Origin: a virus
Length of the DNA: 64,000 nucleotides
Strand: one strand, 5' to 3'
Virus record (IMG/VR): IMGVR_UViG_3300028571_000009
The notes under the pieces were generated by a model. That model worked only from the letters and a program-made list of their open reading frames with translations. It ran no database searches and had not been told where the DNA came from. Numbering within the stretch: position 1 is the first letter of the stretch; every line of letters begins with the position of its first letter. This document shows positions 1 to 64,000 of this stretch, one piece after another. The translations under genes were made by a program, and so were the position numbers.

Positions 1-711
1 GAAATATTCAAAGGTGATTTAGAATTGGAAGGAAAAGCCAGCTGGACCTGTGATTCTACAAGCCAATGGTTATGGCGAGGTGAAGAAAAATCATTTCAGT
101 ATATTATTGACCGTTGGAAAGAGCAAGGTATCTATGAAGATATTAAGTCAGGTGTAATCCATATTATCTGGACTGGTGGAGAACCAACGCTACCTAGACA
201 TCAAGAAGCTATTGTTAATTTTACTAAATATTGGGTGACACAGGACCCAAAAGTAGAAAATAAATTAAGACAATATAATATAGTTAGTTTCGAGCCATAC
301 TATATAAATAGAACTTCCGGTTTCTATGAAATAGAAACAAATGGTACAATCTATATAGAACAAGAATTGTTCGAATATTTAAACCAAATAAATTGTAGTC
401 CAAAATTATCCGATTCTGGTATGACCGCTAAACAGCGTATTAACCCAGATGCTATCAAACGTATTATGGACCATAAAAACTATCAATTCAAGTTTGTAAT
501 TAGTACAGAAGATGATGTGAAAGAAATGTTTCGTGATTTCATAGAACCATTTAACATTCCGTTAAAAAATGTGTATTGTATGCCGGGTCTAGATAATAGA
601 GAAGATTTTCACGAAAGAACACGATTCGTATTTGAAATGGCTAAGAAGTATAAATTTATTGGTAGTACAAGACTTCACATCAGTTGCTGGGATAAAACCT
701 TAAACGTATGA
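1..711 (+). CDS. queE: 7-carboxy-7-deazaguanine synthase QueE (radical SAM), 5' end outside window
   Basis: Frame open from base 1; WTCDS (last Cys of the CxxxCxxC motif), WTGGEP, IETNGT, NCSPKL, C-terminal RLH; sits near folE and dpdA. Confidence 0.9.
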   Translation, partial: EIFKGDLELEGKASWTCDSTSQWLWRGEEKSFQYIIDRWKEQGIYEDIKSGVIHIIWTGGEPTLPRHQEAIVNFTKYWVTQDPKVENKLRQYNIVSFEPYYINRTSGFYEIETNGTIYIEQELFEYLNQINCSPKLSDSGMTAKQRINPDAIKRIMDHKNYQFKFVISTEDDVKEMFRDFIEPFNIPLKNVYCMPGLDNREDFHERTRFVFEMAKKYKFIGSTRLHISCWDKTLNV

Positions 712-875
712 TACAGTTTGATAAACTCGGTTATTACTGGATTCTATGGAGCGACGGTGACGATGGAATCATGTTGTACCAACCGTCAGATAATACTACC
801 GGACTAACTCCGTTAGCGTATTTAGGTGTTGGATTTGATGAATTCACGAAAATGTATAAAACTATCGCATCATGA
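708..875 (+). CDS. hypothetical protein, 55 aa (not in ORF track)
   Basis: ATGA overlaps with queE stop and with next gene start; open frame MIQFDKLGYYW... Confidence 0.6.
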   Translation: MIQFDKLGYYWILWSDGDDGIMLYQPSDNTTGLTPLAYLGVGFDEFTKMYKTIAS

Positions 876-1072
876 ATCACGAACGCGTAGGTCGTTTACG
901 GCAATTACTGGTGGATTATAAAGATATACAACGAACATCTGAACAGCTTGTCCCATCCAATGCACTAGAAATGCGATTAAAATCGATTATGCAACAAATG
1001 GCAAAAGCGAATGTTGAAATTATAAAAATTATTGAAGCGGAATTAACTAAAGAATTACAAAATGAAAATTAA
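872..1072 (+). CDS. hypothetical protein
   Basis: Tightly packed ORF with overlapping start/stop. Confidence 0.6.
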   Translation: MNHERVGRLRQLLVDYKDIQRTSEQLVPSNALEMRLKSIMQQMAKANVEIIKIIEAELTKELQNEN

Positions 1073-1298
1073 AGTAACACAAGAAAACCATTATGTGGTA
1101 GAAACACGTGGCATTAAGAAAGGTGATGTACTTACCGTTAGAAGTTTCGGTCAAGCAGAGCAAGCAAAACGTGGGAAAGCATATTTAGTCGACGGTAAGA
1201 CGGCTGGTAGTGCTCCTATTGTGATATATGAAGATGAATGCGAAATAGTCGCCGAGCGTAGTAAGCGAGCAATTAACAATCCAACAACACCATTCTAA
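1062..1298 (+). CDS. hypothetical protein
   Basis: Tightly packed ORF. Confidence 0.6.
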   Translation: MKIKVTQENHYVVETRGIKKGDVLTVRSFGQAEQAKRGKAYLVDGKTAGSAPIVIYEDECEIVAERSKRAINNPTTPF

Positions 1299-1299
1299 T

Positions 1300-1641
1300 A
1301 TGAAAGCACTATACACAAAATTTTTGAATTTTCTTCGCAACCGGTCAAACCCGAAAGTATTACGTACCGATTTAGTTACGTATAAATCAATACGTAAACA
1401 GGTCGACCTAGTTAATCAGCTGGTAATTAAGCCTGATTTTATGGCGCGCAATAACAACCCGTATTTTGATAAAATCAACCTACATGAATATAATTTAGAT
1501 TTATTGTCTGAGGAAGCGAAGCAAAAGATTGTATATGTTATTCATGAAGACAATATTATTAGAGCTAATGAGTTTGAAACTCGAGTATGTGTAGCTAATA
1601 ATGGTGTTGGGTACAATGACGTCATGACACTTCCGGAATGA
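1300..1641 (+). CDS. hypothetical protein
   Basis: Tightly packed ORF. Confidence 0.6.
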   Translation: MKALYTKFLNFLRNRSNPKVLRTDLVTYKSIRKQVDLVNQLVIKPDFMARNNNPYFDKINLHEYNLDLLSEEAKQKIVYVIHEDNIIRANEFETRVCVANNGVGYNDVMTLPE

Positions 1642-1901
1642 AAAAGAAAGCTGCAAAGAAGCGTGCTAAACGCGAGGCAAAAGTTAAGGAGCATCAGTAT
1701 GAACGCATATGTACAATACAAAAGGTTCAACATCAATACGATTGGTGCTTACTAGAAATTCCTTGGATATCTACTAATAAGACACACGCAAAAACCGAAT
1801 ATCTTGGATTAGGTACTATCCATTCAATAGATGGAGTTAAACGAACCGATAAACGGTTATATCACTTCTTTAAGAAAATCACAAAACGAAAAGTAAAATG
1901 A
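1638..1901 (+). CDS. hypothetical basic protein
   Basis: ATGA overlaps at both ends. Confidence 0.6.
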   Translation: MKKKAAKKRAKREAKVKEHQYERICTIQKVQHQYDWCLLEIPWISTNKTHAKTEYLGLGTIHSIDGVKRTDKRLYHFFKKITKRKVK

Positions 1902-2533
1902 GAAGAAAAAGAATAGTGTGTTTCGACTTTGAAACAACCGGCTTGGACTTTATTAAAGACCAACCAATTCAATATGCTGCACAATCTGTAGAAGTTGATG
2001 GTAGTATGAAATCAATTACGGGCTTCATAAATTATGATGGTACATTATCAGAAATCATTAAGAACCTAACCGGTATTGATGATAGCATATTACGTCAGCA
2101 CGGTGAGCCATACGAAGCCGGTATGGAGAAGCTACTTAAATTTATCGGAGTGAATAAAATATGTCCAGATAATGATACAATATTAGTTGGACATAATATG
2201 TTAAACTTCGATATTCATTTTCTTGATATGGCGTGCGGTAAGCTCGGATATGACACGATTAACCCAAGACTCTATTGGGACACTGCGGGGTGCTATAAAG
2301 CTCATAAACTAGCGCTAGTAAAGAGCGAGAGTGAAACTGTAGCTGAGTTCCATAAACGTGGTTTAGATACATACGCAAAAGGGCTTAAATTTAGGCTACC
2401 GGTTGTATGCGAAGCGATGGGTGTTGAATTTAAAGAAGACCATAGAGCAGATAGTGATACCGCAGCAACTCTTAAAGTATTCCTTAAACAAGCACAACTT
2501 TATAACAATCATTTCCACGAATTATTAAATTAA
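1898..2533 (+). CDS. DEDDh 3'-5' exonuclease (DnaQ-like)
   Basis: DFETTG, GHNMLNFD, HRADSD motifs. Confidence 0.85.
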   Translation: MRRKRIVCFDFETTGLDFIKDQPIQYAAQSVEVDGSMKSITGFINYDGTLSEIIKNLTGIDDSILRQHGEPYEAGMEKLLKFIGVNKICPDNDTILVGHNMLNFDIHFLDMACGKLGYDTINPRLYWDTAGCYKAHKLALVKSESETVAEFHKRGLDTYAKGLKFRLPVVCEAMGVEFKEDHRADSDTAATLKVFLKQAQLYNNHFHELLN

Positions 2534-2559
2534 TTCAATAATTTTCCTTATATTAAGTT

Positions 2560-2919
2560 ATGACTCGAATAAATGTAGGCGTACCGCCACGTGAATTGAC
2601 AGGTAGACATTTAATAGCTGAACATAGAGAAATTAAAAGAATTCCAAATACCGTACGAAGCGGTAAGGCTGTTATTAAGAATATACCCGAATCGTTTACG
2701 TTAGGCCCGGGACACGTTAAATTCTTCTACAATAAATTGAAATATCTTAAAAATCGATACGAAGAGATTTACTCTGAATGTAAAGCCCGCGGATATAATG
2801 TTACATACTTCGGCGATGCGTGGGATAGTATACCAGTACATTTAATGAATGACTATACACCTGCAGCACGCGACAGAGACATTATATTACAGCGTATTCA
2901 TGAAAGATTATCTTCATAG
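2560..2919 (+). CDS. denV: pyrimidine dimer DNA glycosylase (T4 endonuclease V-like)
   Basis: MTRIN...HLIAEHREIKRI, LGPGHVKFFY signature. Confidence 0.9.
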   Translation: MTRINVGVPPRELTGRHLIAEHREIKRIPNTVRSGKAVIKNIPESFTLGPGHVKFFYNKLKYLKNRYEEIYSECKARGYNVTYFGDAWDSIPVHLMNDYTPAARDRDIILQRIHERLSS

Positions 2920-2973
2920 ATATTTTAACGACTCAACAATTTTTCTTATATTAATACAAAATAAATAATCTAC

Positions 2974-3006
2974 ATGATTGAATATCCAAAAATGTTGACT
3001 CAATGA
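2974..3006 (+). pseudogene. orphaned 5' remnant of dpdA (MIEYPKMLTQ*)
   Basis: Matches dpdA N-terminus MTVYPKM and has a similar TATATT...AAAATAAAT leader; lies just before the HNH cassette. Confidence 0.55.
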
Positions 3007-3015
3007 TATTTATAC

Positions 3016-3078
3016 TAAACCGAAAGGTTACCTGGAACGGTATTGGTTTGGCGACTTTATATTAGTTCCAGGTTTTTT
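3016..3078 (+). ncRNA. candidate antisense small RNA / terminator upstream of HNH-1
   Basis: AACC-GAAA-GGTT hairpin, 9-bp stem 3030-3038/3065-3073 plus T-tract; loop 3040-3052 complementary to 3102-3114. Confidence 0.55.
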
Positions 3079-3116
3079 ATTTTCTAGATATTTATATGTA
3101 AGCCAAATCAATACAT

Positions 3117-3932
3117 ATGAATTACCAAAGAATCTACGATTCGATTATCAATAACGCAAAGTTATTAGAAGAGTCAAGAAAATTACAAAAGAAGCAGAAA
3201 CTTAATTATTTCGAACGACATCACATTTTACCGAAATGTTTGGGTGGTAATAATGATGAAAGTAATCTAGTTTATCTAACGGCAAAAGAGCATTATCTTT
3301 GTCATCGATTATTAGTTGAAATATATCCTGAAAATAGAAAGTTGAAATATGCTATTTGGTTAATGGTAAGCGGATATAGTATAACCAAACAACGATACAT
3401 CCCTTGTAGTAGAATATATGAGCAAATTAAACGATTACATGCAGATAATGTAGCCGCTCAATTTATTGGTAAGCCCAAATCTATTGAACATCGCAAGAAA
3501 TTATCTGATAGCAATATCGGCAAAACATTATCGATTGAACGTAGATTGAAAATGTCCAATACGCTACGTGGTATGAAGAAGTCCGAGGAGACTAAACGTC
3601 GGATGACTAAACCGAAGCCAATTGTTACTTGTCCGCATTGCGGAGTAACCGGGGGCAAAAATACTATGGTCCAATGGCACTTTGATAACTGTAAATCACT
3701 GCCCGGTAATGAACACATACATGATATTAGAACTAATACATTACATGAATGCCCGAAATGTGGTATAAAAAGTACAGCATTATCAAATATGGTTCGATAT
3801 CATTTTGAAAATTGCGGAAAGAAAGTTGATTTACGAAAATGTCCATATTGTGGAAAAGAAATGGATGCTAGAAATGCTAAGAAGTATCATTTCGATAATT
3901 GTAAGTTAAAGAATTTGGTAATTGTAAGATAA
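3117..3932 (+). CDS. free-standing HNH homing endonuclease with NUMOD3-like and C2HC Zn-finger repeats
   Basis: ERHHILPKCLGG...NLVYLTAKEHYLCH; three CxxC...HFxNC repeats. Confidence 0.85.
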   Translation: MNYQRIYDSIINNAKLLEESRKLQKKQKLNYFERHHILPKCLGGNNDESNLVYLTAKEHYLCHRLLVEIYPENRKLKYAIWLMVSGYSITKQRYIPCSRIYEQIKRLHADNVAAQFIGKPKSIEHRKKLSDSNIGKTLSIERRLKMSNTLRGMKKSEETKRRMTKPKPIVTCPHCGVTGGKNTMVQWHFDNCKSLPGNEHIHDIRTNTLHECPKCGIKSTALSNMVRYHFENCGKKVDLRKCPYCGKEMDARNAKKYHFDNCKLKNLVIVR

Positions 3933-3943
3933 ATTGTTATATT
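3915..3943 (+). promoter_or_regulatory. promoter TTGG-N19-TATATT driving dpdA
   Basis: Bipartite motif recurring about 20 times upstream of starts. Confidence 0.65.
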
Positions 3944-3961
3944 AGAAAAATAAATTAAACT

Positions 3962-5200
3962 ATGACCGTATACCCTAAAATGCAATACTATCCGAGCTTT
4001 TCGACCGGCGAATTTGCAAACGACTGTAAAGACCCTAATAAGTTACTAGGAGGTAAACTTACTCCAAGATTCTACTCCAAAGAATTCCCCCAAGAATTTC
4101 AGCATCCATACTTCCTATTAACTGCGGGTCACTTATATAAGAAAATGGATATCCGCAAAACGATGGGCCTGGAGGATGCTCTAGTAATGGGTGATTCTGG
4201 TGGATATCAAATTGCAATGGGTGCAATGAAATGGGACATGTCCGTTAGACAGCAAATATTTGAATGGCTAGAAGCTAACTCAGATATTGCTATGAATATA
4301 GATATTCCACCCTACGGAGACATGACCGGTAAATTTGACGAATGTATTGATATCAGTTATGATAACTTTAAGTATTTCGAAAAAAATCAGACAGGCAAAA
4401 CTAAGTTCCTGAATGTGATTCAAGGTAATAACTTCCAGCAACGTCTTAAATGGTACGATAAGGTTAAAGACTTTGAATTCAAAGGTTGGTCATGTGGCGG
4501 GTGCCGTCTACCATATAGATTAGCGGCTAATATGACTGCCCTAATTGAAGGTAAAGAACACTTAAAGGACCGCAACGAATATCTTCACATATTAGGTACG
4601 ACAAAAATATCAGATTTCTTCTTCTTATCACAATTACAGAAATCATTGGTAGAAGTAGGTTCTAAAATGCGAGTTACAACTGATTCAAGCTCACCATCTC
4701 GGTCAGTAGCATTCGGATTGTATTATGTCGGTGCAAACCTTAATCTGGATACGTTTAAATCATTACATATTCCAAAAGCAATTTCTACTAATAAGGCGTT
4801 TGTTGCTCCGGATTGTTTACAAACAATCTTACCGCATCAACTAGATATGCCAATGCCAGCATCAACAGAATTTGATAAAATTATCAAAGGAATGTATACA
4901 TATGGTGACTGTGTGAATAATCTTAATGATAGCACAATGTTCATGACGTTGCATAATTTTATGCTATATCAGGATGTACAAACTGTAATTGCTGACTTCG
5001 TATATCATCATGACTATTTGCTTGAGCAAGTAACATCAAAAGATACATTCCACGTAATGCGAATATTAGATGAGATTATTAAGAGTGATAATCCGAGAAA
5101 GGTTCTACTGAAAAATGAATCGTATCTAATCGGATTGTCGACAGTAATCAATAATTCAACAGTTAAAGATAATAGTATTTCAGAATTTTTCACAGTATAA
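3962..5200 (+). CDS. dpdA: DpdA-like deazaguanine transglycosylase (TGT fold)
   Basis: DSGGYQ, NIDIP, VIQG, CGG, HILG, TDSSS, LHN motifs in TGT order; clustered with folE and queE. Confidence 0.8.
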   Translation: MTVYPKMQYYPSFSTGEFANDCKDPNKLLGGKLTPRFYSKEFPQEFQHPYFLLTAGHLYKKMDIRKTMGLEDALVMGDSGGYQIAMGAMKWDMSVRQQIFEWLEANSDIAMNIDIPPYGDMTGKFDECIDISYDNFKYFEKNQTGKTKFLNVIQGNNFQQRLKWYDKVKDFEFKGWSCGGCRLPYRLAANMTALIEGKEHLKDRNEYLHILGTTKISDFFFLSQLQKSLVEVGSKMRVTTDSSSPSRSVAFGLYYVGANLNLDTFKSLHIPKAISTNKAFVAPDCLQTILPHQLDMPMPASTEFDKIIKGMYTYGDCVNNLNDSTMFMTLHNFMLYQDVQTVIADFVYHHDYLLEQVTSKDTFHVMRILDEIIKSDNPRKVLLKNESYLIGLSTVINNSTVKDNSISEFFTV

Positions 5201-5209
5201 ACATAAAAC

Positions 5210-5512
5210 ATGGACGCAACAAGAATTAAACCACTCGGAGACAGAGTGTTAGTAAAAGAAAAGAAAGCAGAACAAACCACTGCATCAGGTATTATCATCC
5301 CGGATTCTGTAAGAAATGATTTAGCCAAGTATGGTGAAGTAATTTCGGTAGGCCCGGGAATATTCACGCAGAATGGTGTACTAATTCCTATGACAGTAAA
5401 AGTGGGTGATACGGTATTAATGCCCGCCTATGAAACAAGCGGTACAACAGTTAAATTCGATGGTGTAGAATATACATTAATTCGTGAAGCTGAGTTATTA
5501 ATGGTAGCATAA
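5210..5512 (+). CDS. groES: co-chaperonin GroES
   Basis: IKPLGDRVLV, TASGIIIPD, VKVGDTVL, LIREAEL. Confidence 0.95.
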   Translation: MDATRIKPLGDRVLVKEKKAEQTTASGIIIPDSVRNDLAKYGEVISVGPGIFTQNGVLIPMTVKVGDTVLMPAYETSGTTVKFDGVEYTLIREAELLMVA

Positions 5513-5529
5513 TTATTTCTTTGTAAGTA

Positions 5530-5558
5530 TTGGTTTTGACCAACTTTTACATTATATT
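5530..5558 (+). promoter_or_regulatory. promoter TTGG-N19-TATATT
   Basis: Family consensus. Confidence 0.55.
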
Positions 5559-5634
5559 CAATTATTATTAACTTATTACTTATTAACTAATGCATAGATT
5601 TTGGTGCTGCGAGCATATATTTATTTAAAAAGAT

Positions 5635-6486
5635 ATGCAGTCAACATTAGTAACATGTGCCATTTGTAATAAACAATACAAATATATAAATAATACACAT
5701 CTTAAACAACATGGTCTGACTATAAAAGAATACAGACTTAAATTCCCCGAGTCAATTATTTGGAGCAATGATTTACGTAAGATGTTAAACACCGCGCACA
5801 CCGGTAAATCATACGAGGAAATAATGGGAGTGAATAAGGCTACACAAATGCGAGAGTTGCGTCGAAAGAGTGCAATAGCACAAATGCTTTCAGCAGACCA
5901 AATTGCTATTCGAAAGGAAAAATGTGGCGCAGCAATACATTATACCGAACAGCGAAAACATAATATGTCAAAAGGTATAACCGCTGATACTATTTCTCAA
6001 AGACGTGCCACTATAGAAAAAATTTATGGTTCGTATAATGAATGTATGCGAAGAGCATTTCCGGGCGGTAGAACATCTAAGTCAGCTAAATCATATATTG
6101 AAAAGTTTCTTGTAGAGCGGAATATCAATCCAGAGCGTTGTATGTATGAAGGTGGAGGCGTTACTGGAAAGGAATTCTATCAACAAATCATGTTACATGG
6201 TAAGAAGAAATTTGTAATGTATGATTTAGTAGTGTTTAAGAATTTGGATTTTCACGAAATTGACCTTATATTAGAATTTAATGGCCCATATCACTTTAAA
6301 TTACTTGACGTAGAACGGACACCCGATTTAAAATCAGTATACTTTTTAGATAAATGTGAGACCGTTAAATACTCGTACGAAAAAGATATTGCTAAATTAA
6401 ATCATGCGTTAACATTAACGAACAACGTATACATATATTGGCAGAAAGATAAACAATTAATAAAATATGAAGGACTCAACTATTAA
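5635..6486 (+). CDS. putative free-standing endonuclease (N-terminal Zn finger, C-terminal PD-(D/E)XK/Vsr-like)
   Basis: CAIC...HLKQHG; YDL...LEFNGPYH; overlaps folE start by 20 nt. Confidence 0.6.
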   Translation: MQSTLVTCAICNKQYKYINNTHLKQHGLTIKEYRLKFPESIIWSNDLRKMLNTAHTGKSYEEIMGVNKATQMRELRRKSAIAQMLSADQIAIRKEKCGAAIHYTEQRKHNMSKGITADTISQRRATIEKIYGSYNECMRRAFPGGRTSKSAKSYIEKFLVERNINPERCMYEGGGVTGKEFYQQIMLHGKKKFVMYDLVVFKNLDFHEIDLILEFNGPYHFKLLDVERTPDLKSVYFLDKCETVKYSYEKDIAKLNHALTLTNNVYIYWQKDKQLIKYEGLNY

Positions 6487-7075
6487 ACTATCAAGTAAAC
6501 AAATTATTAAAGCTTCGAAAACTTTCGGTAAATTTCTAGTAGATTTAGGATTTACTGACTATTTACAGAATCCGCATATGGCTGATACTCCGATGCGAGT
6601 AACTAGAGCATATGTTGAAGACTTATTTAAAGGAATTTATACAGACCCCCCTAAGATAACAGCTTTCGAAAACACGAACGGGTATGACGGCCTAGTATTT
6701 CAGGGCGATATTGAAGTAAAAAGTTGTTGTAGTCATCATTTTCTCCCTTTCATTGGTAAAGCTCACGTGTCGTATATACCGGGCAAGGCTGACCAAGTTG
6801 TCGGCCTATCTAAGTTAAATAGAATTGTAGAATGGTTCGCCAGACGTCCACAGGTGCAAGAAAATTTAACAATGCAAATTCATGATTTCATTAATACCGC
6901 AATACCCGGTAATAAAGGCGTTGCAGTTGTTATTGGCGCCAAACATATGTGTGCATCTTGCCGCGGCGTTCGACATGATTCCACAATGATGACAAGCAAG
7001 TTATCCGGGGCGTATGAAACTAATGATGCCACTAGAAATGAATTTTATAAGTTTATCGAAATGTTACACAAATGA
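6467..7075 (+). CDS. folE: GTP cyclohydrolase I
   Basis: DTPMRV, SCCSHHFLPF, GLSKLNR, RRPQVQE, HMCASCRG. Confidence 0.95.
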   Translation: MKDSTIKLSSKQIIKASKTFGKFLVDLGFTDYLQNPHMADTPMRVTRAYVEDLFKGIYTDPPKITAFENTNGYDGLVFQGDIEVKSCCSHHFLPFIGKAHVSYIPGKADQVVGLSKLNRIVEWFARRPQVQENLTMQIHDFINTAIPGNKGVAVVIGAKHMCASCRGVRHDSTMMTSKLSGAYETNDATRNEFYKFIEMLHK

Positions 7076-8010
7076 ACGTATTAGTAGTAGGATTAGGTAT
7101 TGGTAAGTTATATGTAGAACAAGCCACAAAGTTAGGATGGTACGTCGACACAGTTGATGTCAACCCAAATGCCGGAGCCACATTTACATCAGTGCCAATG
7201 GATATGAAGTATGATTTGGGCATAGTATGTGTTCCGAATTATTTACATTTAGATATCGCAGCTCAATTAATTGCTATATGTGATAAAGTGCTAGTTGAAA
7301 AACCGGGCTTTGCCACTAAGCAAGAGTGGGTAGAATTCTCACAGCAGTATCCGAATAGAGTATTTCTAGTTAAGAATAACTGTTTCCGTGATATCTTCTA
7401 TGGTATGGGTTTGAACTTTGATAAGATTGAATCAATACATTTTAATTGGTTAAACAGAAATAGAGTTCCGAAACCGGGTAGTTGGTTTACAACAAAAGAA
7501 AAAGCATTTGGTGGTGTATCAAGAGATTTACTACCACATTTAATTCAGGCAGCCGTTGCAATGGTTAGATACGATATTGATAATTTAGCATTTGTCGGTG
7601 GAGTTAAACAACAGAATTTTGAATTGGCTGATATTGTGAAAGATAGTGACCGGCCCGGTAATTACGCATATGGTGAGATTGACCCGAATGGTACATATGA
7701 TGTAGATGACCTAACTCAGGCAGAGTTCCTGTATGGTGATGTTTCTATCATATGTACCGCGACTTGGAAAAGCAAGAGACGAATTTATGAATCACGATTA
7801 GAATGGGTAATACAGTTTAAAGATGGTACCGAAATGAAATATAACGCAGGATTGTGTCCTGATTATGCTTACGGTACAATGCTAGAAGCCATTATGCAAG
7901 AACAAGCTCCGGCCAATTTAGAAATTCACCGCAAAATGGACGAACTCGTTCATGAAGTGATTGACAATTTATTAGAAGTTACAAAAGAATTCAACCCAGT
8001 AAAAGTATGA
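7072..8010 (+). CDS. Gfo/Idh/MocA family oxidoreductase
   Basis: Rossmann VVGLGIG, LVEKPG, GGVSRDLLPH. Confidence 0.8.
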   Translation: MNVLVVGLGIGKLYVEQATKLGWYVDTVDVNPNAGATFTSVPMDMKYDLGIVCVPNYLHLDIAAQLIAICDKVLVEKPGFATKQEWVEFSQQYPNRVFLVKNNCFRDIFYGMGLNFDKIESIHFNWLNRNRVPKPGSWFTTKEKAFGGVSRDLLPHLIQAAVAMVRYDIDNLAFVGGVKQQNFELADIVKDSDRPGNYAYGEIDPNGTYDVDDLTQAEFLYGDVSIICTATWKSKRRIYESRLEWVIQFKDGTEMKYNAGLCPDYAYGTMLEAIMQEQAPANLEIHRKMDELVHEVIDNLLEVTKEFNPVKV

Positions 8011-8078
8011 AAGTAGAATTATTACATGATATTGTGTGATTTAGGCCTAACTTGCATATATTTATATAAAAGAATAAA

Positions 8079-8912
8079 ATGGAATCAATTTCATATGTAT
8101 ATGTGTATTTAGACCCTAGTAGCCCCGGTGAATTTAAGTATATGTCGAAATCTAAAGATATGATTTATGAATTTAATCATAAACCTTTTTATGTGGGCAA
8201 AGGAAGAAATTCACGCATGTATGACCATTTAAACAACAGTAGTATAATAGAGAATTATGCAAAACATCGAACTATACGGAAATTAGTTAACTTGTTCGGA
8301 AAATCCACCGTAAAGTCTTTTGTAATAAAATTTGCCGATAATTTAAGTAATGAGGCCGCGTTCGCTCTTGAGATTGATATGATTATGAGTATAGGCCGAT
8401 TAATAGATGGCGGACCGTTGACAAATATTTTAGTGGATTCAAATCTACCGCCCGATAATACCGGTGTAATTAGGGACACGGCTTATTGTGAGAAAATGCC
8501 ACGTACTAGACGCGGGGCAAATAACCCTAACGCCCTACTTACCGACAGCCAAGCAAAAGATATTTTCTTTGACCCGAGAACTATACCGGTTATTGCAAAG
8601 GAATATAGTGTCGCGCAGGGCAGAGTTCGTGATATAAAATTGGGACTATATTATGCTGATGCTACTGGGTTTAATGAAGGTAAGCTACCGAAACTACCAA
8701 TAAATAGTAAATATTTAGACCCTAGATATATCACCTGTGATGAAATACTAGATATTAAAAATTTAATCGAAATCAAAAACTATACATATAAACAAGTGCA
8801 GGTTGTACATAATTACAGTCTGGACTTTCTATTAAAATTAAAAAAATTAAGTTATGCAAACCGAACATACAAAAACAGAGACCGGTATAAATTACTTTCA
8901 TACAACCGGTAA
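8079..8912 (+). CDS. GIY-YIG-type (Seg/LEM-3-like) homing endonuclease
   Basis: YVYVYLDP...PFYVGKG...R; GANNPNALLT DNA-binding motif. Confidence 0.7.
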   Translation: MESISYVYVYLDPSSPGEFKYMSKSKDMIYEFNHKPFYVGKGRNSRMYDHLNNSSIIENYAKHRTIRKLVNLFGKSTVKSFVIKFADNLSNEAAFALEIDMIMSIGRLIDGGPLTNILVDSNLPPDNTGVIRDTAYCEKMPRTRRGANNPNALLTDSQAKDIFFDPRTIPVIAKEYSVAQGRVRDIKLGLYYADATGFNEGKLPKLPINSKYLDPRYITCDEILDIKNLIEIKNYTYKQVQVVHNYSLDFLLKLKKLSYANRTYKNRDRYKLLSYNR

Positions 8913-9816
8913 AAATGATATCATTGAATACACCGACGTGCAATTGCCCGAAATGCTAGAATCGCAAATCATGGTGAAAACTATTCTATGCGGTATCTGT
9001 CGAAGTGACATATTTGCATACGGTGGATTTGAAGCCCCCATGCCGTTCCTAAGACAGGGTCATGAGGGACTGGGCGAAGTCGTAAAGGTCGGAAGCGAAA
9101 TAACCGATGTAAAGGTCGGAGACCTAGTAGCTACCTTCTCAGACCCGGCCTACGCTACATATTATTATGCAGGTAAGGAAGAATACGCAATAGTTCCAGA
9201 AGCTACACCAAAATACATATTACAGCCAACGGCGTGTGCTATTAATATAGCACGTCGAACAACCAGAGCATGTATTTCATTGAATCAAACATATGTACCA
9301 AAAATACTATTGATAGGCACCGGCTTTATGAGTTTGGTTATTGGGCAATATTACAATCACTTCGGTATCAAATTTGATATCGTAGGCAGTGCTAATCCTG
9401 ATAAATGGGAGAAACTCGGAGCTAAGTTAAAAACTATGCAAGAAGTTCTTGATGCGAAAGAACAGTATGATGCCGTTATTGATTTATCTTCTAAAGCAAC
9501 CAATTGGGATATTATTCCGAAGCTTCTTAAGATAGAAGGTATAATGTGTTATGCGTCTACACCATACTCACCGGTAACAACCAATTTCTTTGAACAATGC
9601 TGGAACTGTTATTCCATTATCATGCCTAGTCCGAGAAACTCAGATTTCGGTGATGTAATGCGAACTACCGCTAAGCTAATTACATTAGGTGCAATTGACC
9701 CGAGCGAGTATTGGACAGCTGGATATAAACGCAATGATATCTACTCAGTATATCAAGGATTTCAAGATGGGTCCAATAGAACTCCGGAGTACATTAGGGG
9801 ATACCTTGAGTTTTAA
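8854..9816 (+). CDS. Zn-dependent medium-chain dehydrogenase/reductase
   Basis: CGICRSD, GHEGLGEV, VKVGD, IGTGFM; no structural 4-Cys Zn loop. Confidence 0.8.
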   Translation: MQTEHTKTETGINYFHTTGKNDIIEYTDVQLPEMLESQIMVKTILCGICRSDIFAYGGFEAPMPFLRQGHEGLGEVVKVGSEITDVKVGDLVATFSDPAYATYYYAGKEEYAIVPEATPKYILQPTACAINIARRTTRACISLNQTYVPKILLIGTGFMSLVIGQYYNHFGIKFDIVGSANPDKWEKLGAKLKTMQEVLDAKEQYDAVIDLSSKATNWDIIPKLLKIEGIMCYASTPYSPVTTNFFEQCWNCYSIIMPSPRNSDFGDVMRTTAKLITLGAIDPSEYWTAGYKRNDIYSVYQGFQDGSNRTPEYIRGYLEF

Positions 9817-9817
9817 A

Positions 9818-9846
9818 TTGGAATTCTAAATAATTTTACTTATCTT
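9818..9846 (+). promoter_or_regulatory. promoter TTGG-N19-TATCTT, ATG 6 nt downstream
   Basis: Family consensus. Confidence 0.65.
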
Positions 9847-9852
9847 AATAAC

Positions 9853-10878
9853 ATGAAGTCAATATACATTGTCGATTTAGAGAGCATGGAAAGCCGTTAT
9901 ACAGTTGAATGGAAATGGCATTTGCCTGAGTTACTTAAAGAACATTTATATTCTACAAATAATGATGAATATTATGTAGAAGTTATAGAGGGTGATAATA
10001 ATATCCCTGAAGCTACTACACCGGGTGCATTTATAAATTTTGGTGGAACTAATATTTATAAATCATCACAATTAATTAAGATTGCAAAATTATTCTGTGA
10101 AGGAAAAATAGTACCCGGTAGTAAATTTCTATACACTGATGCGTGGAATCCTACTATATTACAAGTTAAGTACATGAGTGAGCTATTAGGTATTCCTGTT
10201 GAACTCCACGGAATATTTCACGCGGGTTCATACGACCCTCAAGATTTTTTAGGGAGACTAATTGGTGATAAACCCTGGGTCAGATATACAGAACGTGCTC
10301 TAATGTATTCATTAGATTATAGTTGGTTTGCGACTAAGTTCCATAAAGATATGTTTACTAATGTCTTTAATCCGTATCCAAAACATTTAATGATAGGTGG
10401 ATTGCCGTTTGAGTATTTAAAGGAGATTATCAAACCTGCACCGAAAAGAGATTTGATTTTATTTCCACATAGATTAGCACCCGAAAAACAGTTACCGGTA
10501 TTCAAAGCTTTAGCTGAAAGAATGCCCCAGTTTGAATGGGTAGTATGTCAGGAGAAAAATCTAACAAAAGAAGAGTATCATAAATTACTGGGAGAAGCTA
10601 AAATAGTATTCTCAGCAAATCTTCAAGAAACTTTGGGGATTAGTTGCTATGAAGGCGCGCTCGCTAATGCTATCCCATTAGTTCCGAACAGATTAAGTTA
10701 CACCGAAATGTATACGGATACATTTAAGTTTAAATCGGATAGTTTGGATGATATGGAAGCTAAAATATTGGATGTAATGAATTACTATCCAGATTACGTT
10801 GAAGAATTACCAAAACTAATAGATAAGCTGCAAGAGTTTTTCTGTGCAGATAAAATGCTTGCTAAATTAACTAGTTAA
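9853..10878 (+). CDS. GT-B fold glycosyltransferase (GT4-like)
   Basis: FHAGSYD, FPHRLAPEK, QETLGISCYEG (E-x7-E). Confidence 0.8.
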   Translation: MKSIYIVDLESMESRYTVEWKWHLPELLKEHLYSTNNDEYYVEVIEGDNNIPEATTPGAFINFGGTNIYKSSQLIKIAKLFCEGKIVPGSKFLYTDAWNPTILQVKYMSELLGIPVELHGIFHAGSYDPQDFLGRLIGDKPWVRYTERALMYSLDYSWFATKFHKDMFTNVFNPYPKHLMIGGLPFEYLKEIIKPAPKRDLILFPHRLAPEKQLPVFKALAERMPQFEWVVCQEKNLTKEEYHKLLGEAKIVFSANLQETLGISCYEGALANAIPLVPNRLSYTEMYTDTFKFKSDSLDDMEAKILDVMNYYPDYVEELPKLIDKLQEFFCADKMLAKLTS

Positions 10879-13454
10879 TGTCGTATACAGGTATCTACTA
10901 TGACCGAAAAACTAATGTAATAAATCTTTGGGACGATGAAAAGGGTCACCTTAAACTACCATACAATCGATACGGATATAAAAAATCAGCGAAAGGGAAG
11001 TTTACCACACTTGATGGTTGTAAGGTAGAAAAGGTTAAACAGTGGTCACACGATGACGAATCAAAAGGTTTAATGTATGAATCAGATATTCGTCCGGAAG
11101 TTCGTACATTAATTGACCTATACTATGAGAATGATGATATAGGCATCAATCACCGGGAAATGTTCCTGGATATTGAGGTGTCATCTAAAGGTGGTCATGC
11201 CACGACAAAGAATGTTAAGAATAGCATAACGGCTATTTCTTTCTACATGAAAAATCTAGATAAGTATTATGCTCTATTGTTAGACGAAGATACACGATTG
11301 GAGGATTCTGTTAATGATAATCTACAGTTACTTCGTTTTGATGATGAAGAGACATTAATTCAGAGTTTTTTAGCATTATACAGTGAATGCGCACCAACAA
11401 TTATTACGGGCTGGAATATTAATGGTTATGATATACCGTATTTGTATAATCGAATTGAGAAGGTTTTCAATATTGAATATGCTAATATATTAAGCCCGAT
11501 TGGAATTGTTGAAGTAGATAAGTATGATGGCAAGTATAAACTAGCCGGAGTTGCTTGTTTAGATTACCTACAATTATATAAACAGTATACGTATTCAGAA
11601 GAACCATCCTACACCCTAGATTCTATTTCTAAAAAAGAATTAGGTAAAGGTAAAACCGTATATGAAGGTACTTTGGATACCTTATTTGCTACAGATATAA
11701 ATAAGTTTATTGAATATAACGTTAATGACGTTCAATTAGTTTTAGAATTAGATAATAAGCTGAAATTTATTGACCTTGCAAAAGGTGTTGCACATAAGGG
11801 TCACGTTCCGTATGAAGATATTTACAAAACTACTCGATTCTTGGATGGTGCATGTTTAGTGTTCATGAAACGCCTTGGCATTATTGCCCCGAATATTAAA
11901 CGTTCTAAGAAAGTTGAAGTTGAAGACCAAACCGCAGGCGGTGGTGATTTTGAAGGCGCGTATGTTAGAGACCCGATTGTGGGTAGATATGAATGGGTAT
12001 ATGACGTGGATATGTCAGCACTATACCCGTCAGTAATTATCACGCTCAATATCAGCCCAGAAACCAAAGTTGGTCGAATTACCAATTGGGATGAAGTTCA
12101 ACCGTATTTTATATCAGGTGGTGAAGATAAAACGAACGCAGATAAGCTCATTATAATTAATAACAAGGTTAGTGATATAAAGATATCCGAATTTAGAACT
12201 TGGCTGTTAAATGAGTCCTATAGCGTTTCTAGCATAGGTGTACTGTATGATAAAGATAAAGCAGGTATAGTTCCGGCAATTCTTAAGACTTGGATGCAAG
12301 AACGTGACGATAATAGAGCTTTGGCTAAAAAATATGGTCAGGAAGGTGATATGGTTAGACGTAATTTTTATGATGGTCGACAATTGACTCTGAAAATTAT
12401 CAATAACTCATTATACGGTGCATTAGGTAATGGTGGGTTTAGATTCTATGATTTGGATAATGCTGAAAGTGTTACAATGTCAGGTCAAAGTATTCTGTTA
12501 GACCATGTAGAACCTACCGTTAATAATTGGTACGTGTCCAATATTGGCCCAGAGTATGCTAAGAATGTAATTTATATTGATACGGATAGTTCATTCGCAT
12601 CTGCAATGCCTGTTATTAAATCAATGCAGGCCAAATTAGGCCGAGAATTGACCTATGATGAAAAAGCGAGTACAACCTTCAAAACGGCAACCGCAGTAGA
12701 ATCAGCTATCAATAACGGATTCACATCGTATTCTACCAAATACTTTAATGCTCCCGAGCATGTATTAGTAATCAAACAGGAGTATGTATCTAGTGCAGCA
12801 TTCTGGCAAGCTAAGAAGCGATATGCCATGAAAATTGTGATGGAGAAAGGTGTATCCATCTCAGATATGTCTAAAGGTAAAAAGGAGTGGAAACTAGATG
12901 TTAAAGGAATGGACAGTGTTAGAAGTAACTTCCCGAAAGCATTCAGAGAATTTTTAGCGAATTTACTAATCGACATTCTAGATGGTACCCCAAAGTCTGT
13001 ATTAGATGCTAAGATATTAGCCCTTAAGGATAATATGATGGCAATGCCAATTCTAGATATTATGTTTCCAACCGGAATGAAAGAGCTGAGTAAGTATGAG
13101 TTTGATGAAAAAAATCCATTTCAACGCGGTAAAGGTACCACGGCGCACGCGAAAGCGGCCTTAAGCTATAACGCGTTGATGCTAAAATACAATATCATTC
13201 AAACTCCACACATAATGGACGGTGATAAAATTAAATGGGCATGGCTTAAATCAAACCCGTTTAGTTTAGAATCATTAGCCCTTAAAGGTGTAGAAGACCC
13301 TAAGGAGATAGTTAATATTGTTGAACAATATATCGATAGAGAATCAATATTCGAATCCGCGCTCACTAAAAAATTGCAGGCTTTGTATGATTCACTTGGA
13401 TTCGGAATGGTTCCCGAAAATAATAACATAGAAGAATTCTTTTCTTTTGGATAA
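10878..13454 (+). CDS. family B DNA polymerase
   Basis: DIEV, GWNINGYD, DMSALYPS, KIINNSLYG, YIDTDS, KKRY, KGMDSVRS. Confidence 0.95.
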   Translation: MSYTGIYYDRKTNVINLWDDEKGHLKLPYNRYGYKKSAKGKFTTLDGCKVEKVKQWSHDDESKGLMYESDIRPEVRTLIDLYYENDDIGINHREMFLDIEVSSKGGHATTKNVKNSITAISFYMKNLDKYYALLLDEDTRLEDSVNDNLQLLRFDDEETLIQSFLALYSECAPTIITGWNINGYDIPYLYNRIEKVFNIEYANILSPIGIVEVDKYDGKYKLAGVACLDYLQLYKQYTYSEEPSYTLDSISKKELGKGKTVYEGTLDTLFATDINKFIEYNVNDVQLVLELDNKLKFIDLAKGVAHKGHVPYEDIYKTTRFLDGACLVFMKRLGIIAPNIKRSKKVEVEDQTAGGGDFEGAYVRDPIVGRYEWVYDVDMSALYPSVIITLNISPETKVGRITNWDEVQPYFISGGEDKTNADKLIIINNKVSDIKISEFRTWLLNESYSVSSIGVLYDKDKAGIVPAILKTWMQERDDNRALAKKYGQEGDMVRRNFYDGRQLTLKIINNSLYGALGNGGFRFYDLDNAESVTMSGQSILLDHVEPTVNNWYVSNIGPEYAKNVIYIDTDSSFASAMPVIKSMQAKLGRELTYDEKASTTFKTATAVESAINNGFTSYSTKYFNAPEHVLVIKQEYVSSAAFWQAKKRYAMKIVMEKGVSISDMSKGKKEWKLDVKGMDSVRSNFPKAFREFLANLLIDILDGTPKSVLDAKILALKDNMMAMPILDIMFPTGMKELSKYEFDEKNPFQRGKGTTAHAKAALSYNALMLKYNIIQTPHIMDGDKIKWAWLKSNPFSLESLALKGVEDPKEIVNIVEQYIDRESIFESALTKKLQALYDSLGFGMVPENNNIEEFFSFG

Positions 13455-13482
13455 TTATCAATAGCACTAAACCGCTTGAGAT

Positions 13483-13743
13483 GTGTCTGCATGGTATCTT
13501 TGGGTGTTACTGAACTATCATTCTGTAGATACTAATAAAATAGATTTACATATTAAGAATACTCACGAATTAGTTAAACAACGTAATAATTTAGATTTAC
13601 GAATACCAATGAATAACAATTACACTTTCGAGGGTCAAATGTATAATTGGCTAGAAATTCGTGCAGGTGTCAAGTTCGTATTCCATACAAAGTCAGGGAT
13701 AACAATATCAACTCAGATTAAATTTCCTTCAATTATTCAATAA
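13483..13743 (+). CDS. hypothetical protein
   Basis: ORF filling the gap between polB and dpdL. Confidence 0.45.
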   Translation: MSAWYLWVLLNYHSVDTNKIDLHIKNTHELVKQRNNLDLRIPMNNNYTFEGQMYNWLEIRAGVKFVFHTKSGITISTQIKFPSIIQ

Positions 13744-13762
13744 ATTTCCTTATATTAGTGTT

Positions 13763-14146
13763 ATGAAACAAGAAAAGAAAGTACTTAATATGGTTACTAC
13801 CGTGGTGGTTAATCTTCAAGTGGAGGGTATACATAATTGGGCAGCGGCAAAAGAAGTATTTCCGGAAGTGTGTTTTTTATCCGACCCGCACCGGCATATA
13901 TTTCATATACAATTAAAGAAGCAGGTAACACATTCAGACCGCGACGTCGAATTTATTCTGTTCAAGCGCGATGTTCTAGAGTATTTATATAAGCAATACT
14001 ATTTTGAAACTCACCGAATTCATGATTTTGGTAGTAAAAGCTGTGAAATGATTGCAGCGGAATTATTGCAATTTTTTGATTGTACCTTTGTATCCGTATT
14101 TGAAGATGGTGAAAATGGTGCTGAAGTGTTTGTTCATGATATGTAG
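13763..14146 (+). CDS. dpdL: QueD-like T-fold protein, DpdL-type (putative CDG decarboxylase)
   Basis: LSDPHRHIF (LxxxHRHxF), SCEMIA, EDGENGA; lacks the QueD CxxxHGH motif. Confidence 0.6.
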   Translation: MKQEKKVLNMVTTVVVNLQVEGIHNWAAAKEVFPEVCFLSDPHRHIFHIQLKKQVTHSDRDVEFILFKRDVLEYLYKQYYFETHRIHDFGSKSCEMIAAELLQFFDCTFVSVFEDGENGAEVFVHDM

Positions 14147-15140
14147 ACATCCGCAACTATTTATTGTTATTGACCCAATGTGGGCGGGTGTCGGTTGGGA
14201 ACATGATTTGGAAAAAGTAATCATAGATTATCTAGCAAATCGGCCGGCAGTTATCCAAACAGTACAAACTGTTATAGGGCAAGATGCTATTAAAGCATTA
14301 TTTGACAATAATCAAGTTAAAAAGAATGCCGCGTTTCTATTTACTGAAGCCTCGTCTGATTTAGTGATACTTGTCAATAAGTTTTCAAAGCAATATAAGG
14401 TTCCGGTGTATACATTGGGATTCTGGAGACGGGGATATTCTGCTGAATACACCCATAACAGTTCGTGGGAACAGCATTGGTGGAAAGAATTCGACCGGGC
14501 ATGTTTTAAAGGCTTGGAACGTAATATATTTTCAGACGAATACTTTAAGCATATATTCACTAAACAAGTAGCAAAGAAGGGCTACCCATATAGTATAATA
14601 AAGTTTCCGATACCAGCATCTGTTATTAAGGAGCATTTATTATCTATACAACCGGTAGAGTTTAAAACGGATATGATATTGATAGATGGTGTACATTTTA
14701 ATCCTGAACAGCATAGAATGTTAGCATTACTGATGTCAGAGATGAAATTCGATAAACCAATATCAATTGTATTTGCTTATGAAAACGGTAGACCTACACG
14801 TGAACAATATGTGAAATGGTTAATGAATGCAAAGGTAGTAATCAACTTCGATGTACAAGGAAAGATTGGTGATGATGTATATGAATATTATGCGGCCAAA
14901 TGTATTCCGTTGTGTAATGCCCCAGAATTCTATGAGAATATTGTACCGGAAGAGTGGAGAATAGAAAAAGAATGGTTCGCTGATATCAGAGCATTTATTG
15001 ACGCTATGCCTATCCTTCGAAATAAGTTGTATGACGTACTTATGAATTATGATGAATTACGTCCCAAATTAGACTTTCAAGAAAAGCGGTTAAACACATT
15101 ATATTTCAACCATGAAATATTTCTTGAAAAATTCTATTAA
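14136..15140 (+). CDS. degenerate GT-B paralog of 9853-10878
   Basis: Colinear similarity to the upstream GT with catalytic motifs altered; ATG 14136 overlaps dpdL end. Confidence 0.6.
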   Translation: MICRHPQLFIVIDPMWAGVGWEHDLEKVIIDYLANRPAVIQTVQTVIGQDAIKALFDNNQVKKNAAFLFTEASSDLVILVNKFSKQYKVPVYTLGFWRRGYSAEYTHNSSWEQHWWKEFDRACFKGLERNIFSDEYFKHIFTKQVAKKGYPYSIIKFPIPASVIKEHLLSIQPVEFKTDMILIDGVHFNPEQHRMLALLMSEMKFDKPISIVFAYENGRPTREQYVKWLMNAKVVINFDVQGKIGDDVYEYYAAKCIPLCNAPEFYENIVPEEWRIEKEWFADIRAFIDAMPILRNKLYDVLMNYDELRPKLDFQEKRLNTLYFNHEIFLEKFY

Positions 15141-15183
15141 ACATGAATTAAATTAGTTATATTAATCAAAATAAATAATCAAC

Positions 15184-15897
15184 ATGAAAAAGTCAAAATT
15201 GACAAGTTTTATTGACAAGTATTTTCTAGCAGGAAATGCTGAAAGCGTTAAGCTCGTAGTGCAGAATAATAAACTGACTACCAAATTTATAACAGGTGAC
15301 CAAACCGTTATCGGCGAAGTTGAATTAGCTGATTTTGTATCGGAAGATGCTGAATTCGGTGTATATACAACCGGTCAGTTAATTAAGATGTTATCGGCAT
15401 TAGATGATGATATTGATTTGACATTCCATAGAGCAGACAGTAAAGTTTACTCATTAACGATGGATGACAAAACTACTCACGCGGATTATATGCTATCAGA
15501 CCTAACAGTAATTCAGCAAGTTCCGGCTATTAAAACCTTACCGACATTCGATGTAAAAATTGAATTGACAAAGGATTTCACTAGTAAATTCATTAAAGCA
15601 AAGAATGCCTTGCCAGATGCAGATAATTTCGCAGTGGAATCGGATGGTACCACTACAAACATTATTATCAATCACTCTAATGTGAATGCTAATAAAGTAA
15701 CGTTCAAAGCAGTTACTGCTAATGCAAGTGCGATGAGTCCGGTGTGTTTTTCGGCAAAGCTATTTAAGGAGATTCTTGAAGCTAATAAAGATTGTACCGG
15801 TTTCTTAGAAATCAGCAGTAAAGGTTTAGGTAGAGTTACTTTAGCAAATAAAGAATTTTCAACCACGTATTTTCTTGTGAAACTTTCAATCAACTAG
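15184..15897 (+). CDS. sliding clamp (gp45/beta-clamp-like)
   Basis: Size, beta-rich pattern, adjacency to clamp loader and polB. Confidence 0.7.
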   Translation: MKKSKLTSFIDKYFLAGNAESVKLVVQNNKLTTKFITGDQTVIGEVELADFVSEDAEFGVYTTGQLIKMLSALDDDIDLTFHRADSKVYSLTMDDKTTHADYMLSDLTVIQQVPAIKTLPTFDVKIELTKDFTSKFIKAKNALPDADNFAVESDGTTTNIIINHSNVNANKVTFKAVTANASAMSPVCFSAKLFKEILEANKDCTGFLEISSKGLGRVTLANKEFSTTYFLVKLSIN

Positions 15898-15898
15898 G

Positions 15899-16465
15899 AT
15901 GAATAATTGGTACGTTGGTATTGACCCTGGTAAGAGTGGTGGTCTAGCAACCATATTTGAAAATGGTGATGTCGAAGTAGAACCATTACCGTTAACTGCT
16001 GATAATGAAATTGATGTCGAGCGCTTGGCGGCGACACTACGCGGACTCTTTATACAAATACGTGACTTACGTCCGGCTGAGCCGGGAAAGATATATTGTG
16101 TTCTTGAAGACGTGCACTCTATATTCGGAATGTCTGCCAAGTCCAACTTTCAATTCGGACGCGTTTTAGGTATCTTAGAAGGTGTTCTAGGAGCTGTCGG
16201 TATTGACTTTATAAAGATTACACCAAAGGTCTGGCAGAAAGAAATATGGGCTAATACGACACCGATTTCTGCACTCACCGGGAAGAATCTTAAGAATGGT
16301 ACGCCACAAGTTAAAATAGATACTAAAGGTACATCATTAATGGTAGCGAAAGAATTATTTCCTAATGTGAACTTGTTAGCTACTAAAAGAAGTAAGGTTC
16401 CACACGACGGAATTGTGGATGCTCTACTTATTGCTGAATATTGTAAAAGAAAATTTAAGAAATAA
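15899..16465 (+). CDS. RuvC-like Holliday junction resolvase
   Basis: GIDPGKSG, VLEDV, FGRVLG, HDGIVDALLIA. Confidence 0.8.
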   Translation: MNNWYVGIDPGKSGGLATIFENGDVEVEPLPLTADNEIDVERLAATLRGLFIQIRDLRPAEPGKIYCVLEDVHSIFGMSAKSNFQFGRVLGILEGVLGAVGIDFIKITPKVWQKEIWANTTPISALTGKNLKNGTPQVKIDTKGTSLMVAKELFPNVNLLATKRSKVPHDGIVDALLIAEYCKRKFKK

Positions 16466-16467
16466 TT

Positions 16468-17394
16468 ATGTTTGGAAATGATGAACACACCCTATGGGTG
16501 GAAAGGTACCGGCCGACAAAGCTATCAGATTACATTGGTAACGATGGAATCAAAGAGAAAGTTGCAATGTATATTCAGAATGACGACGTGCCACACTTAT
16601 TACTTGCGGGAACTGCTGGTACGGGTAAAACAACGTTAGCGAAATTAATTGCTGCAAATCTAGATTGCGATTTACTATATATCAACGCGTCCGATGAAAA
16701 CTCGATTGACGTTATGAGAGATAAAGTTAAATCTTTCTCGAGCTCAATAGGATTCAGAAAATGGCGATTAGTAATTCTGGATGAAGCAGATTTTGTCACT
16801 GTTAATGGTCAAGCCGCGTTACGTAACTTGATGGAGACATTTAGTAAGAACTGTAGGTTTATTCTAACATGTAATTACATTGAGAAGATTATTGACCCAA
16901 TTCAAAGTAGATGTCAGACATTTATTGTAACCCCGCCTAGTAAGCAGGACGTTGCGGTGCACATAGCAAATATTCTACAGAAGGAGAATGTTAAGTTTAC
17001 ACCGCCTGATTTGGTTTCTATTATCAATAATGGATATCCTGATATCAGAAGAATTCTTAATGCGTGTCAGCGTCAAGTTATAGACGGGCAATTAGTAATT
17101 GATAAGCAGTCACAGATTGAAAGTGGTTATATGGAGAAGATTCTTGATATCTTAAAAGATTGTAAGGATAAGAAAAAATCATTTGCTGATATCAGACAAA
17201 TCTTGGCTGATTCGAAAGTTAGGGACTTTACTCACTTATATAAGTTCTTGTATGATAGCTTAGATATATTTGCTGTCGGGCATATTTCTGCAGTTATATT
17301 GATAATTGCGGAAGCGCAGTATAAGGACGTAAGTTGTGTAGACAAAGAAATCAACGTCGCCGCGATGTTTGTACAGTTAATGAGTGAGCTATAA
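16468..17394 (+). CDS. clamp loader AAA+ subunit (RFC small/gp44-like)
   Basis: WVERYRP, GTAGTGKTT, INASD, ILDEAD, SRC, PDIRR. Confidence 0.9.
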   Translation: MFGNDEHTLWVERYRPTKLSDYIGNDGIKEKVAMYIQNDDVPHLLLAGTAGTGKTTLAKLIAANLDCDLLYINASDENSIDVMRDKVKSFSSSIGFRKWRLVILDEADFVTVNGQAALRNLMETFSKNCRFILTCNYIEKIIDPIQSRCQTFIVTPPSKQDVAVHIANILQKENVKFTPPDLVSIINNGYPDIRRILNACQRQVIDGQLVIDKQSQIESGYMEKILDILKDCKDKKKSFADIRQILADSKVRDFTHLYKFLYDSLDIFAVGHISAVILIIAEAQYKDVSCVDKEINVAAMFVQLMSEL

Positions 17395-17475
17395 TCAATC
17401 TATAGAATTTTGGTTGATTGATAAGATATCTATTAGATGTACTGTTACCGCGTCGACGTTCTATCTACGATAAAA

Positions 17476-17504
17476 TTGGATAATTGAAATTAATTTCTTA
17501 TCTT
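17476..17504 (+). promoter_or_regulatory. promoter TTGG-N19-TATCTT, ATG 6 nt downstream
   Basis: Family consensus. Confidence 0.65.
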
Positions 17505-17510
17505 AATAAT

Positions 17511-17765
17511 ATGAAGAAAACTAACGAAGAAATAATTGAATCGTTTCGTTCCTACAAACGAACTAATACGGCAGGCTTTACAAATAAAGAACTGGCTATT
17601 TTATGTGAACAATCCGGCGTGGATGTAAAGAAATTAAACGAAGAGATTGGTGTAGTTACTGTTATGCTTATAAATAACGAGTCTGTAATATATGAGTGGG
17701 ACGTAATGCCCGCATTACAACGTACATTAACAGGAGAAAAACAGCACCCATTAGCTTGGGACTAA
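17511..17765 (+). CDS. hypothetical protein
   Basis: ATG 17511 directly behind promoter. Confidence 0.6.
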   Translation: MKKTNEEIIESFRSYKRTNTAGFTNKELAILCEQSGVDVKKLNEEIGVVTVMLINNESVIYEWDVMPALQRTLTGEKQHPLAWD

Positions 17766-17769
17766 CATT

Positions 17770-18114
17770 ATGATAAAAAACTCAACATTACATATAGGCG
17801 GAAATTCTGTTAAGGAATTCATTGGTAAGTTTATATCGGCAGTCGGTACCGCAATGGTTACATATGGTGATAAGCTCGATAAAAATAGTCAACCGATATT
17901 AGTAACAAACCCGGCAGCGAAGCTATACAACCCATTTACCCTGATAATTACATTCACAGTCGGGGCGACGGACAAATATCAATTGATTCTACAAGGTGAT
18001 TATAAGGATATGTATAAAGAAATCGCCAGGCCGGAGTGTGAAATTGATTTAGATGATAATGAATTATTCATGATTATCAATCAGCATCAAAAAGAATGGT
18101 TTAAAAAAGACTAA
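17770..18114 (+). CDS. hypothetical protein
   Basis: Packed ORF. Confidence 0.55.
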   Translation: MIKNSTLHIGGNSVKEFIGKFISAVGTAMVTYGDKLDKNSQPILVTNPAAKLYNPFTLIITFTVGATDKYQLILQGDYKDMYKEIARPECEIDLDDNELFMIINQHQKEWFKKD

Positions 18115-18116
18115 AC

Positions 18117-18362
18117 ATGAAATTTCTAACATTAATAATATTACAAGATATCATGTATAAATTATTCAAAGCGTTTCTGGTTTTCGCAGGTATAGTATTC
18201 TTGTATATATGGGCGGTACAAATATCATTAGCCTTTAAGACCGAATCGGACTATAGGTCACAGAATGTCGCCATTCAGAGAGAACGTGATTCGTTGCAGG
18301 TAGAATCTCTACGATTGCAGCTTAAGTTACAGACGTTTATAGACTCGGTAAAAATACAGTAG
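18117..18362 (+). CDS. small membrane protein
   Basis: One hydrophobic segment followed by coiled coil. Confidence 0.55.
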   Translation: MKFLTLIILQDIMYKLFKAFLVFAGIVFLYIWAVQISLAFKTESDYRSQNVAIQRERDSLQVESLRLQLKLQTFIDSVKIQ

Positions 18363-18363
18363 T

Positions 18364-18669
18364 ATGCAACAAGATGACGTAATACAAAAATTACAGGACG
18401 CACATCAGAAATATGTTGATTGGTGGTTGCCTATCGATGTAGCAGGTGGTTCTTTCATGGCACCGATGTCACTTCACCGATTTTGCGAAACACTACTAAC
18501 ATACGACGGTGGGTGGGGCGGTACTGATGGTGAACAAATCGAGAATTGGTGGGATGCTTGGATGGATGAACATGATATTAATAGTAAAACACGAATGAAG
18601 ATACAGATTCTAAAATTGGTGATAGCACATTACACCGATGTAATAGATTTAAACAAGTCATATGAATAA
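18364..18669 (+). CDS. hypothetical protein
   Basis: Packed ORF. Confidence 0.55.
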   Translation: MQQDDVIQKLQDAHQKYVDWWLPIDVAGGSFMAPMSLHRFCETLLTYDGGWGGTDGEQIENWWDAWMDEHDINSKTRMKIQILKLVIAHYTDVIDLNKSYE

Positions 18670-18802
18670 AGAACAAGCAAAAGACGCACTAATTAAACTT
18701 CTAATGAATCAAGTCGAAGACTTAACCATGATGTCTAAGATTGAATTGGGTGATGATGTAATTGCTGAAATTACACGACTTAAACGCATTATCAATGAAT
18801 AA
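18662..18802 (+). CDS. hypothetical protein, 46 aa (not in ORF track)
   Basis: MNKEQAKDALIKLL...; overlaps neighbours at ATGAATAA junctions. Confidence 0.55.
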   Translation: MNKEQAKDALIKLLMNQVEDLTMMSKIELGDDVIAEITRLKRIINE

Positions 18803-19010
18803 AGAACAATACGCTGTGTTTGAAAAAGAACCAGCACATGGAAGCGAAGTAAACGGTGTTATACTAGCCCCATTCTACACCAAAGAAGAAGCCGAACAAG
18901 CAAGACAAAAATACGGATATGGTAACGAAAATTATTACGTAGATAAAATGAAATTTGATGAAGTCCCTAGAAAAAGTAACAACTCGTACGATGACAAATA
19001 CACTAGATAA
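18795..19010 (+). CDS. hypothetical protein
   Basis: ATG 18795, MNKEQYAVF... Confidence 0.55.
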   Translation: MNKEQYAVFEKEPAHGSEVNGVILAPFYTKEEAEQARQKYGYGNENYYVDKMKFDEVPRKSNNSYDDKYTR

Positions 19011-20265
19011 ACAATACACAGACCTCCTCCAAGACATACTTGATAATGGAGTAAAAAAAGAAACGAGGAATGGTAAAACATTAAGTGTATTTGGCAGAAA
19101 CATTAGATATAAATTTAAAGATGGTAAATTTCCTTTACTTACAACAAAAAGGATTCCTTTTAAAACTATTGTAACTGAGTTATTATGGTTTCTAAGAGGT
19201 GATACAAACATCAAATACCTTGTTGACAACAATTGTCATATCTGGGATGGCGATGCTTATAAGGCCTCCCAGACTCGTAATGGTAAATGTTATTGTGGTC
19301 ATACATCGACTTGCGATTGTGGAGATATCTCGCAGAGTGAGTTTATTGAGCGAATCAAAAATGATGATGAGTTTGCTAAGACGTGTGGTGAATTAGGGCC
19401 AATTTACGGACGTCAATGGAGAAATTGGAATACAAATGCAATAAGTAGAAGAAGTTCTGGTACTATAAATGAAGATGGTATTGTAGAGAATATGATTTTT
19501 ATTGAAGATTCACCAATACATATAGACCAAATCGCAAACCTGATCAACGAACTTAAAACAAATCCAGACTCAAGACGATTAATGGTTAATGCTTGGAATG
19601 TAGGTGAATTAGATCAAATGGTTCTTCCACCTTGTCATTATGGATTTCAAGTTTATACAAGAGAGTTGAGTTTGGAAGAAAGGGAAAATTTGATGGATAA
19701 AATATATGGTTTAACAAAAGAAACCCGAATAGTACCTTGGAATATATTAGATATTAATAAAGCCAACATTCCAACAAGAACGTTCTCATTAATGTGGAAC
19801 CAACGTTCAGTAGACACATTCTTAGGTTTACCATTCAACATTGCTTCTTATGGTTTACTACTTGAAATAATTGCTAAAGCAGTTAATATGGTTCCTGATG
19901 AATTAATAGGAAACTTAGGTGATGTACACCTTTACAGTAACCATGTTGAACAAGCAAAAAAACAAATTGGTAGAGAGTTTACAGAAGAAGAAATACAAGA
20001 ACACTTAATGCAATCAGGTATGGATGCTTTGATGGAGAAACCAAGAATGGAATATATTTCCAAGCTACCAAAACGAACAAGAGAACCATTCCCATTACCA
20101 ACATTAAACATTAATACAGAATTCTGGCTCACCAAGACAGGTGAGTGTGGTGTTGGTGATTTGACTGATAATATCGATGCATTGATTAATGGGATGCAAG
20201 TCGAAGATTTCCAAATAGAAAATTATCAATCGCACGGGACAATTAAAGCACCGTTATCAAATTAA
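18991..20265 (+). CDS. thyA: thymidylate synthase with insertions
   Basis: ELLWFL, GPIYG, SRR, LPPCH, QRSVD, PFNIASY, GDVHLY, IKAPLS; ATG 18991 preferred. Confidence 0.95.
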   Translation: MTNTLDKQYTDLLQDILDNGVKKETRNGKTLSVFGRNIRYKFKDGKFPLLTTKRIPFKTIVTELLWFLRGDTNIKYLVDNNCHIWDGDAYKASQTRNGKCYCGHTSTCDCGDISQSEFIERIKNDDEFAKTCGELGPIYGRQWRNWNTNAISRRSSGTINEDGIVENMIFIEDSPIHIDQIANLINELKTNPDSRRLMVNAWNVGELDQMVLPPCHYGFQVYTRELSLEERENLMDKIYGLTKETRIVPWNILDINKANIPTRTFSLMWNQRSVDTFLGLPFNIASYGLLLEIIAKAVNMVPDELIGNLGDVHLYSNHVEQAKKQIGREFTEEEIQEHLMQSGMDALMEKPRMEYISKLPKRTREPFPLPTLNINTEFWLTKTGECGVGDLTDNIDALINGMQVEDFQIENYQSHGTIKAPLSN

Positions 20266-20271
20266 TTAGTG

Positions 20272-20631
20272 ATGGAAATAAAAAAAGTAGATTACGAATT
20301 AGTAAAACAAACTTTTAAAGACCTAAAACCGGACCTATTAGATGAACACGCTACTTATTACGGTTGTTTAATTAAAGATGAGTTAGCAGGAATAGTTTCA
20401 TATGTTGAACATGAATCTGTTATTTATTTATGTCATGCATATGTTAAAGAAGACTATAGAAATAGAGGCATATATAAAATGCTTTGGAATTACAGAGACT
20501 CAAAGATACGAGAGTCTGAAAAGGTAGTTTATTCCCATTGTAATGTCAATAGTCTAAAATATTTTATAAACAATGGATATGAAATAGAAAAAGCATTATT
20601 TAAAGTTATAAAAATAGATAAACAGTTATGA
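20272..20631 (+). CDS. GNAT acetyltransferase
   Basis: YVKEDYRNRGI acetyl-CoA motif, YFINNGY. Confidence 0.75.
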   Translation: MEIKKVDYELVKQTFKDLKPDLLDEHATYYGCLIKDELAGIVSYVEHESVIYLCHAYVKEDYRNRGIYKMLWNYRDSKIRESEKVVYSHCNVNSLKYFINNGYEIEKALFKVIKIDKQL

Positions 20632-21050
20632 AATTACAAGAATTAAAAGAATGGATAGAATCATTACCGGTTGAATTTCTTGAATACCCAGTTGTATTTG
20701 GTGAATCTATAGATATCGACACGGAATCATGTTATCGAAGGGACTCTGCTATAGAATTGCTATACATCGATGAGGCTGTAGATTGTAAAAGAGCAGTGTT
20801 GGGTGTCGACCTAACACCGCCCGGCGCTATACCATCTCTTGTGGCGGCTACGCAGGAGTTAATTGATAAAACTCTTGAACTTCTCGAACCTACAGTATGC
20901 ACCAAAACAACCGTACAATTCCGTTTTCCAAATGAGACAGAGTATAATGAGCTAAAATGTTTTGATTTTGCTGACTTTGTAGAAGATACAGTATTCGAAA
21001 ATGAGATATCGGGTATGTATACAGGTTCATTCATCATTATTAAGAAATAA
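20628..21050 (+). CDS. hypothetical protein
   Basis: ATGA-coupled ORF. Confidence 0.55.
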   Translation: MKLQELKEWIESLPVEFLEYPVVFGESIDIDTESCYRRDSAIELLYIDEAVDCKRAVLGVDLTPPGAIPSLVAATQELIDKTLELLEPTVCTKTTVQFRFPNETEYNELKCFDFADFVEDTVFENEISGMYTGSFIIIKK

Positions 21051-21085
21051 CATATCGCTGACCTTCTTAGGCAGCGATTAAGAGC

Positions 21086-21114
21086 TTGGTTTCTTCAAGT
21101 AATAATCTTATATT
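21086..21114 (+). promoter_or_regulatory. promoter TTGG-N19-TATATT
   Basis: Family consensus. Confidence 0.6.
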
Positions 21115-21136
21115 AAATACATAATAAAGCAGTTAT

Positions 21137-21361
21137 ATGATAATACCATCAATAGGCGGTACACCGCCCGAACCAAAGCAAATTGATTTCTCCAAAACGA
21201 CCGATATTCTATGCGAATGCGGAAACGATGTATTCATGCCGATGATGAAGTTTAAGAACTTATCAGCAATTGCAAGTCCTAACGGTAAAGCAGGTATAAT
21301 TCCTTGTGAATGCTACGTTTGTACAAAATGTGGTAACATACCTCCGGAATTAGATATATAA
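21137..21361 (+). CDS. Zn-ribbon protein
   Basis: CECG...CTKCG. Confidence 0.65.
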   Translation: MIIPSIGGTPPEPKQIDFSKTTDILCECGNDVFMPMMKFKNLSAIASPNGKAGIIPCECYVCTKCGNIPPELDI

Positions 21362-21373
21362 CAATATTTATAT

Positions 21374-21433
21374 TAAACCGAAGGGTTACCCGGGTTGTGT
21401 TAGTTTCGCAACTACAATGCACCCGGGTTTTTT
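21374..21433 (+). ncRNA. candidate antisense small RNA / terminator upstream of HNH-2
   Basis: AACC-GAAG-GGTT hairpin, 8-bp stem 21388-95/21421-28 plus T-tract; loop 21396-21409 is the perfect reverse complement of 21460-21473. Confidence 0.6.
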
Positions 21434-21474
21434 GATACAGTTTTTGATATTTATATGTAGCGAAACTAACACAT

Positions 21475-22416
21475 ATGAATTACCAAAGAATCTACGATTC
21501 AATTATCAATAATGCAAAGTTATTAGAAGAATCAAGAAAATTACAAAAGAAACAAAAGCTAAATTATTTCGAACGACATCATATTCTACCAAAATGTTTG
21601 GGTGGAAATAATGATAAAAGTAATCTAGTTTATTTGACTGCGAAGGAACATTACTTGTGCCATCGACTACTTGTCGAAATTTATCCCGAAAATAGAAAGT
21701 TGAAATATGCTATTTGGGCCATGATGCGTACAAATACCGAACAACGTAGATACACTCCATCATGTAGAATATATGCTATCATCAGAGAAGAATGGCTTAC
21801 GGCTTTTATTTTAGATAGAAATACCGTTGAATCCAAAAAGAAAATATCAGCAGTACATAAAGGGAAAGTCGTATCAGAATCCACCCGAGATAAAATACGT
21901 GCAGCCCGTAAATTGCAGATACATTATCCCAAAACATTAGAACAAATTACTAAAACTATTAACACCAAGCGTAGATTGGGCAAGCTGGGGCATTCGGGTG
22001 AAACTAAAAGACGTATATCAGCGGCGAAGCTAGGTGGTAAATATCCGCCCATGACTGCGGAACATAAACGAAAAATACAAACTGCTCTGAAAGGTAAGTT
22101 ACGCAGTAAGAGTATATGTCCGCATTGTACTAGATTAGTATCAACGAATAATCAGTATCATTTTGACCGCTGCAAACGCAAACCCGGGAATGAACATATT
22201 ATATTTATACGGTGTAGGTCTAAAAAAGAGTGTCCGTTTTGTAAGTTGATTGTAGATACTGGTAACCGTGTACATTTTGATAATTGTAAGCTTAAGCCGG
22301 GGTATGTATATGTTAAACGTCCGGCGATTAAAGTGACATGTACATGGTGTAACAAAATTGTCGCAAAAGGTAATAGATATCATTTTGCAAATTGTAAAAA
22401 AAATCTTATATTATAG
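21475..22416 (+). CDS. free-standing HNH homing endonuclease, paralog of 3117-3932
   Basis: First 81 aa 80/81 identical to HNH-1; NUMOD3-like and three CxxC...HFxxC repeats. Confidence 0.85.
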   Translation: MNYQRIYDSIINNAKLLEESRKLQKKQKLNYFERHHILPKCLGGNNDKSNLVYLTAKEHYLCHRLLVEIYPENRKLKYAIWAMMRTNTEQRRYTPSCRIYAIIREEWLTAFILDRNTVESKKKISAVHKGKVVSESTRDKIRAARKLQIHYPKTLEQITKTINTKRRLGKLGHSGETKRRISAAKLGGKYPPMTAEHKRKIQTALKGKLRSKSICPHCTRLVSTNNQYHFDRCKRKPGNEHIIFIRCRSKKECPFCKLIVDTGNRVHFDNCKLKPGYVYVKRPAIKVTCTWCNKIVAKGNRYHFANCKKNLIL

Positions 22417-22419
22417 ATA

Positions 22420-22893
22420 ATGGCAACAAGAAAAAAGGTTAATCCGGACTTACCCAAAGTAATGTCCCTATTTGACCACCTAAGTAATCTTAAAGGTAAG
22501 AAAACTCCATGGGCTAAATTATCAGAATCTGACCGTAAGAGTTTCAGCTCGTATATGGTCAATAGATTTCTGAGTATGAATACTGACTATATTGACCTAG
22601 TTAACCAATTGCAAAAATACACAATCGGGTTTCTAGATAATCAGACGGTGTATCAATTATATTGTGATATCTTACCGGTTGATAGGTCGTTTTCTAAATA
22701 CATAAAAGGTAGTAAGGAAGATAAATATGAGCCAGAACTTGTAGAACTGGTAAAAAGGAATTATCTTTCCAGTAAAGATGAAGCCGAAGAATATATCGAC
22801 TTATTAATTCAAACGAACCATAAAGATGAACTCATTAAGATTCTTAAGAAATTTGGAAAGTCTGATAAGGAAATTAAAAAACTTATTCCATAA
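22420..22893 (+). CDS. clamp loader small subunit-like (gp62-like)
   Basis: SLFDHL...YMVNRFLSM pattern; replication context. Confidence 0.55.
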   Translation: MATRKKVNPDLPKVMSLFDHLSNLKGKKTPWAKLSESDRKSFSSYMVNRFLSMNTDYIDLVNQLQKYTIGFLDNQTVYQLYCDILPVDRSFSKYIKGSKEDKYEPELVELVKRNYLSSKDEAEEYIDLLIQTNHKDELIKILKKFGKSDKEIKKLIP

Positions 22894-22896
22894 AAA

Positions 22897-23313
22897 ATGA
22901 AAACATTTGTAGTAGGAGATATACATGGTGCACATAAAGCACTTGTTCAATGTCTGGAACGTTCCGGCTTTGATAATGAAACCGACACGTTAATATCATT
23001 AGGTGATATTGCGGATGGTTGGTCGGAGGTATACGAATGCGTTGAAGAATTGCTGAAAATCAAGAATCTAATTGCTATAAAAGGTAATCACGATGATTGG
23101 GCATTAGAGATGATGCAATTAGGTAGACATCCATCGCTAGAACAAGGTGGAAAAGCTACTAGAGATTCATATGAAAAACATTGGCGTGAAGGTGGACAAT
23201 ACCACCCAGAATCCCATTTGAATTTCTTTAAGTACCAGCATCTTTATTATATTGATGCCGCGAACCGATTATATGTACATGGTGGATTCAATAGGCATTT
23301 CTCATTACGATAA
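22897..23313 (+). CDS. metallophosphoesterase, apparently C-terminally truncated
   Basis: GDIHG, LGDIAD, GNHD, VHGG present; later WxR/GH motifs absent. Confidence 0.65.
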   Translation: MKTFVVGDIHGAHKALVQCLERSGFDNETDTLISLGDIADGWSEVYECVEELLKIKNLIAIKGNHDDWALEMMQLGRHPSLEQGGKATRDSYEKHWREGGQYHPESHLNFFKYQHLYYIDAANRLYVHGGFNRHFSLR

Positions 23314-23374
23314 CAACATTAGTGTACGTAGCAAAACATGAATATCACATTAATAAATTAAAACAATAACAGTT

Positions 23375-23599
23375 ATGACAAAGCAACCAATGCACGTAAC
23401 CGAAGGCAATTTCGGTGGTAAAATCGCAAACTTCAGCAATGCCGAGGAACGCGTTCAAGAACAGAAACACTTGAAGGCATATCTGGCCGGGTATGAGTAC
23501 TACAGAAATGGGTATAAGATGGTAGGCAATGAAAACCACAAAATCAAGGTAACAAACTGGTTACCGGTTTCTAGATTAGAAGTAGAAAATACTAAGTAA
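23375..23599 (+). CDS. hypothetical protein
   Basis: AGTTATG start context, packed. Confidence 0.6.
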   Translation: MTKQPMHVTEGNFGGKIANFSNAEERVQEQKHLKAYLAGYEYYRNGYKMVGNENHKIKVTNWLPVSRLEVENTK

Positions 23600-23600
23600 T

Positions 23601-24320
23601 ATGCTGATAGGAATTAATGGAAAAATAGGAAGTGGCAAGGACACCGTAGGAAGTATGATTCAGTACTTAACTTCTGAATGTTCAAATCCTAATGGTAAAT
23701 ATTTCCGAACATATCAACAATTCGTAGAGAACGGTAACCCGGGTAATAACGATTTTCAACACTGGTATGAGTCGGATTGGGAAATCAAGAAATTCGCTGA
23801 GAAGCTAAAACAAGTAGCGAGTTTACTGACGGGCATCCCACGATATAAGTTCGAAGACCAGGAATTCAAGAAGACCTACTTAGGACCTGATTGGAATATT
23901 TACTTTCCTAATGAAGATAGACCAGAACAAATGTCTGTAAGAACTATGTTGCAGAAACTAGGTACCGAAGCACTTCGAGACGGTCTTCATACTAATACAT
24001 GGGTAAATGCCTTATTCAGCGAATATACATGCTTAGATGACACTAATAGAGCGTCTATGGGCAATGTTATTGATTATAGCGATTGTGAGTTTCCTAAATG
24101 GATAATCACCGATATGAGATTCCCTAATGAATTACAATCGGTAATTGACCGCGGCGGTATTACTATCAGAGTGACGAGACCGGGAACGGGTGTCGGTAAC
24201 CATCCATCAGAGACTGCATTAGATGCGTATACTATGAATTACGAGATTGTCAATGATGGTACATTAGATGATTTGCTAAATAAAGTACGAGCTATACTAG
24301 GTAACTTGAATATTATTTAA
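23601..24320 (+). CDS. deoxynucleoside monophosphate kinase
   Basis: GKIGSGKDT, FAEKLK, LQKLGTE, ITDMRFPNE, HPSE. Confidence 0.85.
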   Translation: MLIGINGKIGSGKDTVGSMIQYLTSECSNPNGKYFRTYQQFVENGNPGNNDFQHWYESDWEIKKFAEKLKQVASLLTGIPRYKFEDQEFKKTYLGPDWNIYFPNEDRPEQMSVRTMLQKLGTEALRDGLHTNTWVNALFSEYTCLDDTNRASMGNVIDYSDCEFPKWIITDMRFPNELQSVIDRGGITIRVTRPGTGVGNHPSETALDAYTMNYEIVNDGTLDDLLNKVRAILGNLNII

Positions 24321-24331
24321 TATATTTAAGA

Positions 24332-25294
24332 ATGTCTAAAAAGAACTTAGCAGACTTAGGGGTCTTACTGCGGGCAACAATTCCCGATAGAAAACCGACT
24401 GATGCTACAATATCATACAGCCAATTTTCAATGTATCAACAATGTCAGCATCATTGGAAGCTACAGTATATTGATAAGATACGAATAGGCGGTCCGAACA
24501 TGTCTCTAGTCTTCGGAACGGCTTTCCACGAAACACTACAAGTTTATCTATATACTCTTTATCATAAGTCGGCTAAAGAAGCTGACCAAATGAATCTCCC
24601 GGAGCTATTACAACAGCGAATGGCTGAGACATACGAGATAGAAGTCCACGCAAATAATAACGGTGAACACTTTTCCACTCCGCAAGAAATGGGTGAGTTC
24701 TATGAAGACGGTATAGAAATATTAACATTCATTCGTAAGCATAGAGCTGATTACTTTAAGGTAATGGGCTGGGAATTACTTGGTGTCGAAATGCCAATAT
24801 ACATTCAAGCAATTGAGAGTAATCCGAATGTTATAATGAATGGATTTATTGACCTAGTGCTTCGTGATACTGTGAATGACGAGATTTGGATATTTGATAT
24901 TAAGACATCTCGTATGGGATGGAATAAGTATCAGAAGGCTGATAAGGGGAAGACCGCACAGCTGGTGCTATACAAAGAATATTTCGCAAAGCAATATGGT
25001 TATAACATTGATAAAATCAATGTGAAGTACTTTATCGTAAAGCGAAAGACTCTTGCTGAAAGCATGTATCCACAAAAGAGAGTGCAAGAATTCGAACCAT
25101 CATCAGGTAAAGTAACTAGAAAGCAATTAGCCGTACAATTTGAGAAGTTCATTACGGAATGTTTTAATCCGGACGGTACTAAGAATACTAATAAGAAGTA
25201 TGTTGCATTTACTAATAATGCAAAAAATTGTAAATGGTGCCCATTTGCAACCAAGTATGACCTTTGCCCGAAAGAAAATAGAATAAATAAGTAA
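24332..25294 (+). CDS. PD-(D/E)XK (RecB/Cas4-like) nuclease
   Basis: SYSQ, C..W, GFIDL, FDIKTS, QL.LY, CKWCPF. Confidence 0.8.
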   Translation: MSKKNLADLGVLLRATIPDRKPTDATISYSQFSMYQQCQHHWKLQYIDKIRIGGPNMSLVFGTAFHETLQVYLYTLYHKSAKEADQMNLPELLQQRMAETYEIEVHANNNGEHFSTPQEMGEFYEDGIEILTFIRKHRADYFKVMGWELLGVEMPIYIQAIESNPNVIMNGFIDLVLRDTVNDEIWIFDIKTSRMGWNKYQKADKGKTAQLVLYKEYFAKQYGYNIDKINVKYFIVKRKTLAESMYPQKRVQEFEPSSGKVTRKQLAVQFEKFITECFNPDGTKNTNKKYVAFTNNAKNCKWCPFATKYDLCPKENRINK

Positions 25295-25295
25295 T

Positions 25296-25793
25296 ATGGT
25301 TCAGGAAATTCCATTTAATAAACTCTTTAATGTATATGCCTGTAAAGGTATGCTTGAAGCTAGGCGCTCACAGAAATCTGACATTACTAAAGTAGCAATC
25401 ATAGGTAGTAGAAACTATCAAAGCACCACTAAGATTCGGGATATGATATTCATGCTCAAGCAGAAATTTTCTGGTAAGGTTGAAATTATATCAGGGGGAG
25501 CGGCCAATGGTGCTGATAGATATGCTAGAAAATATGCATTAGAATTAGGCGTTGATTATGTAGAATTTAATCCGGCACACACTGTTAGGAATTTATATTC
25601 AGCAATGCCTGACGGGTATTATGGGCAGGAGTTTCACGTGTCACAATTATTTCACAGAAATGAATTGATTGCCATATATTGTGACCAAATGATAGCATTC
25701 AGAAGTGTAGGTAAATCGAATGGTACCGACCATGCCGTTAAAATGTCAGAAAAATATGGTAAACCGTTTGTAATCATAGGAGATAAGGTATAA
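25296..25793 (+). CDS. SLOG family (YspA/DprA-like) protein
   Basis: IIGSR, ISGGAANGAD, RNELI, SNGT. Confidence 0.75.
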   Translation: MVQEIPFNKLFNVYACKGMLEARRSQKSDITKVAIIGSRNYQSTTKIRDMIFMLKQKFSGKVEIISGGAANGADRYARKYALELGVDYVEFNPAHTVRNLYSAMPDGYYGQEFHVSQLFHRNELIAIYCDQMIAFRSVGKSNGTDHAVKMSEKYGKPFVIIGDKV

Positions 25794-26080
25794 TGGAAAT
25801 AAATAAAACAATACACTCAGAGCTAGCTAAATTATTCTGGACGCCTGATTCTAGAATGCTATACCAGGATTATGTAAAGATGACTGATAATGATTTAGTT
25901 CGCTATGACCCACATTATCAGGATTGGTATAAGGACATGGTAGAAAATGATGGCGACGCTAGATATTACGATGTATTTTATATTGGTGATAAACATGAAC
26001 CTAAAATATTATGGAAAGGTCACATAAATAGTGTAGACCAATTTAAAAGAGTTTGTGAACAAATTAAAGAATTACAATAA
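25793..26080 (+). CDS. hypothetical protein
   Basis: TAATG-coupled. Confidence 0.55.
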   Translation: MEINKTIHSELAKLFWTPDSRMLYQDYVKMTDNDLVRYDPHYQDWYKDMVENDGDARYYDVFYIGDKHEPKILWKGHINSVDQFKRVCEQIKELQ

Positions 26081-26271
26081 TGAAAGCATTTCTAATCTAC
26101 GCACTTAAATGGCAGCTCGGTATAGTTGTTGCCGTACCGTCAATGTATTTCTTTCATGATTATCTTGGTTGGAATAATATCTACACCACAATTGCTTTCC
26201 AATGCATTGGCGCCTTGGTTTTTTGGAACGTGGATAAATGGATATTCACGAAGATAAATACAGCACAATAA
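26080..26271 (+). CDS. GtrA-like small membrane protein
   Basis: Two hydrophobic helices, FWNVDKWIF; precedes the GT island. Confidence 0.5.
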   Translation: MKAFLIYALKWQLGIVVAVPSMYFFHDYLGWNNIYTTIAFQCIGALVFWNVDKWIFTKINTAQ

Positions 26272-26323
26272 ATTGGTATCTAAAATACTTTTCTTATATT
26301 TATATTAAATAAAGTTACGAACA

Positions 26324-27709
26324 ATGCAAACAAAGAAAAAGAAAATTCTCTTGCTCTCCGACGACCTTCGTCTTAATTCGGGGATAGGAGTAGTATCCCG
26401 AGAATTAGTATTAGGTACATGTCACAAATTTGATTGGGTACAACTAGGTGCCGCGATTAAGCATCCTGAATCAGGTAATGCGGTCGATCTAAGTGAATCA
26501 ATCCGAAAAGATTTCAATATCCCAGACGCATCAGTCAAAATATATCCATCCGACGGATATGGTAATTTAGATGTAATCAGAAATCTTATTAATATAGAAC
26601 AACCTGATTGTATCTTGCACTTCACCGACCCGAGATTCTGGACATGGTTATATGCTGGTGAACATGAATTGCGTCAATCATTACCCTTAGTATATTTGAA
26701 CATTTGGGACAATTGGCCCGCACCGATGTGGAATAAACCATATTACATGTCCTGTGATATGCTGATGGGTATTTCTAAACAAACTGTAGCAATGAATAAA
26801 GCCGTCCTTAAGGGTGAGGGATACATGGATTGGCAATTGCCGTACTTACCACACGGTATTAATGATAAAGTATATTTTCCGATACGTCAGGAAGATACTG
26901 AAGCATATGCTGAAATGCAAGCTCACCGGACAAAGATGGGGATTGCGGAAGATGACTTCGTAGTATTTTATAATGCTAGAAATATTAGACGTAAACATAC
27001 TTCTGATGTTCTATTAGCATTTAAGGAGTTCGTTAATGTATTGCCAAAAGAAAAAGCGAATAAATGTGTGTTACTAATGCATACACAACCGCTTGATGAA
27101 AATGGTACTGACTTATACGCTACACAAGCCGCATTACTTCCAGAATGTAGAATCATATATTCTAGTACCCAGGTACATCCTAAGGTATTAAATTATGCAT
27201 ACAACATTGCAGATGTAACTATTAACCTAGCCTCTAATGAGGGGTTCGGTTTAGGTACGGCCGAATCAGTGATGGCCGGTACACCAATTATCGTAAATGT
27301 AACCGGTGGATTGCAAGACCAATGTGGATTTAAGAAACATGATGGTTCATTTCTAACGGTAGATGATTACTCAGAAGAGTGGGGTAGTAATAATGATGCG
27401 AAGTATAAAGAATGCGGTGATTGGGCCTTCCCAGTATTTCCCGCAGTTCAAACTATGCAAGGTTCTATACCAACACCATACATATGGGACGATATAGCTT
27501 CATATAAAGATGCAGCTGCAAGGTTACTTGAAGTGTATGAGTTGGGATATGAAGAACGAAAAGGTCGTGGATTAGCCGGTCGCGAACATTTCCTTAAGGA
27601 TGAAACAATGCTAAGTGCTGTCAATATGAGTAACGCATTTATCAAGTATATTGATACAGCATTAGAGCAATGGACACCAAGAGAAAGATTTACATTAGAA
27701 TTAGTATAA
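26324..27709 (+). CDS. glycosyltransferase, GT4-like
   Basis: SDDLR..SG, PHGIN, RNIRRK, EGFGLGTAES. Confidence 0.85.
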   Translation: MQTKKKKILLLSDDLRLNSGIGVVSRELVLGTCHKFDWVQLGAAIKHPESGNAVDLSESIRKDFNIPDASVKIYPSDGYGNLDVIRNLINIEQPDCILHFTDPRFWTWLYAGEHELRQSLPLVYLNIWDNWPAPMWNKPYYMSCDMLMGISKQTVAMNKAVLKGEGYMDWQLPYLPHGINDKVYFPIRQEDTEAYAEMQAHRTKMGIAEDDFVVFYNARNIRRKHTSDVLLAFKEFVNVLPKEKANKCVLLMHTQPLDENGTDLYATQAALLPECRIIYSSTQVHPKVLNYAYNIADVTINLASNEGFGLGTAESVMAGTPIIVNVTGGLQDQCGFKKHDGSFLTVDDYSEEWGSNNDAKYKECGDWAFPVFPAVQTMQGSIPTPYIWDDIASYKDAAARLLEVYELGYEERKGRGLAGREHFLKDETMLSAVNMSNAFIKYIDTALEQWTPRERFTLELV

Positions 27710-27716
27710 TAAAGTT

Positions 27717-29051
27717 ATGGAAAATAAAGACAAACAACTATTAGTGATGGTTTCTCCCATTGCAGCTGTCTCAGGATACGGTTCACGTTCTAGAGATTTA
27801 GCCCGCGCGATTCTGGCACTGGATAAATATAATGTACAATTTATAAGCACCCGATGGGGTGGTACACCACTCAATGCATTGGTATCAGGTCAGGATGATG
27901 ATATCATATCTAGATTAGTGGCTAATGTAACTACACAGCCGGATATTTTTATTCAGGTATCAGTACCTAATGAATTCCAGGCAATTGGTAAATTTAATAT
28001 CGGTGTAACAGCTGGTATCGAAACCACAATGTGCGCAGCCCCTTGGCTAGAAGGTCTGAATAAAATGGACCTGAATATAGTTCCGAGTCAACACTCGAAG
28101 CATGTATTCGAGATTAGTAAGTATGATAAAGTGAATAATAACACCAAACAAAAGGAAGGTGAATTAGCTCTTATCAAACCCATTGAAGTTCTATTCGAGG
28201 GTGTGAATCTCAATGTATACAAAAAGACTGATGAGCTTAATAAGAGTATCTTAGAGCAAATGTCAGCCGTTAAGGAGCAGTTTGCATTTCTCTTCACGGG
28301 GCATTATATGGTAGGTGATATGGGTGAAGATAGAAAGAATGTCGGTATGATGATTAAGTGCTTTTTAGAGGCATTTAAGAATGTAACCGTAGCCCCGGCA
28401 TTAGTATTAAAAGTTAGCGGCGGAACATTCTCTCATATTGATAGATTAGAATTACTACGTAAGATTAACATGATTAAGAAATCTGTCAAAGCTACGCGAC
28501 TTCCGAATGTGTATCTATTACATGGTGATTTAACTGAGTCAGAAATGAACTCATTAAACATGCATCCGAAGATTAAAGCCCATGTCACATTAACTAAGGG
28601 TGAAGGTTATGGTAGGCCGTTAGCAGAGTTTGCTATGACAGGAAAACCAATTGTAGCGACTAATTGGTCAGGACATATTGATTTCCTGAATAAGGATTAT
28701 GTTACATTGATTCCAGGTAAGTTAACGCCTGTACATAAGAGTGCGCAATGGGATAATGTTATCATCAAAGATTCGCAGTGGTTTACAGCTGACTATGGAG
28801 TATTTGTTGCGACTCTCCGGGACATGTATAAGAATTATGACAGCTACTTAGAAAAGTCTAGAAAAATGACCAAGTATATGAAGGATAACTTCTCTTGGGA
28901 CATCATGAAAGATAAACTAGGTGAAATTCTCGGTAAGATTCCGGCGTTTCCTAAAGCAGCTCAACAAATACAATTACCACAATTGAAACGTGTCGGTGAT
29001 ATTCCGAAGATTAATTTACCAAAACTTAAAAAAGTAGAAAGTGCGGCTTAG
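27717..29051 (+). CDS. glycosyltransferase, GT4-like
   Basis: SGYG, RKN, GEGYGRPLAE, SGHIDFL. Confidence 0.85.
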   Translation: MENKDKQLLVMVSPIAAVSGYGSRSRDLARAILALDKYNVQFISTRWGGTPLNALVSGQDDDIISRLVANVTTQPDIFIQVSVPNEFQAIGKFNIGVTAGIETTMCAAPWLEGLNKMDLNIVPSQHSKHVFEISKYDKVNNNTKQKEGELALIKPIEVLFEGVNLNVYKKTDELNKSILEQMSAVKEQFAFLFTGHYMVGDMGEDRKNVGMMIKCFLEAFKNVTVAPALVLKVSGGTFSHIDRLELLRKINMIKKSVKATRLPNVYLLHGDLTESEMNSLNMHPKIKAHVTLTKGEGYGRPLAEFAMTGKPIVATNWSGHIDFLNKDYVTLIPGKLTPVHKSAQWDNVIIKDSQWFTADYGVFVATLRDMYKNYDSYLEKSRKMTKYMKDNFSWDIMKDKLGEILGKIPAFPKAAQQIQLPQLKRVGDIPKINLPKLKKVESAA

Positions 29052-29559
29052 TTACTCTATACTAACTCACAATGAGGGTGAGTCAATTGAAACTCTATTG
29101 AGTTTCTTAGTGGAGTTTAAAGATTCTGAGGATGAAATTGTCGTTGTAGATGATTACTCAGATGATGAATTAACTTTACAAATACTTAAGGATTATCAAA
29201 GTAATAAACACATTAAGTTATTTCATCGCGCACTTAATAAAGATTTCGCTTCGCAAAAGAACTTCTTAATGAGCAAATGCACGGGCGACTATATTTTTAA
29301 TATAGATGCAGATGAGCAAGTATCGCCAGAATTTATCATTAACTTAAAAGATATTTTAGAACTAAATCCTGATATTGAGCTATACGCAGTGCCACGAATA
29401 AATATTGTTACTGGTATAAATGACGGACATATTAAAAAATGGGGATGGCATGTAACTTCTAATGAACGGTATATACAAACGGTAGAATTTGATTTAGATA
29501 ATCCAATTGATTTAGCTCAATTTAACATGTTAACGAGTAATAATTTAATAATTAATTAA
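29041..29559 (+). CDS. GT2 glycosyltransferase, N-terminal half of a split gene
   Basis: THNEG, VVDD, DFASQKN, IDADE, PRIN. Confidence 0.75.
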   Translation: MRLSYSILTHNEGESIETLLSFLVEFKDSEDEIVVVDDYSDDELTLQILKDYQSNKHIKLFHRALNKDFASQKNFLMSKCTGDYIFNIDADEQVSPEFIINLKDILELNPDIELYAVPRINIVTGINDGHIKKWGWHVTSNERYIQTVEFDLDNPIDLAQFNMLTSNNLIIN

Positions 29560-29610
29560 TAGCAACGGTCAGAGTCTATATTGAATTTATATTTCTATAT
29601 TTATACATGT

Positions 29611-30270
29611 ATGGAGATTGTATATTCTAGAAAATGCCCTAAATGTGATTCAACTATTTCGTATAAGGGCGGAAAACATGGCAAGTATGCATGCAGAAAT
29701 GCAGCCGCGGCAGGTAAATTATGTAAAAAATGCATGATGCTCGGGAAGTCTCATAAAGAACGATGGGGCACGCAATATGATGTAATAACAGCTAAACGAA
29801 ATATAAGTTTACAAAATACCCCACATTGGTGGCAAGATAAAATAGTAGATGCCCGACATAAAAACGGAACATATGTTATTAGCGAACGACATAAAGATAT
29901 CTTAAGAATTGTATCAAAATTTTGTAGCAGGGGAGCAGAACATATTCATATTAAGAAAATTCTTATTGAACAAAATATTACATGGGATGAATATAAATCA
30001 GCGTCGTCCGAATATATGAATTATTGTAGAGATGTTGCATATTGGACAAATAGGAGCGGATATACATTATTAGAACATCATGATAAACGTGGTAAAGCGG
30101 GAACATTGGGAGCATATCAACTAGACCATATTATAGAGAAGTCTGTGGGGTTTATCAATAATATTCCCGCGGAAGTAATTGGCCATATATCAAATCTTCA
30201 GTACATACCATGGGAAGAAAATCTAAAAAAACGAAGATACCCCGGAGGTATGAAAAATAAGAAACTATGA
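29611..30270 (+). CDS. HNH endonuclease inserted within the GT2 gene
   Basis: N-terminal CPKC/CKKC; C-terminal YQLDHII...NLQYIPWEENLKK. Confidence 0.7.
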   Translation: MEIVYSRKCPKCDSTISYKGGKHGKYACRNAAAAGKLCKKCMMLGKSHKERWGTQYDVITAKRNISLQNTPHWWQDKIVDARHKNGTYVISERHKDILRIVSKFCSRGAEHIHIKKILIEQNITWDEYKSASSEYMNYCRDVAYWTNRSGYTLLEHHDKRGKAGTLGAYQLDHIIEKSVGFINNIPAEVIGHISNLQYIPWEENLKKRRYPGGMKNKKL

Positions 30271-30494
30271 GAAAAACTGTAACCTTTTACACGCCAATTA
30301 TTAACTTTCCGGACTATCAATATCGTTTAATGAAACGATTACCGGATATTAAATGGGCCGGGCATGTACATGAAAGGCCGAGTAGTAATTCTAGAAAACT
30401 CAGTGTCGGTGTGATACCAGATGAATTTGCATTAGAACATCATAAATCTATCTCGAGGCAAGAACAACAAAATAATTTTTACGATAGTATATGA
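30267..30494 (+). CDS. GT2 glycosyltransferase, C-terminal half of a split gene
   Basis: NFPDYQYR, W.GHVHE, LEHHK. Confidence 0.7.
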   Translation: MRKTVTFYTPIINFPDYQYRLMKRLPDIKWAGHVHERPSSNSRKLSVGVIPDEFALEHHKSISRQEQQNNFYDSI

Positions 30495-31171
30495 AACCGG
30501 AAGAACAACAAATTCGAGAATATAACCTTTACATGACAGCATTTAAAGGGTTTGATATAAATCGTATAGATATTATAAATCATCTTATAACTAAGTTTGG
30601 TTATACTGACTACTTAGAAATAGGTGTTCACGGTGGTCACTGTATTCGTAACATTTACGCGTTACGAAAGGATGGTGTCGACCCTGGGGCAGAAACTAGA
30701 ATACCGCCAGAAGTTAATTATCCAATGACATCCGACGCCTTCTTCGAACAAATATCTGCTGATAAAAAGTATGATATCATCTTTATCGATGGATTACATC
30801 ATGATACTCAGGTGTATAAAGATATTAAGAATGCAATGCTACACCTTAACGAAGGCGGAACAATTGTATGTCATGATATGAGCCCGAACTGGGAGATTAA
30901 TCAACGTAAGAGACCTGTTCCGGGCGTTGGGGCATGGAATGGCGATTGTTGGAAAGCATGGGTGAAACTTAGAACTGAATTAACTGACTGGTCTATGGAA
31001 GTGGTTAATACTGACCACGGGGTTGGTATCATTAGAGCTGGTCACAATAAACCGCTACCATTTTATGGTGATGCGTTTAATCTAGATTTTGATTATTTAG
31101 ATGATAACCGAAAGGAGGCATTAAATCTAATATCAGTAGAAGACTTCTTCAACAAATACAGCAATGATTAA
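30491..31171 (+). CDS. class I SAM methyltransferase (Methyltransf_24-like)
   Basis: YLEIGV, GVDP, DIIFIDGLH, IVCHD. Confidence 0.8.
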   Translation: MKPEEQQIREYNLYMTAFKGFDINRIDIINHLITKFGYTDYLEIGVHGGHCIRNIYALRKDGVDPGAETRIPPEVNYPMTSDAFFEQISADKKYDIIFIDGLHHDTQVYKDIKNAMLHLNEGGTIVCHDMSPNWEINQRKRPVPGVGAWNGDCWKAWVKLRTELTDWSMEVVNTDHGVGIIRAGHNKPLPFYGDAFNLDFDYLDDNRKEALNLISVEDFFNKYSND

Positions 31172-32204
31172 AATTAAGCTTTATGAGTTAGATAAGCATC
31201 GGAACGAATGTACGTTCCGGCCTTACTTATACGCCGCAGAGTCCTTACGGGAAGTTGGTATTGAATTCACAGAAGGGGATTCATATGATTATGCATGGGT
31301 CGCTCAAGCGTCTTTCATGAATAAGAAAGTATCATTAGAACAATCAGTAGATGATGGTTTAGAATTTCTATCCAAAATTACTGGCGATTATATGTTAATC
31401 GATGGACAGGATTCAACATCGTTAATGGGTTCATATGAAGTATTTACCCAATCTGATGCATTACTACTGTTGAAAAATAGTTTACTTAGGGACCGGACAC
31501 TTTATAAGACCGGATGGAACCTAGGAAGAAATTATTGGGGCATAGGCGATTACAAATTACCAGACTTCGATAAATATTCAGACCAAATAGTGCTGTCAGG
31601 TACTAACTGGTTACTTACACATTGGGCTGGTACTAATGGAACGCCGTGGTCTGAGATTAAACGTCATAGACCGTATGATGTTTCTGCTATGTTTCAATAT
31701 CCTAGTTTATCTGAGTCATATGAGCACGGTCAACTACAGAATGTATTCTATGATAACTTTAGAAAGCCTAGCATTGATATCATAAATCAATTACCGTATA
31801 AAGTAGCTAAACTCGAAGCGGGTGTTAGAGTTTCACAACAGGAATATTACAATAGAATGTATAATTCAAAAATAATATTTGCTCCGTATGGGTATGGTGA
31901 AATGGCTCCACGTGATTTGGAAGCAGCTTATTTCGGAGCAGTACTGATTAAGCCTGATATGAGTCATATTCAGACATTACCAGATATATTTACCGATGAA
32001 ACATATGTCGCGTGTAAACACGATTTCAGCGACCTGCGAGAAAAAATAGATATGATTCTTGGTGATTACGATAAGTATACTTATATTGTGGAAAGAGCTA
32101 GGCAACGTATTCATACAGCAATGGACCCGGACATGGTGGCTTGGACTATTTATAAGTTATTTAAACAATTACCGAATGTTACCGAAGTTAGCACTAATAG
32201 TTGA
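31164..32204 (+). CDS. glycosyltransferase-like protein
   Basis: SKIIFAPYGYGEM..RD.E, LIKPD C-terminal GT-B pattern. Confidence 0.65.
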   Translation: MIKIKLYELDKHRNECTFRPYLYAAESLREVGIEFTEGDSYDYAWVAQASFMNKKVSLEQSVDDGLEFLSKITGDYMLIDGQDSTSLMGSYEVFTQSDALLLLKNSLLRDRTLYKTGWNLGRNYWGIGDYKLPDFDKYSDQIVLSGTNWLLTHWAGTNGTPWSEIKRHRPYDVSAMFQYPSLSESYEHGQLQNVFYDNFRKPSIDIINQLPYKVAKLEAGVRVSQQEYYNRMYNSKIIFAPYGYGEMAPRDLEAAYFGAVLIKPDMSHIQTLPDIFTDETYVACKHDFSDLREKIDMILGDYDKYTYIVERARQRIHTAMDPDMVAWTIYKLFKQLPNVTEVSTNS

Positions 32205-33114
32205 TAAGGCAAAACGAGAATCATACGAGATTCATGATGATAAAAGTTATCTATTAGGAACTAATACCCCATATTCATTCCAGCATTCAATCGGTAATGA
32301 GTGTCACATAGGTTTCTGGTCATACCCTAAGTTATTCGGTGATGGATACTTTATTAAGGTAGATGAAAGGCCGCTTCCGGCTCTAGAATTAGATGTTATT
32401 ATACTTGCCCTAGAAAGTGAGAAGTGGAAAGAGTATCTAGCTAAGGTGCGTAAGGCATATCCTAATGCTAAGATAGTCGGTACAATTAAAGAGCTTTCTA
32501 GTTATAAGTATGAATTTTTAGAAAGCTGTGATTACATCGGGTTACAATATTCTAACGTGGCGAATATCCTCGGTTCAGGAACGAGAGACCGAAACAATCT
32601 ATTCTGGTTACCGCAGCCTGTTGATATTGAATTTTTACGAAGCCGTTACATAACTGATAGCAAGGAAGTAAAACTCTTTTGTTACGAACACCACGCATCA
32701 AGCAGACGAGGCAGAACGTCAGAGTTCTGCAGATACATGGCTGAGAAACACCATATGCAGGTTACGACTGCAACCACAACCGGAGATAATCAAACTCAAT
32801 GGGCCAGCTTTATAGATACATGGAAGGATTGTTTATTTCACGTGAACCTAGACCCTGAGTATCAGTTCGGACAACAAGCAACACAATGTGCAGCATTGCA
32901 GACAATCAATATCGGTGGACTGAATGATTCACACTTTAAGTTATTTCCGAAGACTGCGACTAACGATTTCGATATTTTAGAAACAGAATTAATTAGACTT
33001 GCCACAGATGCTTCATACACGGCGGAGACAATGCAATATGCGTATGACCGAGTAAACAAGTTATATTCTATACCGGCCGTTGCACAAACATTACTTAAAA
33101 ATATTACGGGATGA
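32176..33114 (+). CDS. glycosyltransferase-like protein
   Basis: PQPVD, FHVNLD, GQQATQCAAL; ATG 32176 preferred. Confidence 0.55.
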   Translation: MLPKLALIVDKAKRESYEIHDDKSYLLGTNTPYSFQHSIGNECHIGFWSYPKLFGDGYFIKVDERPLPALELDVIILALESEKWKEYLAKVRKAYPNAKIVGTIKELSSYKYEFLESCDYIGLQYSNVANILGSGTRDRNNLFWLPQPVDIEFLRSRYITDSKEVKLFCYEHHASSRRGRTSEFCRYMAEKHHMQVTTATTTGDNQTQWASFIDTWKDCLFHVNLDPEYQFGQQATQCAALQTINIGGLNDSHFKLFPKTATNDFDILETELIRLATDASYTAETMQYAYDRVNKLYSIPAVAQTLLKNITG

Positions 33115-33386
33115 AAATAGGATTTATAGTCACCGCACATTACTCAAATGAATATAGACCGAATGGTGATAAATTCTTAGGTAATTTTATTACATCATTA
33201 CGTGAAAGTATGGAGTGTCCATACTCGCTGTACATAATCGATAATGGGTCGTCAAACATGCTTACAATAGATGACACATCTATTACTACGACAATACGGA
33301 TAACCGACCAGACTCAGGAAGGTATCACAGGAGCATGGAATACCGGTCTGGTGGACTTCTCTAATCAAGTAACTTTGGTTGATTAG
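33111..33386 (+). pseudogene. truncated GT2 N-terminal fragment
   Basis: IIDNGS and GAWNTG, then runs into the promoter at 33375; no DxD half. Confidence 0.55.
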
Positions 33387-33403
33387 TATATTTTTCTTAT
33401 ATT
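33375..33403 (+). promoter_or_regulatory. promoter TTGG-N19-TATATT, ATG 6 nt downstream
   Basis: Family consensus. Confidence 0.65.
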
Positions 33404-33409
33404 ACAGTT

Positions 33410-34588
33410 ATGAATAGAATAGAATTTTTAGATTTAGGCAAGCAGCCAATCGCTAATAGGTTTGTATACGCTAATGAAGTTGGTGATGAATATTTTTATC
33501 ATCTACGAGTTGGTATGGACTCTGATACTAAGTTAATCACTCATATGGAATATGTAGATTCGCCAATGATGTTTAACGAAAATTATGCATACAGGGGGTC
33601 GATGTCCAGAACGATGGTTAATCATTTTGCTGATTTTAGTAATACTATTAAAGCCGCTATATCGCCGAAAAATGTGTTAGAAATAGGGAGTAACGACGGC
33701 GTATTTTTAAAAAATTGGTCGAGCGGAACTACATACGCCGTCGAGCCGTGTAGTAATTTTGCTAAAGAAACAAATGATTTAGGATATAAGACCTACCATA
33801 GTTTCTGGAACGTAGCCCTATCAGAGCAAATCAAAAAGGAGCATGGTACCATGGATATGGTGTTCGCCGCTAATTGTATGTGTCACATTCCTAATTTGGA
33901 TGATGCCTTTGAGGCGGTATACAATATATTAAGCCCTGGTGGTCGGTTTATATTTGAAGACCCGTCGCTTGCTCAAATGCTTAATAGTAATTCATATGAC
34001 CAGATATATGATGAACATCCACATATCTTTTCAGTAATCGCGTTGAATAATATATTAGCCCGGCATAAAATGCAAATTGTTAGAGTAGATAACATATCAG
34101 TACACGGTGGTTCGAATAGAATATACGCGGCTAGAATAGAAGATAATGTAAAAGTTGAATCAAGTGTTCAAGATAACATTACATTTGAAACTATTATGGG
34201 GTGTGATAGTTTGATAGAATTAGGACAATTTGCCAGACGCGTTTTACAATCTAGTAACGATTTATATGCGTTGTTAGCTAAATGTAAAAATGCTGGTAAG
34301 AAAGTTATTAGCTATGGCGCCACATCAAAATCAACTACCGTATTCAATTATAGTGGTATTGACCCGGAATTAATATCATATGTTATAGATATAACACCAG
34401 AAAAGATTGGTAAGTTAACTCCGGGCAGTCATATACCTATTGTAAATGAACCGCGAATACCTAATGATGTGGATTATGCATTTTTAGGTGCATGGAATTT
34501 TGCCGCGGAAATATCAAAAAAAGAGTCGGAATTTATACAGCGCGGAGGAAAATTTATCACCCATGTACCAATTGTAAAATTTATATAA
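33410..34588 (+). CDS. NDP-hexose C-methyltransferase-like
   Basis: LDLGKQPIAN, LEIGSNDG, YDEH, HGGSNR, YGATSKS, AWNFA. Confidence 0.85.
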   Translation: MNRIEFLDLGKQPIANRFVYANEVGDEYFYHLRVGMDSDTKLITHMEYVDSPMMFNENYAYRGSMSRTMVNHFADFSNTIKAAISPKNVLEIGSNDGVFLKNWSSGTTYAVEPCSNFAKETNDLGYKTYHSFWNVALSEQIKKEHGTMDMVFAANCMCHIPNLDDAFEAVYNILSPGGRFIFEDPSLAQMLNSNSYDQIYDEHPHIFSVIALNNILARHKMQIVRVDNISVHGGSNRIYAARIEDNVKVESSVQDNITFETIMGCDSLIELGQFARRVLQSSNDLYALLAKCKNAGKKVISYGATSKSTTVFNYSGIDPELISYVIDITPEKIGKLTPGSHIPIVNEPRIPNDVDYAFLGAWNFAAEISKKESEFIQRGGKFITHVPIVKFI

Positions 34589-34589
34589 T

Positions 34590-34973
34590 ATGAAATTTAA
34601 TGAAGATGACCGGGCGCAACGATTATTAAATGTATTTCCGGTAATAAACGGACAACTTAATATATCATATGTTAATTCTACAGAACATATTGTAGCTTGG
34701 CATAGACATCGAATACAAACAGATTATTGGATATGTTTAAAGGGAGCGTTTAAAGTAGGAATTGCAGATGAATTAGGCAATGTTACCTGGGAATATCTAT
34801 CTGATAAAAATTTTAGAGTGTTAGAAATAACTCCTGGCTTCTATCATGGATATAAAGCATTAGAACCGAATTCAATTTTAATGTATTATTTAACTGAGAA
34901 ATATAATCCTGATGATGAATTTCGCGCCGAAGTCGGTTCTTTCGGGGAAAAATGGAATACCGAAAACAAATGA
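34590..34973 (+). CDS. RmlC-like dTDP-sugar 3,5-epimerase (cupin)
   Basis: DDRA, AWHRH, PGFYHGYKAL. Confidence 0.75.
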   Translation: MKFNEDDRAQRLLNVFPVINGQLNISYVNSTEHIVAWHRHRIQTDYWICLKGAFKVGIADELGNVTWEYLSDKNFRVLEITPGFYHGYKALEPNSILMYYLTEKYNPDDEFRAEVGSFGEKWNTENK

Positions 34974-35386
34974 CAACGATTGATGATGTATTATTATTTA
35001 GGGCGAAACAAATAATTGAGCCAAATGGTATTTTAATGCCAATTGAATTTGATTCTACTTTGCAATTTAAACCTAAACGAACTTTTTTTGTATATAATGT
35101 ACCTGATTTAAATATACGAGGTAAACATGCGCATTATAAAACAAAACAAATATTAACATGTTTGGCAGGTAAAATTACTGCAATCGTAAAAGATAGTAAA
35201 AGGGAAATGCAATATGAATTATTACCGGGAGATTCAATATATATACCAAATTTAATTTGGGATGAACAGATATATCATTCACCAGATACAGTTCTATTTT
35301 CTTTATGTAGTACATATTATAACATTAATGATTATATAACTGATTTCAATGCATTTACTGAAATAAAACGTAAAACTTTAATTTAA
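34952..35386 (+). CDS. FdtA/QdtA-like sugar 3,4-ketoisomerase
   Basis: KRTFFVY, RGKHAH, YITDF. Confidence 0.8.
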   Translation: MEYRKQMTTIDDVLLFRAKQIIEPNGILMPIEFDSTLQFKPKRTFFVYNVPDLNIRGKHAHYKTKQILTCLAGKITAIVKDSKREMQYELLPGDSIYIPNLIWDEQIYHSPDTVLFSLCSTYYNINDYITDFNAFTEIKRKTLI

Positions 35387-35393
35387 AAATATT

Positions 35394-36044
35394 ATGAACG
35401 AATGTAAAATCCAGCATCTATCGATAGATAATTTTATTCCGTCTGATGCATTAGTACGTGCCGCTGCAAATAGTTTTCAATCTGATATGGATTGGGTTAA
35501 GTATGATGCAAGTAACAACCAAATACAATATTGTTCCAAACTTGGTAGAGAAAATTTACCAACGGCTGCAGAACTTTGTTTAAATTATATAGCAACTAAT
35601 TTCGATCCAAATAAAGCATTTAACGGATTGACGACAAACGCATTTCCAGATTTAACTCATTATGGCGGCGGTATGATGTTAACTCCTAATTCAAATAACG
35701 AAGGAGGGTTTTTAGGAATGCATATAGATGCGGAAGTACATGGTCTACATGGTGATTGGAAACGAGAGTATAGTGCTATACTTTGTTTATCTGAAGAGTT
35801 CGATGAATCTTTTGATCTTAGGTTACATGATGGCGTAAATCACACACGCGTGCCTTATAAGTTTAATAGATTAAATGTTTTTAAGTGTAGTGAATATTCA
35901 TGGCACGGATTTCCAGAAATAACGAAAGGAATGGACCGAAAAACTTTAGGTGTTATGTTTTGGTCTAAAATGACGGAAGAAGATAAAAAGAAAGATAAAA
36001 TAAAAGCTAAATTTAATAATAACTTGCAGTTTAATATTATTTAA
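35394..36044 (+). CDS. 2OG-Fe(II) oxygenase
   Basis: HID, WHG, RK facial-triad pattern. Confidence 0.7.
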   Translation: MNECKIQHLSIDNFIPSDALVRAAANSFQSDMDWVKYDASNNQIQYCSKLGRENLPTAAELCLNYIATNFDPNKAFNGLTTNAFPDLTHYGGGMMLTPNSNNEGGFLGMHIDAEVHGLHGDWKREYSAILCLSEEFDESFDLRLHDGVNHTRVPYKFNRLNVFKCSEYSWHGFPEITKGMDRKTLGVMFWSKMTEEDKKKDKIKAKFNNNLQFNII

Positions 36045-36764
36045 ATGAAAATTCTTATCTCAGGTGGTAATGGTAGATTTGCAAAGGAATTAATTAAACA
36101 TAATACTGAACATATATTAATACCATTATCTAAAAATGAAATGGATATTATGAATTTAATATCTATTGATAATGCTATAAAAAAATACAACCCGGATGTT
36201 TTTATTCATGCAGCTGCATTATCTCGACCGATGAATTTACATGATTCAAACCCGGTAACCGGTATCCAATTAAACATAATAGGAACATCGAATTGTATAA
36301 TATCATGTATACAAAATAACGTTAAATTTGTTTATATATCAACGGATTTTGTATATCCAGGCGTCGATGGAAATTATAAAGAAACCGATGGGGTATATCC
36401 TGTGAATAAATATGCCTGGTCGAAGTTAGGTGGCGAATGTGCTAGTATGATGTATGATAATTCATTAATATTACGAATGGCAATGTTAGAATATCCGTTT
36501 ACGCATACTAAAGCATTTATTGATTCATTTAAAAGTTGTATATGGCAGCATGATGCCGCTAAGCTATTATATAAATTACTCGCACATGATGTTAAAGGTA
36601 TTTATAATGTAGGCCTAAAAAGAAATAGTATTTATAATTTTGTAAATCAAGAAAATATTAATATATTAGAAGAATATAAGAATGCTGCCGCCGGTGATAT
36701 ACCCGGTGATACCAGCATGAATACTGATAAACTAAATAAAATGATAGATGATACAATTATTTAA
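36045..36764 (+). CDS. RmlD-like NDP-sugar reductase (SDR)
   Basis: ISGGNG, HAAA, STDFVY, YAWSK. Confidence 0.8.
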   Translation: MKILISGGNGRFAKELIKHNTEHILIPLSKNEMDIMNLISIDNAIKKYNPDVFIHAAALSRPMNLHDSNPVTGIQLNIIGTSNCIISCIQNNVKFVYISTDFVYPGVDGNYKETDGVYPVNKYAWSKLGGECASMMYDNSLILRMAMLEYPFTHTKAFIDSFKSCIWQHDAAKLLYKLLAHDVKGIYNVGLKRNSIYNFVNQENINILEEYKNAAAGDIPGDTSMNTDKLNKMIDDTII

Positions 36765-37680
36765 CATACCGAACTATACTATTGATACCAGTCAATATTC
36801 TCACTTCTTACATGGTAAGAATGTGACTGAATTTGAAAATAGATTCGCTGAATATGTAGGAGCTAAGTATGCATGTGCAGTAAATAGTGCTACGAATGCA
36901 ATATTTTTAATATTTTTAGGTAAGAAAACGGTAGTGGACGTACCAGCAATGATTCCCCCGGTAGTACTTAATGCATTGATAACATCGGGAAACAGAATAC
37001 GATTTACGGATAACATCGGTTGGATAGGTGATTCATATTTGTTACATGATTTTGGTGGATATAACGTTATAGATTCGGCCCAGAAGGTAGCTAAAAATCA
37101 ATTTGATACAGAAGCCCGACCTGATGACTTAATGTTTTTTAGTTTCTACCCGACAAAACCAGTAGGTAGTTGCGACGGTGGTATGATAGTTAGTAATGAT
37201 AAGGATAAGATTGATTATTTACGTACATTATCATTTAACGGAATGTCATATTCTGAAAATAATTGGGATAGAAAAATAGCATTGCCCGGTTATAAATTCT
37301 ATATGAATAGTATACAGGCTGATATAGCTGAGCGTAATTTATCAAAATTAGAAGCTAAGAAGAGTAAATTACAGCTTATACGTGAATACTATAATGATAA
37401 ATTTGAACTTAATAATACGAGCGACCATTTATACACGGTAACTACTAAACTACAAAATACGGAGTTCATAGCAAAAGCTAAAGAATTAGATATATCGTGC
37501 GGTATTCATTACCCATCGCAAGCAATTAATCCGGTGTACACACCATATGTAGCCGCGGCCACTGATTGTTCAAAATCTAATTTTACTGCGGAGCGAATTG
37601 TATCAATACCATTTCATGAAAATCTAGATTTTGCTGATGTCAGAAAAGTCGTTGATGCGGTAAATAATATGTCAATATGA
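36748..37680 (+). CDS. DegT/DnrJ/EryC1/StrS aminotransferase
   Basis: NSATNA, DSAQ, SFYPTK, GGMI. Confidence 0.85.
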   Translation: MIQLFNIPNYTIDTSQYSHFLHGKNVTEFENRFAEYVGAKYACAVNSATNAIFLIFLGKKTVVDVPAMIPPVVLNALITSGNRIRFTDNIGWIGDSYLLHDFGGYNVIDSAQKVAKNQFDTEARPDDLMFFSFYPTKPVGSCDGGMIVSNDKDKIDYLRTLSFNGMSYSENNWDRKIALPGYKFYMNSIQADIAERNLSKLEAKKSKLQLIREYYNDKFELNNTSDHLYTVTTKLQNTEFIAKAKELDISCGIHYPSQAINPVYTPYVAAATDCSKSNFTAERIVSIPFHENLDFADVRKVVDAVNNMSI

Positions 37681-37717
37681 TTAATTTTACACGTCAACTT
37701 AAAATTTTTACTGCGGT

Positions 37718-38407
37718 ATGAGAAGCTATAAAGAGTCTATGCTAAAAAAACATCGAGGTACCACACAAAAGTCGGAAATTTATTATGATGCGTATTCACA
37801 CATGTTTTCTAGATTCAATATCTTAGATAAACTAACGATATTAGAAATAGGAGTCCGAGATGGTGGTGGTTTGTATACATTAAAAGAACATTTTCCTAAT
37901 GCTATAATAGTTGGATTAGATATCGATACGGGGTGTAAACAATGGGAAGATATAAGTAAAAATATACACGTACGTATAGGCGACCAGTCCGTTCAAAGTA
38001 CATTACAGGATATAATTAATGAATTTACTAGGTTTGATATTATCATCGATGATGGGAGTCACGTATGTGCACATCAAATTAAAAGTTTTGAATTTTTATT
38101 CACAAATTTGAATCCGGCCGGTACTTATGTTATTGAAGACCTACATACTTCTTACTGGAAAGGTTTTAACGATGATAATATTTTATCAATTGATTATTTT
38201 AAAGAATTATGCACAATACCCACCGGGCGCTGGGCACGTAATACTAATAGAACATCGGTGCCCGCGATGTTATCATTAAATAATATTGAAAGTAAAATAG
38301 AGTCGATACATTTTTATGATTCTATTTGTTTTATAAATAAAATTAAACATGATATAGATTTAAGTATGTTGATATCTAATTACAAACAATATTTCATTAC
38401 CCAATAA
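37718..38407 (+). CDS. class I SAM O-methyltransferase
   Basis: ILEIGV..G, GLDID, GDQS, DDGSH, IEDLHTSYW. Confidence 0.8.
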   Translation: MRSYKESMLKKHRGTTQKSEIYYDAYSHMFSRFNILDKLTILEIGVRDGGGLYTLKEHFPNAIIVGLDIDTGCKQWEDISKNIHVRIGDQSVQSTLQDIINEFTRFDIIIDDGSHVCAHQIKSFEFLFTNLNPAGTYVIEDLHTSYWKGFNDDNILSIDYFKELCTIPTGRWARNTNRTSVPAMLSLNNIESKIESIHFYDSICFINKIKHDIDLSMLISNYKQYFITQ

Positions 38408-38410
38408 CCT

Positions 38411-39259
38411 ATGAAGAAATTAGCTATCGTAGCAATTGGTTGGCACTATCCATCCGCGTTCTATGAAGTAATGGCACAACAGGAACTGCCTGCGGGTTGG
38501 GGGTATGAGCTGTTCGTTATCGGACATAGAGACCCGAAGTATGCAATTGGAGAGAAGCGTATCGCACCATCTGATGATTTACTAAATTATCTAGATTATA
38601 AACTATATGAAAAACCGGTTACACTCGAATTTCTAGAAGCTTTGCACTGGACATATGTATCAGGAGTCAGCGGCTGCGAATGGCAAGGGGCAAATTTATG
38701 GCTAGAAAAATATAATCATACGGAATATGATACGATTGTATTCTGTGGCGACGATGCGTTAGTGATATCAAATAATCTATGTGCTGATGTATTGAATGGT
38801 AAATGTACTTTGTACAATAACATAAAGCGAGGTGATAAATGGGTCGTAGGAATTACGGAAGATACTAATGATTGGCTAGTCGTGTCAAATGCGAGACAGC
38901 CCCGCGGGCTTTGTATTAGGGGTTCGTTTGAGTTTTTCAAGAGTGAATTGATTACCGCCATAGGTGGTAAATTCGATTTATCGACAGTTACATTAGATAG
39001 ACGTACCGAGACATCGACTCCGACTGACTACAATACATTAGTTAATTGGAATAACCATCTCGGACCGTTTATTCAAAAAATGATTGAGTTGGGGTTGTAT
39101 GACAAAATAAGGTTCTTATCAGATAACTATAGAGCTAGTGATTACATAGTTGAATGTGAGCGCGGTTTGTTATCTAATATGCGAACATTGGCATCGGATT
39201 ACATAGATAAAATTAATGAATTACATAATTTAGGCAAATTTAATCGATTTATATCATGA
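38411..39259 (+). CDS. GT-A-like hypothetical protein
   Basis: FCGDD, IRGSFEFF; context in GT island. Confidence 0.45.
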   Translation: MKKLAIVAIGWHYPSAFYEVMAQQELPAGWGYELFVIGHRDPKYAIGEKRIAPSDDLLNYLDYKLYEKPVTLEFLEALHWTYVSGVSGCEWQGANLWLEKYNHTEYDTIVFCGDDALVISNNLCADVLNGKCTLYNNIKRGDKWVVGITEDTNDWLVVSNARQPRGLCIRGSFEFFKSELITAIGGKFDLSTVTLDRRTETSTPTDYNTLVNWNNHLGPFIQKMIELGLYDKIRFLSDNYRASDYIVECERGLLSNMRTLASDYIDKINELHNLGKFNRFIS

Positions 39260-40002
39260 AGAACATAGTATTTATTCCGGCGGTTGTTATACCAGGTATG
39301 GAAACCCGGTCGGCCTCCTATGAATGGGGTATAAAGAGTTGGAAAGTTTGGTGTGACAAAAATGATTGTGAGCTATTTATACTCTCTGAATTGCTGTGTC
39401 CGGTTGAAACGATGAAAATAACGTGGCAACGATATTATGTATTCGATTTGCTAGAAGCTTCAGGCATAGACTATGCGCAGGTACTGATGGTAGATGCTGA
39501 TACAGTAATTCATCCGGACTGTCCTAATTTCTTTAATTTAACTGATAATAAATTTACGGGGGTTGCGGTCGATGGTAGCTATGATTGGTTATTTCGTAGT
39601 ATGGAAAATTATTCTAAACATTTATTTAATGATAAATGGTTTAACTTCTGGGAGTATTATCAGGGCGGGTTTCAAATAGTAAACGTCGCACATAAACCAT
39701 TCTATAAGAGCATACTTAATTTTTATATAGAGAATAAACCGTTAATCGACCAATTACAAACATTTCATGTAGGGACCGACCAACCGGTTGTAAATTTTTT
39801 ACTTCGTGAACATAACATAGATTTAAAGTTATTAGATTGGACGTTCAGTATGTCAGATATTGCCAATAAGGAACTTTTAGATGATGAATTAACTTTTACA
39901 TCCATACCCGGAGTATATCAATTTAATGCTATACCGAATAACGTAAATAACATGTTGACCCATAAATTTATGGAGGCGGCATACAAAAAATTGTATTTAT
40001 GA
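39256..40002 (+). CDS. GT8/GT34-like glycosyltransferase
   Basis: MVDAD, GGF, GTDQPVVN. Confidence 0.7.
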   Translation: MKNIVFIPAVVIPGMETRSASYEWGIKSWKVWCDKNDCELFILSELLCPVETMKITWQRYYVFDLLEASGIDYAQVLMVDADTVIHPDCPNFFNLTDNKFTGVAVDGSYDWLFRSMENYSKHLFNDKWFNFWEYYQGGFQIVNVAHKPFYKSILNFYIENKPLIDQLQTFHVGTDQPVVNFLLREHNIDLKLLDWTFSMSDIANKELLDDELTFTSIPGVYQFNAIPNNVNNMLTHKFMEAAYKKLYL

Positions 40003-40802
40003 ACATAGTGTTTTGGATAGGTGTTAAATCACCTAATATCGATATGGTTAACGCCCGTGGATATGGTGATTATTCATGGATGGAATACTCTAGAAAAACT
40101 TGGGAATATTGGTGCGGTAAAAATAATTGCCTATTCGTTCCATACGAGCAGACGTCTGATGAAAATCATTCTAAGATAAAGATTAATTGGCAACGGTGGT
40201 TTGATGTATTTGATTATATAAAATCTAAAGGTATTACCGATTATGACCAGATATTATTGGTTGATGCCAGTATAATGGTAAAATGGGACGCACCTAATAT
40301 GTTCGATATATCAGAGCATAAATTTTGTGCGCTGACAGGTACTGAGAATTTAGCGTGGACGATGAAGAGTAAGGACGGGTATCTAGATTTATTCCCGAAT
40401 ACGCGATTCAGGGTCATCGACTACTTCGCATCAGGTTTTTGTATCTTTAATAAAGACCATGAACCGTTTTTAAAGAAATTCAAAGATTTCTACTATAACA
40501 ATATTGATGCTATACTAGATAAGGAGGACGTGACAATTAAGCGCGGGCGTGACCAACCGGTATTAAATTATTTTCTTCGAAGTGAACATGTTGAATTCAA
40601 GATGTTACCAATTGTATACGGTGTAAATCACATGTATAGGCGACAGGTTTTAGGTCATAATTGGCAATTGAATATCGACACTACACCGTTTTTTATAAAG
40701 TACTTTTACACGTGGATTTATAGCGGGTGGAGTGACAGAGGTAACACTAGAACACAATTAATGAAGCAGACTTGGGATGCCGTAAAACATAACTACATAT
40801 GA
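39999..40802 (+). CDS. GT8/GT34-like glycosyltransferase (paralog)
   Basis: LVDAS, SGF, RDQPVLN. Confidence 0.7.
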   Translation: MNIVFWIGVKSPNIDMVNARGYGDYSWMEYSRKTWEYWCGKNNCLFVPYEQTSDENHSKIKINWQRWFDVFDYIKSKGITDYDQILLVDASIMVKWDAPNMFDISEHKFCALTGTENLAWTMKSKDGYLDLFPNTRFRVIDYFASGFCIFNKDHEPFLKKFKDFYYNNIDAILDKEDVTIKRGRDQPVLNYFLRSEHVEFKMLPIVYGVNHMYRRQVLGHNWQLNIDTTPFFIKYFYTWIYSGWSDRGNTRTQLMKQTWDAVKHNYI

Positions 40803-41755
40803 AAACTAAATTTGCAATAGGATGTCTGATTCAATGGTATGAAGTAGAAATTGTACATGAGTACATATCAACACTGTACGCAGCAATCAAAAAATACGGT
40901 TCATCCGACGTACATATTGATATCGTAGTAAACACAGGTCAAACTCTAGAACATTGTAGTACTGACTTGCCGAGTATAATCGAAAAGATTAATAGAGCAA
41001 TTCATCAGAGCCTTAACTTGAGCCCCCACCTACGCGTTAGATGGCTTAGTGATTCTGAGTATACGATTGCGTTGTATCGACGAGAGTTTAACAATGAATG
41101 GTGCGATAAGGCAGACGTGCTGGTATGGGGAGAGACCGATATGCTGGTTCCGAAGGATATGTTTGTACTTTTGGATTCGCTTCACGTATCACAATCAAGT
41201 ACACACCCGAAATATATAGCTACATTTGGTATATGTAAAATGTGGGATACCTCGTGGAAGCCATTAGAACACGTTGAGTTCACTGACAAACCGTTTATTG
41301 AAAATGATTATGTTAATTGGTGGTCGTTAAAGTATACGATGTCAGCCGAGGAGATGCATAAATTTAATGATGCTGTAGAAATACCTGAGGTGCGAATCCT
41401 GCCGAAGCATAAGTTTAATGGGTGCGGGCTAGTTATATCATCAGAAGTCATTAAAGCAGGAGTTAATATTCCACAATCAGTCTTTTTTGTGCACGAAGAT
41501 ACGTCGCTATTGATAATGTTAGATAAGATTCTAGGTAATATACCGCAATATCACATTAGCAATATACTTTTAGTACATAACCGTAATCATCCTAAGAAGC
41601 GAATGTATGTAAAAGATGAGAGCGGTGATACACTTAATGAAAAGCGTAGAAGTAATGATTGGTATAAATTAGCTAATCAATATTCAGAACAGAATTGCTA
41701 TAATCTATTTAATACTAATTACAAATCTAAAACCTGGAAAGACGTATGGAAATAG
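40799..41755 (+). CDS. GT-A-like protein
   Basis: WGETD, FNGCG, HEDT, HNR. Confidence 0.5.
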   Translation: MKTKFAIGCLIQWYEVEIVHEYISTLYAAIKKYGSSDVHIDIVVNTGQTLEHCSTDLPSIIEKINRAIHQSLNLSPHLRVRWLSDSEYTIALYRREFNNEWCDKADVLVWGETDMLVPKDMFVLLDSLHVSQSSTHPKYIATFGICKMWDTSWKPLEHVEFTDKPFIENDYVNWWSLKYTMSAEEMHKFNDAVEIPEVRILPKHKFNGCGLVISSEVIKAGVNIPQSVFFVHEDTSLLIMLDKILGNIPQYHISNILLVHNRNHPKKRMYVKDESGDTLNEKRRSNDWYKLANQYSEQNCYNLFNTNYKSKTWKDVWK

Positions 41756-42657
41756 CTTTTTTTACTGAGATGCTTTTTGACAGAAAGATTTCTAGAAACG
41801 ACCCAAATTTACGGACAGAGTTCGCGTGGATGGTTGCATTAGATGCACATCATTATAATTTATCAACGTGTCCGGAGAAGGAATATGATTTGGGTATTCT
41901 TATTTTACCAAAGAAATTATCTACGTTTGATTTCGCGATATTTAGACAATACTGCAACTGTAAGAAAATAGCAGTGATGCAGGAAGGTCCGAATTGGTAC
42001 TGGCAGGATTATGATTTAGCTAAACAAATTTGGTATTTCAATACACTATCAGAGTCGGATATTCTTTTTGTACATAACGAATCAGATAAACAATACTATA
42101 AAGGTCTCACATCGCACGGAGACGTTCGAGTGCTACCATCATTAATGATTGAAGAATCAATTGGCCCGTTAACTGACGAACATAGAAGTGGTGTGATGAT
42201 AGGTGGTAATTTCTGTTCGTGGTATGGTGGATTCGATAGTTTTATTGTCGCACAGGAATTTAAAGAAGCGATATCAGCGCCATCAATGGGAAGAAGAGTC
42301 GAAGGTGAAGAACAATTAATTCAACACTTACCATATCTAACTTGGAAAGATTGGATGCACCAATTGAATAAAGTAAAGTATGGTATACATCTAATGCGAA
42401 CACATGCCGCGGGAACGTTTGCGTTGAATTGTGCATATTTAGGAATTCCGTGCATAGGTTATCGCGGCTTGGATACACAGCAAATATTGCACCCAGACCT
42501 AACAGTCGAAGTAGGTGATTTAGTGTCTGCGAGAAAATTAGCTCAGAAGCTTATGACAGATGAAGAATTTTACTTATATTGTAGTATAGGAGCTAAAGAA
42601 CGATATCAATCCAATTATACAGAAGAAGAATTTAAAAAGAAGTTTTATGCAAATTAG
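41746..42657 (+). CDS. GT-B-like glycosyltransferase
   Basis: HAAGTFALNCAYLGIPCIG. Confidence 0.6.
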   Translation: MEIAFFTEMLFDRKISRNDPNLRTEFAWMVALDAHHYNLSTCPEKEYDLGILILPKKLSTFDFAIFRQYCNCKKIAVMQEGPNWYWQDYDLAKQIWYFNTLSESDILFVHNESDKQYYKGLTSHGDVRVLPSLMIEESIGPLTDEHRSGVMIGGNFCSWYGGFDSFIVAQEFKEAISAPSMGRRVEGEEQLIQHLPYLTWKDWMHQLNKVKYGIHLMRTHAAGTFALNCAYLGIPCIGYRGLDTQQILHPDLTVEVGDLVSARKLAQKLMTDEEFYLYCSIGAKERYQSNYTEEEFKKKFYAN

Positions 42658-43867
42658 TTTTATCATTCCGACCAGGAACAACCTAAAGTATCTCAGATGG
42701 GCATATAATGCTATTAGAGATAATCAAGGCGAACATATAGTAGAACTTTGTGTAGCAGATGATGCATCCACAGACGGTACATGGGAATGGTGTCAGGATA
42801 GAATGGTTAATGATACTCATTTCAAAGCAATAAGAAATGAAGGGCCTGAAAGATTAGGTCATACAATATTATATGACAAGCTCGTTAACGAAGTAGCTAC
42901 GAATGATATCTGCATGATATATCACGCGGATATGTACCTATGTCCCGGTGCACTAGATGACATAGAAAAATATGTTGATAAGAAAACGATTGTATCACTA
43001 ACTAGAATTGAACCGCCACTTCACCCCGATGGACCTGAGAAAGTATTAGCTGATTGGGGCGTAGAACCTGAACAATTCAATGAGAGAGCATTCTTACAAT
43101 GGTTCACTTCACCAGAAGCGGATGGTTATAAACCAAAACATAAATGGCCGACAGCCGGGATATTCGCTCCATGGGCATTTTATAAAAGTGATTTCCAGGA
43201 GATAGGTGGTCATGACCCGTTGTATGCCCCGCAATCAAAAGAAGATTCTGATATCTTCAACAGGTTTATGCTTAATGGTGTGAACTTTGTACAAACTTGG
43301 CAGGGTTGTGTGTATCATATGACTTGCCGCGGTAGTAGATTTAACCCTACGCTGACTACACCAGGTACGAATAGTAAGGAATGGGAAGAACAAAATCAAA
43401 AAAGTACTAAGAACTTTATTCGTAAGTGGGGCAGCTTTGTAAAGCATGATGCTATGATGCAACCTATTGTACCGCATAAGTATAATATTGCGTTTGTAGT
43501 AAATAATTCTGACATTCAATCACTTCAAGTATTGGAACCATGGTGCGATAGATTGTATTTAGACAATGATATGGATTCTGATGTCATTCATTATATAGAA
43601 TCTGAACAGCATAATACTAAGTTTGATTTGACAAAGCGTATATTCATGCAGAGAAATAATGAACCATATGCTGAGAATGATATCGTGGTAGAATTTGATT
43701 TACGGAAATTTAGTCAATTATCATTTAATACAATACAGGAATTACCGGTGCTTCTAGCACAAATACCAGAACCGGGAGTATATGAACTTGACATATTTAA
43801 GATTACAGTAAATCTAATAGAGCCATTAGAGAATACATTAATCAAAATACAAACACAATACAACTAA
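42647..43867 (+). CDS. GT2 glycosyltransferase
   Basis: FIIP.RNN, DDASTDGT, HADM, GGHD, EDSD. Confidence 0.85.
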   Translation: MQISFIIPTRNNLKYLRWAYNAIRDNQGEHIVELCVADDASTDGTWEWCQDRMVNDTHFKAIRNEGPERLGHTILYDKLVNEVATNDICMIYHADMYLCPGALDDIEKYVDKKTIVSLTRIEPPLHPDGPEKVLADWGVEPEQFNERAFLQWFTSPEADGYKPKHKWPTAGIFAPWAFYKSDFQEIGGHDPLYAPQSKEDSDIFNRFMLNGVNFVQTWQGCVYHMTCRGSRFNPTLTTPGTNSKEWEEQNQKSTKNFIRKWGSFVKHDAMMQPIVPHKYNIAFVVNNSDIQSLQVLEPWCDRLYLDNDMDSDVIHYIESEQHNTKFDLTKRIFMQRNNEPYAENDIVVEFDLRKFSQLSFNTIQELPVLLAQIPEPGVYELDIFKITVNLIEPLENTLIKIQTQYN

Positions 43868-44106
43868 TGAAATATTACATAACTCTTCCGGGCGACAAAC
43901 CTAGTGCAATCGCATCAACTAATAATATCTTGGGCGAAACTAGCTTTGACAATTTCTGGGGAGAAAATGGTTTCCGGGCATTACGTAATATAATTAGTAA
44001 ATACCCGGAAGTACTTGAAGATATTAAGATATTCGATGATTTTAAGAAACAGTATTCTGTTGAAGAATTCTTGGATACTATTAAAGGAAAGAAATTAATA
44101 TACTAG
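43867..44106 (+). CDS. hypothetical protein
   Basis: TAATG-coupled. Confidence 0.6.
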   Translation: MKYYITLPGDKPSAIASTNNILGETSFDNFWGENGFRALRNIISKYPEVLEDIKIFDDFKKQYSVEEFLDTIKGKKLIY

Positions 44107-44110
44107 ATTA

Positions 44111-44470
44111 ATGCTAAACTTGTATGAATGGACATGTAGAGAGTATGATGATTGTGTAACTACTCCTGACGATGCTAAACGAATGTTGTTCACGTGTCTA
44201 GAATTAACTAAACATGATGGTGATTGTACCAATCAAAACTATACATGTTCATTATGCTTAGTCGATTGTATATTGAATGAGTATTATACGTATATGCGAG
44301 TTTTTATTGCTCTTAAGGAAATTCAACCAGATTTGGTTGAGCTACACTTAGATAGTAACAATCATGCATGGGTAGTGTTTGAAAATGGTGAAGAAATGAC
44401 GACGTCTGAATTCATTGCTAACTCGCCGACCAAACTACTATTGAAGAAATATGAAACTAACAAATTTTAA
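44111..44470 (+). CDS. hypothetical protein (Cys-containing)
   Basis: Packed ORF. Confidence 0.5.
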   Translation: MLNLYEWTCREYDDCVTTPDDAKRMLFTCLELTKHDGDCTNQNYTCSLCLVDCILNEYYTYMRVFIALKEIQPDLVELHLDSNNHAWVVFENGEEMTTSEFIANSPTKLLLKKYETNKF

Positions 44471-44549
44471 TTCGAACAAATGTATACAAGCACCGCAACC
44501 ATAGAAACTAGCTCTATCACATTCTTAGACCATCAAATTCTTATTTGTT

Positions 44550-44774
44550 ATGGAGTCTAATATAAGTGGTAGTAACTTCTTTAACGACACTGTAGCGGAC
44601 GTATATGAAGCTTTACAGAAAAGCCCAATATATTGGCCAGGTGAAATGTCATACATACATCGAATCGCCCTTGTGGAGCGAATGACCCAGTATTTTGAAG
44701 AGACCGGGCAGTTTGAGAAGTGCCAATATCTAAAGAAAGTACTTGAAGTACTACATACAGAACCAAAAAAATGA
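44550..44774 (+). CDS. hypothetical protein with UvrB/C-like helical hairpin
   Basis: FEETGQFEKCQYL pattern. Confidence 0.5.
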   Translation: MESNISGSNFFNDTVADVYEALQKSPIYWPGEMSYIHRIALVERMTQYFEETGQFEKCQYLKKVLEVLHTEPKK

Positions 44775-44816
44775 TATTTATTATCGAAGATTTTTATTAA
44801 CCAAAACAAAACAGTC

Positions 44817-45008
44817 ATGGAAGAAGTACAAGAATTATTCGCAACAATGCAAGCCAATTGGACAGCATTTGAAACAGAGCACGCAGCATTCTCAGTTAAA
44901 GGGAACAAAGCCGCTGGCGCAAGAGCACGTAAAGCTATACAAGCATTGAAAGCTAGTGTAACTAAGTACAAGCAGGCTTCGGTAGCATCTACCAAGAAAC
45001 CGGTGTAG
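44817..45008 (+). CDS. Hc1-like (histone H1-like) small DNA-binding protein
   Basis: KGNKAAGARARKA, as in Bacteroidota Hc1-like proteins. Confidence 0.75.
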   Translation: MEEVQELFATMQANWTAFETEHAAFSVKGNKAAGARARKAIQALKASVTKYKQASVASTKKPV

Positions 45009-45020
45009 TCAAACCAAAAG

Positions 45021-45070
45021 ATGGAAGATGTGTTCGGGGTTGCGAAAGCGGTTCCGAACACTTTCATTTT
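45021..45070 (+). terminator. intrinsic terminator
   Basis: GTGTTCGG/CCGAACAC stem followed by T-rich tract. Confidence 0.6.
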
Positions 45071-45119
45071 TAAAATATGGTTATGACATTGTTAATTAAA
45101 ACAAACAGTTAAATGGACG

Positions 45120-45365
45120 GTGATAGTTGTAAAGAAATTCAATCAATTCTTAATGTGGCTAAGAACGCCCGTAAACACGATGCAAGCATACTTAATGCTG
45201 GCGATGTTTTTCAACCCCTTTGGTTTCGACGCTATCTTCGCTATGATGATAAAGCTGACAGGCTCATATTGGACAGGGGATATCGCTATGTATTTATTAT
45301 CAGCATTATTTTTTACATTATTCTTATTACGACGTCGTAAGCATAAACAACAAAATTCTGACTAG
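45120..45365 (+). CDS. small membrane protein
   Basis: Two hydrophobic segments, basic tail. Confidence 0.55.
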   Translation: MIVVKKFNQFLMWLRTPVNTMQAYLMLAMFFNPFGFDAIFAMMIKLTGSYWTGDIAMYLLSALFFTLFLLRRRKHKQQNSD

Positions 45366-45417
45366 TTGTGGTTATTTCTTCTTTCGCACTATATTTATAG
45401 AAAAGATATAAAATCTA

Positions 45418-45573
45418 ATGGCAAAGAAAGGCAAATCAGACGGTGGAAGTGCACGGGGTTCATACCAAAACAAACCTACAAAGAAACGTCCGGGCATTCA
45501 TTCTAAGAAACGTACATCGAAAATAAAAACGTCTAAACATTATGTGAAGGCTTCACGTGGTCAAGGTAAATAA
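45418..45573 (+). CDS. small highly basic protein, 51 aa (not in ORF track)
   Basis: MAKKGKSDGG...KKRPGIHSKKRTSK...RGQGK*. Confidence 0.6.
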   Translation: MAKKGKSDGGSARGSYQNKPTKKRPGIHSKKRTSKIKTSKHYVKASRGQGK

Positions 45574-45578
45574 CTAAT

Positions 45579-45950
45579 ATGAATCCAATATCAATCTATC
45601 TTAATAAAGTACATAAGTTTTTTGCAACAGATTTCATGGAATTCGTTGCGGGATATAAAAAATCATATCCTAAAATTAAAGTGTTACAATCTAAGGATGA
45701 TAAAATGTATTACGGATTCTTTCCAGGAGAAACTACTGGTGAATTCAAATACGACAAAGATGATGGAGTTCTATACACTGACCTATCGCAAACACAAGTA
45801 TATCAATTTGTTCGTAAGGGTGCACCAAAGAAAGCCCCTAAAGAAATAAAACTTACACCGGGTGAAAATCCTAACTCACAGTTCAAATCGCAGGACGATA
45901 AATGGAAAAAGGACCTTTACCCAGAAGGACCTAATTGGACAGGTGACTAA
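45579..45950 (+). CDS. hypothetical protein
   Basis: Packed ORF. Confidence 0.55.
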   Translation: MNPISIYLNKVHKFFATDFMEFVAGYKKSYPKIKVLQSKDDKMYYGFFPGETTGEFKYDKDDGVLYTDLSQTQVYQFVRKGAPKKAPKEIKLTPGENPNSQFKSQDDKWKKDLYPEGPNWTGD

Positions 45951-45956
45951 TTAAAT

Positions 45957-45985
45957 TTGGTAAATTCAATCTTAATCGCTATATT
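45957..45985 (+). promoter_or_regulatory. promoter TTGG-N19-TATATT, ATG 6 nt downstream
   Basis: Family consensus. Confidence 0.6.
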
Positions 45986-45991
45986 TAATAT

Positions 45992-46429
45992 ATGGCTGAT
46001 AATTTATTAGTTCGACGTTTTAAGAATACCGGAACGGTACCTAGTACTGTCGACTTCTGGGTATATGACCTAGACTATTCACATAACAGTCCGGTTGCGG
46101 TGTACATTGACGTACTCGAAAAAGTTACTACCGATTCAGTATTAGCGACGTATAGGAAAGAGAGCCGTGGCGTTAAACACAAGAAGGACGTTCCCGCACC
46201 AATTGCTCAGGCGGTACATAAAGTTACTACCAAGGCTATACGTGATAAGTCGCCCAAACCGACTAAAAAGGTTGAGAAGAAAAAGGTACAAAAAAAGCCA
46301 GCAAAACTTATCAAGAAGAGTTCAACCAAAATTCTTAAGAAGAAACCGGTGGAAAAAAAGAAAGATAAGCCAATCAAATCAACTAAGAAAAACATTAATA
46401 AAGTATTTAACCAATTTTTCGGTGATTAA
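45992..46429 (+). CDS. hypothetical protein with Lys-rich C-terminal half
   Basis: KKVEKKKVQKKPAK... tract. Confidence 0.6.
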   Translation: MADNLLVRRFKNTGTVPSTVDFWVYDLDYSHNSPVAVYIDVLEKVTTDSVLATYRKESRGVKHKKDVPAPIAQAVHKVTTKAIRDKSPKPTKKVEKKKVQKKPAKLIKKSSTKILKKKPVEKKKDKPIKSTKKNINKVFNQFFGD

Positions 46430-46453
46430 TCTAACACTAATAGCAATACTAAT

Positions 46454-46834
46454 ATGCAAGGAAAACCTGAAATTACTCACAAGGGCTGTACGCTCATGGA
46501 TATTCGATTTAAAAAAGACACGTACATAGCAACATTTGGTTGCGGAGTACTAAAATTCGACCACATATACATTCCCGTATTCAAAATGGAATCAGTTGTT
46601 AAGGAATATTTCTTACAGTCGGTTGAAAACGTTGGTCGCGATAAATTAATGAATGTCGTATATGACCTTAACCTAACAAAGGGCGGTTACTCAAACGAGT
46701 CCCGTAATGAATTTGTCAAGGCAGTAGCCGATAGATTCTATCTGAACTATATAACTATCTCAGGTGCACTCGATTGTTCTCCGGTAGAAACAAATGGTAC
46801 TGGTACTAAGATAAACAAAGTATTGCACGGGTAA
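46454..46834 (+). CDS. hypothetical protein
   Basis: Packed ORF. Confidence 0.55.
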   Translation: MQGKPEITHKGCTLMDIRFKKDTYIATFGCGVLKFDHIYIPVFKMESVVKEYFLQSVENVGRDKLMNVVYDLNLTKGGYSNESRNEFVKAVADRFYLNYITISGALDCSPVETNGTGTKINKVLHG

Positions 46835-46836
46835 TC

Positions 46837-46865
46837 TTGGATACTTCAAGATTTTACCTTATATT
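46837..46865 (+). promoter_or_regulatory. promoter TTGG-N19-TATATT
   Basis: Family consensus. Confidence 0.6.
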
Positions 46866-46896
46866 TTTATTATTATTTAACAAAACCAATTTAGTT

Positions 46897-47217
46897 ATGT
46901 CCACGAATGTGAAGACTTCTAATGCGTTCTTTGCAGCAACGCAGCTCGAAACCGAGCGAAAAATACTGCGTAATCGCCTTTATAGTACGTTTCAAGGTCT
47001 AACCGACTATCTGAAAGCTACTTACGGTGAAAATTTTGAATACGTAAGACGTCGTACTTATGTAGGACCACGTGTAGCAAACACAAAATTTTGTGGAGCT
47101 AACTGGGGCAACGATGCCACCCAGGTATTAAACTGCATCAATACCCGTTACAAAGGTGTGTTGACAGCGAAAGTTACCGGTCCAAACGAGGATTCGATTA
47201 CAGTATTCATGAACTAA
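46897..47217 (+). CDS. hypothetical protein
   Basis: AGTTATG start behind promoter. Confidence 0.6.
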   Translation: MSTNVKTSNAFFAATQLETERKILRNRLYSTFQGLTDYLKATYGENFEYVRRRTYVGPRVANTKFCGANWGNDATQVLNCINTRYKGVLTAKVTGPNEDSITVFMN

Positions 47218-47272
47218 TCCATTAACGGATTATCTACGGTAGAGCAATACTCTACTCACACGGGCTATTTTT

Positions 47273-47308
47273 AGGGCTACATTTTCGAAAGATTATGTAG
47301 CCCTTTTT
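47273..47308 (+). terminator. intrinsic terminator
   Basis: AGGGCTACAT/ATGTAGCCCT 10-bp stem plus T-tract. Confidence 0.75.
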
Positions 47309-47358
47309 CATTTTTGGTAGTATAAATATGTATTCTTATATTTATAGTAAAGCGGTTT

Positions 47359-47775
47359 ATGAAAAATATTCTAACTAAGTTCTGGGAATTTATTAAGTTA
47401 CATAAGAAATATGTGTTCTTAATACTACTAACAATTATTATAGTATGTGCGGGTATCATTCTATTTGCACCTGCGAAGTCCATGTTTGACGATTTATTAG
47501 GACGAAAGGAAATTAAACGTTTAAAAAAAGAAAAGAGTGAATTGCTTATTATAAGTCAGCAACGATTAGACAGTGCCATATATTATAAGTCCGTAGCTGA
47601 TTCATATACGAAAAATATTGATAGTTCAAAAACCGTAACCATTTACATTAAACAAAAGACAGATGAAGAAGTTAATAACATTAGGTTTGCTCCTGTTGAT
47701 AGCAACATTATCAAGTACACTACCGACCTTGAACAGTATCTCAGCACAAGGACGCTCGGAACTAACCCCGAATGA
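47359..47775 (+). CDS. N-terminally anchored coiled-coil protein (inner-spanin-like)
   Basis: One TM then coiled coil; overlaps next gene by 113 nt. Confidence 0.5.
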   Translation: MKNILTKFWEFIKLHKKYVFLILLTIIIVCAGIILFAPAKSMFDDLLGRKEIKRLKKEKSELLIISQQRLDSAIYYKSVADSYTKNIDSSKTVTIYIKQKTDEEVNNIRFAPVDSNIIKYTTDLEQYLSTRTLGTNPE

Positions 47776-48121
47776 TACTCTTAAAGTAACCGTTCGGTAT
47801 CGTTATATTGTAGCAACTCGTATGCTATATAGAGACTATTGTGGAAAAGCCAAAGAAGCTAATCAACAACTATACACCATACAACAACAGGACCTTAAGA
47901 TTAAGGCGCTTAATAAATCATACACTGAATGCTTCGCAGCCGATAGTGCAAGACGCCAGGCCGGTGTACGAGATTCAATTCTATTGAAGAATAATGAACG
48001 ACAAATAGTTGACCTACGGTTAACTAATATGCAGAATAAAATTGGTAAGATAGCATCGTCTGTATTTGTACCGGTAGCGGCAGTCGTAGGATTCTTAGCG
48101 GGTTGGTATTTACATAAGTAA
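47663..48121 (+). CDS. secreted/membrane coiled-coil protein (spanin partner-like)
   Basis: Signal-like N-terminus, C-terminal TM. Confidence 0.45.
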   Translation: MKKLITLGLLLLIATLSSTLPTLNSISAQGRSELTPNDTLKVTVRYRYIVATRMLYRDYCGKAKEANQQLYTIQQQDLKIKALNKSYTECFAADSARRQAGVRDSILLKNNERQIVDLRLTNMQNKIGKIASSVFVPVAAVVGFLAGWYLHK

Positions 48122-48136
48122 TTTAAAATCAAGTGT

Positions 48137-48880
48137 ATGAAAGTAAAAATAGCGTGGTCGGAATCAAAAGCTTTACAATTTTTAAATTGGTACATAGCTT
48201 CATTTTCTAATCTCAAACACCTACACGAGATTGATGATAAGTTCCTTCTGTACTTATGGCAAGAGTCACTTAAAGATAACAAAATATGCTATTTCTTCCT
48301 TACAGAGCTTTACAAGGCCGATGCAAATAACATTAAATTCATTATCAAATCAACCAAACAAATTGTATTATCTGAAAATGTTAAATGTGTCGGATACTTT
48401 GACTCGGCCGTGTCGCCGGCAGTATTAGCTAGTACAGTTGGTTATGGCGACGAGTCACATTGGCTAAGTATTCTAGTGCATGAAACGTGTCATATGGACC
48501 AATTTCTAGAAGACCCGATTTTATGGAAAGAATACGATAGATGTATCGATATAGACGATTGGTTATCCGGTAAGCGTGAATCTAAATTTGATGTTGAACA
48601 CGCTATTGATAAGACACAGAAATTAGAGCTTGACTGTGAACGCCGCGCGGTGAGAAAACTTAAGAAGTTTAACCTACCGATTGATACTGATGAATATATT
48701 CAGAAGGCCAACTCATATGTATTCTTTCATCAATATCTTAAGACATCGAGAATATGGCCGGTGCCGGGTAAGCTATACAATAAACGCCTATACTCAAAGC
48801 TACCTACCACATTTCTAAACGATGATGCTTATACAACACTGCCTGATGAATTTAGGACGTTGTTCGATAAATACTTATAA
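48137..48880 (+). CDS. HExxH zinc metallopeptidase-like protein
   Basis: LVHETCH...ELDCE. Confidence 0.55.
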   Translation: MKVKIAWSESKALQFLNWYIASFSNLKHLHEIDDKFLLYLWQESLKDNKICYFFLTELYKADANNIKFIIKSTKQIVLSENVKCVGYFDSAVSPAVLASTVGYGDESHWLSILVHETCHMDQFLEDPILWKEYDRCIDIDDWLSGKRESKFDVEHAIDKTQKLELDCERRAVRKLKKFNLPIDTDEYIQKANSYVFFHQYLKTSRIWPVPGKLYNKRLYSKLPTTFLNDDAYTTLPDEFRTLFDKYL

Positions 48881-49233
48881 TGTTTGTAATACAAGAATAT
48901 AGACTTAATACTGTTACGACAGGTGTAACACATTTGTCGCCATCATTCGGTACATTCGATGTGTATGTTCTATTGGAAGAAGATAACTTAGAAAAATGGG
49001 TGTCAATACCACACGAGCTATTCTTTGAATACATTAAAGTTAGTAATAGTTCATTACATTCGTATGTAGAGTCAAACAACTTCGATACTTGGGAATTAGC
49101 TATTGATAATTTAGATGGTCTAGGTTATGATTTTGGGGAAGCACTCCTTAAGTATATAGAAGTATCATATAGCAAATTTGTATTCAGGTCTATGACCGAT
49201 TATGACCCCGACTTTGAAGTAACATGTTATTAA
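48880..49233 (+). CDS. hypothetical acidic protein
   Basis: TAATG-coupled. Confidence 0.55.
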   Translation: MFVIQEYRLNTVTTGVTHLSPSFGTFDVYVLLEEDNLEKWVSIPHELFFEYIKVSNSSLHSYVESNNFDTWELAIDNLDGLGYDFGEALLKYIEVSYSKFVFRSMTDYDPDFEVTCY

Positions 49234-49240
49234 ATTTACT

Positions 49241-49816
49241 ATGGCCATTAAAGGACAACCACCATTAAACCTTTCAGAATCACAGATAAAATATGCACTG
49301 GAGAATACTAATTCTATTCGACAGGCCGCGGCATGGTTACACGTTAATTACTTGACGTTTAAAAAGTATGCCAGGTTATATATTGACCCGGCTACAGGTA
49401 AGAGTCTATTCGCCTTGCACCTGAGTGAGAAAGCTAAGAAAGCATGGGAAACTAGATTGAATCCACAGCTTAAAGACCCGACGTCGAAAGTTCGACCGAT
49501 GACAATGTGGAAAAAAGCTACCCTTGAAGATATCTTCGCGGGCAAGCATCCAAATTATAGTCGTAAGATTCTAGTTACTCGAATGATTCATGAAGGACTG
49601 ATAGCTGAATGCTGTTCACATTGTGGATATAACACCAGAAGAGAAGTCGACTTTAAAATGCCATTAAAATTGTGGTTCTACAACCACGACCCAAAAGATT
49701 TATCACAAGATAACATTAGATTGTTATGCTTCAATTGCTATTACCTTATAGCAAATCCAAACTATGCACATATCAGTGAATTGGAAGGTGATAAAATGCC
49801 AAAAGCGGGATTCTAG
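49241..49816 (+). CDS. HTH plus degenerate HNH/Zn-finger protein
   Basis: SIRQAAAWLHV HTH; CSHCG...NIRLLCFNC. Confidence 0.6.
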   Translation: MAIKGQPPLNLSESQIKYALENTNSIRQAAAWLHVNYLTFKKYARLYIDPATGKSLFALHLSEKAKKAWETRLNPQLKDPTSKVRPMTMWKKATLEDIFAGKHPNYSRKILVTRMIHEGLIAECCSHCGYNTRREVDFKMPLKLWFYNHDPKDLSQDNIRLLCFNCYYLIANPNYAHISELEGDKMPKAGF

Positions 49817-49822
49817 ACTCGT

Positions 49823-49851
49823 TTGGTTATATCAACAAATTATCTTATCTT
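49823..49851 (+). promoter_or_regulatory. promoter TTGG-N19-TATCTT, ATG 6 nt downstream
   Basis: Family consensus; 44/46 nt identical to the copy at 54545-54590. Confidence 0.65.
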
Positions 49852-49857
49852 AATAAT

Positions 49858-51240
49858 ATGGAAATAAGGGATATATTATTGGAGATTGCTAATGAGTCAT
49901 CTACCAAACGAAAGATGGAAATTCTTTCTAAATACAAAGCAAACCAAACGCTTAAGGATGTATTATATCACGCGAAATCCAAACGGGTCAAATTCTATCT
50001 AAAACAGATACCACCGTATTCATCCGCTAATCAACCCACAATCGATTTACGAACCGCACTTATAGAACTGAAATATCTTACGTCACGCGAATTTACTGGC
50101 GATGAAGCTAGTATGCACTTGGCTGATAACATTCTGTATCCATTAAGCCCGGACGATGCGTATGTGATTGAGCGTATTATTGACAAAGACTTAAAAATTG
50201 GAATGGGCACATCTAATATCAATAAGGTGTTTCCTAAACTAATCGAAGAGACACCTTATATGGGTGCTAAAGCATATGACCCTGAGTTGGTTAAGCTGTT
50301 ATTCGATAAGAAAAATGGCGGTGTAGTTAGTCAGGTTAAAATGGACGGACGCTACTGTAACGCTATTATAGAAGGAGGAACGATTGAATTAGAATCGCGT
50401 AATGGTGAGAAAACTCCACTCGAAGGTCTGTTATTTCTGGAAGAATTAACTGGCTTTCCCGACTGTGTTCTAAACGGTGAATTGACAATTGACAACGTTC
50501 CCAGATTTATTAGTAATGGAATTGTAGCATCATTAGTCAGCATTGGTAAGAAAAAAGTTGAAGGGCTTAATGTTTCAGCAGAAATAGCAAAGTTCGATAG
50601 AAAGCAACCGATGTCGTATCAAGAAGCAATGAAAGCCGTTAGGTTTACCGTGTGGGATACTATTTCAATTGATGAGTACTTCGCAATGTATAGTCCGACA
50701 ACGTATGACGTTCGATTAGCAAATGCCATCAAGTTATGTTTAGGGTGTACAATGGTATCTCCTATAGAAACTAAAATAGTTCACAGTGTTGCGGAAGCAA
50801 TGGCCGATTTTGAGAAAGGATTGCTTAATGGTGAAGAAGGTAGAATTCTTAAAACACTTAATGGTGTATGGAAGGATGGTAAACCTAAAAACCAAGTGAA
50901 ACTGAAAAAGGATATGACAATCGATTTAAAGATTGTAGGATTCAATTATGGTACGGGTAAGAATTCTGAATGGATTTCTTCATTACAAACTATGAGCTCT
51001 GACGGTATTTTAAGAACCGAACCGGGCGGTATTGATGAAGACATGATGGAGTATATCACAGCTAACCAGGGTAAGTTACTTGGTACAATTGTAGAAGTTC
51101 GATGCTCAGGTGTTTGTCAGGATTCAAAAGGTGAATGGTCAACTATGCACCCTAGGTTTGAGAAATTACGTGATGATAAAGATACTGCTAATTCATTGCA
51201 GGAATGTATTGATATTGATAAAGCAACCACTTATTTATGA
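49858..51240 (+). CDS. ATP-dependent DNA ligase
   Basis: KMDGRY (KxDG), LNGEL, EEGRILK, KLKK, HPRFEKLRDDK. Confidence 0.9.
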   Translation: MEIRDILLEIANESSTKRKMEILSKYKANQTLKDVLYHAKSKRVKFYLKQIPPYSSANQPTIDLRTALIELKYLTSREFTGDEASMHLADNILYPLSPDDAYVIERIIDKDLKIGMGTSNINKVFPKLIEETPYMGAKAYDPELVKLLFDKKNGGVVSQVKMDGRYCNAIIEGGTIELESRNGEKTPLEGLLFLEELTGFPDCVLNGELTIDNVPRFISNGIVASLVSIGKKKVEGLNVSAEIAKFDRKQPMSYQEAMKAVRFTVWDTISIDEYFAMYSPTTYDVRLANAIKLCLGCTMVSPIETKIVHSVAEAMADFEKGLLNGEEGRILKTLNGVWKDGKPKNQVKLKKDMTIDLKIVGFNYGTGKNSEWISSLQTMSSDGILRTEPGGIDEDMMEYITANQGKLLGTIVEVRCSGVCQDSKGEWSTMHPRFEKLRDDKDTANSLQECIDIDKATTYL

Positions 51241-51452
51241 AAAGAATAAAAGAATTTGATATTGTACAACTCAGGAAAAAGTATAAGGCAATTAACAATT
51301 GGTTTGAAGACCAAGTGAGTAATGGTGAGATACGAAATGATACTGGAGTACAGTATACTGTTGACGACGATGACGACGAAGAAATGGATAAGGCTCTAAT
51401 TAAATTAGGAGCTAAGTCCGGCGAGACGGTTCTTCTTTGGGTGTCTTGGTAA
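51237..51452 (+). CDS. hypothetical protein
   Basis: ATGA-coupled. Confidence 0.55.
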   Translation: MKRIKEFDIVQLRKKYKAINNWFEDQVSNGEIRNDTGVQYTVDDDDDEEMDKALIKLGAKSGETVLLWVSW

Positions 51453-51466
51453 ATGTAAATAATCGT

Positions 51467-51907
51467 ATGAAAAATAAAAACAATTTATATATGCCAACAG
51501 GATACACAGCTGATATATCAGCTGAGCCATTAGTTATCGTACCACATACCCAGGAATTCGAGAATGTCCCGAACGCTAGAATCAGCTACTGCTATCTTCA
51601 TGGTAAACTAGAAAACGATGCTAGATATGATTGCTTTGGATTCGGCGGGACATTTTCCGGGCGTATTTTGGAAGACACATTTTCCGGGCGTATTTTGGAA
51701 GACGATTCCCGGGACAGTTACATACGCCCGGAAGTACTAAGTGATGGAATATACCCAGCAGTATTTAATAACAAACCTTGTACATTCTATTATTGGAATT
51801 CGCAGGATACATACGGTAGACATCGTGGCCTAGTAGTATATAATGACGATACCGAAGCTGTTGAATATGCGCGCGATAAATTTATAAACAAAGAATCACA
51901 TTTGTAA
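51467..51907 (+). CDS. hypothetical protein with internal 9-aa duplication
   Basis: TFSGRILED twice. Confidence 0.55.
   Translation: MKNKNNLYMPTGYTADISAEPLVIVPHTQEFENVPNARISYCYLHGKLENDARYDCFGFGGTFSGRILEDTFSGRILEDDSRDSYIRPEVLSDGIYPAVFNNKPCTFYYWNSQDTYGRHRGLVVYNDDTEAVEYARDKFINKESHL
51650..51703 (+). repeat. perfect 27-bp tandem duplication
   Basis: ACATTTTCCGGGCGTATTTTGGAAGAC twice. Confidence 0.95.
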
Positions 51908-51942
51908 TACCTTTTGAACATATTTATAGTAAATCTATTTAT

Positions 51943-52230
51943 ATGCGAAAGGTACTTTCATGGCTTAACGGTCTTTTATTAGACGAACGATATACGCCAT
52001 CAGCAAAACGATTTACGGGCATTGTATGTGCATTAACACTGTGTGGTGTCCTGATATATAGTGTATTTACTAAACCACCAGCCGTTCTAGATAGCACTCT
52101 AATAAGCACTATAGGGCTTCTAGCATTTGGCTGTTTAGGACTGTCGTCAGTTGATAAATTCACAGCCGGGAAATCAGAAGTAGCGAAAGCGATGGCCGGA
52201 ATAATTACTCCGGAAGAAGAGCCAAAATAA
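51943..52230 (+). CDS. holin-like two-TM membrane protein
   Basis: SAKRF.G, two hydrophobic helices; ATATTTATA upstream. Confidence 0.45.
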   Translation: MRKVLSWLNGLLLDERYTPSAKRFTGIVCALTLCGVLIYSVFTKPPAVLDSTLISTIGLLAFGCLGLSSVDKFTAGKSEVAKAMAGIITPEEEPK

Positions 52231-52250
52231 CTAAAAGTTAAAATCATATT

Positions 52251-53081
52251 ATGAAGATAGAAGCAGTCACTGTATGTGTGAATTACTCGGACTTTCTTGA
52301 ACATTCCATACGATACAATAAAGAACTATTCGATAAATGGGTGGTAGTAACCGATAACAAGGACACAAAAACGAAGGAACTTTGTGACCGCACCGGAGTG
52401 ATGTGTGTCCAGACCGACGAATTTTACCGCGACGGTTCTACCTTTGCAAAATACCGTGGCATTAATGAAGGTCTTAAGCATCTGGATAAGGATGGTTGGA
52501 TTGTGTTTATGGATGGAGATATTCTATTATCACCATTAACTCGTAGAGTATTCGAAAGAAAGGAGTTACAAAAACATAAAATGTATGGCATTGATAGGTT
52601 GAACTGCAAAGGGTATGAACGATTCGTACAATTTGAGCAGAGTAACCCGGTGATTATTGATAATTGGTTACTACATGGTGCTGGTTTAGAGTTCGGAGCA
52701 AGAATTGTTCATATATATGGTGATGAATCTGAGAATGGTAGATTTACCGGTTGGAAACCGCTAGGATTCTTTCAGATGATTCATTCAAGTAAACTAGTAG
52801 ACTACCCGGACCATTCACCTAATGCATCACGTGGTGATTTAGAATTTACTAAGCTATGGCGCATGGAAGACCGGGAACTCATTCCGGAGATAATCGGCGT
52901 ACACATTTATACAGAAGATTATAAGGGGCAGAATTGGGGCAGTCGCCAATCTAAACCATTTACATACGAAACACCGCAACCGTATCTCAAACGGTTATAT
53001 GATAAAACAGGCATACGGTTAAATAGATACAAATATTGGCTTCATATGTTTATTATTCACGTCATTCGTACGCTGAGATAA
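52251..53081 (+). CDS. GT-A/GT2-like glycosyltransferase
   Basis: VCVNYSDFL, KYRGIN.G, MDGD, GFFQ, GDLEF. Confidence 0.7.
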   Translation: MKIEAVTVCVNYSDFLEHSIRYNKELFDKWVVVTDNKDTKTKELCDRTGVMCVQTDEFYRDGSTFAKYRGINEGLKHLDKDGWIVFMDGDILLSPLTRRVFERKELQKHKMYGIDRLNCKGYERFVQFEQSNPVIIDNWLLHGAGLEFGARIVHIYGDESENGRFTGWKPLGFFQMIHSSKLVDYPDHSPNASRGDLEFTKLWRMEDRELIPEIIGVHIYTEDYKGQNWGSRQSKPFTYETPQPYLKRLYDKTGIRLNRYKYWLHMFIIHVIRTLR

Positions 53082-53097
53082 CAATCCACTACATCAT

Positions 53098-53126
53098 TTG
53101 GTAATGTCAACTGTATTTCTTATCTT
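53098..53126 (+). promoter_or_regulatory. promoter TTGG-N19-TATCTT, ATG 6 nt downstream
   Basis: Family consensus. Confidence 0.65.
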
Positions 53127-53132
53127 AAGAAT

Positions 53133-53810
53133 ATGAAGACATGGATAATAAGTGACACACACGCACAACATTGGTCATTAAGTTTGCCAAAAGAACCAAT
53201 AGAAACTGTAATACATGCTGGAGATTCTACAAATTACAGAGATTTATTTAATAATCAACCAGAATTTGAAAAATTTATAGAATGGTTTGGTGGGTTATCT
53301 ATTAAGAATAAAGTATTAATAGCAGGTAATCATGATACATGGGCTTTAAAAAAGTATAATGTAGATAGAATTAAAGAATTAGGAATTCATTATTTAGAAC
53401 ATGAATATGTGGAATTAGAAGGAAGACTCATATTTGGAAGTCCTTACACCCCTACATTTGGTCAATGGCATTTTATGAAAGATAGAAGTAAACTATCACA
53501 ATATTGGGAAGCTTTAACAGATAAAATTGATGTTTTAGTAACACATGGAGCACCTAAAGGAATATTAGACCTATCCCATAATAGAGAACATAATCTTGAA
53601 TATTGTGGAGATGGGGCATTAACTAAAGCTGTATTTAAATTTCAGCCTAAATTTCATGTATTTGGACATATTCATGATTCAGATGGCTGTTTTAATTCAG
53701 GGATTACTAAATTATCAGGGAGAGAAACAACATTTATTAATGCTTCTTGTGTAACAGATGGTAAATTTAATCAAGGTTGTAGTAGTCATGGTCAAATAAT
53801 AGAAATTTAA
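53133..53810 (+). CDS. metallophosphoesterase (MPPED-like)
   Basis: SDTH, HAGD, AGNHD, THG, GHIH. Confidence 0.85.
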   Translation: MKTWIISDTHAQHWSLSLPKEPIETVIHAGDSTNYRDLFNNQPEFEKFIEWFGGLSIKNKVLIAGNHDTWALKKYNVDRIKELGIHYLEHEYVELEGRLIFGSPYTPTFGQWHFMKDRSKLSQYWEALTDKIDVLVTHGAPKGILDLSHNREHNLEYCGDGALTKAVFKFQPKFHVFGHIHDSDGCFNSGITKLSGRETTFINASCVTDGKFNQGCSSHGQIIEI

Positions 53811-53902
53811 TTAAACAATGGTATGGTTTGATATAGGCAACGCGGAGCGTGTAGTATATATACAAAAAGCAATAGAAGAAGTAAGGGCATTAATATAGTA
53901 TT

Positions 53903-54238
53903 ATGGTAAATAAATACGATACCGAGTTTGTCCGAAGGCAGCTGTATGATATACACTTCAAATTAAACGGTTCATCATATGAAGAGTCGTCCGGGGCATT
54001 AAATATGATGATAAAAGAATTGAATGAACAGTCTATAGCAATAGATAAGTTTAAAGAAGAGTATAAGAAGAATCATAAGATGTGTCCAAAGTGTAATACA
54101 TTACAGCATAGTACAACATTAGTAGCATACGTACTAGATATGGATAAGAAGGAAGAGTATAAGAACCTGAATAAGTGTGTATGCACTAACTGTGGTAATA
54201 TACATACGACACATGACAGAGTAGCAGAATTGCAATAA
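53903..54238 (+). CDS. Zn-ribbon hypothetical protein
   Basis: CPKC...CTNC. Confidence 0.55.
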   Translation: MVNKYDTEFVRRQLYDIHFKLNGSSYEESSGALNMMIKELNEQSIAIDKFKEEYKKNHKMCPKCNTLQHSTTLVAYVLDMDKKEEYKNLNKCVCTNCGNIHTTHDRVAELQ

Positions 54239-54462
54239 ATAATATATTATATCACATTAAATAATATAGTGTGATTCTACCTAAGACAACCATATAGGTA
54301 TTTGTTTACAGAAGAGATAATCTTATACCCAATATTGGAAGATGGGTGTATAATGCTTTCTAAAGAGCAATACCTAATTAGCTTAAGATTAAAAGGAATA
54401 TAATACCGGAGCCTAAAAGAATGGTAATGTATGTATACGCCCCATACCGAAGAAATATGAAG

Positions 54463-54492
54463 AAGTATCGCCAAGTATCACCAAGTATCACC
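54463..54492 (+). repeat. 3 x 10-bp tandem repeat AAGTATCRCC
   Basis: Directly visible. Confidence 0.9.
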
Positions 54493-54553
54493 AGCTGACT
54501 GTCTGCATGTCTCACCCGCTCATAACTTTATTCTCTGCAGGTTTTAGACTCGT

Positions 54554-54582
54554 TTGGTAATATCAACAAATTATCGTATCTT
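54554..54582 (+). promoter_or_regulatory. promoter TTGG-N19-TATCTT with no ATG behind it
   Basis: Near-identical to the ligase promoter. Confidence 0.55.
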
Positions 54583-54956
54583 AATAATATAAAAGAAAAA
54601 TAGAAATATTTGTTTAAGAATCAAGGTTCTGATAATACTTATTGGCATGTTAATGTCGTAATCAATAATACAGTGTATCGTATATTGCATACTTTTGATT
54701 ATCCCGGCTTTGTAGGTGCACATTATAATAAGTAATGAGCTAGACCCGGATGGTAATTGGTGTGATAAAACATGCCAGAGTTTCCGGAATAAAGTTCAGC
54801 ACTTCCTAGTACGGAAGTTATAAAATAAGCACTTATAAGGAAGTATTGCCCGGAATTAGTTTTGGGCAATACACCCATGTTTCGGCAATAAACATGCTCG
54901 AGTTTCCGGTTTGCTTCATTTTGAATATTTTGAGAAAAAAACTAGCTCAAAGGCTC

Positions 54957-55075
54957 GCGCTACCAAGAGCCGCAGGAATTTTTAGCACGATACTCTAAGT
55001 GTCGCCCGTGGGTAAAAAAAGTCGACCTGCTAGAAATATCAAAAGAGCTATAATCTTGGCCACTCTTGGTAGCGC
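54957..55075. repeat. 13-bp perfect inverted repeat GCGCTACCAAGAG / CTCTTGGTAGCGC
   Basis: 54957-54969 and 55063-55075. Confidence 0.9.
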
Positions 55076-55107
55076 TAAGTATTGCACTACCCGGGTTTGG
55101 TAAAATA

Positions 55108-55143
55108 TTGATAATCAAGGGGGTATAACTAATTGATAATCAA
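55108..55143. promoter_or_regulatory. paired TTGATAATCAA boxes
   Basis: 55108-55118 and ATAACTAATTGATAATCAA 55125-55143. Confidence 0.7.
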
Positions 55144-55175
55144 GGGCGTTATTTTCTAGATTTCTTACATATTCC

Positions 55176-55204
55176 TTGGTCAATCGGGCACGAATCCTTA
55201 TCTT
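55176..55204 (+). promoter_or_regulatory. promoter TTGG-N19-TATCTT
   Basis: Family consensus. Confidence 0.65.
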
Positions 55205-55233
55205 AATAATATGAGAAATAAACCATACAATAT

Positions 55234-55854
55234 ATGTTAAGTAAAAAGAGCAAAGCTCAGCTTGAGCAAGTTAAGAAGTATATTCTGGATAATCACGTAA
55301 CCAGCTTTCAAACCCGCACGGCGCTAGACCGATTGATTGAGAGAATTAAGTTTCCGCGTGTTCGTAAGCTGGAAGAGATGTACGGGACTATAAACCGAAC
55401 ATATTATAAGAATCAGCAATATGACCCGATTCGTAACGAGTTGGTTGATAGTGGATTCTTGAGTATGAAGCGTGTTGGTAACCGATGTGAGTTTACTGTT
55501 ATAGGTGGGAAAGAGCGTGAAGCGTTTAATAAATTTATGGGGTTTCCGGTTGAGGCGTTTACAAATCTCGCAAATATCGTGTCGAGATTACCGATGCTAC
55601 CCACCAAAGATACTAGTATGCAATTTGCAGAACCGGCTAAACCTAATGGTGGTGATTCACCGGACTATGATTACTTATTACAGAAAGTAGCGTCTCTGAG
55701 ATGTAGTAATACCGCGTTACAGAAAGAAAACGAGAGACTTCAAGCTGCTGCGGCCGACCCTTCTGTGTTACCGTTTGTACTAGCAATTACTGGAGTATCA
55801 ATATTAGCGATTACCGCCATAATAGTCATTGGGTTAATGGCCTCGCATAACTAA
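55234..55854 (+). CDS. hypothetical protein, coiled coil plus C-terminal TM
   Basis: ORF track; hydrophobic C-terminus. Confidence 0.6.
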   Translation: MLSKKSKAQLEQVKKYILDNHVTSFQTRTALDRLIERIKFPRVRKLEEMYGTINRTYYKNQQYDPIRNELVDSGFLSMKRVGNRCEFTVIGGKEREAFNKFMGFPVEAFTNLANIVSRLPMLPTKDTSMQFAEPAKPNGGDSPDYDYLLQKVASLRCSNTALQKENERLQAAAADPSVLPFVLAITGVSILAITAIIVIGLMASHN

Positions 55855-55865
55855 TTGATTATCAA
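55847..55865. promoter_or_regulatory. box ATAACTAATTGATTATCAA
   Basis: Repeat family member, 22 nt upstream of promoter 55888-55916. Confidence 0.7.
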
Positions 55866-55922
55866 AGGGATAAAATTTCATATGTCCTTGTTCGTTTGAA
55901 CTATAATCCTTATCTTAATAAT

Positions 55923-56222
55923 ATGAGAAAAATAGATGTAAAAAAGAATGTGGAATTCGCCCTCGATGAACAATATATTCCCGGGTATATTATGGTTACC
56001 GACCTAATAGAATTCCTTAAAGAGAATGACCATTATCAGGCTTTGACTATGTTTGAAGATGATGTGAACGTTCGATGGGTGCTACCGATAGCGATGCCCG
56101 GACCGGGTTCGCCTGTATGTGTTCCTTTGGCATATGTACAATCACTGTTTATTATAGAGATACACGGTGCTTATGAAGCCTTTGAATTATTAATATCTAA
56201 ATATACAATATATGGCAAGTAA
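55923..56222 (+). CDS. hypothetical protein
   Basis: ATG 6 nt behind TATCTT. Confidence 0.6.
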   Translation: MRKIDVKKNVEFALDEQYIPGYIMVTDLIEFLKENDHYQALTMFEDDVNVRWVLPIAMPGPGSPVCVPLAYVQSLFIIEIHGAYEAFELLISKYTIYGK

Positions 56223-56502
56223 ACTATTGAAAATCACTCGAAAAGAGTATAAAGAGCTTTTGCCCGTGATGATTAAAATCAGGGAACGTTTTGTTAAGGC
56301 TACAGGTTGTGATTACTGTAAGGTATTCACCCACCGAAACTGTGATGGTGGTAGAACAAAGCTATGGTTGCATCGCGGTAAGCAAACGTGTAAATTGCCC
56401 GCTACGGTAACTGTTGGGAAGTATGTATACTCAGTAGAGAAATATACCATGGGTGGTATGTATGGACACGATATTGCAATTCTTTTTAAAAGAATCGCAT
56501 AA
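56212..56502 (+). CDS. hypothetical protein
   Basis: Stop lies in the repeat box. Confidence 0.55.
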   Translation: MASKLLKITRKEYKELLPVMIKIRERFVKATGCDYCKVFTHRNCDGGRTKLWLHRGKQTCKLPATVTVGKYVYSVEKYTMGGMYGHDIAILFKRIA

Positions 56503-56517
56503 CTGCTTGATAATCAA
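56499..56517. promoter_or_regulatory. box ATAACTGCTTGATAATCAA
   Basis: 33 nt upstream of promoter 56551-56579. Confidence 0.7.
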
Positions 56518-56627
56518 TACCGTTCATTTGGAAGAAAGTTTGCGAATTCCTTGTATATATGAGCGTCTTATCTTATCTTTAAGTATAAGGGTTAGATATT
56601 TAACCAAAACATAAAAATTAATAAAAA

Positions 56628-56828
56628 ATGGCAAAATTAAACGAAAACATTAATTACGGACAAATGGTATTGGATTCAATTGACCAGTTGAATGGGGCTA
56701 AGAAAATCAGCGCTACCTATATCCAAACAGAAGCAAAAGAAAACTTCGGTGAAGAATTCAACCAAAAAGAAATGGAAGAATTAACAAGATTATTTCTAGA
56801 GCAAGGTGTTATAGTTATAACTAATTGA
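56628..56828 (+). CDS. hypothetical protein
   Basis: Cassette gene ending VITN* in the repeat box. Confidence 0.6.
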   Translation: MAKLNENINYGQMVLDSIDQLNGAKKISATYIQTEAKENFGEEFNQKEMEELTRLFLEQGVIVITN

Positions 56829-56835
56829 TAATCAA
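56817..56835. promoter_or_regulatory. box ATAACTAATTGATAATCAA
   Basis: 32 nt upstream of promoter 56868-56896. Confidence 0.7.
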
Positions 56836-56944
56836 TACCATTCATTTGGAGAAAGTTTCCAAATAACTTGTATTTTTCACCCTGAATCCTTATCTTTAAG
56901 TATAAGGGTTAGATATTTAACCAAAACATAAAAATTAATAAAAA

Positions 56945-57277
56945 ATGGCAAAAGGAAGCACTAGGACCAAGTCGGAGAAACAAGATGCAATAATGGGACA
57001 GTTTGATGCGGTTATCCGTTCAGCAAACAGAAGTGGGTCATTTAACCAGAATGAGTCAGTAGCTCAACGCGAAGACCGTTTGCTTAAGGAATCCATTTCG
57101 TATCATAAGGCCTTTGAAAGTAAGGAAGCGGCGATTGCTAAATTCGACCGCGAGAATAAGCCGGAATTTGCTTTCCGTGGTATTGACCCAGTAGCCGGGT
57201 TAGAGATGTATAAAAAGCTTAACGCTGAATATAGCTCGAAACGCAAGACTTTTATTGCTTCATTTGATAAAAAGTAA
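56945..57277 (+). CDS. hypothetical protein
   Basis: Cassette gene. Confidence 0.6.
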   Translation: MAKGSTRTKSEKQDAIMGQFDAVIRSANRSGSFNQNESVAQREDRLLKESISYHKAFESKEAAIAKFDRENKPEFAFRGIDPVAGLEMYKKLNAEYSSKRKTFIASFDKK

Positions 57278-57354
57278 GATATGTTTAAAATTGGAAATTA
57301 TGAGCCGGAGGAACTAATCCTTCTATTTTTAGTCTTTATAACCCTTTGTTCACT

Positions 57355-57594
57355 ATGATAACGACAAAAAGACCTACCCCGAAAAGGGCGTATGAAATTG
57401 CCCTATTTGGCCCGCAAGGAAATGCTTATTATATCATGGGGGTCGCTGAGAGTATAATGAAACAGATTAACCGGGAAATTCCTGGTAGATATGATTCAGA
57501 AGCTATTATAGCTGAGATGACATCAGGTGATTATGAAAACCTGGTAGCCGTTATGGAAAAGCATTTCGGAGATTATGTAATAATGTATAGATAA
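57355..57594 (+). CDS. small phage hypothetical protein (GPQGNAY motif)
   Basis: ATG 57355; M.SGDYENL. Confidence 0.6.
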   Translation: MITTKRPTPKRAYEIALFGPQGNAYYIMGVAESIMKQINREIPGRYDSEAIIAEMTSGDYENLVAVMEKHFGDYVIMYR

Positions 57595-57598
57595 TACT

Positions 57599-57769
57599 AT
57601 GAGCGCAGAAAAAGAAGAACTTTATAAGACAATTATTGCTGACGCTAAACAGCTCGGCGCGACTACCACTGATGACCTGAGGGATATCATAGGTAATCTA
57701 CCAGGAGACCCGGATATTACTGGGGCCGACTTTGAGATATTACGTAAAATGTTAAAGATTAAAAACTAA
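57599..57769 (+). CDS. hypothetical protein, 56 aa (not in ORF track)
   Basis: MSAEKEELY...; TAATG-coupled to next gene. Confidence 0.55.
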   Translation: MSAEKEELYKTIIADAKQLGATTTDDLRDIIGNLPGDPDITGADFEILRKMLKIKN

Positions 57770-58080
57770 TGAATTGGACTCCGGAATTAGTATTTGAAGG
57801 GTTGAACCCACCCGTAATCATCAGTAAGGATGTACATACAAACTATGTCGTTAATGGTGGTAAATGGTATGACGCTCCTTTAAACGTGACTCTGGATATG
57901 GTTCGAAGTCAATGGAAACGTTGGCGACCTAAAGGGTATATCGAAAACACAGTAGCTAAATATACCAAGTTCCGGAGTAGCTCCAGTGATGCTATTTATA
58001 CCGTGTCTGAACAGAACGGGTTTAAGACCTGTGATTGCCCGGGATTCACATACAGAAAAAAGTGTAAGCACGTAAATTAA
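57769..58080 (+). CDS. SWIM Zn-finger protein
   Basis: YTV...CDCPGF...CKH. Confidence 0.75.
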   Translation: MNWTPELVFEGLNPPVIISKDVHTNYVVNGGKWYDAPLNVTLDMVRSQWKRWRPKGYIENTVAKYTKFRSSSSDAIYTVSEQNGFKTCDCPGFTYRKKCKHVN

Positions 58081-58085
58081 GAATT

Positions 58086-58271
58086 ATGATTACTACAGAT
58101 AAAGGGGAACTTTCCCGCGAAGAAAAACTCATCAGAATTGAAGAGATTTGCAAGAAGATGTCAAAAGGAGAATTACTGGAAGAGTTGTTATCGGTAGTTA
58201 ACATGTTAGGTAATGACCTAGCCGGTATCGCTTTTATGGAAGATATTCACGATTCACACTTTAATCAATAA
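58086..58271 (+). CDS. hypothetical protein
   Basis: Packed ORF. Confidence 0.5.
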   Translation: MITTDKGELSREEKLIRIEEICKKMSKGELLEELLSVVNMLGNDLAGIAFMEDIHDSHFNQ

Positions 58272-58272
58272 T

Positions 58273-58506
58273 ATGAGTAATACTAAAACTGTAATAGGTA
58301 GATTTTCTGATTATCAGAAAGCTAAGATTTGGATTGAAGCGATGTTACCATATGACGTCGACAGGCTATTGCCCGCAGCAAACCAAATTATCAATGAAAG
58401 CTACCAATATTGCATCATATATGATGGTCTCAATAAACCTAATGGTAGAACTCTAACTATACCCAGCCCGCAACTATCTGAGAATCAAGTGGTTATAACT
58501 AATTGA
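58273..58506 (+). CDS. hypothetical protein
   Basis: Ends VITN* in the repeat box. Confidence 0.55.
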   Translation: MSNTKTVIGRFSDYQKAKIWIEAMLPYDVDRLLPAANQIINESYQYCIIYDGLNKPNGRTLTIPSPQLSENQVVITN

Positions 58507-58513
58507 TAATCAA
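58495..58513. promoter_or_regulatory. box ATAACTAATTGATAATCAA
   Basis: 32 nt upstream of promoter 58546-58574. Confidence 0.7.
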
Positions 58514-58580
58514 AGGGATAAAATGCCGGAAAGTTTCCAAATAACTTGTATTTTTCAGCCGGTATCCTTATCTTAATAAT

Positions 58581-58787
58581 ATGAGAAAAGCTAAAGATTC
58601 ATTCCAAATAGTGCCCATTAAGCTGTCCCTGGGCATAGCATACCTTCTTAAGGAAGGAAATCAAATTCACGGACAGTTCATTTCCATCCAAAAGGCTGAG
58701 CAGCGAAAGCTGAGAATATTAGCTGACCGCGAAGAAATTAAGGTCATCAAAGAATCGGCCAATATCGAATTTAAAATCGAACAATAA
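58581..58787 (+). CDS. hypothetical protein
   Basis: ATG 6 nt behind TATCTT. Confidence 0.6.
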   Translation: MRKAKDSFQIVPIKLSLGIAYLLKEGNQIHGQFISIQKAEQRKLRILADREEIKVIKESANIEFKIEQ

Positions 58788-58788
58788 T

Positions 58789-59019
58789 ATGAGAACAAAA
58801 ATAACAATTGACTTTAACGCGACAGAGTTTCGTAAAGTAATCGTACCGGGAACGGTAACCACAGAAAGGGGTGAAACTCTAGAATTTGAAATCGTGGCCG
58901 ATGTTGATGCTATGCAACCGCAGGACATATGCGTTGAATGGGCTGATGCGCCGATTATAAAAAGTGAAGAGTGGGTATTGACTGATGCAATCAAACAGCA
59001 ATATCTGGCGGAAAGATAA
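58789..59019 (+). CDS. hypothetical protein
   Basis: Packed ORF. Confidence 0.55.
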   Translation: MRTKITIDFNATEFRKVIVPGTVTTERGETLEFEIVADVDAMQPQDICVEWADAPIIKSEEWVLTDAIKQQYLAER

Positions 59020-59093
59020 TTACCGATTCGTTTGGTAGTATGGAATAAATTACTTATCTTAATATTATTAGTTAAAATTAAAAATTGAAACAA

Positions 59094-59534
59094 ATGGCTA
59101 ACACCACAAAATCGACAATCTTCGGAACGTCAAAAGGATATGATATCCAAATTGGTAATGTGTATGAAAACGCAACACCGCAAACTCTTTACCCGCGTCA
59201 AGCTGCAAGAGAGCTTTGGAAAATTGAAAATGTAAATGGGTTCACCATTACAGAAATGAATAAAGCTGGTAGACGTTTTACCTGCGACTTCTTTGACGCA
59301 AACCGTAAGGTAGTGAAGACCAAACGAGTATATCGTGAATATGTTGAATCAATGATTGACCAGTTAGGATTGACTGTTCCGGATGCATCTACTGAAACCG
59401 CACCGGCTGATACCACTAAAAAGGTAACCGCTGCAAAAGGTAAGAGTAAGAAGACTGCTAAGGGTGCTACATCTAAGGAAGTTATCGTTGATGACACACC
59501 GGACATGATTACCGAACCGTTGGAATTCGCTTAA
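59094..59534 (+). CDS. hypothetical protein with low-complexity tail
   Basis: Behind promoter 59032-59060. Confidence 0.6.
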   Translation: MANTTKSTIFGTSKGYDIQIGNVYENATPQTLYPRQAARELWKIENVNGFTITEMNKAGRRFTCDFFDANRKVVKTKRVYREYVESMIDQLGLTVPDASTETAPADTTKKVTAAKGKSKKTAKGATSKEVIVDDTPDMITEPLEFA

Positions 59535-59540
59535 GTCACG

Positions 59541-59625
59541 AAACCCTGGGGAAATCGATGGACACTAAGTCGCCCCCGGACGGGCACGACCACAGAAGGA
59601 CTTCGCCAGTACCCAGGGTTTTTTT
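59541..59625 (+). terminator. terminator-like stem enclosing a 61-nt GC-rich structured insert
   Basis: AAACCCTGGG/CCCAGGGTTT plus T-tract. Confidence 0.6.
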
Positions 59626-59664
59626 AATCTAAATCATTAATAACTAAATAAAAGAATAACAAAT

Positions 59665-59967
59665 ATGGCAGCAGCAACAGCATCAGTAAGCGCCCCAAAA
59701 GGCAAATCAAGACAGGACTCTACATTACCACGCGGATTCATGGAATCGCCGGAGTATTTAGCAAAGCGTGCTAATATGCAGGCCGAGGTGAATAAGTTTA
59801 ATTATAAGCCCAAAGAGCGTTCGTCAGAGAAATGGAAGAAAACACCGGAGGAACGGTTGCAGTTAGCCAATCTAAAATTGCAGTTATTCACAGCAATAAG
59901 AAAACACGGAAACGACCCAAAGAAGCGCATGAATGACGCTGAGCCAATCCGGGTTACCGTTTGGTAA
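59665..59967 (+). CDS. hypothetical basic protein
   Basis: A-rich leader, packed. Confidence 0.6.
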   Translation: MAAATASVSAPKGKSRQDSTLPRGFMESPEYLAKRANMQAEVNKFNYKPKERSSEKWKKTPEERLQLANLKLQLFTAIRKHGNDPKKRMNDAEPIRVTVW

Positions 59968-59996
59968 AATTTTAAGAAAATATACTTTTTGATTAT

Positions 59997-60025
59997 ATGC
60001 CTCACCAAAAGTGGGGCATTTTTCA
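59997..60025 (+). terminator. intrinsic terminator
   Basis: ATGCCTCAC/GTGGGGCAT plus T-tract. Confidence 0.7.
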
Positions 60026-60133
60026 TGAACTACCCTTCTTAGCCTTCATTTAACGGGCTAGTAGAATACCCGTAATATCTTATATCATAAGCCGTATCGA
60101 TACTCTTATAAGCTCTATAAAGCACTATCTTGT

Positions 60134-60177
60134 ATAACTGCTTGATAATCAATTAACTATAACTAATTGATAATCAA
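60134..60177. promoter_or_regulatory. two tandem boxes
   Basis: 60134-60152 and 60159-60177; second is 32 nt upstream of promoter 60210-60238. Confidence 0.7.
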
Positions 60178-60274
60178 TATCATAAAGTTTCGGAAAGTTT
60201 CATTTGGCCTTGGTCAATCGGTATCTATCTATTATATTTAAGTATAAGGGATAGAAATAAAAACCCTTCAAATT

Positions 60275-60460
60275 ATGGTTAAGAAAGTTAAAGTATTTGA
60301 AATTTATGTGTCAACTCCAAATGGTGGTTCTGAAAGGTATAATATGTCTATGATAACCGATTACACGGCCGCGTGCAAGTTACGCGATTACGTTGTTGGT
60401 AAGGTTGGTCACCCGAATGTGTATATTATGCCAAGTACGGCTAATTGGGTAGTCTCATAA
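60275..60460 (+). CDS. hypothetical protein
   Basis: Behind promoter. Confidence 0.55.
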   Translation: MVKKVKVFEIYVSTPNGGSERYNMSMITDYTAACKLRDYVVGKVGHPNVYIMPSTANWVVS

Positions 60461-60522
60461 TTACTTGGTAGTGTCAATCGAATTAATTATCTTTAAGTAT
60501 AAACCTAATAAAAATTAAAAAA

Positions 60523-61710
60523 ATGAATAGAATCGGAATGGTCGTCCAAGAGACGAGATTTGTAAAAGTGTATTGTAACGGCAAGGATATCTCTAAGGAG
60601 GTTCCGCAGGCCATAAGATTAGCCGCTCGTGATGCGGGTAAGGATGTTGAATGTATTGCGGGTGAGTGGGTAGTGTCCGGACAGGCTGCTACTGGTATTG
60701 TGTCTAAGCCTGATGTAGAGCTTGAAGAAGCTACTATGGTTAAGCTCAAAGCTACCGAGTCGGTCAATTCTACCGATGGTTCTATTGTGAATATTACGAA
60801 CTTTGTGCATAGAGAAGCTGCCGGCTTAAAACCCTCCCACTTCTTTATCTCGGACCTTAAGTGGAAGTATTTAATAAGAGCCGTGATGCGTGGGCGCAAT
60901 GTGCTTATGACTGGGCCCGCTGGGACTGGTAAAACTATGGCAGTGAAACACGTGGTGAACGCTTTAAATCGCCCTCACTTTTACTTTAATATGGGTGCTA
61001 CTCAGGACCCGAGAACGACATTGATTGGTAATACCCACTTCAAGAAAGATTCGGGAACGTATTTCGCTCAGAGTTTATTTGTGACCGCTATTCAGACTCC
61101 AAATGCTGTGATATTGCTGGATGAGATTAGTCGTGCTCACCCCGAAGCTGGTAACTTATTAATGCCGGTTCTGGATATGAACCAGCGTTATTTGCGTCTA
61201 GATGAAAAAGACGATAGTCCGACTATCCCAGTTGCTGAAGGTGTTTCTTTCATAGGAACTGCCAATATTGGAAATGAATATACCGGAACCAGAACTATGG
61301 ACCGTGCATTGAAGGACCGTTTCTCAACCACTATTGAAATGGAAGAACTTAACTCTTCCGAGGAGTTGCGTCTGTTGAAATTATTGTACCCTAAGGGTGA
61401 TAAGCAAGTATTAGGCGCGATTGCCGATATTGCCGGTCATACCCGTGAGAATATCAAATCTGAGAATCCTAAGGTTGGAACCACTATATCAACCCGTATG
61501 GCAGTTGAAATGGGTTCACTTAGTGTCGACGGGTTTAGTTTAGCTGAAATTGCTGATGTAACCATTTACCCATTCTATTCAGAAGAAGGTGGGGTTGACT
61601 CTGAGAGAGTTTATATGAAGCAATTGGTTCAGAAATATATCAAAACCACTGATAGCAAGCTATTCGGTGATGGTGACACTGTGGCTCCAACCACTGCTAG
61701 CCCATTCTAA
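60523..61710 (+). CDS. MoxR/CbbQ-type AAA+ ATPase
   Basis: GPAGTGKT, LLDEISRA, GTAN, ALKDRF. Confidence 0.85.
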   Translation: MNRIGMVVQETRFVKVYCNGKDISKEVPQAIRLAARDAGKDVECIAGEWVVSGQAATGIVSKPDVELEEATMVKLKATESVNSTDGSIVNITNFVHREAAGLKPSHFFISDLKWKYLIRAVMRGRNVLMTGPAGTGKTMAVKHVVNALNRPHFYFNMGATQDPRTTLIGNTHFKKDSGTYFAQSLFVTAIQTPNAVILLDEISRAHPEAGNLLMPVLDMNQRYLRLDEKDDSPTIPVAEGVSFIGTANIGNEYTGTRTMDRALKDRFSTTIEMEELNSSEELRLLKLLYPKGDKQVLGAIADIAGHTRENIKSENPKVGTTISTRMAVEMGSLSVDGFSLAEIADVTIYPFYSEEGGVDSERVYMKQLVQKYIKTTDSKLFGDGDTVAPTTASPF

Positions 61711-61718
61711 AATTATTA

Positions 61719-61752
61719 GGTTACCCGGGTTGAGAAATCGCCCGGGTTTTTA
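61719..61752 (+). terminator. intrinsic terminator
   Basis: CCCGGG/CCCGGG stem plus T-tract after the AAA gene. Confidence 0.65.
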
Positions 61753-61757
61753 TACGC

Positions 61758-61805
61758 CTGATAATCAAGCAGTTATACACACTCGCGTAACTAGCTGATA
61801 ATCAA
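61758..61805. promoter_or_regulatory. inverted plus direct box pair
   Basis: 61758-61776 (reverse) and 61787-61805; 22 nt upstream of promoter 61828-61856. Confidence 0.7.
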
Positions 61806-61878
61806 TACCGTTCATTTACACAAATCCTTGTGCATTCGCCCTGGATTTACTATCTTTATAATATAAGAAATAAGAAAT

Positions 61879-64000
61879 ATGGCAAAAATTAAGAAATTTG
61901 ATGAGAGTAAAAATTGGGAAACCTCGAAGTATTGGATGGGTGATATGCGTGCTAATAAGCTCTCAGGTGCCCAGGGTAGAAGTTCGAATATAGTGGAGAT
62001 GGCAGCATTTCAGCGTGCTATCTCGAATTTCGTCCGTATCACTACTGGTAAGGATATCCCGGTAAAATTTAATAATGGTTCTGTTCCCTTCACCAATGGG
62101 AAGGTGGTGACTATTTCAGCCACTATGGATAATAAGAAGTTTGACGTGAATGTAGGATTGGCCCTGCATGAAGGTAGTCACGTGCTTTTATCTAACTTTG
62201 ATTTAGTCAGTGATATTGTAGATTTAAAGGACCAACGTATCCTTGATTTTATTACGGTGTCGATGAACGAGTTAGCACCGAATGGTAAACCGTATAAAGA
62301 GCAGAGAAGAATGGGGCACGGGCATATGCAAAAGGCTTGGGTACATCGTATTAAATCAATTCTGAATATTATTGAAGACCGTCGTATAGATAACTTTGTG
62401 TATAATGCGGCTCCAGGATATCGTGGTTATTATTTATCTATGTATGCCGAGTATTTCAACAGTGAAGTCATCGACATTGCATTGAAGTATAACCACTTCA
62501 CTAAGGAAGCGTGGAAAGATTATGAGTTTCATATGACCAATATTATGAACCCGAACCGTAACCCTTTAGCTCTTAAAAAGCTCAAGGCTGTGTTCGATAA
62601 AATTGACTTGTATCACATAGGTCGTTTGAAGACCACGTCAGATGCATTTGATTTGACTCTGGAGGTTGCTGACTTAATTAAGGAGGAGCTTTTATTCAAC
62701 GAATCATGGTGTGACCCACTTCCGGAACCGGAACCAAAGTTAGAACCTGAGAAGAAGGAAGCTAAATCGTCTAAGCCAGAGAGCTCAGATGATGAAGATA
62801 CTAAGGGTGATGAAGATGATTCTGATGATGCATTAGAAGAAGAAACTAAGGAATCCGGTAAGGCTAAATCAAAGTCTAAAAAGGCTGATGAAACTGAAGA
62901 AGATGATGAAGACCCGAATTTAGATGAATTATCAGGAGATGCAAATGACCCTTTAGGTAGAGTTAATGAAGAAATGAGTGCTCCGCAATTATCACCGGAC
63001 GATATGACAGAATCCGAGAAGGAATTAATTGAAAATGAGTTAGTAGATGCTATAGACCAGCAGGCTGAGTTTACCGATGGTAAGCCGACTTATAAGTCTT
63101 CTGTAGATTCTAAGGTTGATAAACAATTGACTGCTATGGAAAAGGGTGTGGACATTATGGGTGTCGGGCCTGATGGGATGAAGAAAAAATGTGTTGTTAT
63201 TAAGGAGCTTAATGAGAATATCATTAATAACATTCCAGGCCCGTTTCATTCTAGTTTATATTATTCGTCAGAAAGGCTACGTAATGAACGCGATATTGCT
63301 GTAGCAAAAGTTGGTGGATATGATAAGTTCGACATAATGCAGTATGGCTCTTCGTATACAAATAACTGTGCCAATATTGCTGCCGGTATCCGTATGGGCA
63401 GTATGCTAGGTAGAAAGCTTAAATTAAGAAATGAGTCCAGTGAGTTATTGAATACCCGTCTCCGTGAAGGTCGTATTGATAAGCGATTGATTGCTGAAAT
63501 TGGTTATGGTGCTGAAGCGGTATTTAGTAAGTTATCAGTTAAGACCATTAACCCTGTTCACATACATTATTCAATTGATGCCTCGGGTAGTATGAATGGA
63601 GCTAGATTCAATGCCGCATTAATATCAGCCGCTGCAATTGCTAAGGCAGCCAGTATGATATCAGATGTACACGTTGTGATTAGCTTTCGTTCTACAATTG
63701 ACGTAGGTAGTGGTGATTGTGCATGCACAGTTATTGGATATGATTCACATAAGAATCCGATATCGCACCTGATAAATTATATGGCCTTTATTAATACTAA
63801 TTCAACCACCCCGGAAGGTCTATGTTTTGAATCTGTTCAAAAGATTATGGCTAATGACGTTAAGGGGAAAGATGGTATCTTTATTAATATATCAGACGGT
63901 GAACCGTATTTCCACAAATATAGTGGCACTGTTGCTTTCACTCATACAAGGGGTGAAGTGAATAAGATTCGTGCAGCAGGCTATAAAGTGTTATCGTATT
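61879..64000 (+). CDS. HExxH peptidase-like plus acidic linker plus VWA domain protein (MoxR partner), 3' end outside window; not in ORF track
   Basis: MAKIKKFDE...; ALHEGSH, EDRRID, D/E-rich linker, IDASGSM MIDAS, TPEG, ISDGEP. Confidence 0.85.
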   Translation, partial: MAKIKKFDESKNWETSKYWMGDMRANKLSGAQGRSSNIVEMAAFQRAISNFVRITTGKDIPVKFNNGSVPFTNGKVVTISATMDNKKFDVNVGLALHEGSHVLLSNFDLVSDIVDLKDQRILDFITVSMNELAPNGKPYKEQRRMGHGHMQKAWVHRIKSILNIIEDRRIDNFVYNAAPGYRGYYLSMYAEYFNSEVIDIALKYNHFTKEAWKDYEFHMTNIMNPNRNPLALKKLKAVFDKIDLYHIGRLKTTSDAFDLTLEVADLIKEELLFNESWCDPLPEPEPKLEPEKKEAKSSKPESSDDEDTKGDEDDSDDALEEETKESGKAKSKSKKADETEEDDEDPNLDELSGDANDPLGRVNEEMSAPQLSPDDMTESEKELIENELVDAIDQQAEFTDGKPTYKSSVDSKVDKQLTAMEKGVDIMGVGPDGMKKKCVVIKELNENIINNIPGPFHSSLYYSSERLRNERDIAVAKVGGYDKFDIMQYGSSYTNNCANIAAGIRMGSMLGRKLKLRNESSELLNTRLREGRIDKRLIAEIGYGAEAVFSKLSVKTINPVHIHYSIDASGSMNGARFNAALISAAAIAKAASMISDVHVVISFRSTIDVGSGDCACTVIGYDSHKNPISHLINYMAFINTNSTTPEGLCFESVQKIMANDVKGKDGIFINISDGEPYFHKYSGTVAFTHTRGEVNKIRAAGYKVLSY

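Follow-up and report, generated by a model that had tools for sequence, protein, structure and literature searches.

In phage T4 and its relatives, the expression of several genes is limited by an inhibitory RNA hairpin that sequesters the ribosome-binding site and encloses the gene's own late promoter. This scheme applies to I-TevI, I-TevII, I-TevIII, segB and Aeh1 mobE, and to the late genes soc, e and 49 (PMC2988022). The means by which free-standing homing endonucleases are prevented from harming their own phage are understood only in part, and this is listed as an open area (PMC2988022). The c4 antisense RNA of phages P1 and P7 (Rfam RF01695; PMC5320573) is found on the same strand as its target and upstream of it, and its loops pair at or near the ribosome-binding site. 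It is cut by RNase P from an operon transcript, has two such loops, and belongs to the antirepressor operon of a temperate phage (PMC5320573). The terminator loops of Escherichia coli small RNAs (sRNAs) have recently been implicated in regulation, apparently without base-pairing (PMC11979758). Here, we describe a putative control block upstream of an HNH homing endonuclease gene in which a loop of terminator form is complementary to the leader of that gene.

RESULTS

The phage and its HNH genes

We analyzed a 64,000-nucleotide stretch of viral DNA (IMG/VR record IMGVR_UViG_3300028571_000009; hereafter, the window), which is part of a 182-kb contig. All of its genes are on the + strand, and its GC content is approximately 35%. 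The family-B DNA polymerase shares 39% identity with that of Microcystis phage Mel-JY01 and approximately 30% with those of T4-like cyanophages, indicating that the window is a portion of a distant, uncultured T4-like phage. No near-identical DNA was found in the phage collection searched, and an HNH gene of the HNH-1 type was not found in Mel-JY01, the closest cultured relative. Shine-Dalgarno sequences are absent before HNH-1 and most other genes of the window.

HNH-1 (3117-3932, + strand; ATG at 3117) codes for a Mob-type HNH homing endonuclease of 271 residues, which is approximately 35% identical to homing endonucleases annotated in T4-like coliphages. The first 81 residues are almost identical to those of the product of HNH-2 (ATG at 21475), and the two proteins diverge afterwards. 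At the DNA level, their 5' ends (3117-3360 and 21475-21718) are approximately 90% identical, and the C-terminal zinc-ribbon/NUMOD regions are unlike each other. HNH-0, which is located on the same contig ahead of the window, has a nearly identical leader, yet the protein identity is just 35%. Comparison of the three genes suggests that the 5' ends of the cassettes have undergone gene conversion or have exchanged modules with one another.

Architecture of the block upstream of HNH-1

The first-pass annotation had noticed, ahead of HNH-1, two copies of a motif, a small hairpin, a larger stem-loop followed by a T-tract, and a loop segment complementary to the leader. All these features were found, at the following coordinates on the + strand. 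The upstream copy of the class-2 promoter-like motif ATATTTATA (P1, 3006-3014) marks the left edge of the HNH cassette. It is followed by a 4-bp hairpin, AACC-GAAA-GGTT (3018-3021/3026-3029), which has a GAAA loop and directly abuts the stem of hairpin T (3030-3083). The latter comprises a 9-bp stem (3030-3038/3065-3073), a partly self-paired 26-nt loop, and a U-tract (T6-A-T4 in the DNA, 3073-3083). With its GC-based stem, hairpin T has the form of an intrinsic terminator; a simple terminator scan missed it because the loops permitted in that scan are of 3 to 8 nt only. Inside the T loop, a segment that we call the anti-leader (3040-3052) can form 13 bp, one of them G-U, with the leader arm (3102-3114), which ends 2 nt before the AUG. 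The proximal copy of ATATTTATA (P2, 3088-3096) is located between these two arms.

A feature that had been missed is hairpin S (3090-3122), present in the minimum free energy structures, in which 3090-3100 pairs with 3112-3122 across the AUG. Its 5' arm is made of the 3' half of P2 plus TGTA, and it can form solely in RNA begun upstream of P2. In read-through RNA, the leader arm is therefore displayed in the loop of a second hairpin. Given a T4-like spacing, transcription from P2 would start near 3102, and the predicted leader of 14 to 15 nt is open. The start region covered is the AUG and the 13 nt before it, with no Shine-Dalgarno sequence to sequester. A tRNA scan of the window gave nothing relevant, and an Rfam search gave no relevant match, either at the gathering score or at E values up to 10.

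Seven copies of the block

The whole architecture was found in seven copies, at HNH-1 (W1), HNH-2 (W2), L227, L228, L229/L230, L089 and L010; those beyond the window come from the same contig and from four other metagenomic phages. The arm sequences differ between copies, and their complementarity is always kept. The L227, L228 and L229/L230 copies were found via a protein search, after which the DNA was fetched, the L089 copy came from a metagenome scan, and the L010 copy came from IMG/VR. L227 is the HNH-0 locus, 2,987 nt before the window start, with confirmed overlap. L228 is the orthologous locus behind denV. The HNH identities are 75% for L228, 57% for L229/L230, 63% for L089 and 47% for L010. 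Scanning IMG/VR by pattern, either for the small hairpin with the stem or for P1 with the small hairpin, returned chance matches only, except for the L010 contig.

The block of HNH-2 (21364-21477, + strand) is the second complete copy in the window. It has P1 at 21364-21372, the small hairpin at 21376-21387, the terminator stem at 21388-21395/21421-21428 followed by a U-tract, P2 at 21447-21455, and the ATG at 21475. Its loop arm (21396-21409) and leader arm (21460-21473) form 14 perfect base pairs, with three pairs altered on both sides relative to HNH-1. The HNH-1 and HNH-2 blocks resemble each other from exactly the first ATATTTATA onward, with unrelated DNA farther upstream, and thus the block belongs to the mobile cassette.

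Individual elements are retained to different extents. P1, which reads ATATTTAT followed by A or T, lies 15 to 16 nt before the T stem in five of the seven copies (W1, W2, L228, L229 and L010), in four gene contexts. It is missing in L227 and L089, where a class-1 promoter-like motif is present in its place, 31 to 32 nt before hairpin T. In L010, both motifs share one variant, and the same hairpin S is built from other sequence. The small hairpin is kept in W2, L227, L228 and L010; in L229 its place is taken by another hairpin, of 5 bp, and in L089 it is absent. Relative to the orthologous L228, the control block is approximately 95% identical, the same as the flanking genes, whereas the HNH gene is only 74 to 84% identical; the few changes in the block are all outside paired and motif positions.

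Covariation of the loop and leader arms

For each of the 102 genes of the window, the 28 nt preceding the ATG were scored for contiguous complementarity to the 200 nt upstream. HNH-2 ranked first (14.0) and HNH-1 second (12.5), for a mean of 7.1 (standard deviation, 1.35), and the score of 12.5 was reached at 0.27% of 1500 random positions. Six copies were then aligned for a covariation count, which covered the loop/leader helix, written as a pseudoknot, together with the small hairpin and the outer stem of the terminator. For the loop/leader helix, 96% of the cells are paired and 5 of the 13 pairs have changed on both sides, a covariation score that none of 500 shuffles reached; sliding the partner by one column reduces pairing to 52% or less. 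The arms of the seventh copy, L010, are 15 nt long, unrelated to the others and complementary at every position. The stem of hairpin T covaries as well (two pairs with double changes), the TTTT after it is invariant in the six aligned copies, and the U-tract is invariant in all seven.

The 13-bp pairing that had been noted at HNH-1 is thus real, far beyond chance and, as the covariation indicates, selected at the RNA level. Complementarity, the absence of which upstream of homologous HNH genes had been named as grounds for abandoning the idea, is present in the six further copies. Altogether, the conservation pattern indicates that loop/leader pairing is functional and under selection.

The inverted repeat might instead matter as DNA, as a cruciform or a site bound by a protein; it might be left over from cassette insertion, or it might have arisen by chance. 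Homing endonucleases can indeed bind operator-like sites near their own promoters, as I-TevI does (PMC2988022). However, compensatory changes keep the pairing and not the sequence, and in three copies a G-U pair occurs at the same position, which would be a C-A mismatch on the other strand. The G-U pairs fit the + sense only, arguing that the pairing acts at the RNA level. Chance is excluded by the scoring of genes and random positions and by the covariation shuffles. We regard an explanation of this kind, at the DNA level or by chance, as very improbable.

Promoter-like motifs of the phage

The window contains 13 exact matches to ATATTTATA, 12 of which are on the + strand, and 11 of the 19 + strand copies of the 8-nt core fall within the 12% of the DNA that is non-coding, an approximately fivefold intergenic enrichment. 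At eight other genes, ATATTTATA is found 5 to 20 nt before the ATG (at gene 29611, the ATG is at +6 from the motif), the exceptions being the two upstream copies at the HNH cassettes. By its strand bias, intergenic enrichment and position before gene starts, ATATTTATA is promoter-like in this phage. In form, this class can be likened to the late promoter of T4, which consists of a single element. TATTTATA was not found directly upstream of the major capsid gene in two related IMG/VR phages, and therefore the label "late" is unwarranted for the motif. A PHROG scan of ten proteins encoded between 52 and 62 kb yielded no late sigma factor.

A second motif class, TTnCTTAT(A/C)TTAA, is found at 2540-2559, 9833-9852, 17491-17510, 49838-49857, 55903-55922 and 58561-58580, among other positions. 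The -10-like hexamer of class 1 ends 5 to 6 nt before the ATG of about a dozen genes, many of them of replication type, and farther upstream for a few. This spacing fits leaderless early mRNAs that would start at the AUG in a genome devoid of Shine-Dalgarno sequences.

An orphan class-1 promoter-like motif, TTCTTATATTAA, is located at 2943-2954 on the + strand, ahead of a leader and of an ATG (2974) whose reading frame is only 10 codons long. This motif is a putative source of transcription into the HNH-1 cassette. The 86-nt stretch from 2920 to 3005 is absent from L228, where the denV stop codon adjoins P1, and it has a GATATTT direct repeat on both flanks. Similar orphan promoters with ATG stubs are found just before the cassette at L089, L229 and L227. 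At or within the end of each HNH cassette of the window, there is a class-1 promoter-like motif for the next gene (3933-3961 and 22385-22419), an arrangement by which the cassette would terminate incoming transcription and restart it for the downstream host gene.

Other regulatory-type elements were seen in the window. At 47321-47346, TATAAATAT faces ATATTTATA, and the two fold into a hairpin of 10 bp that covers the promoter motif of gene 47359. An element, ATAACTnnTTGATAATCAA, with the palindrome TTGATAATCAA, is present in at least eight copies upstream of small genes between 55 and 60 kb, with sites at 55100-55160, 55847-55876, 56499-56532, 56817-56850, 58495-58524 and 60134-60192, and looks like an operator. 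A third promoter/leader block, TTATCTTTAAGTATAAGGG, occurs approximately 30 to 55 nt before four genes (56573-56599, 56890-56916, 60232-60258 and 60487-60513); two genes that follow it, 56628 and 56945, are paralogues with 109 nt of upstream sequence in common.

Accessibility of the start region and proposed silencing in cis

We computed the cost of opening positions -15 to +6 in RNA begun 100 nt upstream and in RNA begun 6 nt after P2. Across the seven copies, it is 6.9 to 14.0 kcal/mol in read-through RNA (7.6 kcal/mol for HNH-1), compared with 0.3 to 1.2 kcal/mol in P2-started RNA. In RNA initiated at P2, the leader arm of HNH-1 has virtually no structure (opening cost, 0.3 kcal/mol), and the HNH-1 anti-leader costs 4.9 kcal/mol to open. 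What the analysis shows is the energy difference between read-through and P2-started RNA, together with the sequence features, their conservation and their covariation. The other class-2 genes of the phage have the same arrangement, with the promoter motif inside a hairpin, and their mean opening cost, HNH genes excluded, is 7.8 kcal/mol versus 4.0 kcal/mol for the remaining genes (Mann-Whitney P = 0.0013). A long-range loop partner for the leader is exclusive to the HNH cassettes in this phage. Among other MNYQRIY-type HNH genes of IMG/VR, a hairpin that encloses a promoter motif and ends at the ATG is also found (e.g., L032, L050, L051, L166 and L075). Class-1 promoter-like motifs and genes lie directly upstream of HNH-1 on the same strand, consistent with earlier transcription reaching it.

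From these sequences we infer promoter activity, termination and repression. We propose that the 110-nt block is a built-in expression control of the mobile HNH cassette that operates mainly in cis, the nuclease being translated only from P2 RNA, and we put the probability of this reading at about 50%. Hairpin T and its U-tract would terminate transcription arriving from upstream genes and promoters. RNA that reads through would carry the anti-leader in the T loop, and two structures would close its start region: hairpin S across the AUG, and a kissing complex or pseudoknot between the T loop and the leader in the S loop; loading of the 30S subunit would thereby be blocked. RNA begun at P2, approximately 14 to 15 nt before the AUG, would lack both inhibitory arms and would be translated. 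The terminated RNA would be an unavoidable by-product, which may add repression in trans. Such a scheme would be of the type described for T4 I-TevI, segB and Aeh1 mobE, adapted to genes devoid of Shine-Dalgarno sequences and with the inhibitory arm housed in the terminator.

The second ATATTTATA could, alternatively, be merely the 5' arm of hairpin S within a single structured leader, the mRNA starting at P1 or farther upstream and passing through T. The pseudoknot would then keep translation constitutively low or await a factor or RNA cleavage, as must be the case for two-hairpin leaders that have no inner promoter (L016 and L017 types). In related HNH genes of IMG/VR, a single promoter motif does precede two hairpins that extend to the ATG and whose complementary loops covary. 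However, the inner motif exactly matches the 9-mer found 5 to 20 nt before eight other gene starts, it is kept in all seven copies, including L010 where both motifs share a variant, and the phage's other class-2 genes likewise have a promoter inside a hairpin. A single leader is therefore improbable in our estimation.

Two designs of leader were seen in the 130 nt upstream of MNYQRIY-type HNH genes from IMG/VR and metagenomes: design A at L016, L034, L037, L009, L022, L119 and L121, and design B at L017, L030, L036, L040, L046, L049 and L085. In both, the order is a single TATTTAT-type motif, hairpin 1 and a terminator-like hairpin 2 reaching as far as the ATG, and the two loops are complementary and covary between loci.

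Silencing in cis does not account for everything. It gives no role to P1 or to the small hairpin, despite the fixed 15- to 16-nt spacing of P1 to T in five of the seven copies. Hairpin S alone closes the start region, and hence the conserved loop/leader helix needs a reason of its own. In addition, the geometry in cis would be strained, because a helix of all 13 bp shares 3 nt with the stem of S and crosses that of T.

A possible trans-acting antisense RNA

The first-pass annotation had proposed a separately promoted and terminated sRNA of approximately 60 nt, resembling a type I antitoxin or an RNAI-type antisense RNA. The pairing, the terminator hallmarks and a promoter-like motif at fixed spacing in five of the seven copies agree with an sRNA. 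The likeness to those families did not hold. The HNH-1 product, a 271-residue endonuclease, is not a small (less than approximately 60 residues) hydrophobic membrane peptide as expected of type I toxin-antitoxin systems, and the candidate RNA is upstream on the same strand, not opposite or divergent. Similarly, a cis-antisense RNA of the RNAI/CopA kind is at odds with the same-strand location, with a complementarity limited to 13 to 15 nt rather than full, and with the absence of a replication-primer or leader-peptide target. Neither family was matched in Rfam. The c4 model, RF01695, gave no match at the gathering score or at E values up to 10, and the single pairing loop here differs from its three stem-loops and two target loops.

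A discrete RNA of approximately 60 nt that carries the anti-leader can reasonably be predicted, because hairpin T has terminator hallmarks and the promoter-like ATATTTATA precedes it at fixed spacing in five of the seven copies. If transcription arrives from upstream and is terminated at T, short RNAs with the anti-leader must arise. In the version that makes most of this RNA, P1, or another nearby promoter in some copies, drives a dedicated antisense transcript ending at hairpin T, whose loop would bind the very 5' end of the P2 mRNA, so that initiation is blocked or the mRNA decays. As sRNA and mRNA would come from the same promoter type and the same template, nuclease output would be low and independent of genome copy number. 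We hold this tentatively, as a possible account that falls short of an even chance.

Several observations speak for a dedicated RNA. The P1 motif is identical to the gene-start motif and its spacing is fixed in W1, W2, L228, L229 and L010, every copy has a promoter-like motif just upstream (of class 1 in L227 and L089), and the U-tract is invariant. In six of the seven copies, the leader arm begins at +5/+6 from P2, at the predicted 5' end of the mRNA. The loops are without other target in the window. Interaction energies were obtained as the arm-only duplex energy plus the opening energies, as RNAcofold and duplexfold on whole RNAs are misleading: intermolecular pairing in hairpin loops is disallowed and interior loops are over-extended. 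Net energies are -10.7 to -14.8 kcal/mol for cognate loop/leader pairs, versus -5.5 and +3.0 kcal/mol for the HNH-1/HNH-2 cross pairs.

Conversely, P1 is missing in two of the seven copies, and with T4-like spacing its start site would lie inside the 5' arm of the small hairpin. The anti-leader is partly self-paired in its loop and takes 4.9 to 7.6 kcal/mol to open. Selection for orthogonal arms was considered and rejected: the HNH-0 and HNH-1 arms are one pair apart, and arm divergence is not above that of unpaired loop residues. Finally, a layout with the second promoter-like motif between the two arms is precisely what the known cis scheme would predict, and this scheme explains all features other than P1. 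It is only tentatively that we entertain each HNH cassette as the carrier of its own same-strand antisense sRNA, running from P1 to T (approximately 60 nt), whose terminator loop would titrate the 5' end of the short-leader mRNA, a portable and self-matched governor that could diverge into separate specificities within one genome, as between HNH-2 and HNH-0/1. We rank silencing in cis with escape from P2 first, a dedicated trans-acting RNA second, and a single structured leader third.

DISCUSSION

Silencing in cis with escape from P2, if correct, would extend the T4 device of a promoter inside an inhibitory structure to very distant T4-like phages that do without Shine-Dalgarno sequences. It would also mean that an intrinsic terminator loop can act as an inhibitory arm and that a control module travels with its nuclease gene as a single cassette. 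The seven natural copies, with their matched arm changes, make a ready mutational series for the loop/leader pairing. Should the RNA act in trans, it would be the first known antisense sRNA directed at a homing endonuclease, and would provide a compact repressor module that can be reprogrammed.

If there is action in trans, the nearest analogues would be the c4 RNA of P1/P7 and RNA-OUT of IS10, which brings about multicopy inhibition. In the IS10 RNA-OUT/RNA-IN pair, the loop of a stable stem-loop RNA reportedly base-pairs with the very 5' end of the mRNA, thereby covering the start region, a finding credited to Kittle, Simons, Lee and Kleckner in 1989. As in IS10, a mobile element would limit its own enzyme; unlike RNA-OUT, which comes from the opposite strand, both RNAs would be sense here, with complementarity stemming from an inverted repeat. 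The block resembles c4 in its position upstream on the same strand, in pairing at the start region of the downstream gene, and in a specificity that differs between relatives through matched changes in RNA and target. It departs from c4 in having one loop, located in a terminator, a nuclease as the target, and a lytic-type phage as the host. With type I pairs (hok/sok and tisB/istR), ColE1 RNAI and R1 CopA, it would share the curbing by an sRNA of a potentially harmful product at the start region, possibly with loop contact first.

Leaders of the L016 and L017 types are similar in that complementary, covarying loops, one of them in a terminator-like hairpin, directly precede a selfish nuclease gene. 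In contrast with these, a promoter motif is present here between the partners, which would allow an unrepressed mRNA with a short leader, and the terminator hairpin is the upstream partner rather than the downstream one.

The T-even homing endonuclease hairpins share the most with this locus under the cis reading. In both cases a free-standing Mob-type HNH gene of a T4-like phage has its start region closed in RNA from upstream promoters, and its own promoter, putative here, is inside the structure and would yield open transcripts. The differences are that no Shine-Dalgarno sequence is present, the covered region consisting of the AUG and the preceding 13 nt; that the promoter 8-mer is TATTTATA rather than the TATAAATA of T4; that an extra promoter motif and a small hairpin are present upstream; and that a second, long-range inhibitory arm is found in an intrinsic terminator loop. 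By this comparison, the core of the proposed mechanism is the known T4 scheme, and what appears to be new is the placement of the anti-leader in the loop of an intrinsic terminator.

Follow-up and report, generated by a model that had tools for sequence, protein, structure and literature searches.

Two dehydrogenase genes in the 64,000-nucleotide stretch of viral DNA analyzed here (the window, from IMG/VR record IMGVR_UViG_3300028571_000009) are best explained as a single virus-specific redox cassette added to a QueC-less, DpdL-type deazaguanine module. The two genes are linked to the module and tightly paired, and their products have the expected folds with intact catalytic residues. As for function, we tentatively favor a scheme in which a sugar hydroxyl is oxidized with NAD+ and then reduced again with NADPH, either before or after the sugar is transferred. 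The relevant features of the window are:

1–711, plus strand: QueE-like radical-SAM protein, 5' end cut by the window edge
3962–5200, plus strand: candidate DNA transglycosylase of the TGT/DpdA superfamily, based on motifs and weak family matches
6467–7075, plus strand: FolE, GTP cyclohydrolase I (PF01227, E = 7e-53)
7072–8010, plus strand: Gfo/Idh/MocA-fold dehydrogenase of a virus-restricted family, based on profile, fold and motifs
8079–8912, plus strand: free-standing GIY-YIG homing endonuclease gene (PF22945)
8854–9816, plus strand: short Zn-dependent MDR dehydrogenase without the structural-zinc lobe (PF08240, invariant residues and fold)
9853–10878, plus strand: GT-B (GT4-like) glycosyltransferase (GT), based on predicted fold
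13763–14146, plus strand: DpdL homologue, a QueD paralogue and proposed CDG decarboxylase, based on FLxxPHRHxF

The ORF coordinates of the pair agree with those of the preliminary description, which was also accurate on the layout: the genes are flanked by folE and the GT gene, their products were correctly named as two different dehydrogenase folds (supported by profiles, predicted folds and motifs) and only a mobile nuclease gene separates them. The ATG of the Gfo-like gene overlaps the folE stop codon (ATGA). The nuclease ORF encodes a LEM-3 GIY-YIG domain (Pfam PF22945, 36.5 bits versus a cut-off of 27); no homologue was found at the Gfo-like/MDR junction of the other related loci, and tblastn gave a single match at a different place in the module, in locus L098. 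The locus had no megablast match among cultured phages.

The deazaguanine context proposed earlier also proved to be real, with FolE, a divergent QueE, a TGT-superfamily protein and DpdL. NCBIfam QueE models matched the QueE-like protein at E = 2e-6, and it could be aligned to the annotated QueE of phages PA5oct and ACP17, with TGGEP, ETNG and SPK motifs in common. The TGT-like protein, in which the GDSGGFQ, LNVxQG and HxLG motifs are invariant, gave weak matches to TIGR00432 and PF01702 and no match in a profile search against PDB sequences. It is 22% identical to the ACP17 product encoded at the DpdA position, by a gene that precedes the GT gene as in other DpdL loci. The DpdL homologue is 46.6% identical to CGPG_00067 of phage phiST, and its invariant FLxxPHRHxF fits the DpdL signature LxxxHRHxF, which replaces the CxxxHGH of QueD in proteins proposed to remove the carboxyl group, that is, to act as CDG decarboxylases (PMC10516641). 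No QueC (PF06508) was detected among the window ORFs, and none above cut-off in ten related records, complete ones included. QueD was likewise absent from the window. A canonical QueD (PF01242, E about 1e-15) is encoded at another position in four of the five long relatives, both near-complete ones among them; since complete relatives have it, we rejected the pair as a QueD replacement. The module adjoins polB and includes the DNA-transglycosylase-like gene, pointing to DNA as the target of modification.

Assignment of the first protein to the Gfo/Idh/MocA fold is solid despite weak single-sequence Pfam matches (PF01408, 24.2 bits, cut-off 24; PF22725, 24.3 bits, under its cut-off of 27). A family profile of 27 sequences retrieved Gfo/Idh/MocA structures, with the best solved match being the C-glycoside 3''-oxidase DgpA (7xr9; E = 4.6e-12), and a Foldseek search with the AlphaFold model (pLDDT 86) matched structures of this superfamily at E = 1e-13 with TM-scores of 0.64–0.71. 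Structural neighbors included levoglucosan dehydrogenase, DgpA, scyllo-inositol dehydrogenase, GenD2 and KijD10. Three motifs were found family-wide: GxGxG (G7, G9 and G11 invariant), in the Rossmann loop of a model that starts beta-alpha-beta; EKPG (K77, P78 and G79 invariant, E76 nearly so with one Asp), aligned to the EKP of DgpA with its catalytic lysine; and GGVSRDxxPH (G147, G148, D152 and H156 invariant), aligned to GGGPLIDIGTH of DgpA, where GG-x3-D-x3-H holds the catalytic Asp and His. With GxGxG, EKP and D-x3-H all present, the protein looks catalytically competent. An invariant D29 at the end of beta-2 suggests NAD as its cofactor.

The MDR protein matched the GroES-like domain PF08240 with 46.5 bits (cut-off 23.5). 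Residues C49, H70, E71, C128, G155 and G157 are invariant, and C128 corresponds in the alignment to the ILCAG cysteine of a yeast-type alcohol dehydrogenase, the third zinc-ligand Cys. This protein, too, looks catalytically competent, with a putative Cys-His-Cys zinc site. The structural-zinc lobe with its four cysteines is absent, the segment after GHE being short and free of a Cys cluster; because this lobe is known to be missing from some MDR branches such as BchC, the protein may still belong to the superfamily without it. In the C-terminal Rossmann coenzyme domain, G155-x-G157-F158 is invariant and a second HMM stretch aligns to residues 168–344 of 5vm2; PF00107 itself was not detected. 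The Atlas model had TM-scores of 0.82–0.88 to full-length threonine, sorbitol and iditol dehydrogenase clusters, with glucose dehydrogenases also among its structural neighbors. By sequence, the best PDB matches were plain alcohol dehydrogenases, and the best full-length NCBIfam alignment was to BchC (E = 1.6e-9, residues 24–305 versus 13–299 of 308), with a score of 37 bits that is far under the family cut-off of 291. An acidic residue was never seen after the invariant G178, a hint of an NADP-type cofactor; among Rossmann folds, the lack of an acidic residue after this glycine resembles NADP-dependent enzymes.

For the GT, neither Pfam nor a profile search against PDB sequences gave a match, so a fold search was required. 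Its AlphaFold model (pLDDT 89.6) has a GT-B/GT4-like fold and was matched by Foldseek to BshA, MshA and glycogen synthase at E = 5e-12 and below, and the matching Atlas clusters carry PF00534.

The pairing and its linkage to the module were assessed in 81 Gfo-centered loci and in 72 distinct related phage loci. The MDR gene was present in 80 of the 81, the single miss being at a contig end, and the two genes were directly adjacent in 62 of the 72 distinct loci. A distribution independent of dpdA and the GT, which the preliminary description had named as evidence against its proposal, was not observed: the TGT-like gene was found in 66 and the GT gene in 64 of the 81 loci, within 8 kb or less. 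Among the distinct loci, the immediate upstream neighbor of the pair was the TGT-like gene (44 of 72) or folE (8 of 72), and the immediate downstream neighbor was DpdL (41 of 72) or the GT gene (16 of 72). The pair was kept within the module across at least six gene orders; in several independent ones the MDR gene is directly upstream of the GT gene, its stop codon often next to the GT start. One clade (L043, L065 and L078) has a second GT gene between the Gfo-like and MDR genes, and unrelated insertions at this junction include a SulP permease and the homing endonuclease. Because T4-like gene order is partly inherited, these locus counts do not represent independent events, and correlations of pairwise identity between the Gfo-like gene and other module genes (0.5–0.77) reflect shared descent and are no evidence for linkage. 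All three complete or near-complete IMG/VR relatives, as well as PA5oct, have the GT and TGT-like genes besides the pair, while five fragmentary contigs without the pair (21–39% complete) are uninformative. A search for fused Gfo–MDR or Gfo–GT proteins found none, which is weak evidence against our preferred reading. The Gfo-like/MDR family is essentially virus-only: IMG/VR yielded 468 stretches, whereas a set of 185,579 species genomes yielded only two matches, both located on MAG contigs, one of which has the full phage module order.

These data bear on whether the pair is instead an auxiliary metabolic cassette with no role in DNA modification (for example, serving host sugar or polyol metabolism or removing the acetaldehyde released by QueD) that merely sits in a variable region near replication genes. 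The pair lies 25–100 kb from the module in PA5oct and in two other genomes (G008 and G009), a distance that also counts against our preferred reading, and its two genes remain adjacent even at ~100 kb. In G008 and G009 its neighbors include cupin, radical-SAM and 2OG-oxygenase genes that recur at no other locus, and the cassette has no third member. The insertions between the two genes and the plain alcohol dehydrogenases among the top MDR matches are also in keeping with an auxiliary role, as are the acidic pI of both proteins (about 5.3) and the lack of any DNA-binding signature in them; pI, however, does not separate DNA-acting from small-molecule enzymes, given that the TGT-like protein is likewise acidic. 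Nonetheless, we consider this explanation unlikely given a virus-restricted family far from cellular enzymes, the GT and TGT-like genes in PA5oct and the three complete or near-complete IMG/VR relatives and the repeated re-association of the pair with the module in different gene orders.

PA5oct, a cultured Pseudomonas jumbo phage (Wroclawvirus), carries both the pair and the module (EST35_0316-0318, 0322 and 0362/0363). As in the window, its Gfo-like and MDR genes are adjacent and in the same order, and its TGT-like, GT, DpdL and QueE genes lie by polB; the differences are the 25 kb between pair and module and low identities to the window proteins (25% for Gfo-like, 29% for MDR and 46% for GT). 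PA5oct DNA is reported to carry a modified G, the evidence being indirect, from its resistance to several restriction enzymes with G-containing sites (PMC12191111). Other phages have the GT and DpdL without the pair. In ACP17 and Phosso, which contain both genes, the Gfo profile matched nothing across the entire genome, and BUDD had no Gfo or MDR match by tblastn, though its GT–DpdL locus is present. The GT acceptor thus does not depend on the pair, which is an optional add-on to the module and not the maker of that acceptor. The GT of the pair-less Phosso is as close to the window GT (46% identity) as is that of the pair-bearing PA5oct, so no shift in the donor pocket is evident, which counts against our preferred reading.

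The pair-less phages speak against the second option of the preliminary description, a 7-formyl/7-hydroxymethyl handle. Here the pair would interconvert carbonyl and alcohol at the substituent on C7, for example from 7-formyl to 7-hydroxymethyl, thereby making the hydroxyl used by the GT. This idea has some appeal: the absence of QueC means that the pathway ends at the C7-carboxy compound, an O-glycosyltransferase needs a hydroxyl that 7-deazaguanine does not have, and BchC, to which the MDR protein aligns best among full-length NCBIfam matches, is a short MDR enzyme that oxidizes the 1-hydroxyethyl group of a pyrrole ring. However, a free carboxylate can be reduced by neither fold, and no gene for adenylation or another form of activation accompanies the pair at the related loci. 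Removal of the carboxyl group has already been proposed for DpdL (PMC10516641), the BchC score is far from the family cut-off and the relatives of the Gfo-like protein are sugar C-3 dehydrogenases. We therefore disfavor this option and regard it as quite unlikely. Least likely of all is a role in pterin chemistry at a step after FolE and before QueE, in which the pair would modify the polyol or diketo side chain of either dihydroneopterin triphosphate or a 6-pyruvoyl-type tetrahydropterin and thereby give an altered QueE substrate or a pterin glycosylated by the GT as in bacterial biopterin glycosides: the folE overlap in the window, the folE-adjacent loci and the fit of polyol and ketone groups to both folds (two carbonyls would need two reductases) speak for it, but canonical QueD in four of five long relatives leaves no gap between FolE and QueE, most loci place the pair between the TGT-like gene and DpdL, and polB and the DNA-transglycosylase-like gene point to DNA.

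Sugar chemistry, by comparison, fits best, and the first option of the preliminary description, an unusual sugar for the GT, ranks above its second one. It is supported by the adjacency of the MDR and GT genes, by the second GT gene between the two dehydrogenase genes of one clade and by the closest characterized relatives, whose targets are hydroxyls of sugars or polyols (DgpA, levoglucosan dehydrogenase, GenD2 and sorbitol/threonine dehydrogenases), although likeness to the sugar dehydrogenases is at the fold or superfamily level only (12–18% identity). In the mechanism that we favor, the pair would be added to a module of FolE, QueD, QueE, DpdL, a TGT/DpdA-like transglycosylase and a GT-B glycosyltransferase. 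With NAD+, the Gfo-like enzyme would convert a secondary alcohol on a pyranose, probably one of C-3 type, into a ketone, which the Zn-MDR enzyme would reduce from the other face with NADPH, and the sugar attached to the modified guanine by the GT would become an unusual epimer. Editing may occur on the NDP-sugar donor, as originally suggested, or on a sugar already on the base or DNA; MDR enzymes acting on NDP-sugars are rare. Here, we infer the substrate, the directions of the two steps and the cofactor preferences. A more specific and doubtful version is that the GT puts the sugar on 7-deazaguanine in DNA and that the pair epimerizes it on the polymer via a 3-keto intermediate. Because dDG has no hydroxyl, we considered possible attachment to the pyrrole ring, which is electron-rich, at its carbon C7 or C8. 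If this version is correct, it would provide the first example of a glycosylated purine analogue in DNA, as well as of sugar editing on DNA driven by dehydrogenases.

Finally, we compared the locus to known systems. 7-Deazaguanine DNA modifications are a main phage route past restriction, with eight such bases known; to our knowledge, no sugar is present on any of these and dehydrogenases play no part in the known pathways. An oxidation and re-reduction of a ring carbinol by an NAD-type oxidase and an NADPH-type reductase has a precedent in IolG (NAD+) and IolW (NADPH), which convert myo- to scyllo-inositol. The resemblance would be functional only, since the phage reductase is a Zn-MDR enzyme and not a second Gfo/Idh/MocA enzyme, and there are no cyclitol genes. 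DgpA (7xr9), levoglucosan dehydrogenase (6a3f), GenD2 (6nor) and KijD10 (3rc9) have the fold, the EKP lysine and the Asp/His in common with the phage protein, which is shorter (about 290–315 aa versus 330–380) and is partnered by an MDR enzyme instead of an aminotransferase or lyase. As in T4 hydroxymethylcytosine glucosylation and post-replicative thymidine hypermodification, where a GT or several tailoring enzymes decorate bases and thereby evade host nucleases, a GT is part of the module, but the phage base is a purine analogue and those systems have no known dehydrogenase pair. The closest pathway is the DpdL-type dDG system of Cellulophaga phage phiST, with FolE, QueD, QueE, DpdL and DpdA3 (Cui, Hutinet et al. 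2023, PMC10516641). It resembles the window in its QueC-less gene set, its DpdL with LxxxHRHxF, its TGT-like gene and the adjoining DNA polymerase gene, and differs in having no GT, Gfo-like or MDR gene and in its DpdA3, to which the window TGT-like protein is marginally similar (hhalign probability of only 61%).

Our literature searches found no paper on the pair or on a glycosylated 7-deazaguanine. What is new is a virus-only dehydrogenase pair tied to a GT within the QueC-less deazaguanine branch, and the predicted product is a sugar adduct, with the Gfo-like and MDR genes determining which isomer or oxidation state it would have. The pair is found in uncultured T4-like and jumbo phages, hundreds of them, as well as in the therapy-relevant PA5oct. 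The phage represented by the window is a lake phage.

The window, with a GC content of 35%, derives from an uncultured T4-like phage from a lake, and its genes, including a family-B polymerase gene, all lie on the + strand. The preliminary description had placed two oxidoreductases separated by a mobile nuclease at 7072-9816, an interval that exactly matches three ORFs, the middle one confirmed as a GIY-YIG homing endonuclease.

The dehydrogenase pair and neighboring genes in the window
1-711, +, divergent QueE, aligning with the annotated QueE of PA5oct and ACP17
3962-5200, +, TGT-superfamily protein with invariant GDSGGFQ, LNVxQG and HxLG
6467-7075, +, folE (assignment unambiguous)
7072-8010, +, Gfo-like (Gfo/Idh/MocA-fold) protein, 312 aa; its ATG overlaps the folE stop
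8079-8912, +, GIY-YIG homing endonuclease (PF22945, 36.5 bits)
8854-9816, +, medium-chain (MDR) dehydrogenase, 320 aa
9853-10878, +, GT-B/GT4-like glycosyltransferase (GT), from its predicted fold (pLDDT 89.6; BshA and MshA at E 5e-12)
13763-14146, +, DpdL homologue with invariant FLxxPHRHxF

The TGT-superfamily protein shows only marginal likeness to DpdA3 of phage phiST, and the DpdL homologue carries the published DpdL signature (PMC10516641) and is 46.6% identical to phiST DpdL (CGPG_00067). The GT has no Pfam match, and PF00534-bearing Atlas clusters back its assignment. QueC was not found among the window ORFs, and ten related records, including several complete ones, gave no QueC match above the cut-off; of five long relatives, four encode a canonical QueD elsewhere. 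Together, the FolE, QueE, TGT-motif, DpdL, GT-fold, QueC and QueD results show that the phage 7-deazaguanine pathway here is of the QueC-less, DpdL type, with a GT added. phiST, whose DNA contains dDG (PMC10516641), shares DpdL with the window but lacks the GT. A 362-aa ORF overlapping the 3' end of the DpdL gene (14052-15140; ~20% identical to the GT, no Pfam match, a homologue at 58% identity in related locus L003) may be a degenerate GT paralogue.

The Gfo-like family is virus-restricted. Scanning IMG/VR gave 468 stretches that encode it and a protein collection yielded 703 homologues, compared to only two matches in 185,579 species genomes, both on MAG contigs. One of these (PAOW01000007.1, labelled a Methanobacteriota archaeon MAG) reads polB>tgt-like>Gfo>MDR>DpdL>GT; it is almost certainly phage sequence that was binned wrongly. 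Across 81 loci (80 fetched from the 468 stretches, plus PA5oct), the MDR gene was present in 80, the single miss being at a contig end. The two genes were directly adjacent in 62 of the 72 distinct loci having both, and the other ten carried an insert at the junction; these inserts include the GIY-YIG gene in the window, a permease in five loci and a second glycosyltransferase (GT') in three. A transporter gene within a DNA-modification cluster was unexpected. The GT' loci form one clade, with the order Gfo>GT'>MDR>GT.

Inserts at the pair junction in related loci
L008:8822-10045, L042:8855-10030, L059:8834-10024, also L087 and L155: SulP-family permease (PF00916, E 1e-46 to 1e-50, ~400 aa)
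L043:8875-10221, L065 (same coordinates), L078:8908-10311: second GT4-like glycosyltransferase (PF00534, 448-467 aa)

Within 1.2 kb, the upstream neighbor was the TGT-like gene (tgt) in 44 of the 72 loci and folE in 8, while DpdL (41/72) or the GT (16/72) lay downstream. At least six distinct gene orders hold the pair (G, Gfo-like; M, MDR) inside the module, including tgt>G>M>DpdL>GT, folE>G>M>GT>polB>DpdL, folE>DpdL>G>GT'>M>GT>tgt and polB>G>M>GT>tgt. The MDR stop often adjoins the GT start. In GT-centered loci the module recurs both with the pair and without it; where present, the pair is inserted between the TGT-like gene and DpdL. Two long contigs have a deazaguanine cluster without the pair and carry it ~100 kb away, where its two genes are still adjacent and form a run (L165:2683-12849 on contig G008, and L166) with genes for a cupin, a radical-SAM protein (360 aa) and a 2OG-Fe(II) oxygenase; a class I methyltransferase gene lies there on the other strand. 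These four genes were absent from all other loci.

Among cultured phages, the pair occurs only in PA5oct-like Pseudomonas jumbo phages. In PA5oct the genes (EST35_0362/0363) are adjacent and ordered as in the window, and the TGT-like, GT and DpdL genes adjoin polB, with QueE close by (EST35_0316-0318, 0322). PA5oct DNA is reported to resist several restriction enzymes with G in their recognition sites, and the paper offers no chemical identification of the modification (PMC12191111). Its polymerase gene, annotated as interrupted by a Hef-like homing endonuclease gene (L082:2596-7822), sits directly upstream of the TGT-like/GT/DpdL genes. GT and DpdL also occur in ACP17, Phosso and Xanthomonas phage BUDD; the Gfo-like profile had no match in the whole genomes of ACP17 and Phosso, and tblastn found neither dehydrogenase in BUDD. 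The pair is thus an accessory of the GT-bearing module and not a prerequisite for the GT.

The Gfo/Idh/MocA fold of the first enzyme is not in doubt, even though single-sequence Pfam scores are at threshold. A 27-homologue alignment revealed invariant G7/G9/G11, K77-P78-G79, G147-G148, D152 and H156, with E76 nearly invariant; the resulting profile matched Gfo/Idh/MocA structures, with DgpA on top (E 4.6e-12) and its EKP and Asp/His catalytic residues lining up, and the AlphaFold model (pLDDT 86) matched such structures at E 1e-13. Characterized relatives from these searches are DgpA, levoglucosan dehydrogenase, GenD2, KijD10 and scyllo-inositol dehydrogenase. The MDR protein has the zinc motifs CGICRSD and GHE, an invariant GxGF coenzyme loop and a third invariant cysteine, C128, aligned with a zinc ligand of yeast-type ADH, but no structural-zinc lobe. 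Its best full-length NCBIfam alignment was BchC, far under that family's cut-off, and its Atlas model resembles threonine, sorbitol, iditol and glucose dehydrogenases (TM 0.82-0.88). Under general Rossmann-fold rules, an invariant Asp at the beta-2 end suggests NAD for the Gfo-like protein, and in the MDR family alignment invariant G178 is never followed by an acidic residue, which suggests NADP(H) for that protein.

Because characterized relatives of both enzymes, including those four MDR dehydrogenases, act on sugar or polyol carbinols, and given the NAD and NADP(H) hints, we favor a route in which a sugar hydroxyl would be oxidized to a keto-sugar and re-reduced to the epimerized sugar. This retains the oxidation and re-reduction proposed in the preliminary description. 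Of its two options, sugar chemistry for the GT is thus favored; the target may be either the NDP-sugar donor or the already transferred sugar. The window GT is equally similar to the GTs of PA5oct (pair present) and Phosso (pair absent), at 46% identity each, which speaks faintly against an altered donor. Roles in pterin side-chain chemistry, in acetaldehyde removal or as a metabolic cassette unrelated to the modification have a low probability. The alternative that the pair creates the hydroxyl needed by the GT, as a 7-formyl or 7-hydroxymethyl handle, is disfavored by the pair's accessory status; moreover, neither fold reduces a free carboxylate, the pair travels without any activating enzyme and carboxyl removal is proposed for the DpdL homologue. 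We found no paper on the dehydrogenase pair or on glycosylated 7-deazaguanine; what this analysis adds is the delimitation of the pair as a virus-only cassette, a survey of where it occurs, its recognition in PA5oct and the case for an add-on that acts downstream of the GT or in parallel with it.

A separate deoxysugar-type cluster (26324-43867), with neither RmlA nor RmlB seen within the window, may provide a sugar donor or serve to decorate another target.

Genes of the deoxysugar-type cluster (+ strand, by position)
26324, GT1
30491, methyltransferase
31164, GT-like
33410, sugar C-methyltransferase
34590 and 34952, RmlC/FdtA-like
35394, 2OG oxygenase
36045, RmlD-like
36748, DegT aminotransferase
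42647, GT2

Finally, the window encodes a 436-aa thymidylate synthase ORF (18955-20265) in which residues 19-343 align to just 227 positions of the Pfam profile, suggestive of an insertion or extra domain.

Follow-up and report, generated by a model that had tools for sequence, protein, structure and literature searches.

In an uncultured T4-like phage, the homing endonuclease gene HNH-2 is preceded by a terminator-like hairpin whose loop is complementary to the leader immediately before the start codon of the same gene. The comparison of nine related cassettes indicates that this loop–leader pairing is real, takes place at the RNA level and is maintained by selection; the match probably limits the amount of nuclease made. 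The 111 nt before HNH-2 would constitute the RNA control unit of a self-contained mobile cassette. Our preferred reading, which is held tentatively, is that a short RNA transcribed from the promoter-proximal part of this unit (P1 to H2, see below) limits nuclease synthesis by pairing with the leader, in trans as well as in cis.

Genome context of HNH-2

The whole stretch of DNA analysed here (the window) is 64 kb in length and has a G+C content of 36%. The HNH-2 locus belongs to the replication and nucleotide-metabolism region of a T4-like phage, and the genes identified in the window are those of DNA polymerase, ligase, thymidylate synthase, denV, dNMP kinase and the small clamp-loader subunit. 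Relatives in culture were not found; among cultured phages, the most similar DNA polymerase is that of Microcystis phage Mel-JY01 (39% identity), and a megablast search with the HNH-2 locus against GenBank phages gave no matches. No Shine–Dalgarno sequences are visible in the upstream regions read within the window.

The sequence TATTTATA is a strand-biased intergenic motif that occurs in the 64-kb window 19 times on the plus strand and six times on the minus strand. Eleven of the 19 plus-strand copies are located in non-coding DNA, which makes up 12% of the window, at a distance of 5-20 nt 5′ of ATGs. The motif is unlike the T4 late sequence TATAAATA and precedes genes of unknown function in the replication-gene region. 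Its simplest reading is that of a putative promoter.

Organisation of the control module

The features of the HNH-2 locus and of the corresponding module of a second nuclease gene, HNH-1, are listed below (window coordinates).

21364-21372, + strand: P1, promoter-like ATATTTATA, the 5′ edge of the mobile cassette
21376-21387, + strand: H1, 5′ hairpin AACC-GAAG-GGTT, which abuts H2
21388-21433, + strand: H2, terminator-like hairpin; stem 21388-21395 with 21421-21428, 25-nt loop, T-run 21429-21433
21396-21409, + strand: anti-leader TGTGTTAGTTTCGC in the H2 loop, exact reverse complement of 21460-21473
21447-21455, + strand: P2, the second ATATTTATA, candidate proximal promoter of HNH-2 and also part of the 5′ arm of H3
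21449-21480, + strand: H3, hairpin of P2 sequence (21449-21458) and AUG region (21471-21480), with the leader as its 12-nt loop
21460-21473, + strand: leader segment GCGAAACTAACACA, complement of the H2 loop, ending 1 nt 5′ of the ATG (21475)
21475-22416, + strand: HNH-2 gene, 313 aa, Mob-like HNH/NUMOD3 homing endonuclease; its stop is 3 nt from the clamp-loader gene (22420)
3006-3119, + strand: paralogous module of HNH-1; P1 3006-3014, H1 3018-3029, H2 3030-3038 with 3065-3073, anti-leader 3040-3052, P2 3088-3096, leader 3102-3114, ATG 3117

The original prediction, a reading of the window sequence, had described the HNH-2 layout, and the position given for each element agrees with the sequence. 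The exact 14-nt complementarity between loop and leader, 1 nt before the ATG, was likewise confirmed, as was the claim that the same layout recurs at HNH-1, with each loop matching its own leader and with pairs that differ between the two cassettes. The anatomy of the module is established at both loci.

The H2 stem of HNH-2 consists of a self-complementary octamer, ACCCGGGT, which makes up both arms (8 bp). According to a repeat search, the inverted repeat of HNH-2 can be extended to 17 nt at 94%. The 14-mer has no further match with two or fewer mismatches on either strand of the 64-kb window, in which no other target was found for the loop of HNH-1 or HNH-2. At HNH-1, the loop (3040-3052) and the leader (3102-3114) form 12 Watson–Crick pairs and one G·U pair. 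The leaders of HNH-1 and HNH-2 differ at four positions, three of which are compensated on both sides, while at the remaining one G–C is changed to G–U. The 3′ end of the anti-leader (UCGC in HNH-2) is situated in a predicted apical loop, with an unpaired probability of about 0.9, and the same holds for every anti-leader.

The nuclease and its mobile cassette

The HNH-2 protein matches PHROG 655 (E-value 6.7e-44) and the Pfam family NUMOD3 (27.4 bits, cut-off 20.4); the match to HNH_5 is weak and below the cut-off. A tblastn search with the nuclease matched 1091 phage records, the best of which are annotated as homing endonucleases and include those of T-even phages. The domain homology, together with the occupied and empty alleles found at a conserved site, identifies HNH-2 as a Mob-like homing endonuclease. 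HNH-1 (271 aa) is also a Mob-like HNH/NUMOD3 homing endonuclease. There are only two differences between the proteins in the first 82 residues; identity is 47% overall and the C-terminal DNA-binding parts have diverged.

The HNH-2 insertion separates a small zinc-ribbon gene from the clamp-loader gene. In related contigs (L101/L116), this junction is occupied by an orthologous nuclease with 57% identity to HNH-2, which has the same module; the L116 record also contains a second HNH copy at the contig end, without upstream DNA. Two further relatives (L125 and L127) have an empty site, where the stop codon of the zinc-ribbon ORF is 3-5 nt from the clamp-loader ATG and where the promoter motif, P1, is absent between the two genes. 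Since these empty sites lack it, P1 is a part of the cassette and not of the host site. At HNH-2, the nearest feature downstream of P1 is a hairpin followed by a T-tract. The homology of the two window cassettes begins exactly at P1 and this, together with the occupied and empty states in relatives, delimits the mobile unit, which by sequence comparison is the segment of about 1.06 kb from P1 through the HNH stop codon. The HNH-1 site, after denV, is occupied in another contig by a nearly identical copy (L102).

The insertion interrupts a tightly packed junction, brings in a terminator-like hairpin and a candidate restart promoter and preserves at its 3′ end the distance of 3 nt between stop codon and ATG. 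It may cut a coupled host operon yet supply transcription to the essential gene downstream.

Comparative evidence for loop–leader pairing

Nine distinct cassettes, designated type A, were compared: HNH-1 and HNH-2 of the window and seven extra modules found in metagenomes by a search for nuclease homologues (L002, which is the same as L081, and L099, L101, L103, L104, L106 and L107). RNAalifold, applied to a MAFFT alignment, recovered only H1, the stems and arms being out of register; the pairs were therefore counted by script, over 13 aligned positions in nine modules, without gaps and with the conserved GC at the end of the arm as anchor. Pairing was found in 114 of the 117 loop–leader cells (111 Watson–Crick, three G·U and no A·C), the three unpaired cells being located at arm ends, and two or more types of pair occur at 11 of the 13 positions. 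When the leaders were permuted among the modules, the mean count was 85.3 and none of 5000 permutations reached the observed number.

The energetics lead to the same picture. Cognate duplexes of the nine modules are strikingly uniform (-17.7 to -23.3 kcal/mol) as against a non-cognate mean of -8.8. For the two window modules, the values are -19.9 and -23.3 kcal/mol with shuffle means of -7.2 and -5.8, and the cognate energy was not matched by any of 500 leader shuffles per module. The covariation, which had been put forward as evidence of selected pairing from the two window copies, holds in nine cassettes and in a second genome with two cassettes (L106/L107).

The hairpins vary in a similar manner, and covariation is established for all four helices, H3 included (see below). 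The H2 stems are perfect, 7-10 bp long and different in sequence, and T4-6(C)T5-7 comes after the stem in each of the nine modules. The H1 stem covaries as well (AAACC/GGTTT, AAACG/CGTTT, AAACA/TGTTT and AAAGA/TCTTT). The P2 sequence ATATTTAT does not vary among the ten aligned modules. In several modules P1 is degenerate, being TATAAT-like in L104, L106 and L107 and unclear in L103. Between the window copies, identity is 88% in P1 and H1 and 71% over the whole module, and 8 of the 16 four-fold degenerate sites in the shared N-terminal domain differ (50%). The 71% identity of the module, set against 50% at these neutral sites, therefore shows purifying selection on the pairing with compensatory drift.

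The association with HNH cassettes is close. TATTTAT sites of the window and the fetched loci that have a perfect upstream complement of at least 10 nt belong almost only to such cassettes. The scan gave 12 matches, nine of which are type-A modules and three (L045, L066 and L071) lie outside the type-A comparison; HNH-1 and L106, in which a G·U pair breaks the perfect run, are left out at this threshold. A search of IMG/VR with the P1 and H1 pattern ATATTTATNNNAAACCNNNNGGTT gave only the known L002 contig along with chance and coding matches. The pattern of P2 with N-terminal codons was found at eight loci in viral contigs and eight in metagenome contigs, among which only L081 (the L002 locus) and L099 are of type A. 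Among the loci P0002, P0040, P0064 and P0062, those that yielded DNA had no type-A module.

It is very improbable that the inverted repeat is kept for its DNA, either as a pair of operators through which the endonuclease represses its own gene or as a quasi-palindrome preserved by template-switch repair. The repeat arms do flank P2, the two window nucleases differ in their C-terminal DNA-binding regions and I-TevI is autorepressed at an operator overlapping its own promoter (PMC2988022), all of which would suit the former. However, the three internal imperfections are all G·U on the sense strand, never A·C, other mismatches being confined to arm ends, and the arms are positioned in the loops of two independently covarying hairpins. 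Loop and leader are shared by L002 and L104, although the two proteins have only 51% identity in the N-terminal 123 residues and are unalignable beyond them. The L101 nuclease is the HNH-2 ortholog (57%, same site), but its loop and leader are intermediate between those of HNH-1 and HNH-2. A distance of 50 bp between half-sites would also be unusual for an operator.

An Rfam search found no family match at gathering score in the window and none with an E-value up to 1 in region 21300-21560, C4 antisense RNA included. A group I intron, a ribozyme and a riboswitch were rejected on the basis of this result and of the free-standing location of the cassette between genes. An invertible promoter was rejected too: the arms are only 50 bp apart, there is no recombinase among the annotated neighbours and the imperfections are of the G·U type.

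The complementarity comprises 11-18 nt and the paired leader segment is always within -23 to +3 of the AUG, where structure affects initiation. This location argues against a role other than the blocking of initiation, namely a coaxially stacked two-hairpin fold that counteracts 5′-end-dependent decay, or a transcriptional insulator (terminator plus restart promoter) by which the cassette would leave the host operon undisturbed, with the loop–leader pairing tuning mRNA stability or processing and not translation; moreover, insulation alone would require no complementarity. In support of such roles, the gap between H1 and H2 is 0-1 nt in all modules and a terminator plus a promoter replaces the coupled gene junction of the empty site, but on balance we regard them as improbable.

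Hairpin H3 and the start codon

A third hairpin formed by P2 and the AUG region, H3, was absent from the earlier description of the module. H3 is predicted to fold in all nine modules (10-14 bp, -5.4 to -10.7 kcal/mol) with the leader segment in its loop; in every module, P2 sequence makes up the 5′ arm and the 3′ arm includes or adjoins the AUG. Compensatory changes are present in the arms, for instance GT/AC versus TA/TA and AGTAA/TTACT versus AATAA/TTATT. The complementarity to the H2 loop passes the H3 loop and continues into the 3′ arm and the start codon, reaching +3 in L101 and +2 in L106 and L107, so that 2-7 nt of the H3 stem are included. These nucleotides of the 3′ arm can pair either with the 5′ arm or with the H2 loop but not with both simultaneously, which fits a pairing of the loop with a P2 transcript devoid of H3.

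In I-TevI, I-TevII, I-TevIII, segB and Aeh1 mobE, a hairpin sequesters the start on upstream transcripts and an internal late or middle promoter provides the translatable mRNA (PMC2988022, PMC3014915). H3 corresponds to this promoter-in-hairpin design, known from the T4 family, with sequestration of the start predicted by folding. As in the T4-family genes, the start would be buried by a hairpin, the 5′ arm of which has the gene's own putative promoter motif, so the transcripts of this promoter would lack the inhibitory arm; the phage is again T4-like and the HNH enzyme Mob-like. Unlike them, the HNH module has no Shine–Dalgarno sequence and possesses an extra P1–H1–H2 layer, none being described for T4 genes. 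The upstream P1–H1–H2 unit, with its leader-complementary loop, is the new part relative to the published design.

Proposed mode of action

From the elements present in the module, we infer promoter activity, termination, the existence of the short RNA, its action in trans and repression. P1 would direct a transcript that starts with the hairpin H1 and mostly ends at H2, giving an RNA of about 58 nt, the H2 loop of which would display the 14-nt complement of the leader. P2, downstream of H2, would produce the HNH mRNA and probably the clamp-loader mRNA too. If the distance between promoter and start is equal in both cases, P1 transcripts would begin with the first base of H1 and P2 transcripts with that of the complementary segment, which would then occupy the very 5′ end of the latter. 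Pairing of the H2 loop with leader positions -15 to -2, which contain no Shine–Dalgarno sequence, would block the binding of the 30S subunit and limit nuclease synthesis. In transcripts that read through H2, the same loop would contact the leader in cis and H3 would bury the AUG, so that only P2 transcripts free of the short RNA would be translated.

Action in cis or in trans

A component acting in trans is possible and is favoured here, if with some doubt, while control in cis alone is rather unlikely; the two readings are not mutually exclusive. All the sequence features of a trans-acting small RNA are present: the P1 motif, H2 with its T-tract and extended complementarity to the start region.

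In the cis-only reading, control would resemble that of T4 I-TevI, segB and Aeh1 mobE: the H2 loop would kiss the H3 loop and clamp the closed state. Upstream transcripts, whether from P1 or from read-through of the operon, would carry a start buried in H3, the terminated P1 product would have no function and P2, inside the 5′ arm of H3, would give the sole translatable mRNA. H3 suits this reading, as it is predicted in nine of nine modules, with promoter sequence and AUG region as its two arms (5′ and 3′, respectively), and by itself reproduces the published T4-family mechanism (PMC2988022, PMC3014915). The clamp-loader gene downstream also requires transcription through the cassette. Sister cassettes of the same HNH family in IMG/VR loci (types B and C) have both complementary loops in one leader 5′ of the AUG and no second promoter; with both loops in one transcript, they would necessarily act in cis. 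In type C, a loop–loop helix of 7 bp is 100% paired and four of the seven pairs are changed on both sides.

The upstream part of the module is harder to reconcile with control in cis alone, which assigns no role to the conserved P1 and H1 (88% identity versus 50% at four-fold sites, and absence at empty sites) or to the conserved T-tract directly 3′ of H2. Likewise, the 2-7 nt of complementarity in the H3 stem and the AUG could not be used by a loop–loop contact while H3 is closed. The same features favour the trans-acting short RNA: P1 and H1 are conserved while four-fold sites have diverged, P1 is carried by the cassette, H1 abuts H2, a conserved T-tract follows H2, the 3′ end of the anti-leader is in an apical loop and the complementarity enters the H3 arm and the AUG. 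In type A, the partner of the loop is located downstream of the terminator and the second promoter, which differs from types B and C and would make a separate, trans-acting short RNA possible.

H2 has the stem and U-tract of an intrinsic terminator in all nine modules, but its loops of 22-37 nt are not short, and a scan with a terminator consensus allowing loops up to 8 nt did not call it. Since such loops are atypical for intrinsic terminators and the scan passed over them, read-through may be large.

Relation to known systems and significance

CopA/CopT, RNA I/RNA II, hok/sok and par of pAD1 employ antisense RNAs that start pairing from loop contacts, and these plasmid and type I toxin–antitoxin RNAs arise by transcription of the opposite strand or by convergent transcription. 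The proposed HNH RNA would share with them a short, stable, terminated form, a recognition loop, an apical seed with subsequent extended pairing and repression of the translation of a potentially harmful protein. Unlike in those systems, the HNH complementarity is a same-strand inverted repeat upstream of the target.

The gene of the c4 antisense RNA is on the same strand as its target, upstream of it, and the RNA is cut from a longer precursor, not made as a primary terminated transcript. In phages P1 and P7 (immI; Citron and Schuster 1990, via PMC12197685), c4 pairs, through sequences thought to be in loops, with the ribosome-binding region of the target, and the heteroimmunity of P1 and P7 rests on matched differences between RNA and target (PMC12197685). 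It is the closest functional analogue of the trans reading, with loop pairing to a start region and matched differences. In contrast to the HNH module, with which it has no match in sequence or structure, c4 targets an antirepressor of a temperate phage; here, a homing endonuclease would be targeted and the T4-like genome is of lytic type.

The expression of a homing endonuclease has to be sufficient for its spread yet too low to harm the carrier phage. Cis hairpins, terminators and autorepression are the controls known for such genes in the T4 family; according to a 2010 review (PMC3014915), not one trans-acting regulatory RNA of T4 had been characterised, and no description of loop–leader or kissing-loop control of homing endonuclease genes was found in the literature. 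The module would add to the promoter-in-hairpin design a second, sequence-programmable layer that is carried by the mobile element itself.

A broader proposal, somewhat more speculative than action in trans at HNH-2, is that homing endonuclease cassettes of this T4-like clade carry their own same-strand antisense small RNA, a primary transcript of 58-76 nt whose terminator loop silences only the cognate mRNA, so that such RNAs would be antitoxin-like and mutually orthogonal. If true, this would be the first class of trans-acting regulatory small RNAs in T4-like phages, and the translation of the nuclease would be uncoupled from that of the essential downstream gene on the shared P2 mRNA.

Specificity of the cassettes

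The original prediction had also proposed cognate-specific control without cross-talk. Its first part is in line with the duplex energies, with far weaker pairing predicted for the cross combinations of the window cassettes (-10.0 and -12.6 kcal/mol) than for the cognate ones (-19.9 and -23.3 kcal/mol). The net gain on cofolding is 0 and -0.6 for the cross combinations as against -2.9 and -5.2 for the cognate ones; as RNAcofold cannot hold H2 closed while its loop pairs with the target, these net gains understate loop–target binding. Cross-talk between the window cassettes is thus predicted to be weak. Selection of the divergence against cross-talk is not supported: with 8 of 16 neutral sites differing and the module 71% identical, compensatory drift under plain structural constraint is sufficient. 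Selection for orthogonality was therefore set aside in favour of ordinary compensatory drift.

Should the short RNA act in trans, the nine natural loop–leader pairs would represent a ready set of compact, largely orthogonal translational repressors, and genomes with two cassettes would allow cognate specificity to be tested directly. In the second such genome, L106 and L107 are located 1.7 kb apart on one contig and pair with their own leaders at -20.3 and -20.5 kcal/mol versus -13.0 and -9.9 kcal/mol with the leader of the other; the situation of the window is repeated there with different, self-matching pairs.

Coding regions of HNH-1 and HNH-2

The two Mob-like HNH/NUMOD3 homing endonuclease genes of the window, HNH-1 and HNH-2, were compared over their first 82 codons:

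3117–3362, first 82 codons of HNH-1
21475–21720, first 82 codons of HNH-2

The encoded peptides are nearly identical, with two differences; at the nucleotide level, 31 of 246 bases differ, and of the 16 four-fold sites 8 are changed. By contrast, strong divergence is seen between the C-terminal DNA-binding halves. This pattern points to a nuclease of modular build, in which the catalytic head is constrained and the targeting tails have been swapped. Over their first 28 nt the coding regions do not differ at all, in keeping with a constraint acting on the RNA through H3, the predicted hairpin in which the sequence of the second promoter-like motif (P2) is paired with the AUG region.

Leaders of homologous genes

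Two of the homologous loci with type A modules (promoter-like motif, hairpin H1, terminator-like hairpin H2, P2 and H3), L106 and L107, lie on one Logan contig of 50.5 kb. Each HNH cassette has its own module, and the two are located on either side of one zinc-dehydrogenase (ADH_N) gene. At the locus L104, a cassette with a different loop and leader occupies the site 5′ of the same gene. Other homologous HNH genes possess leaders of the following kinds:

Type B, about 120 nt 5′ of the ATG at 3001 (alignment A5): L003, L004, L009, L010, L015, L016, L051, L064
Type C (alignment A4): L001, L007, L011, L012, L022, L023, L046, L047
Single hairpin, 5′ of the ATG at 3001: L008, L025, L027

The type B leader consists of one TATTTAT motif, a hairpin and a second, terminator-like hairpin, with the ATG directly 3′ of the T-tract of the latter; a second promoter is absent from the eight leaders. 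The first hairpin has a loop (for example ACTACTAC, GTGCGAT or GGGCAAT) that could pair with the complementary inner loop of the terminator-like hairpin. In type C, a 5′ hairpin and a terminator-like hairpin are linked by a 7-bp loop–loop helix (or a 9-bp pseudoknot helix); pairing in the 7-bp helix is complete (100%), both sides having changed in four of seven pairs. The sole hairpin of the single-hairpin leaders holds the TATTTAT motif and its end adjoins the ATG; these leaders follow a plain T4-style promoter-in-hairpin design, lacking the upstream unit of type A.

Other features of the window

The following features were also noted:

18955–20265, thymidylate synthase ORF (436 aa)
21429–21449, two copies of TTTTTGATA
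29041–29559, N-terminal half of a GT2 glycosyltransferase (Pfam E 5.8e-23)
29597, ATATTTATA
29611–30270, 219-aa ORF

The last two lie 3′ of the GT2 half; the 219-aa ORF has no match in Pfam, and tblastn with HNH-1 and HNH-2 as queries gave no match to it. The copies of TTTTTGATA are separated by 12 nt and occupy the interval from the H2 T-tract to P2, at HNH-2 only. Rfam detected no group I intron within the 64-kb window. The Pfam match of the thymidylate synthase falls in two stretches across residues 19–343, and the ORF may contain an insertion, since 436 aa is longer than usual.
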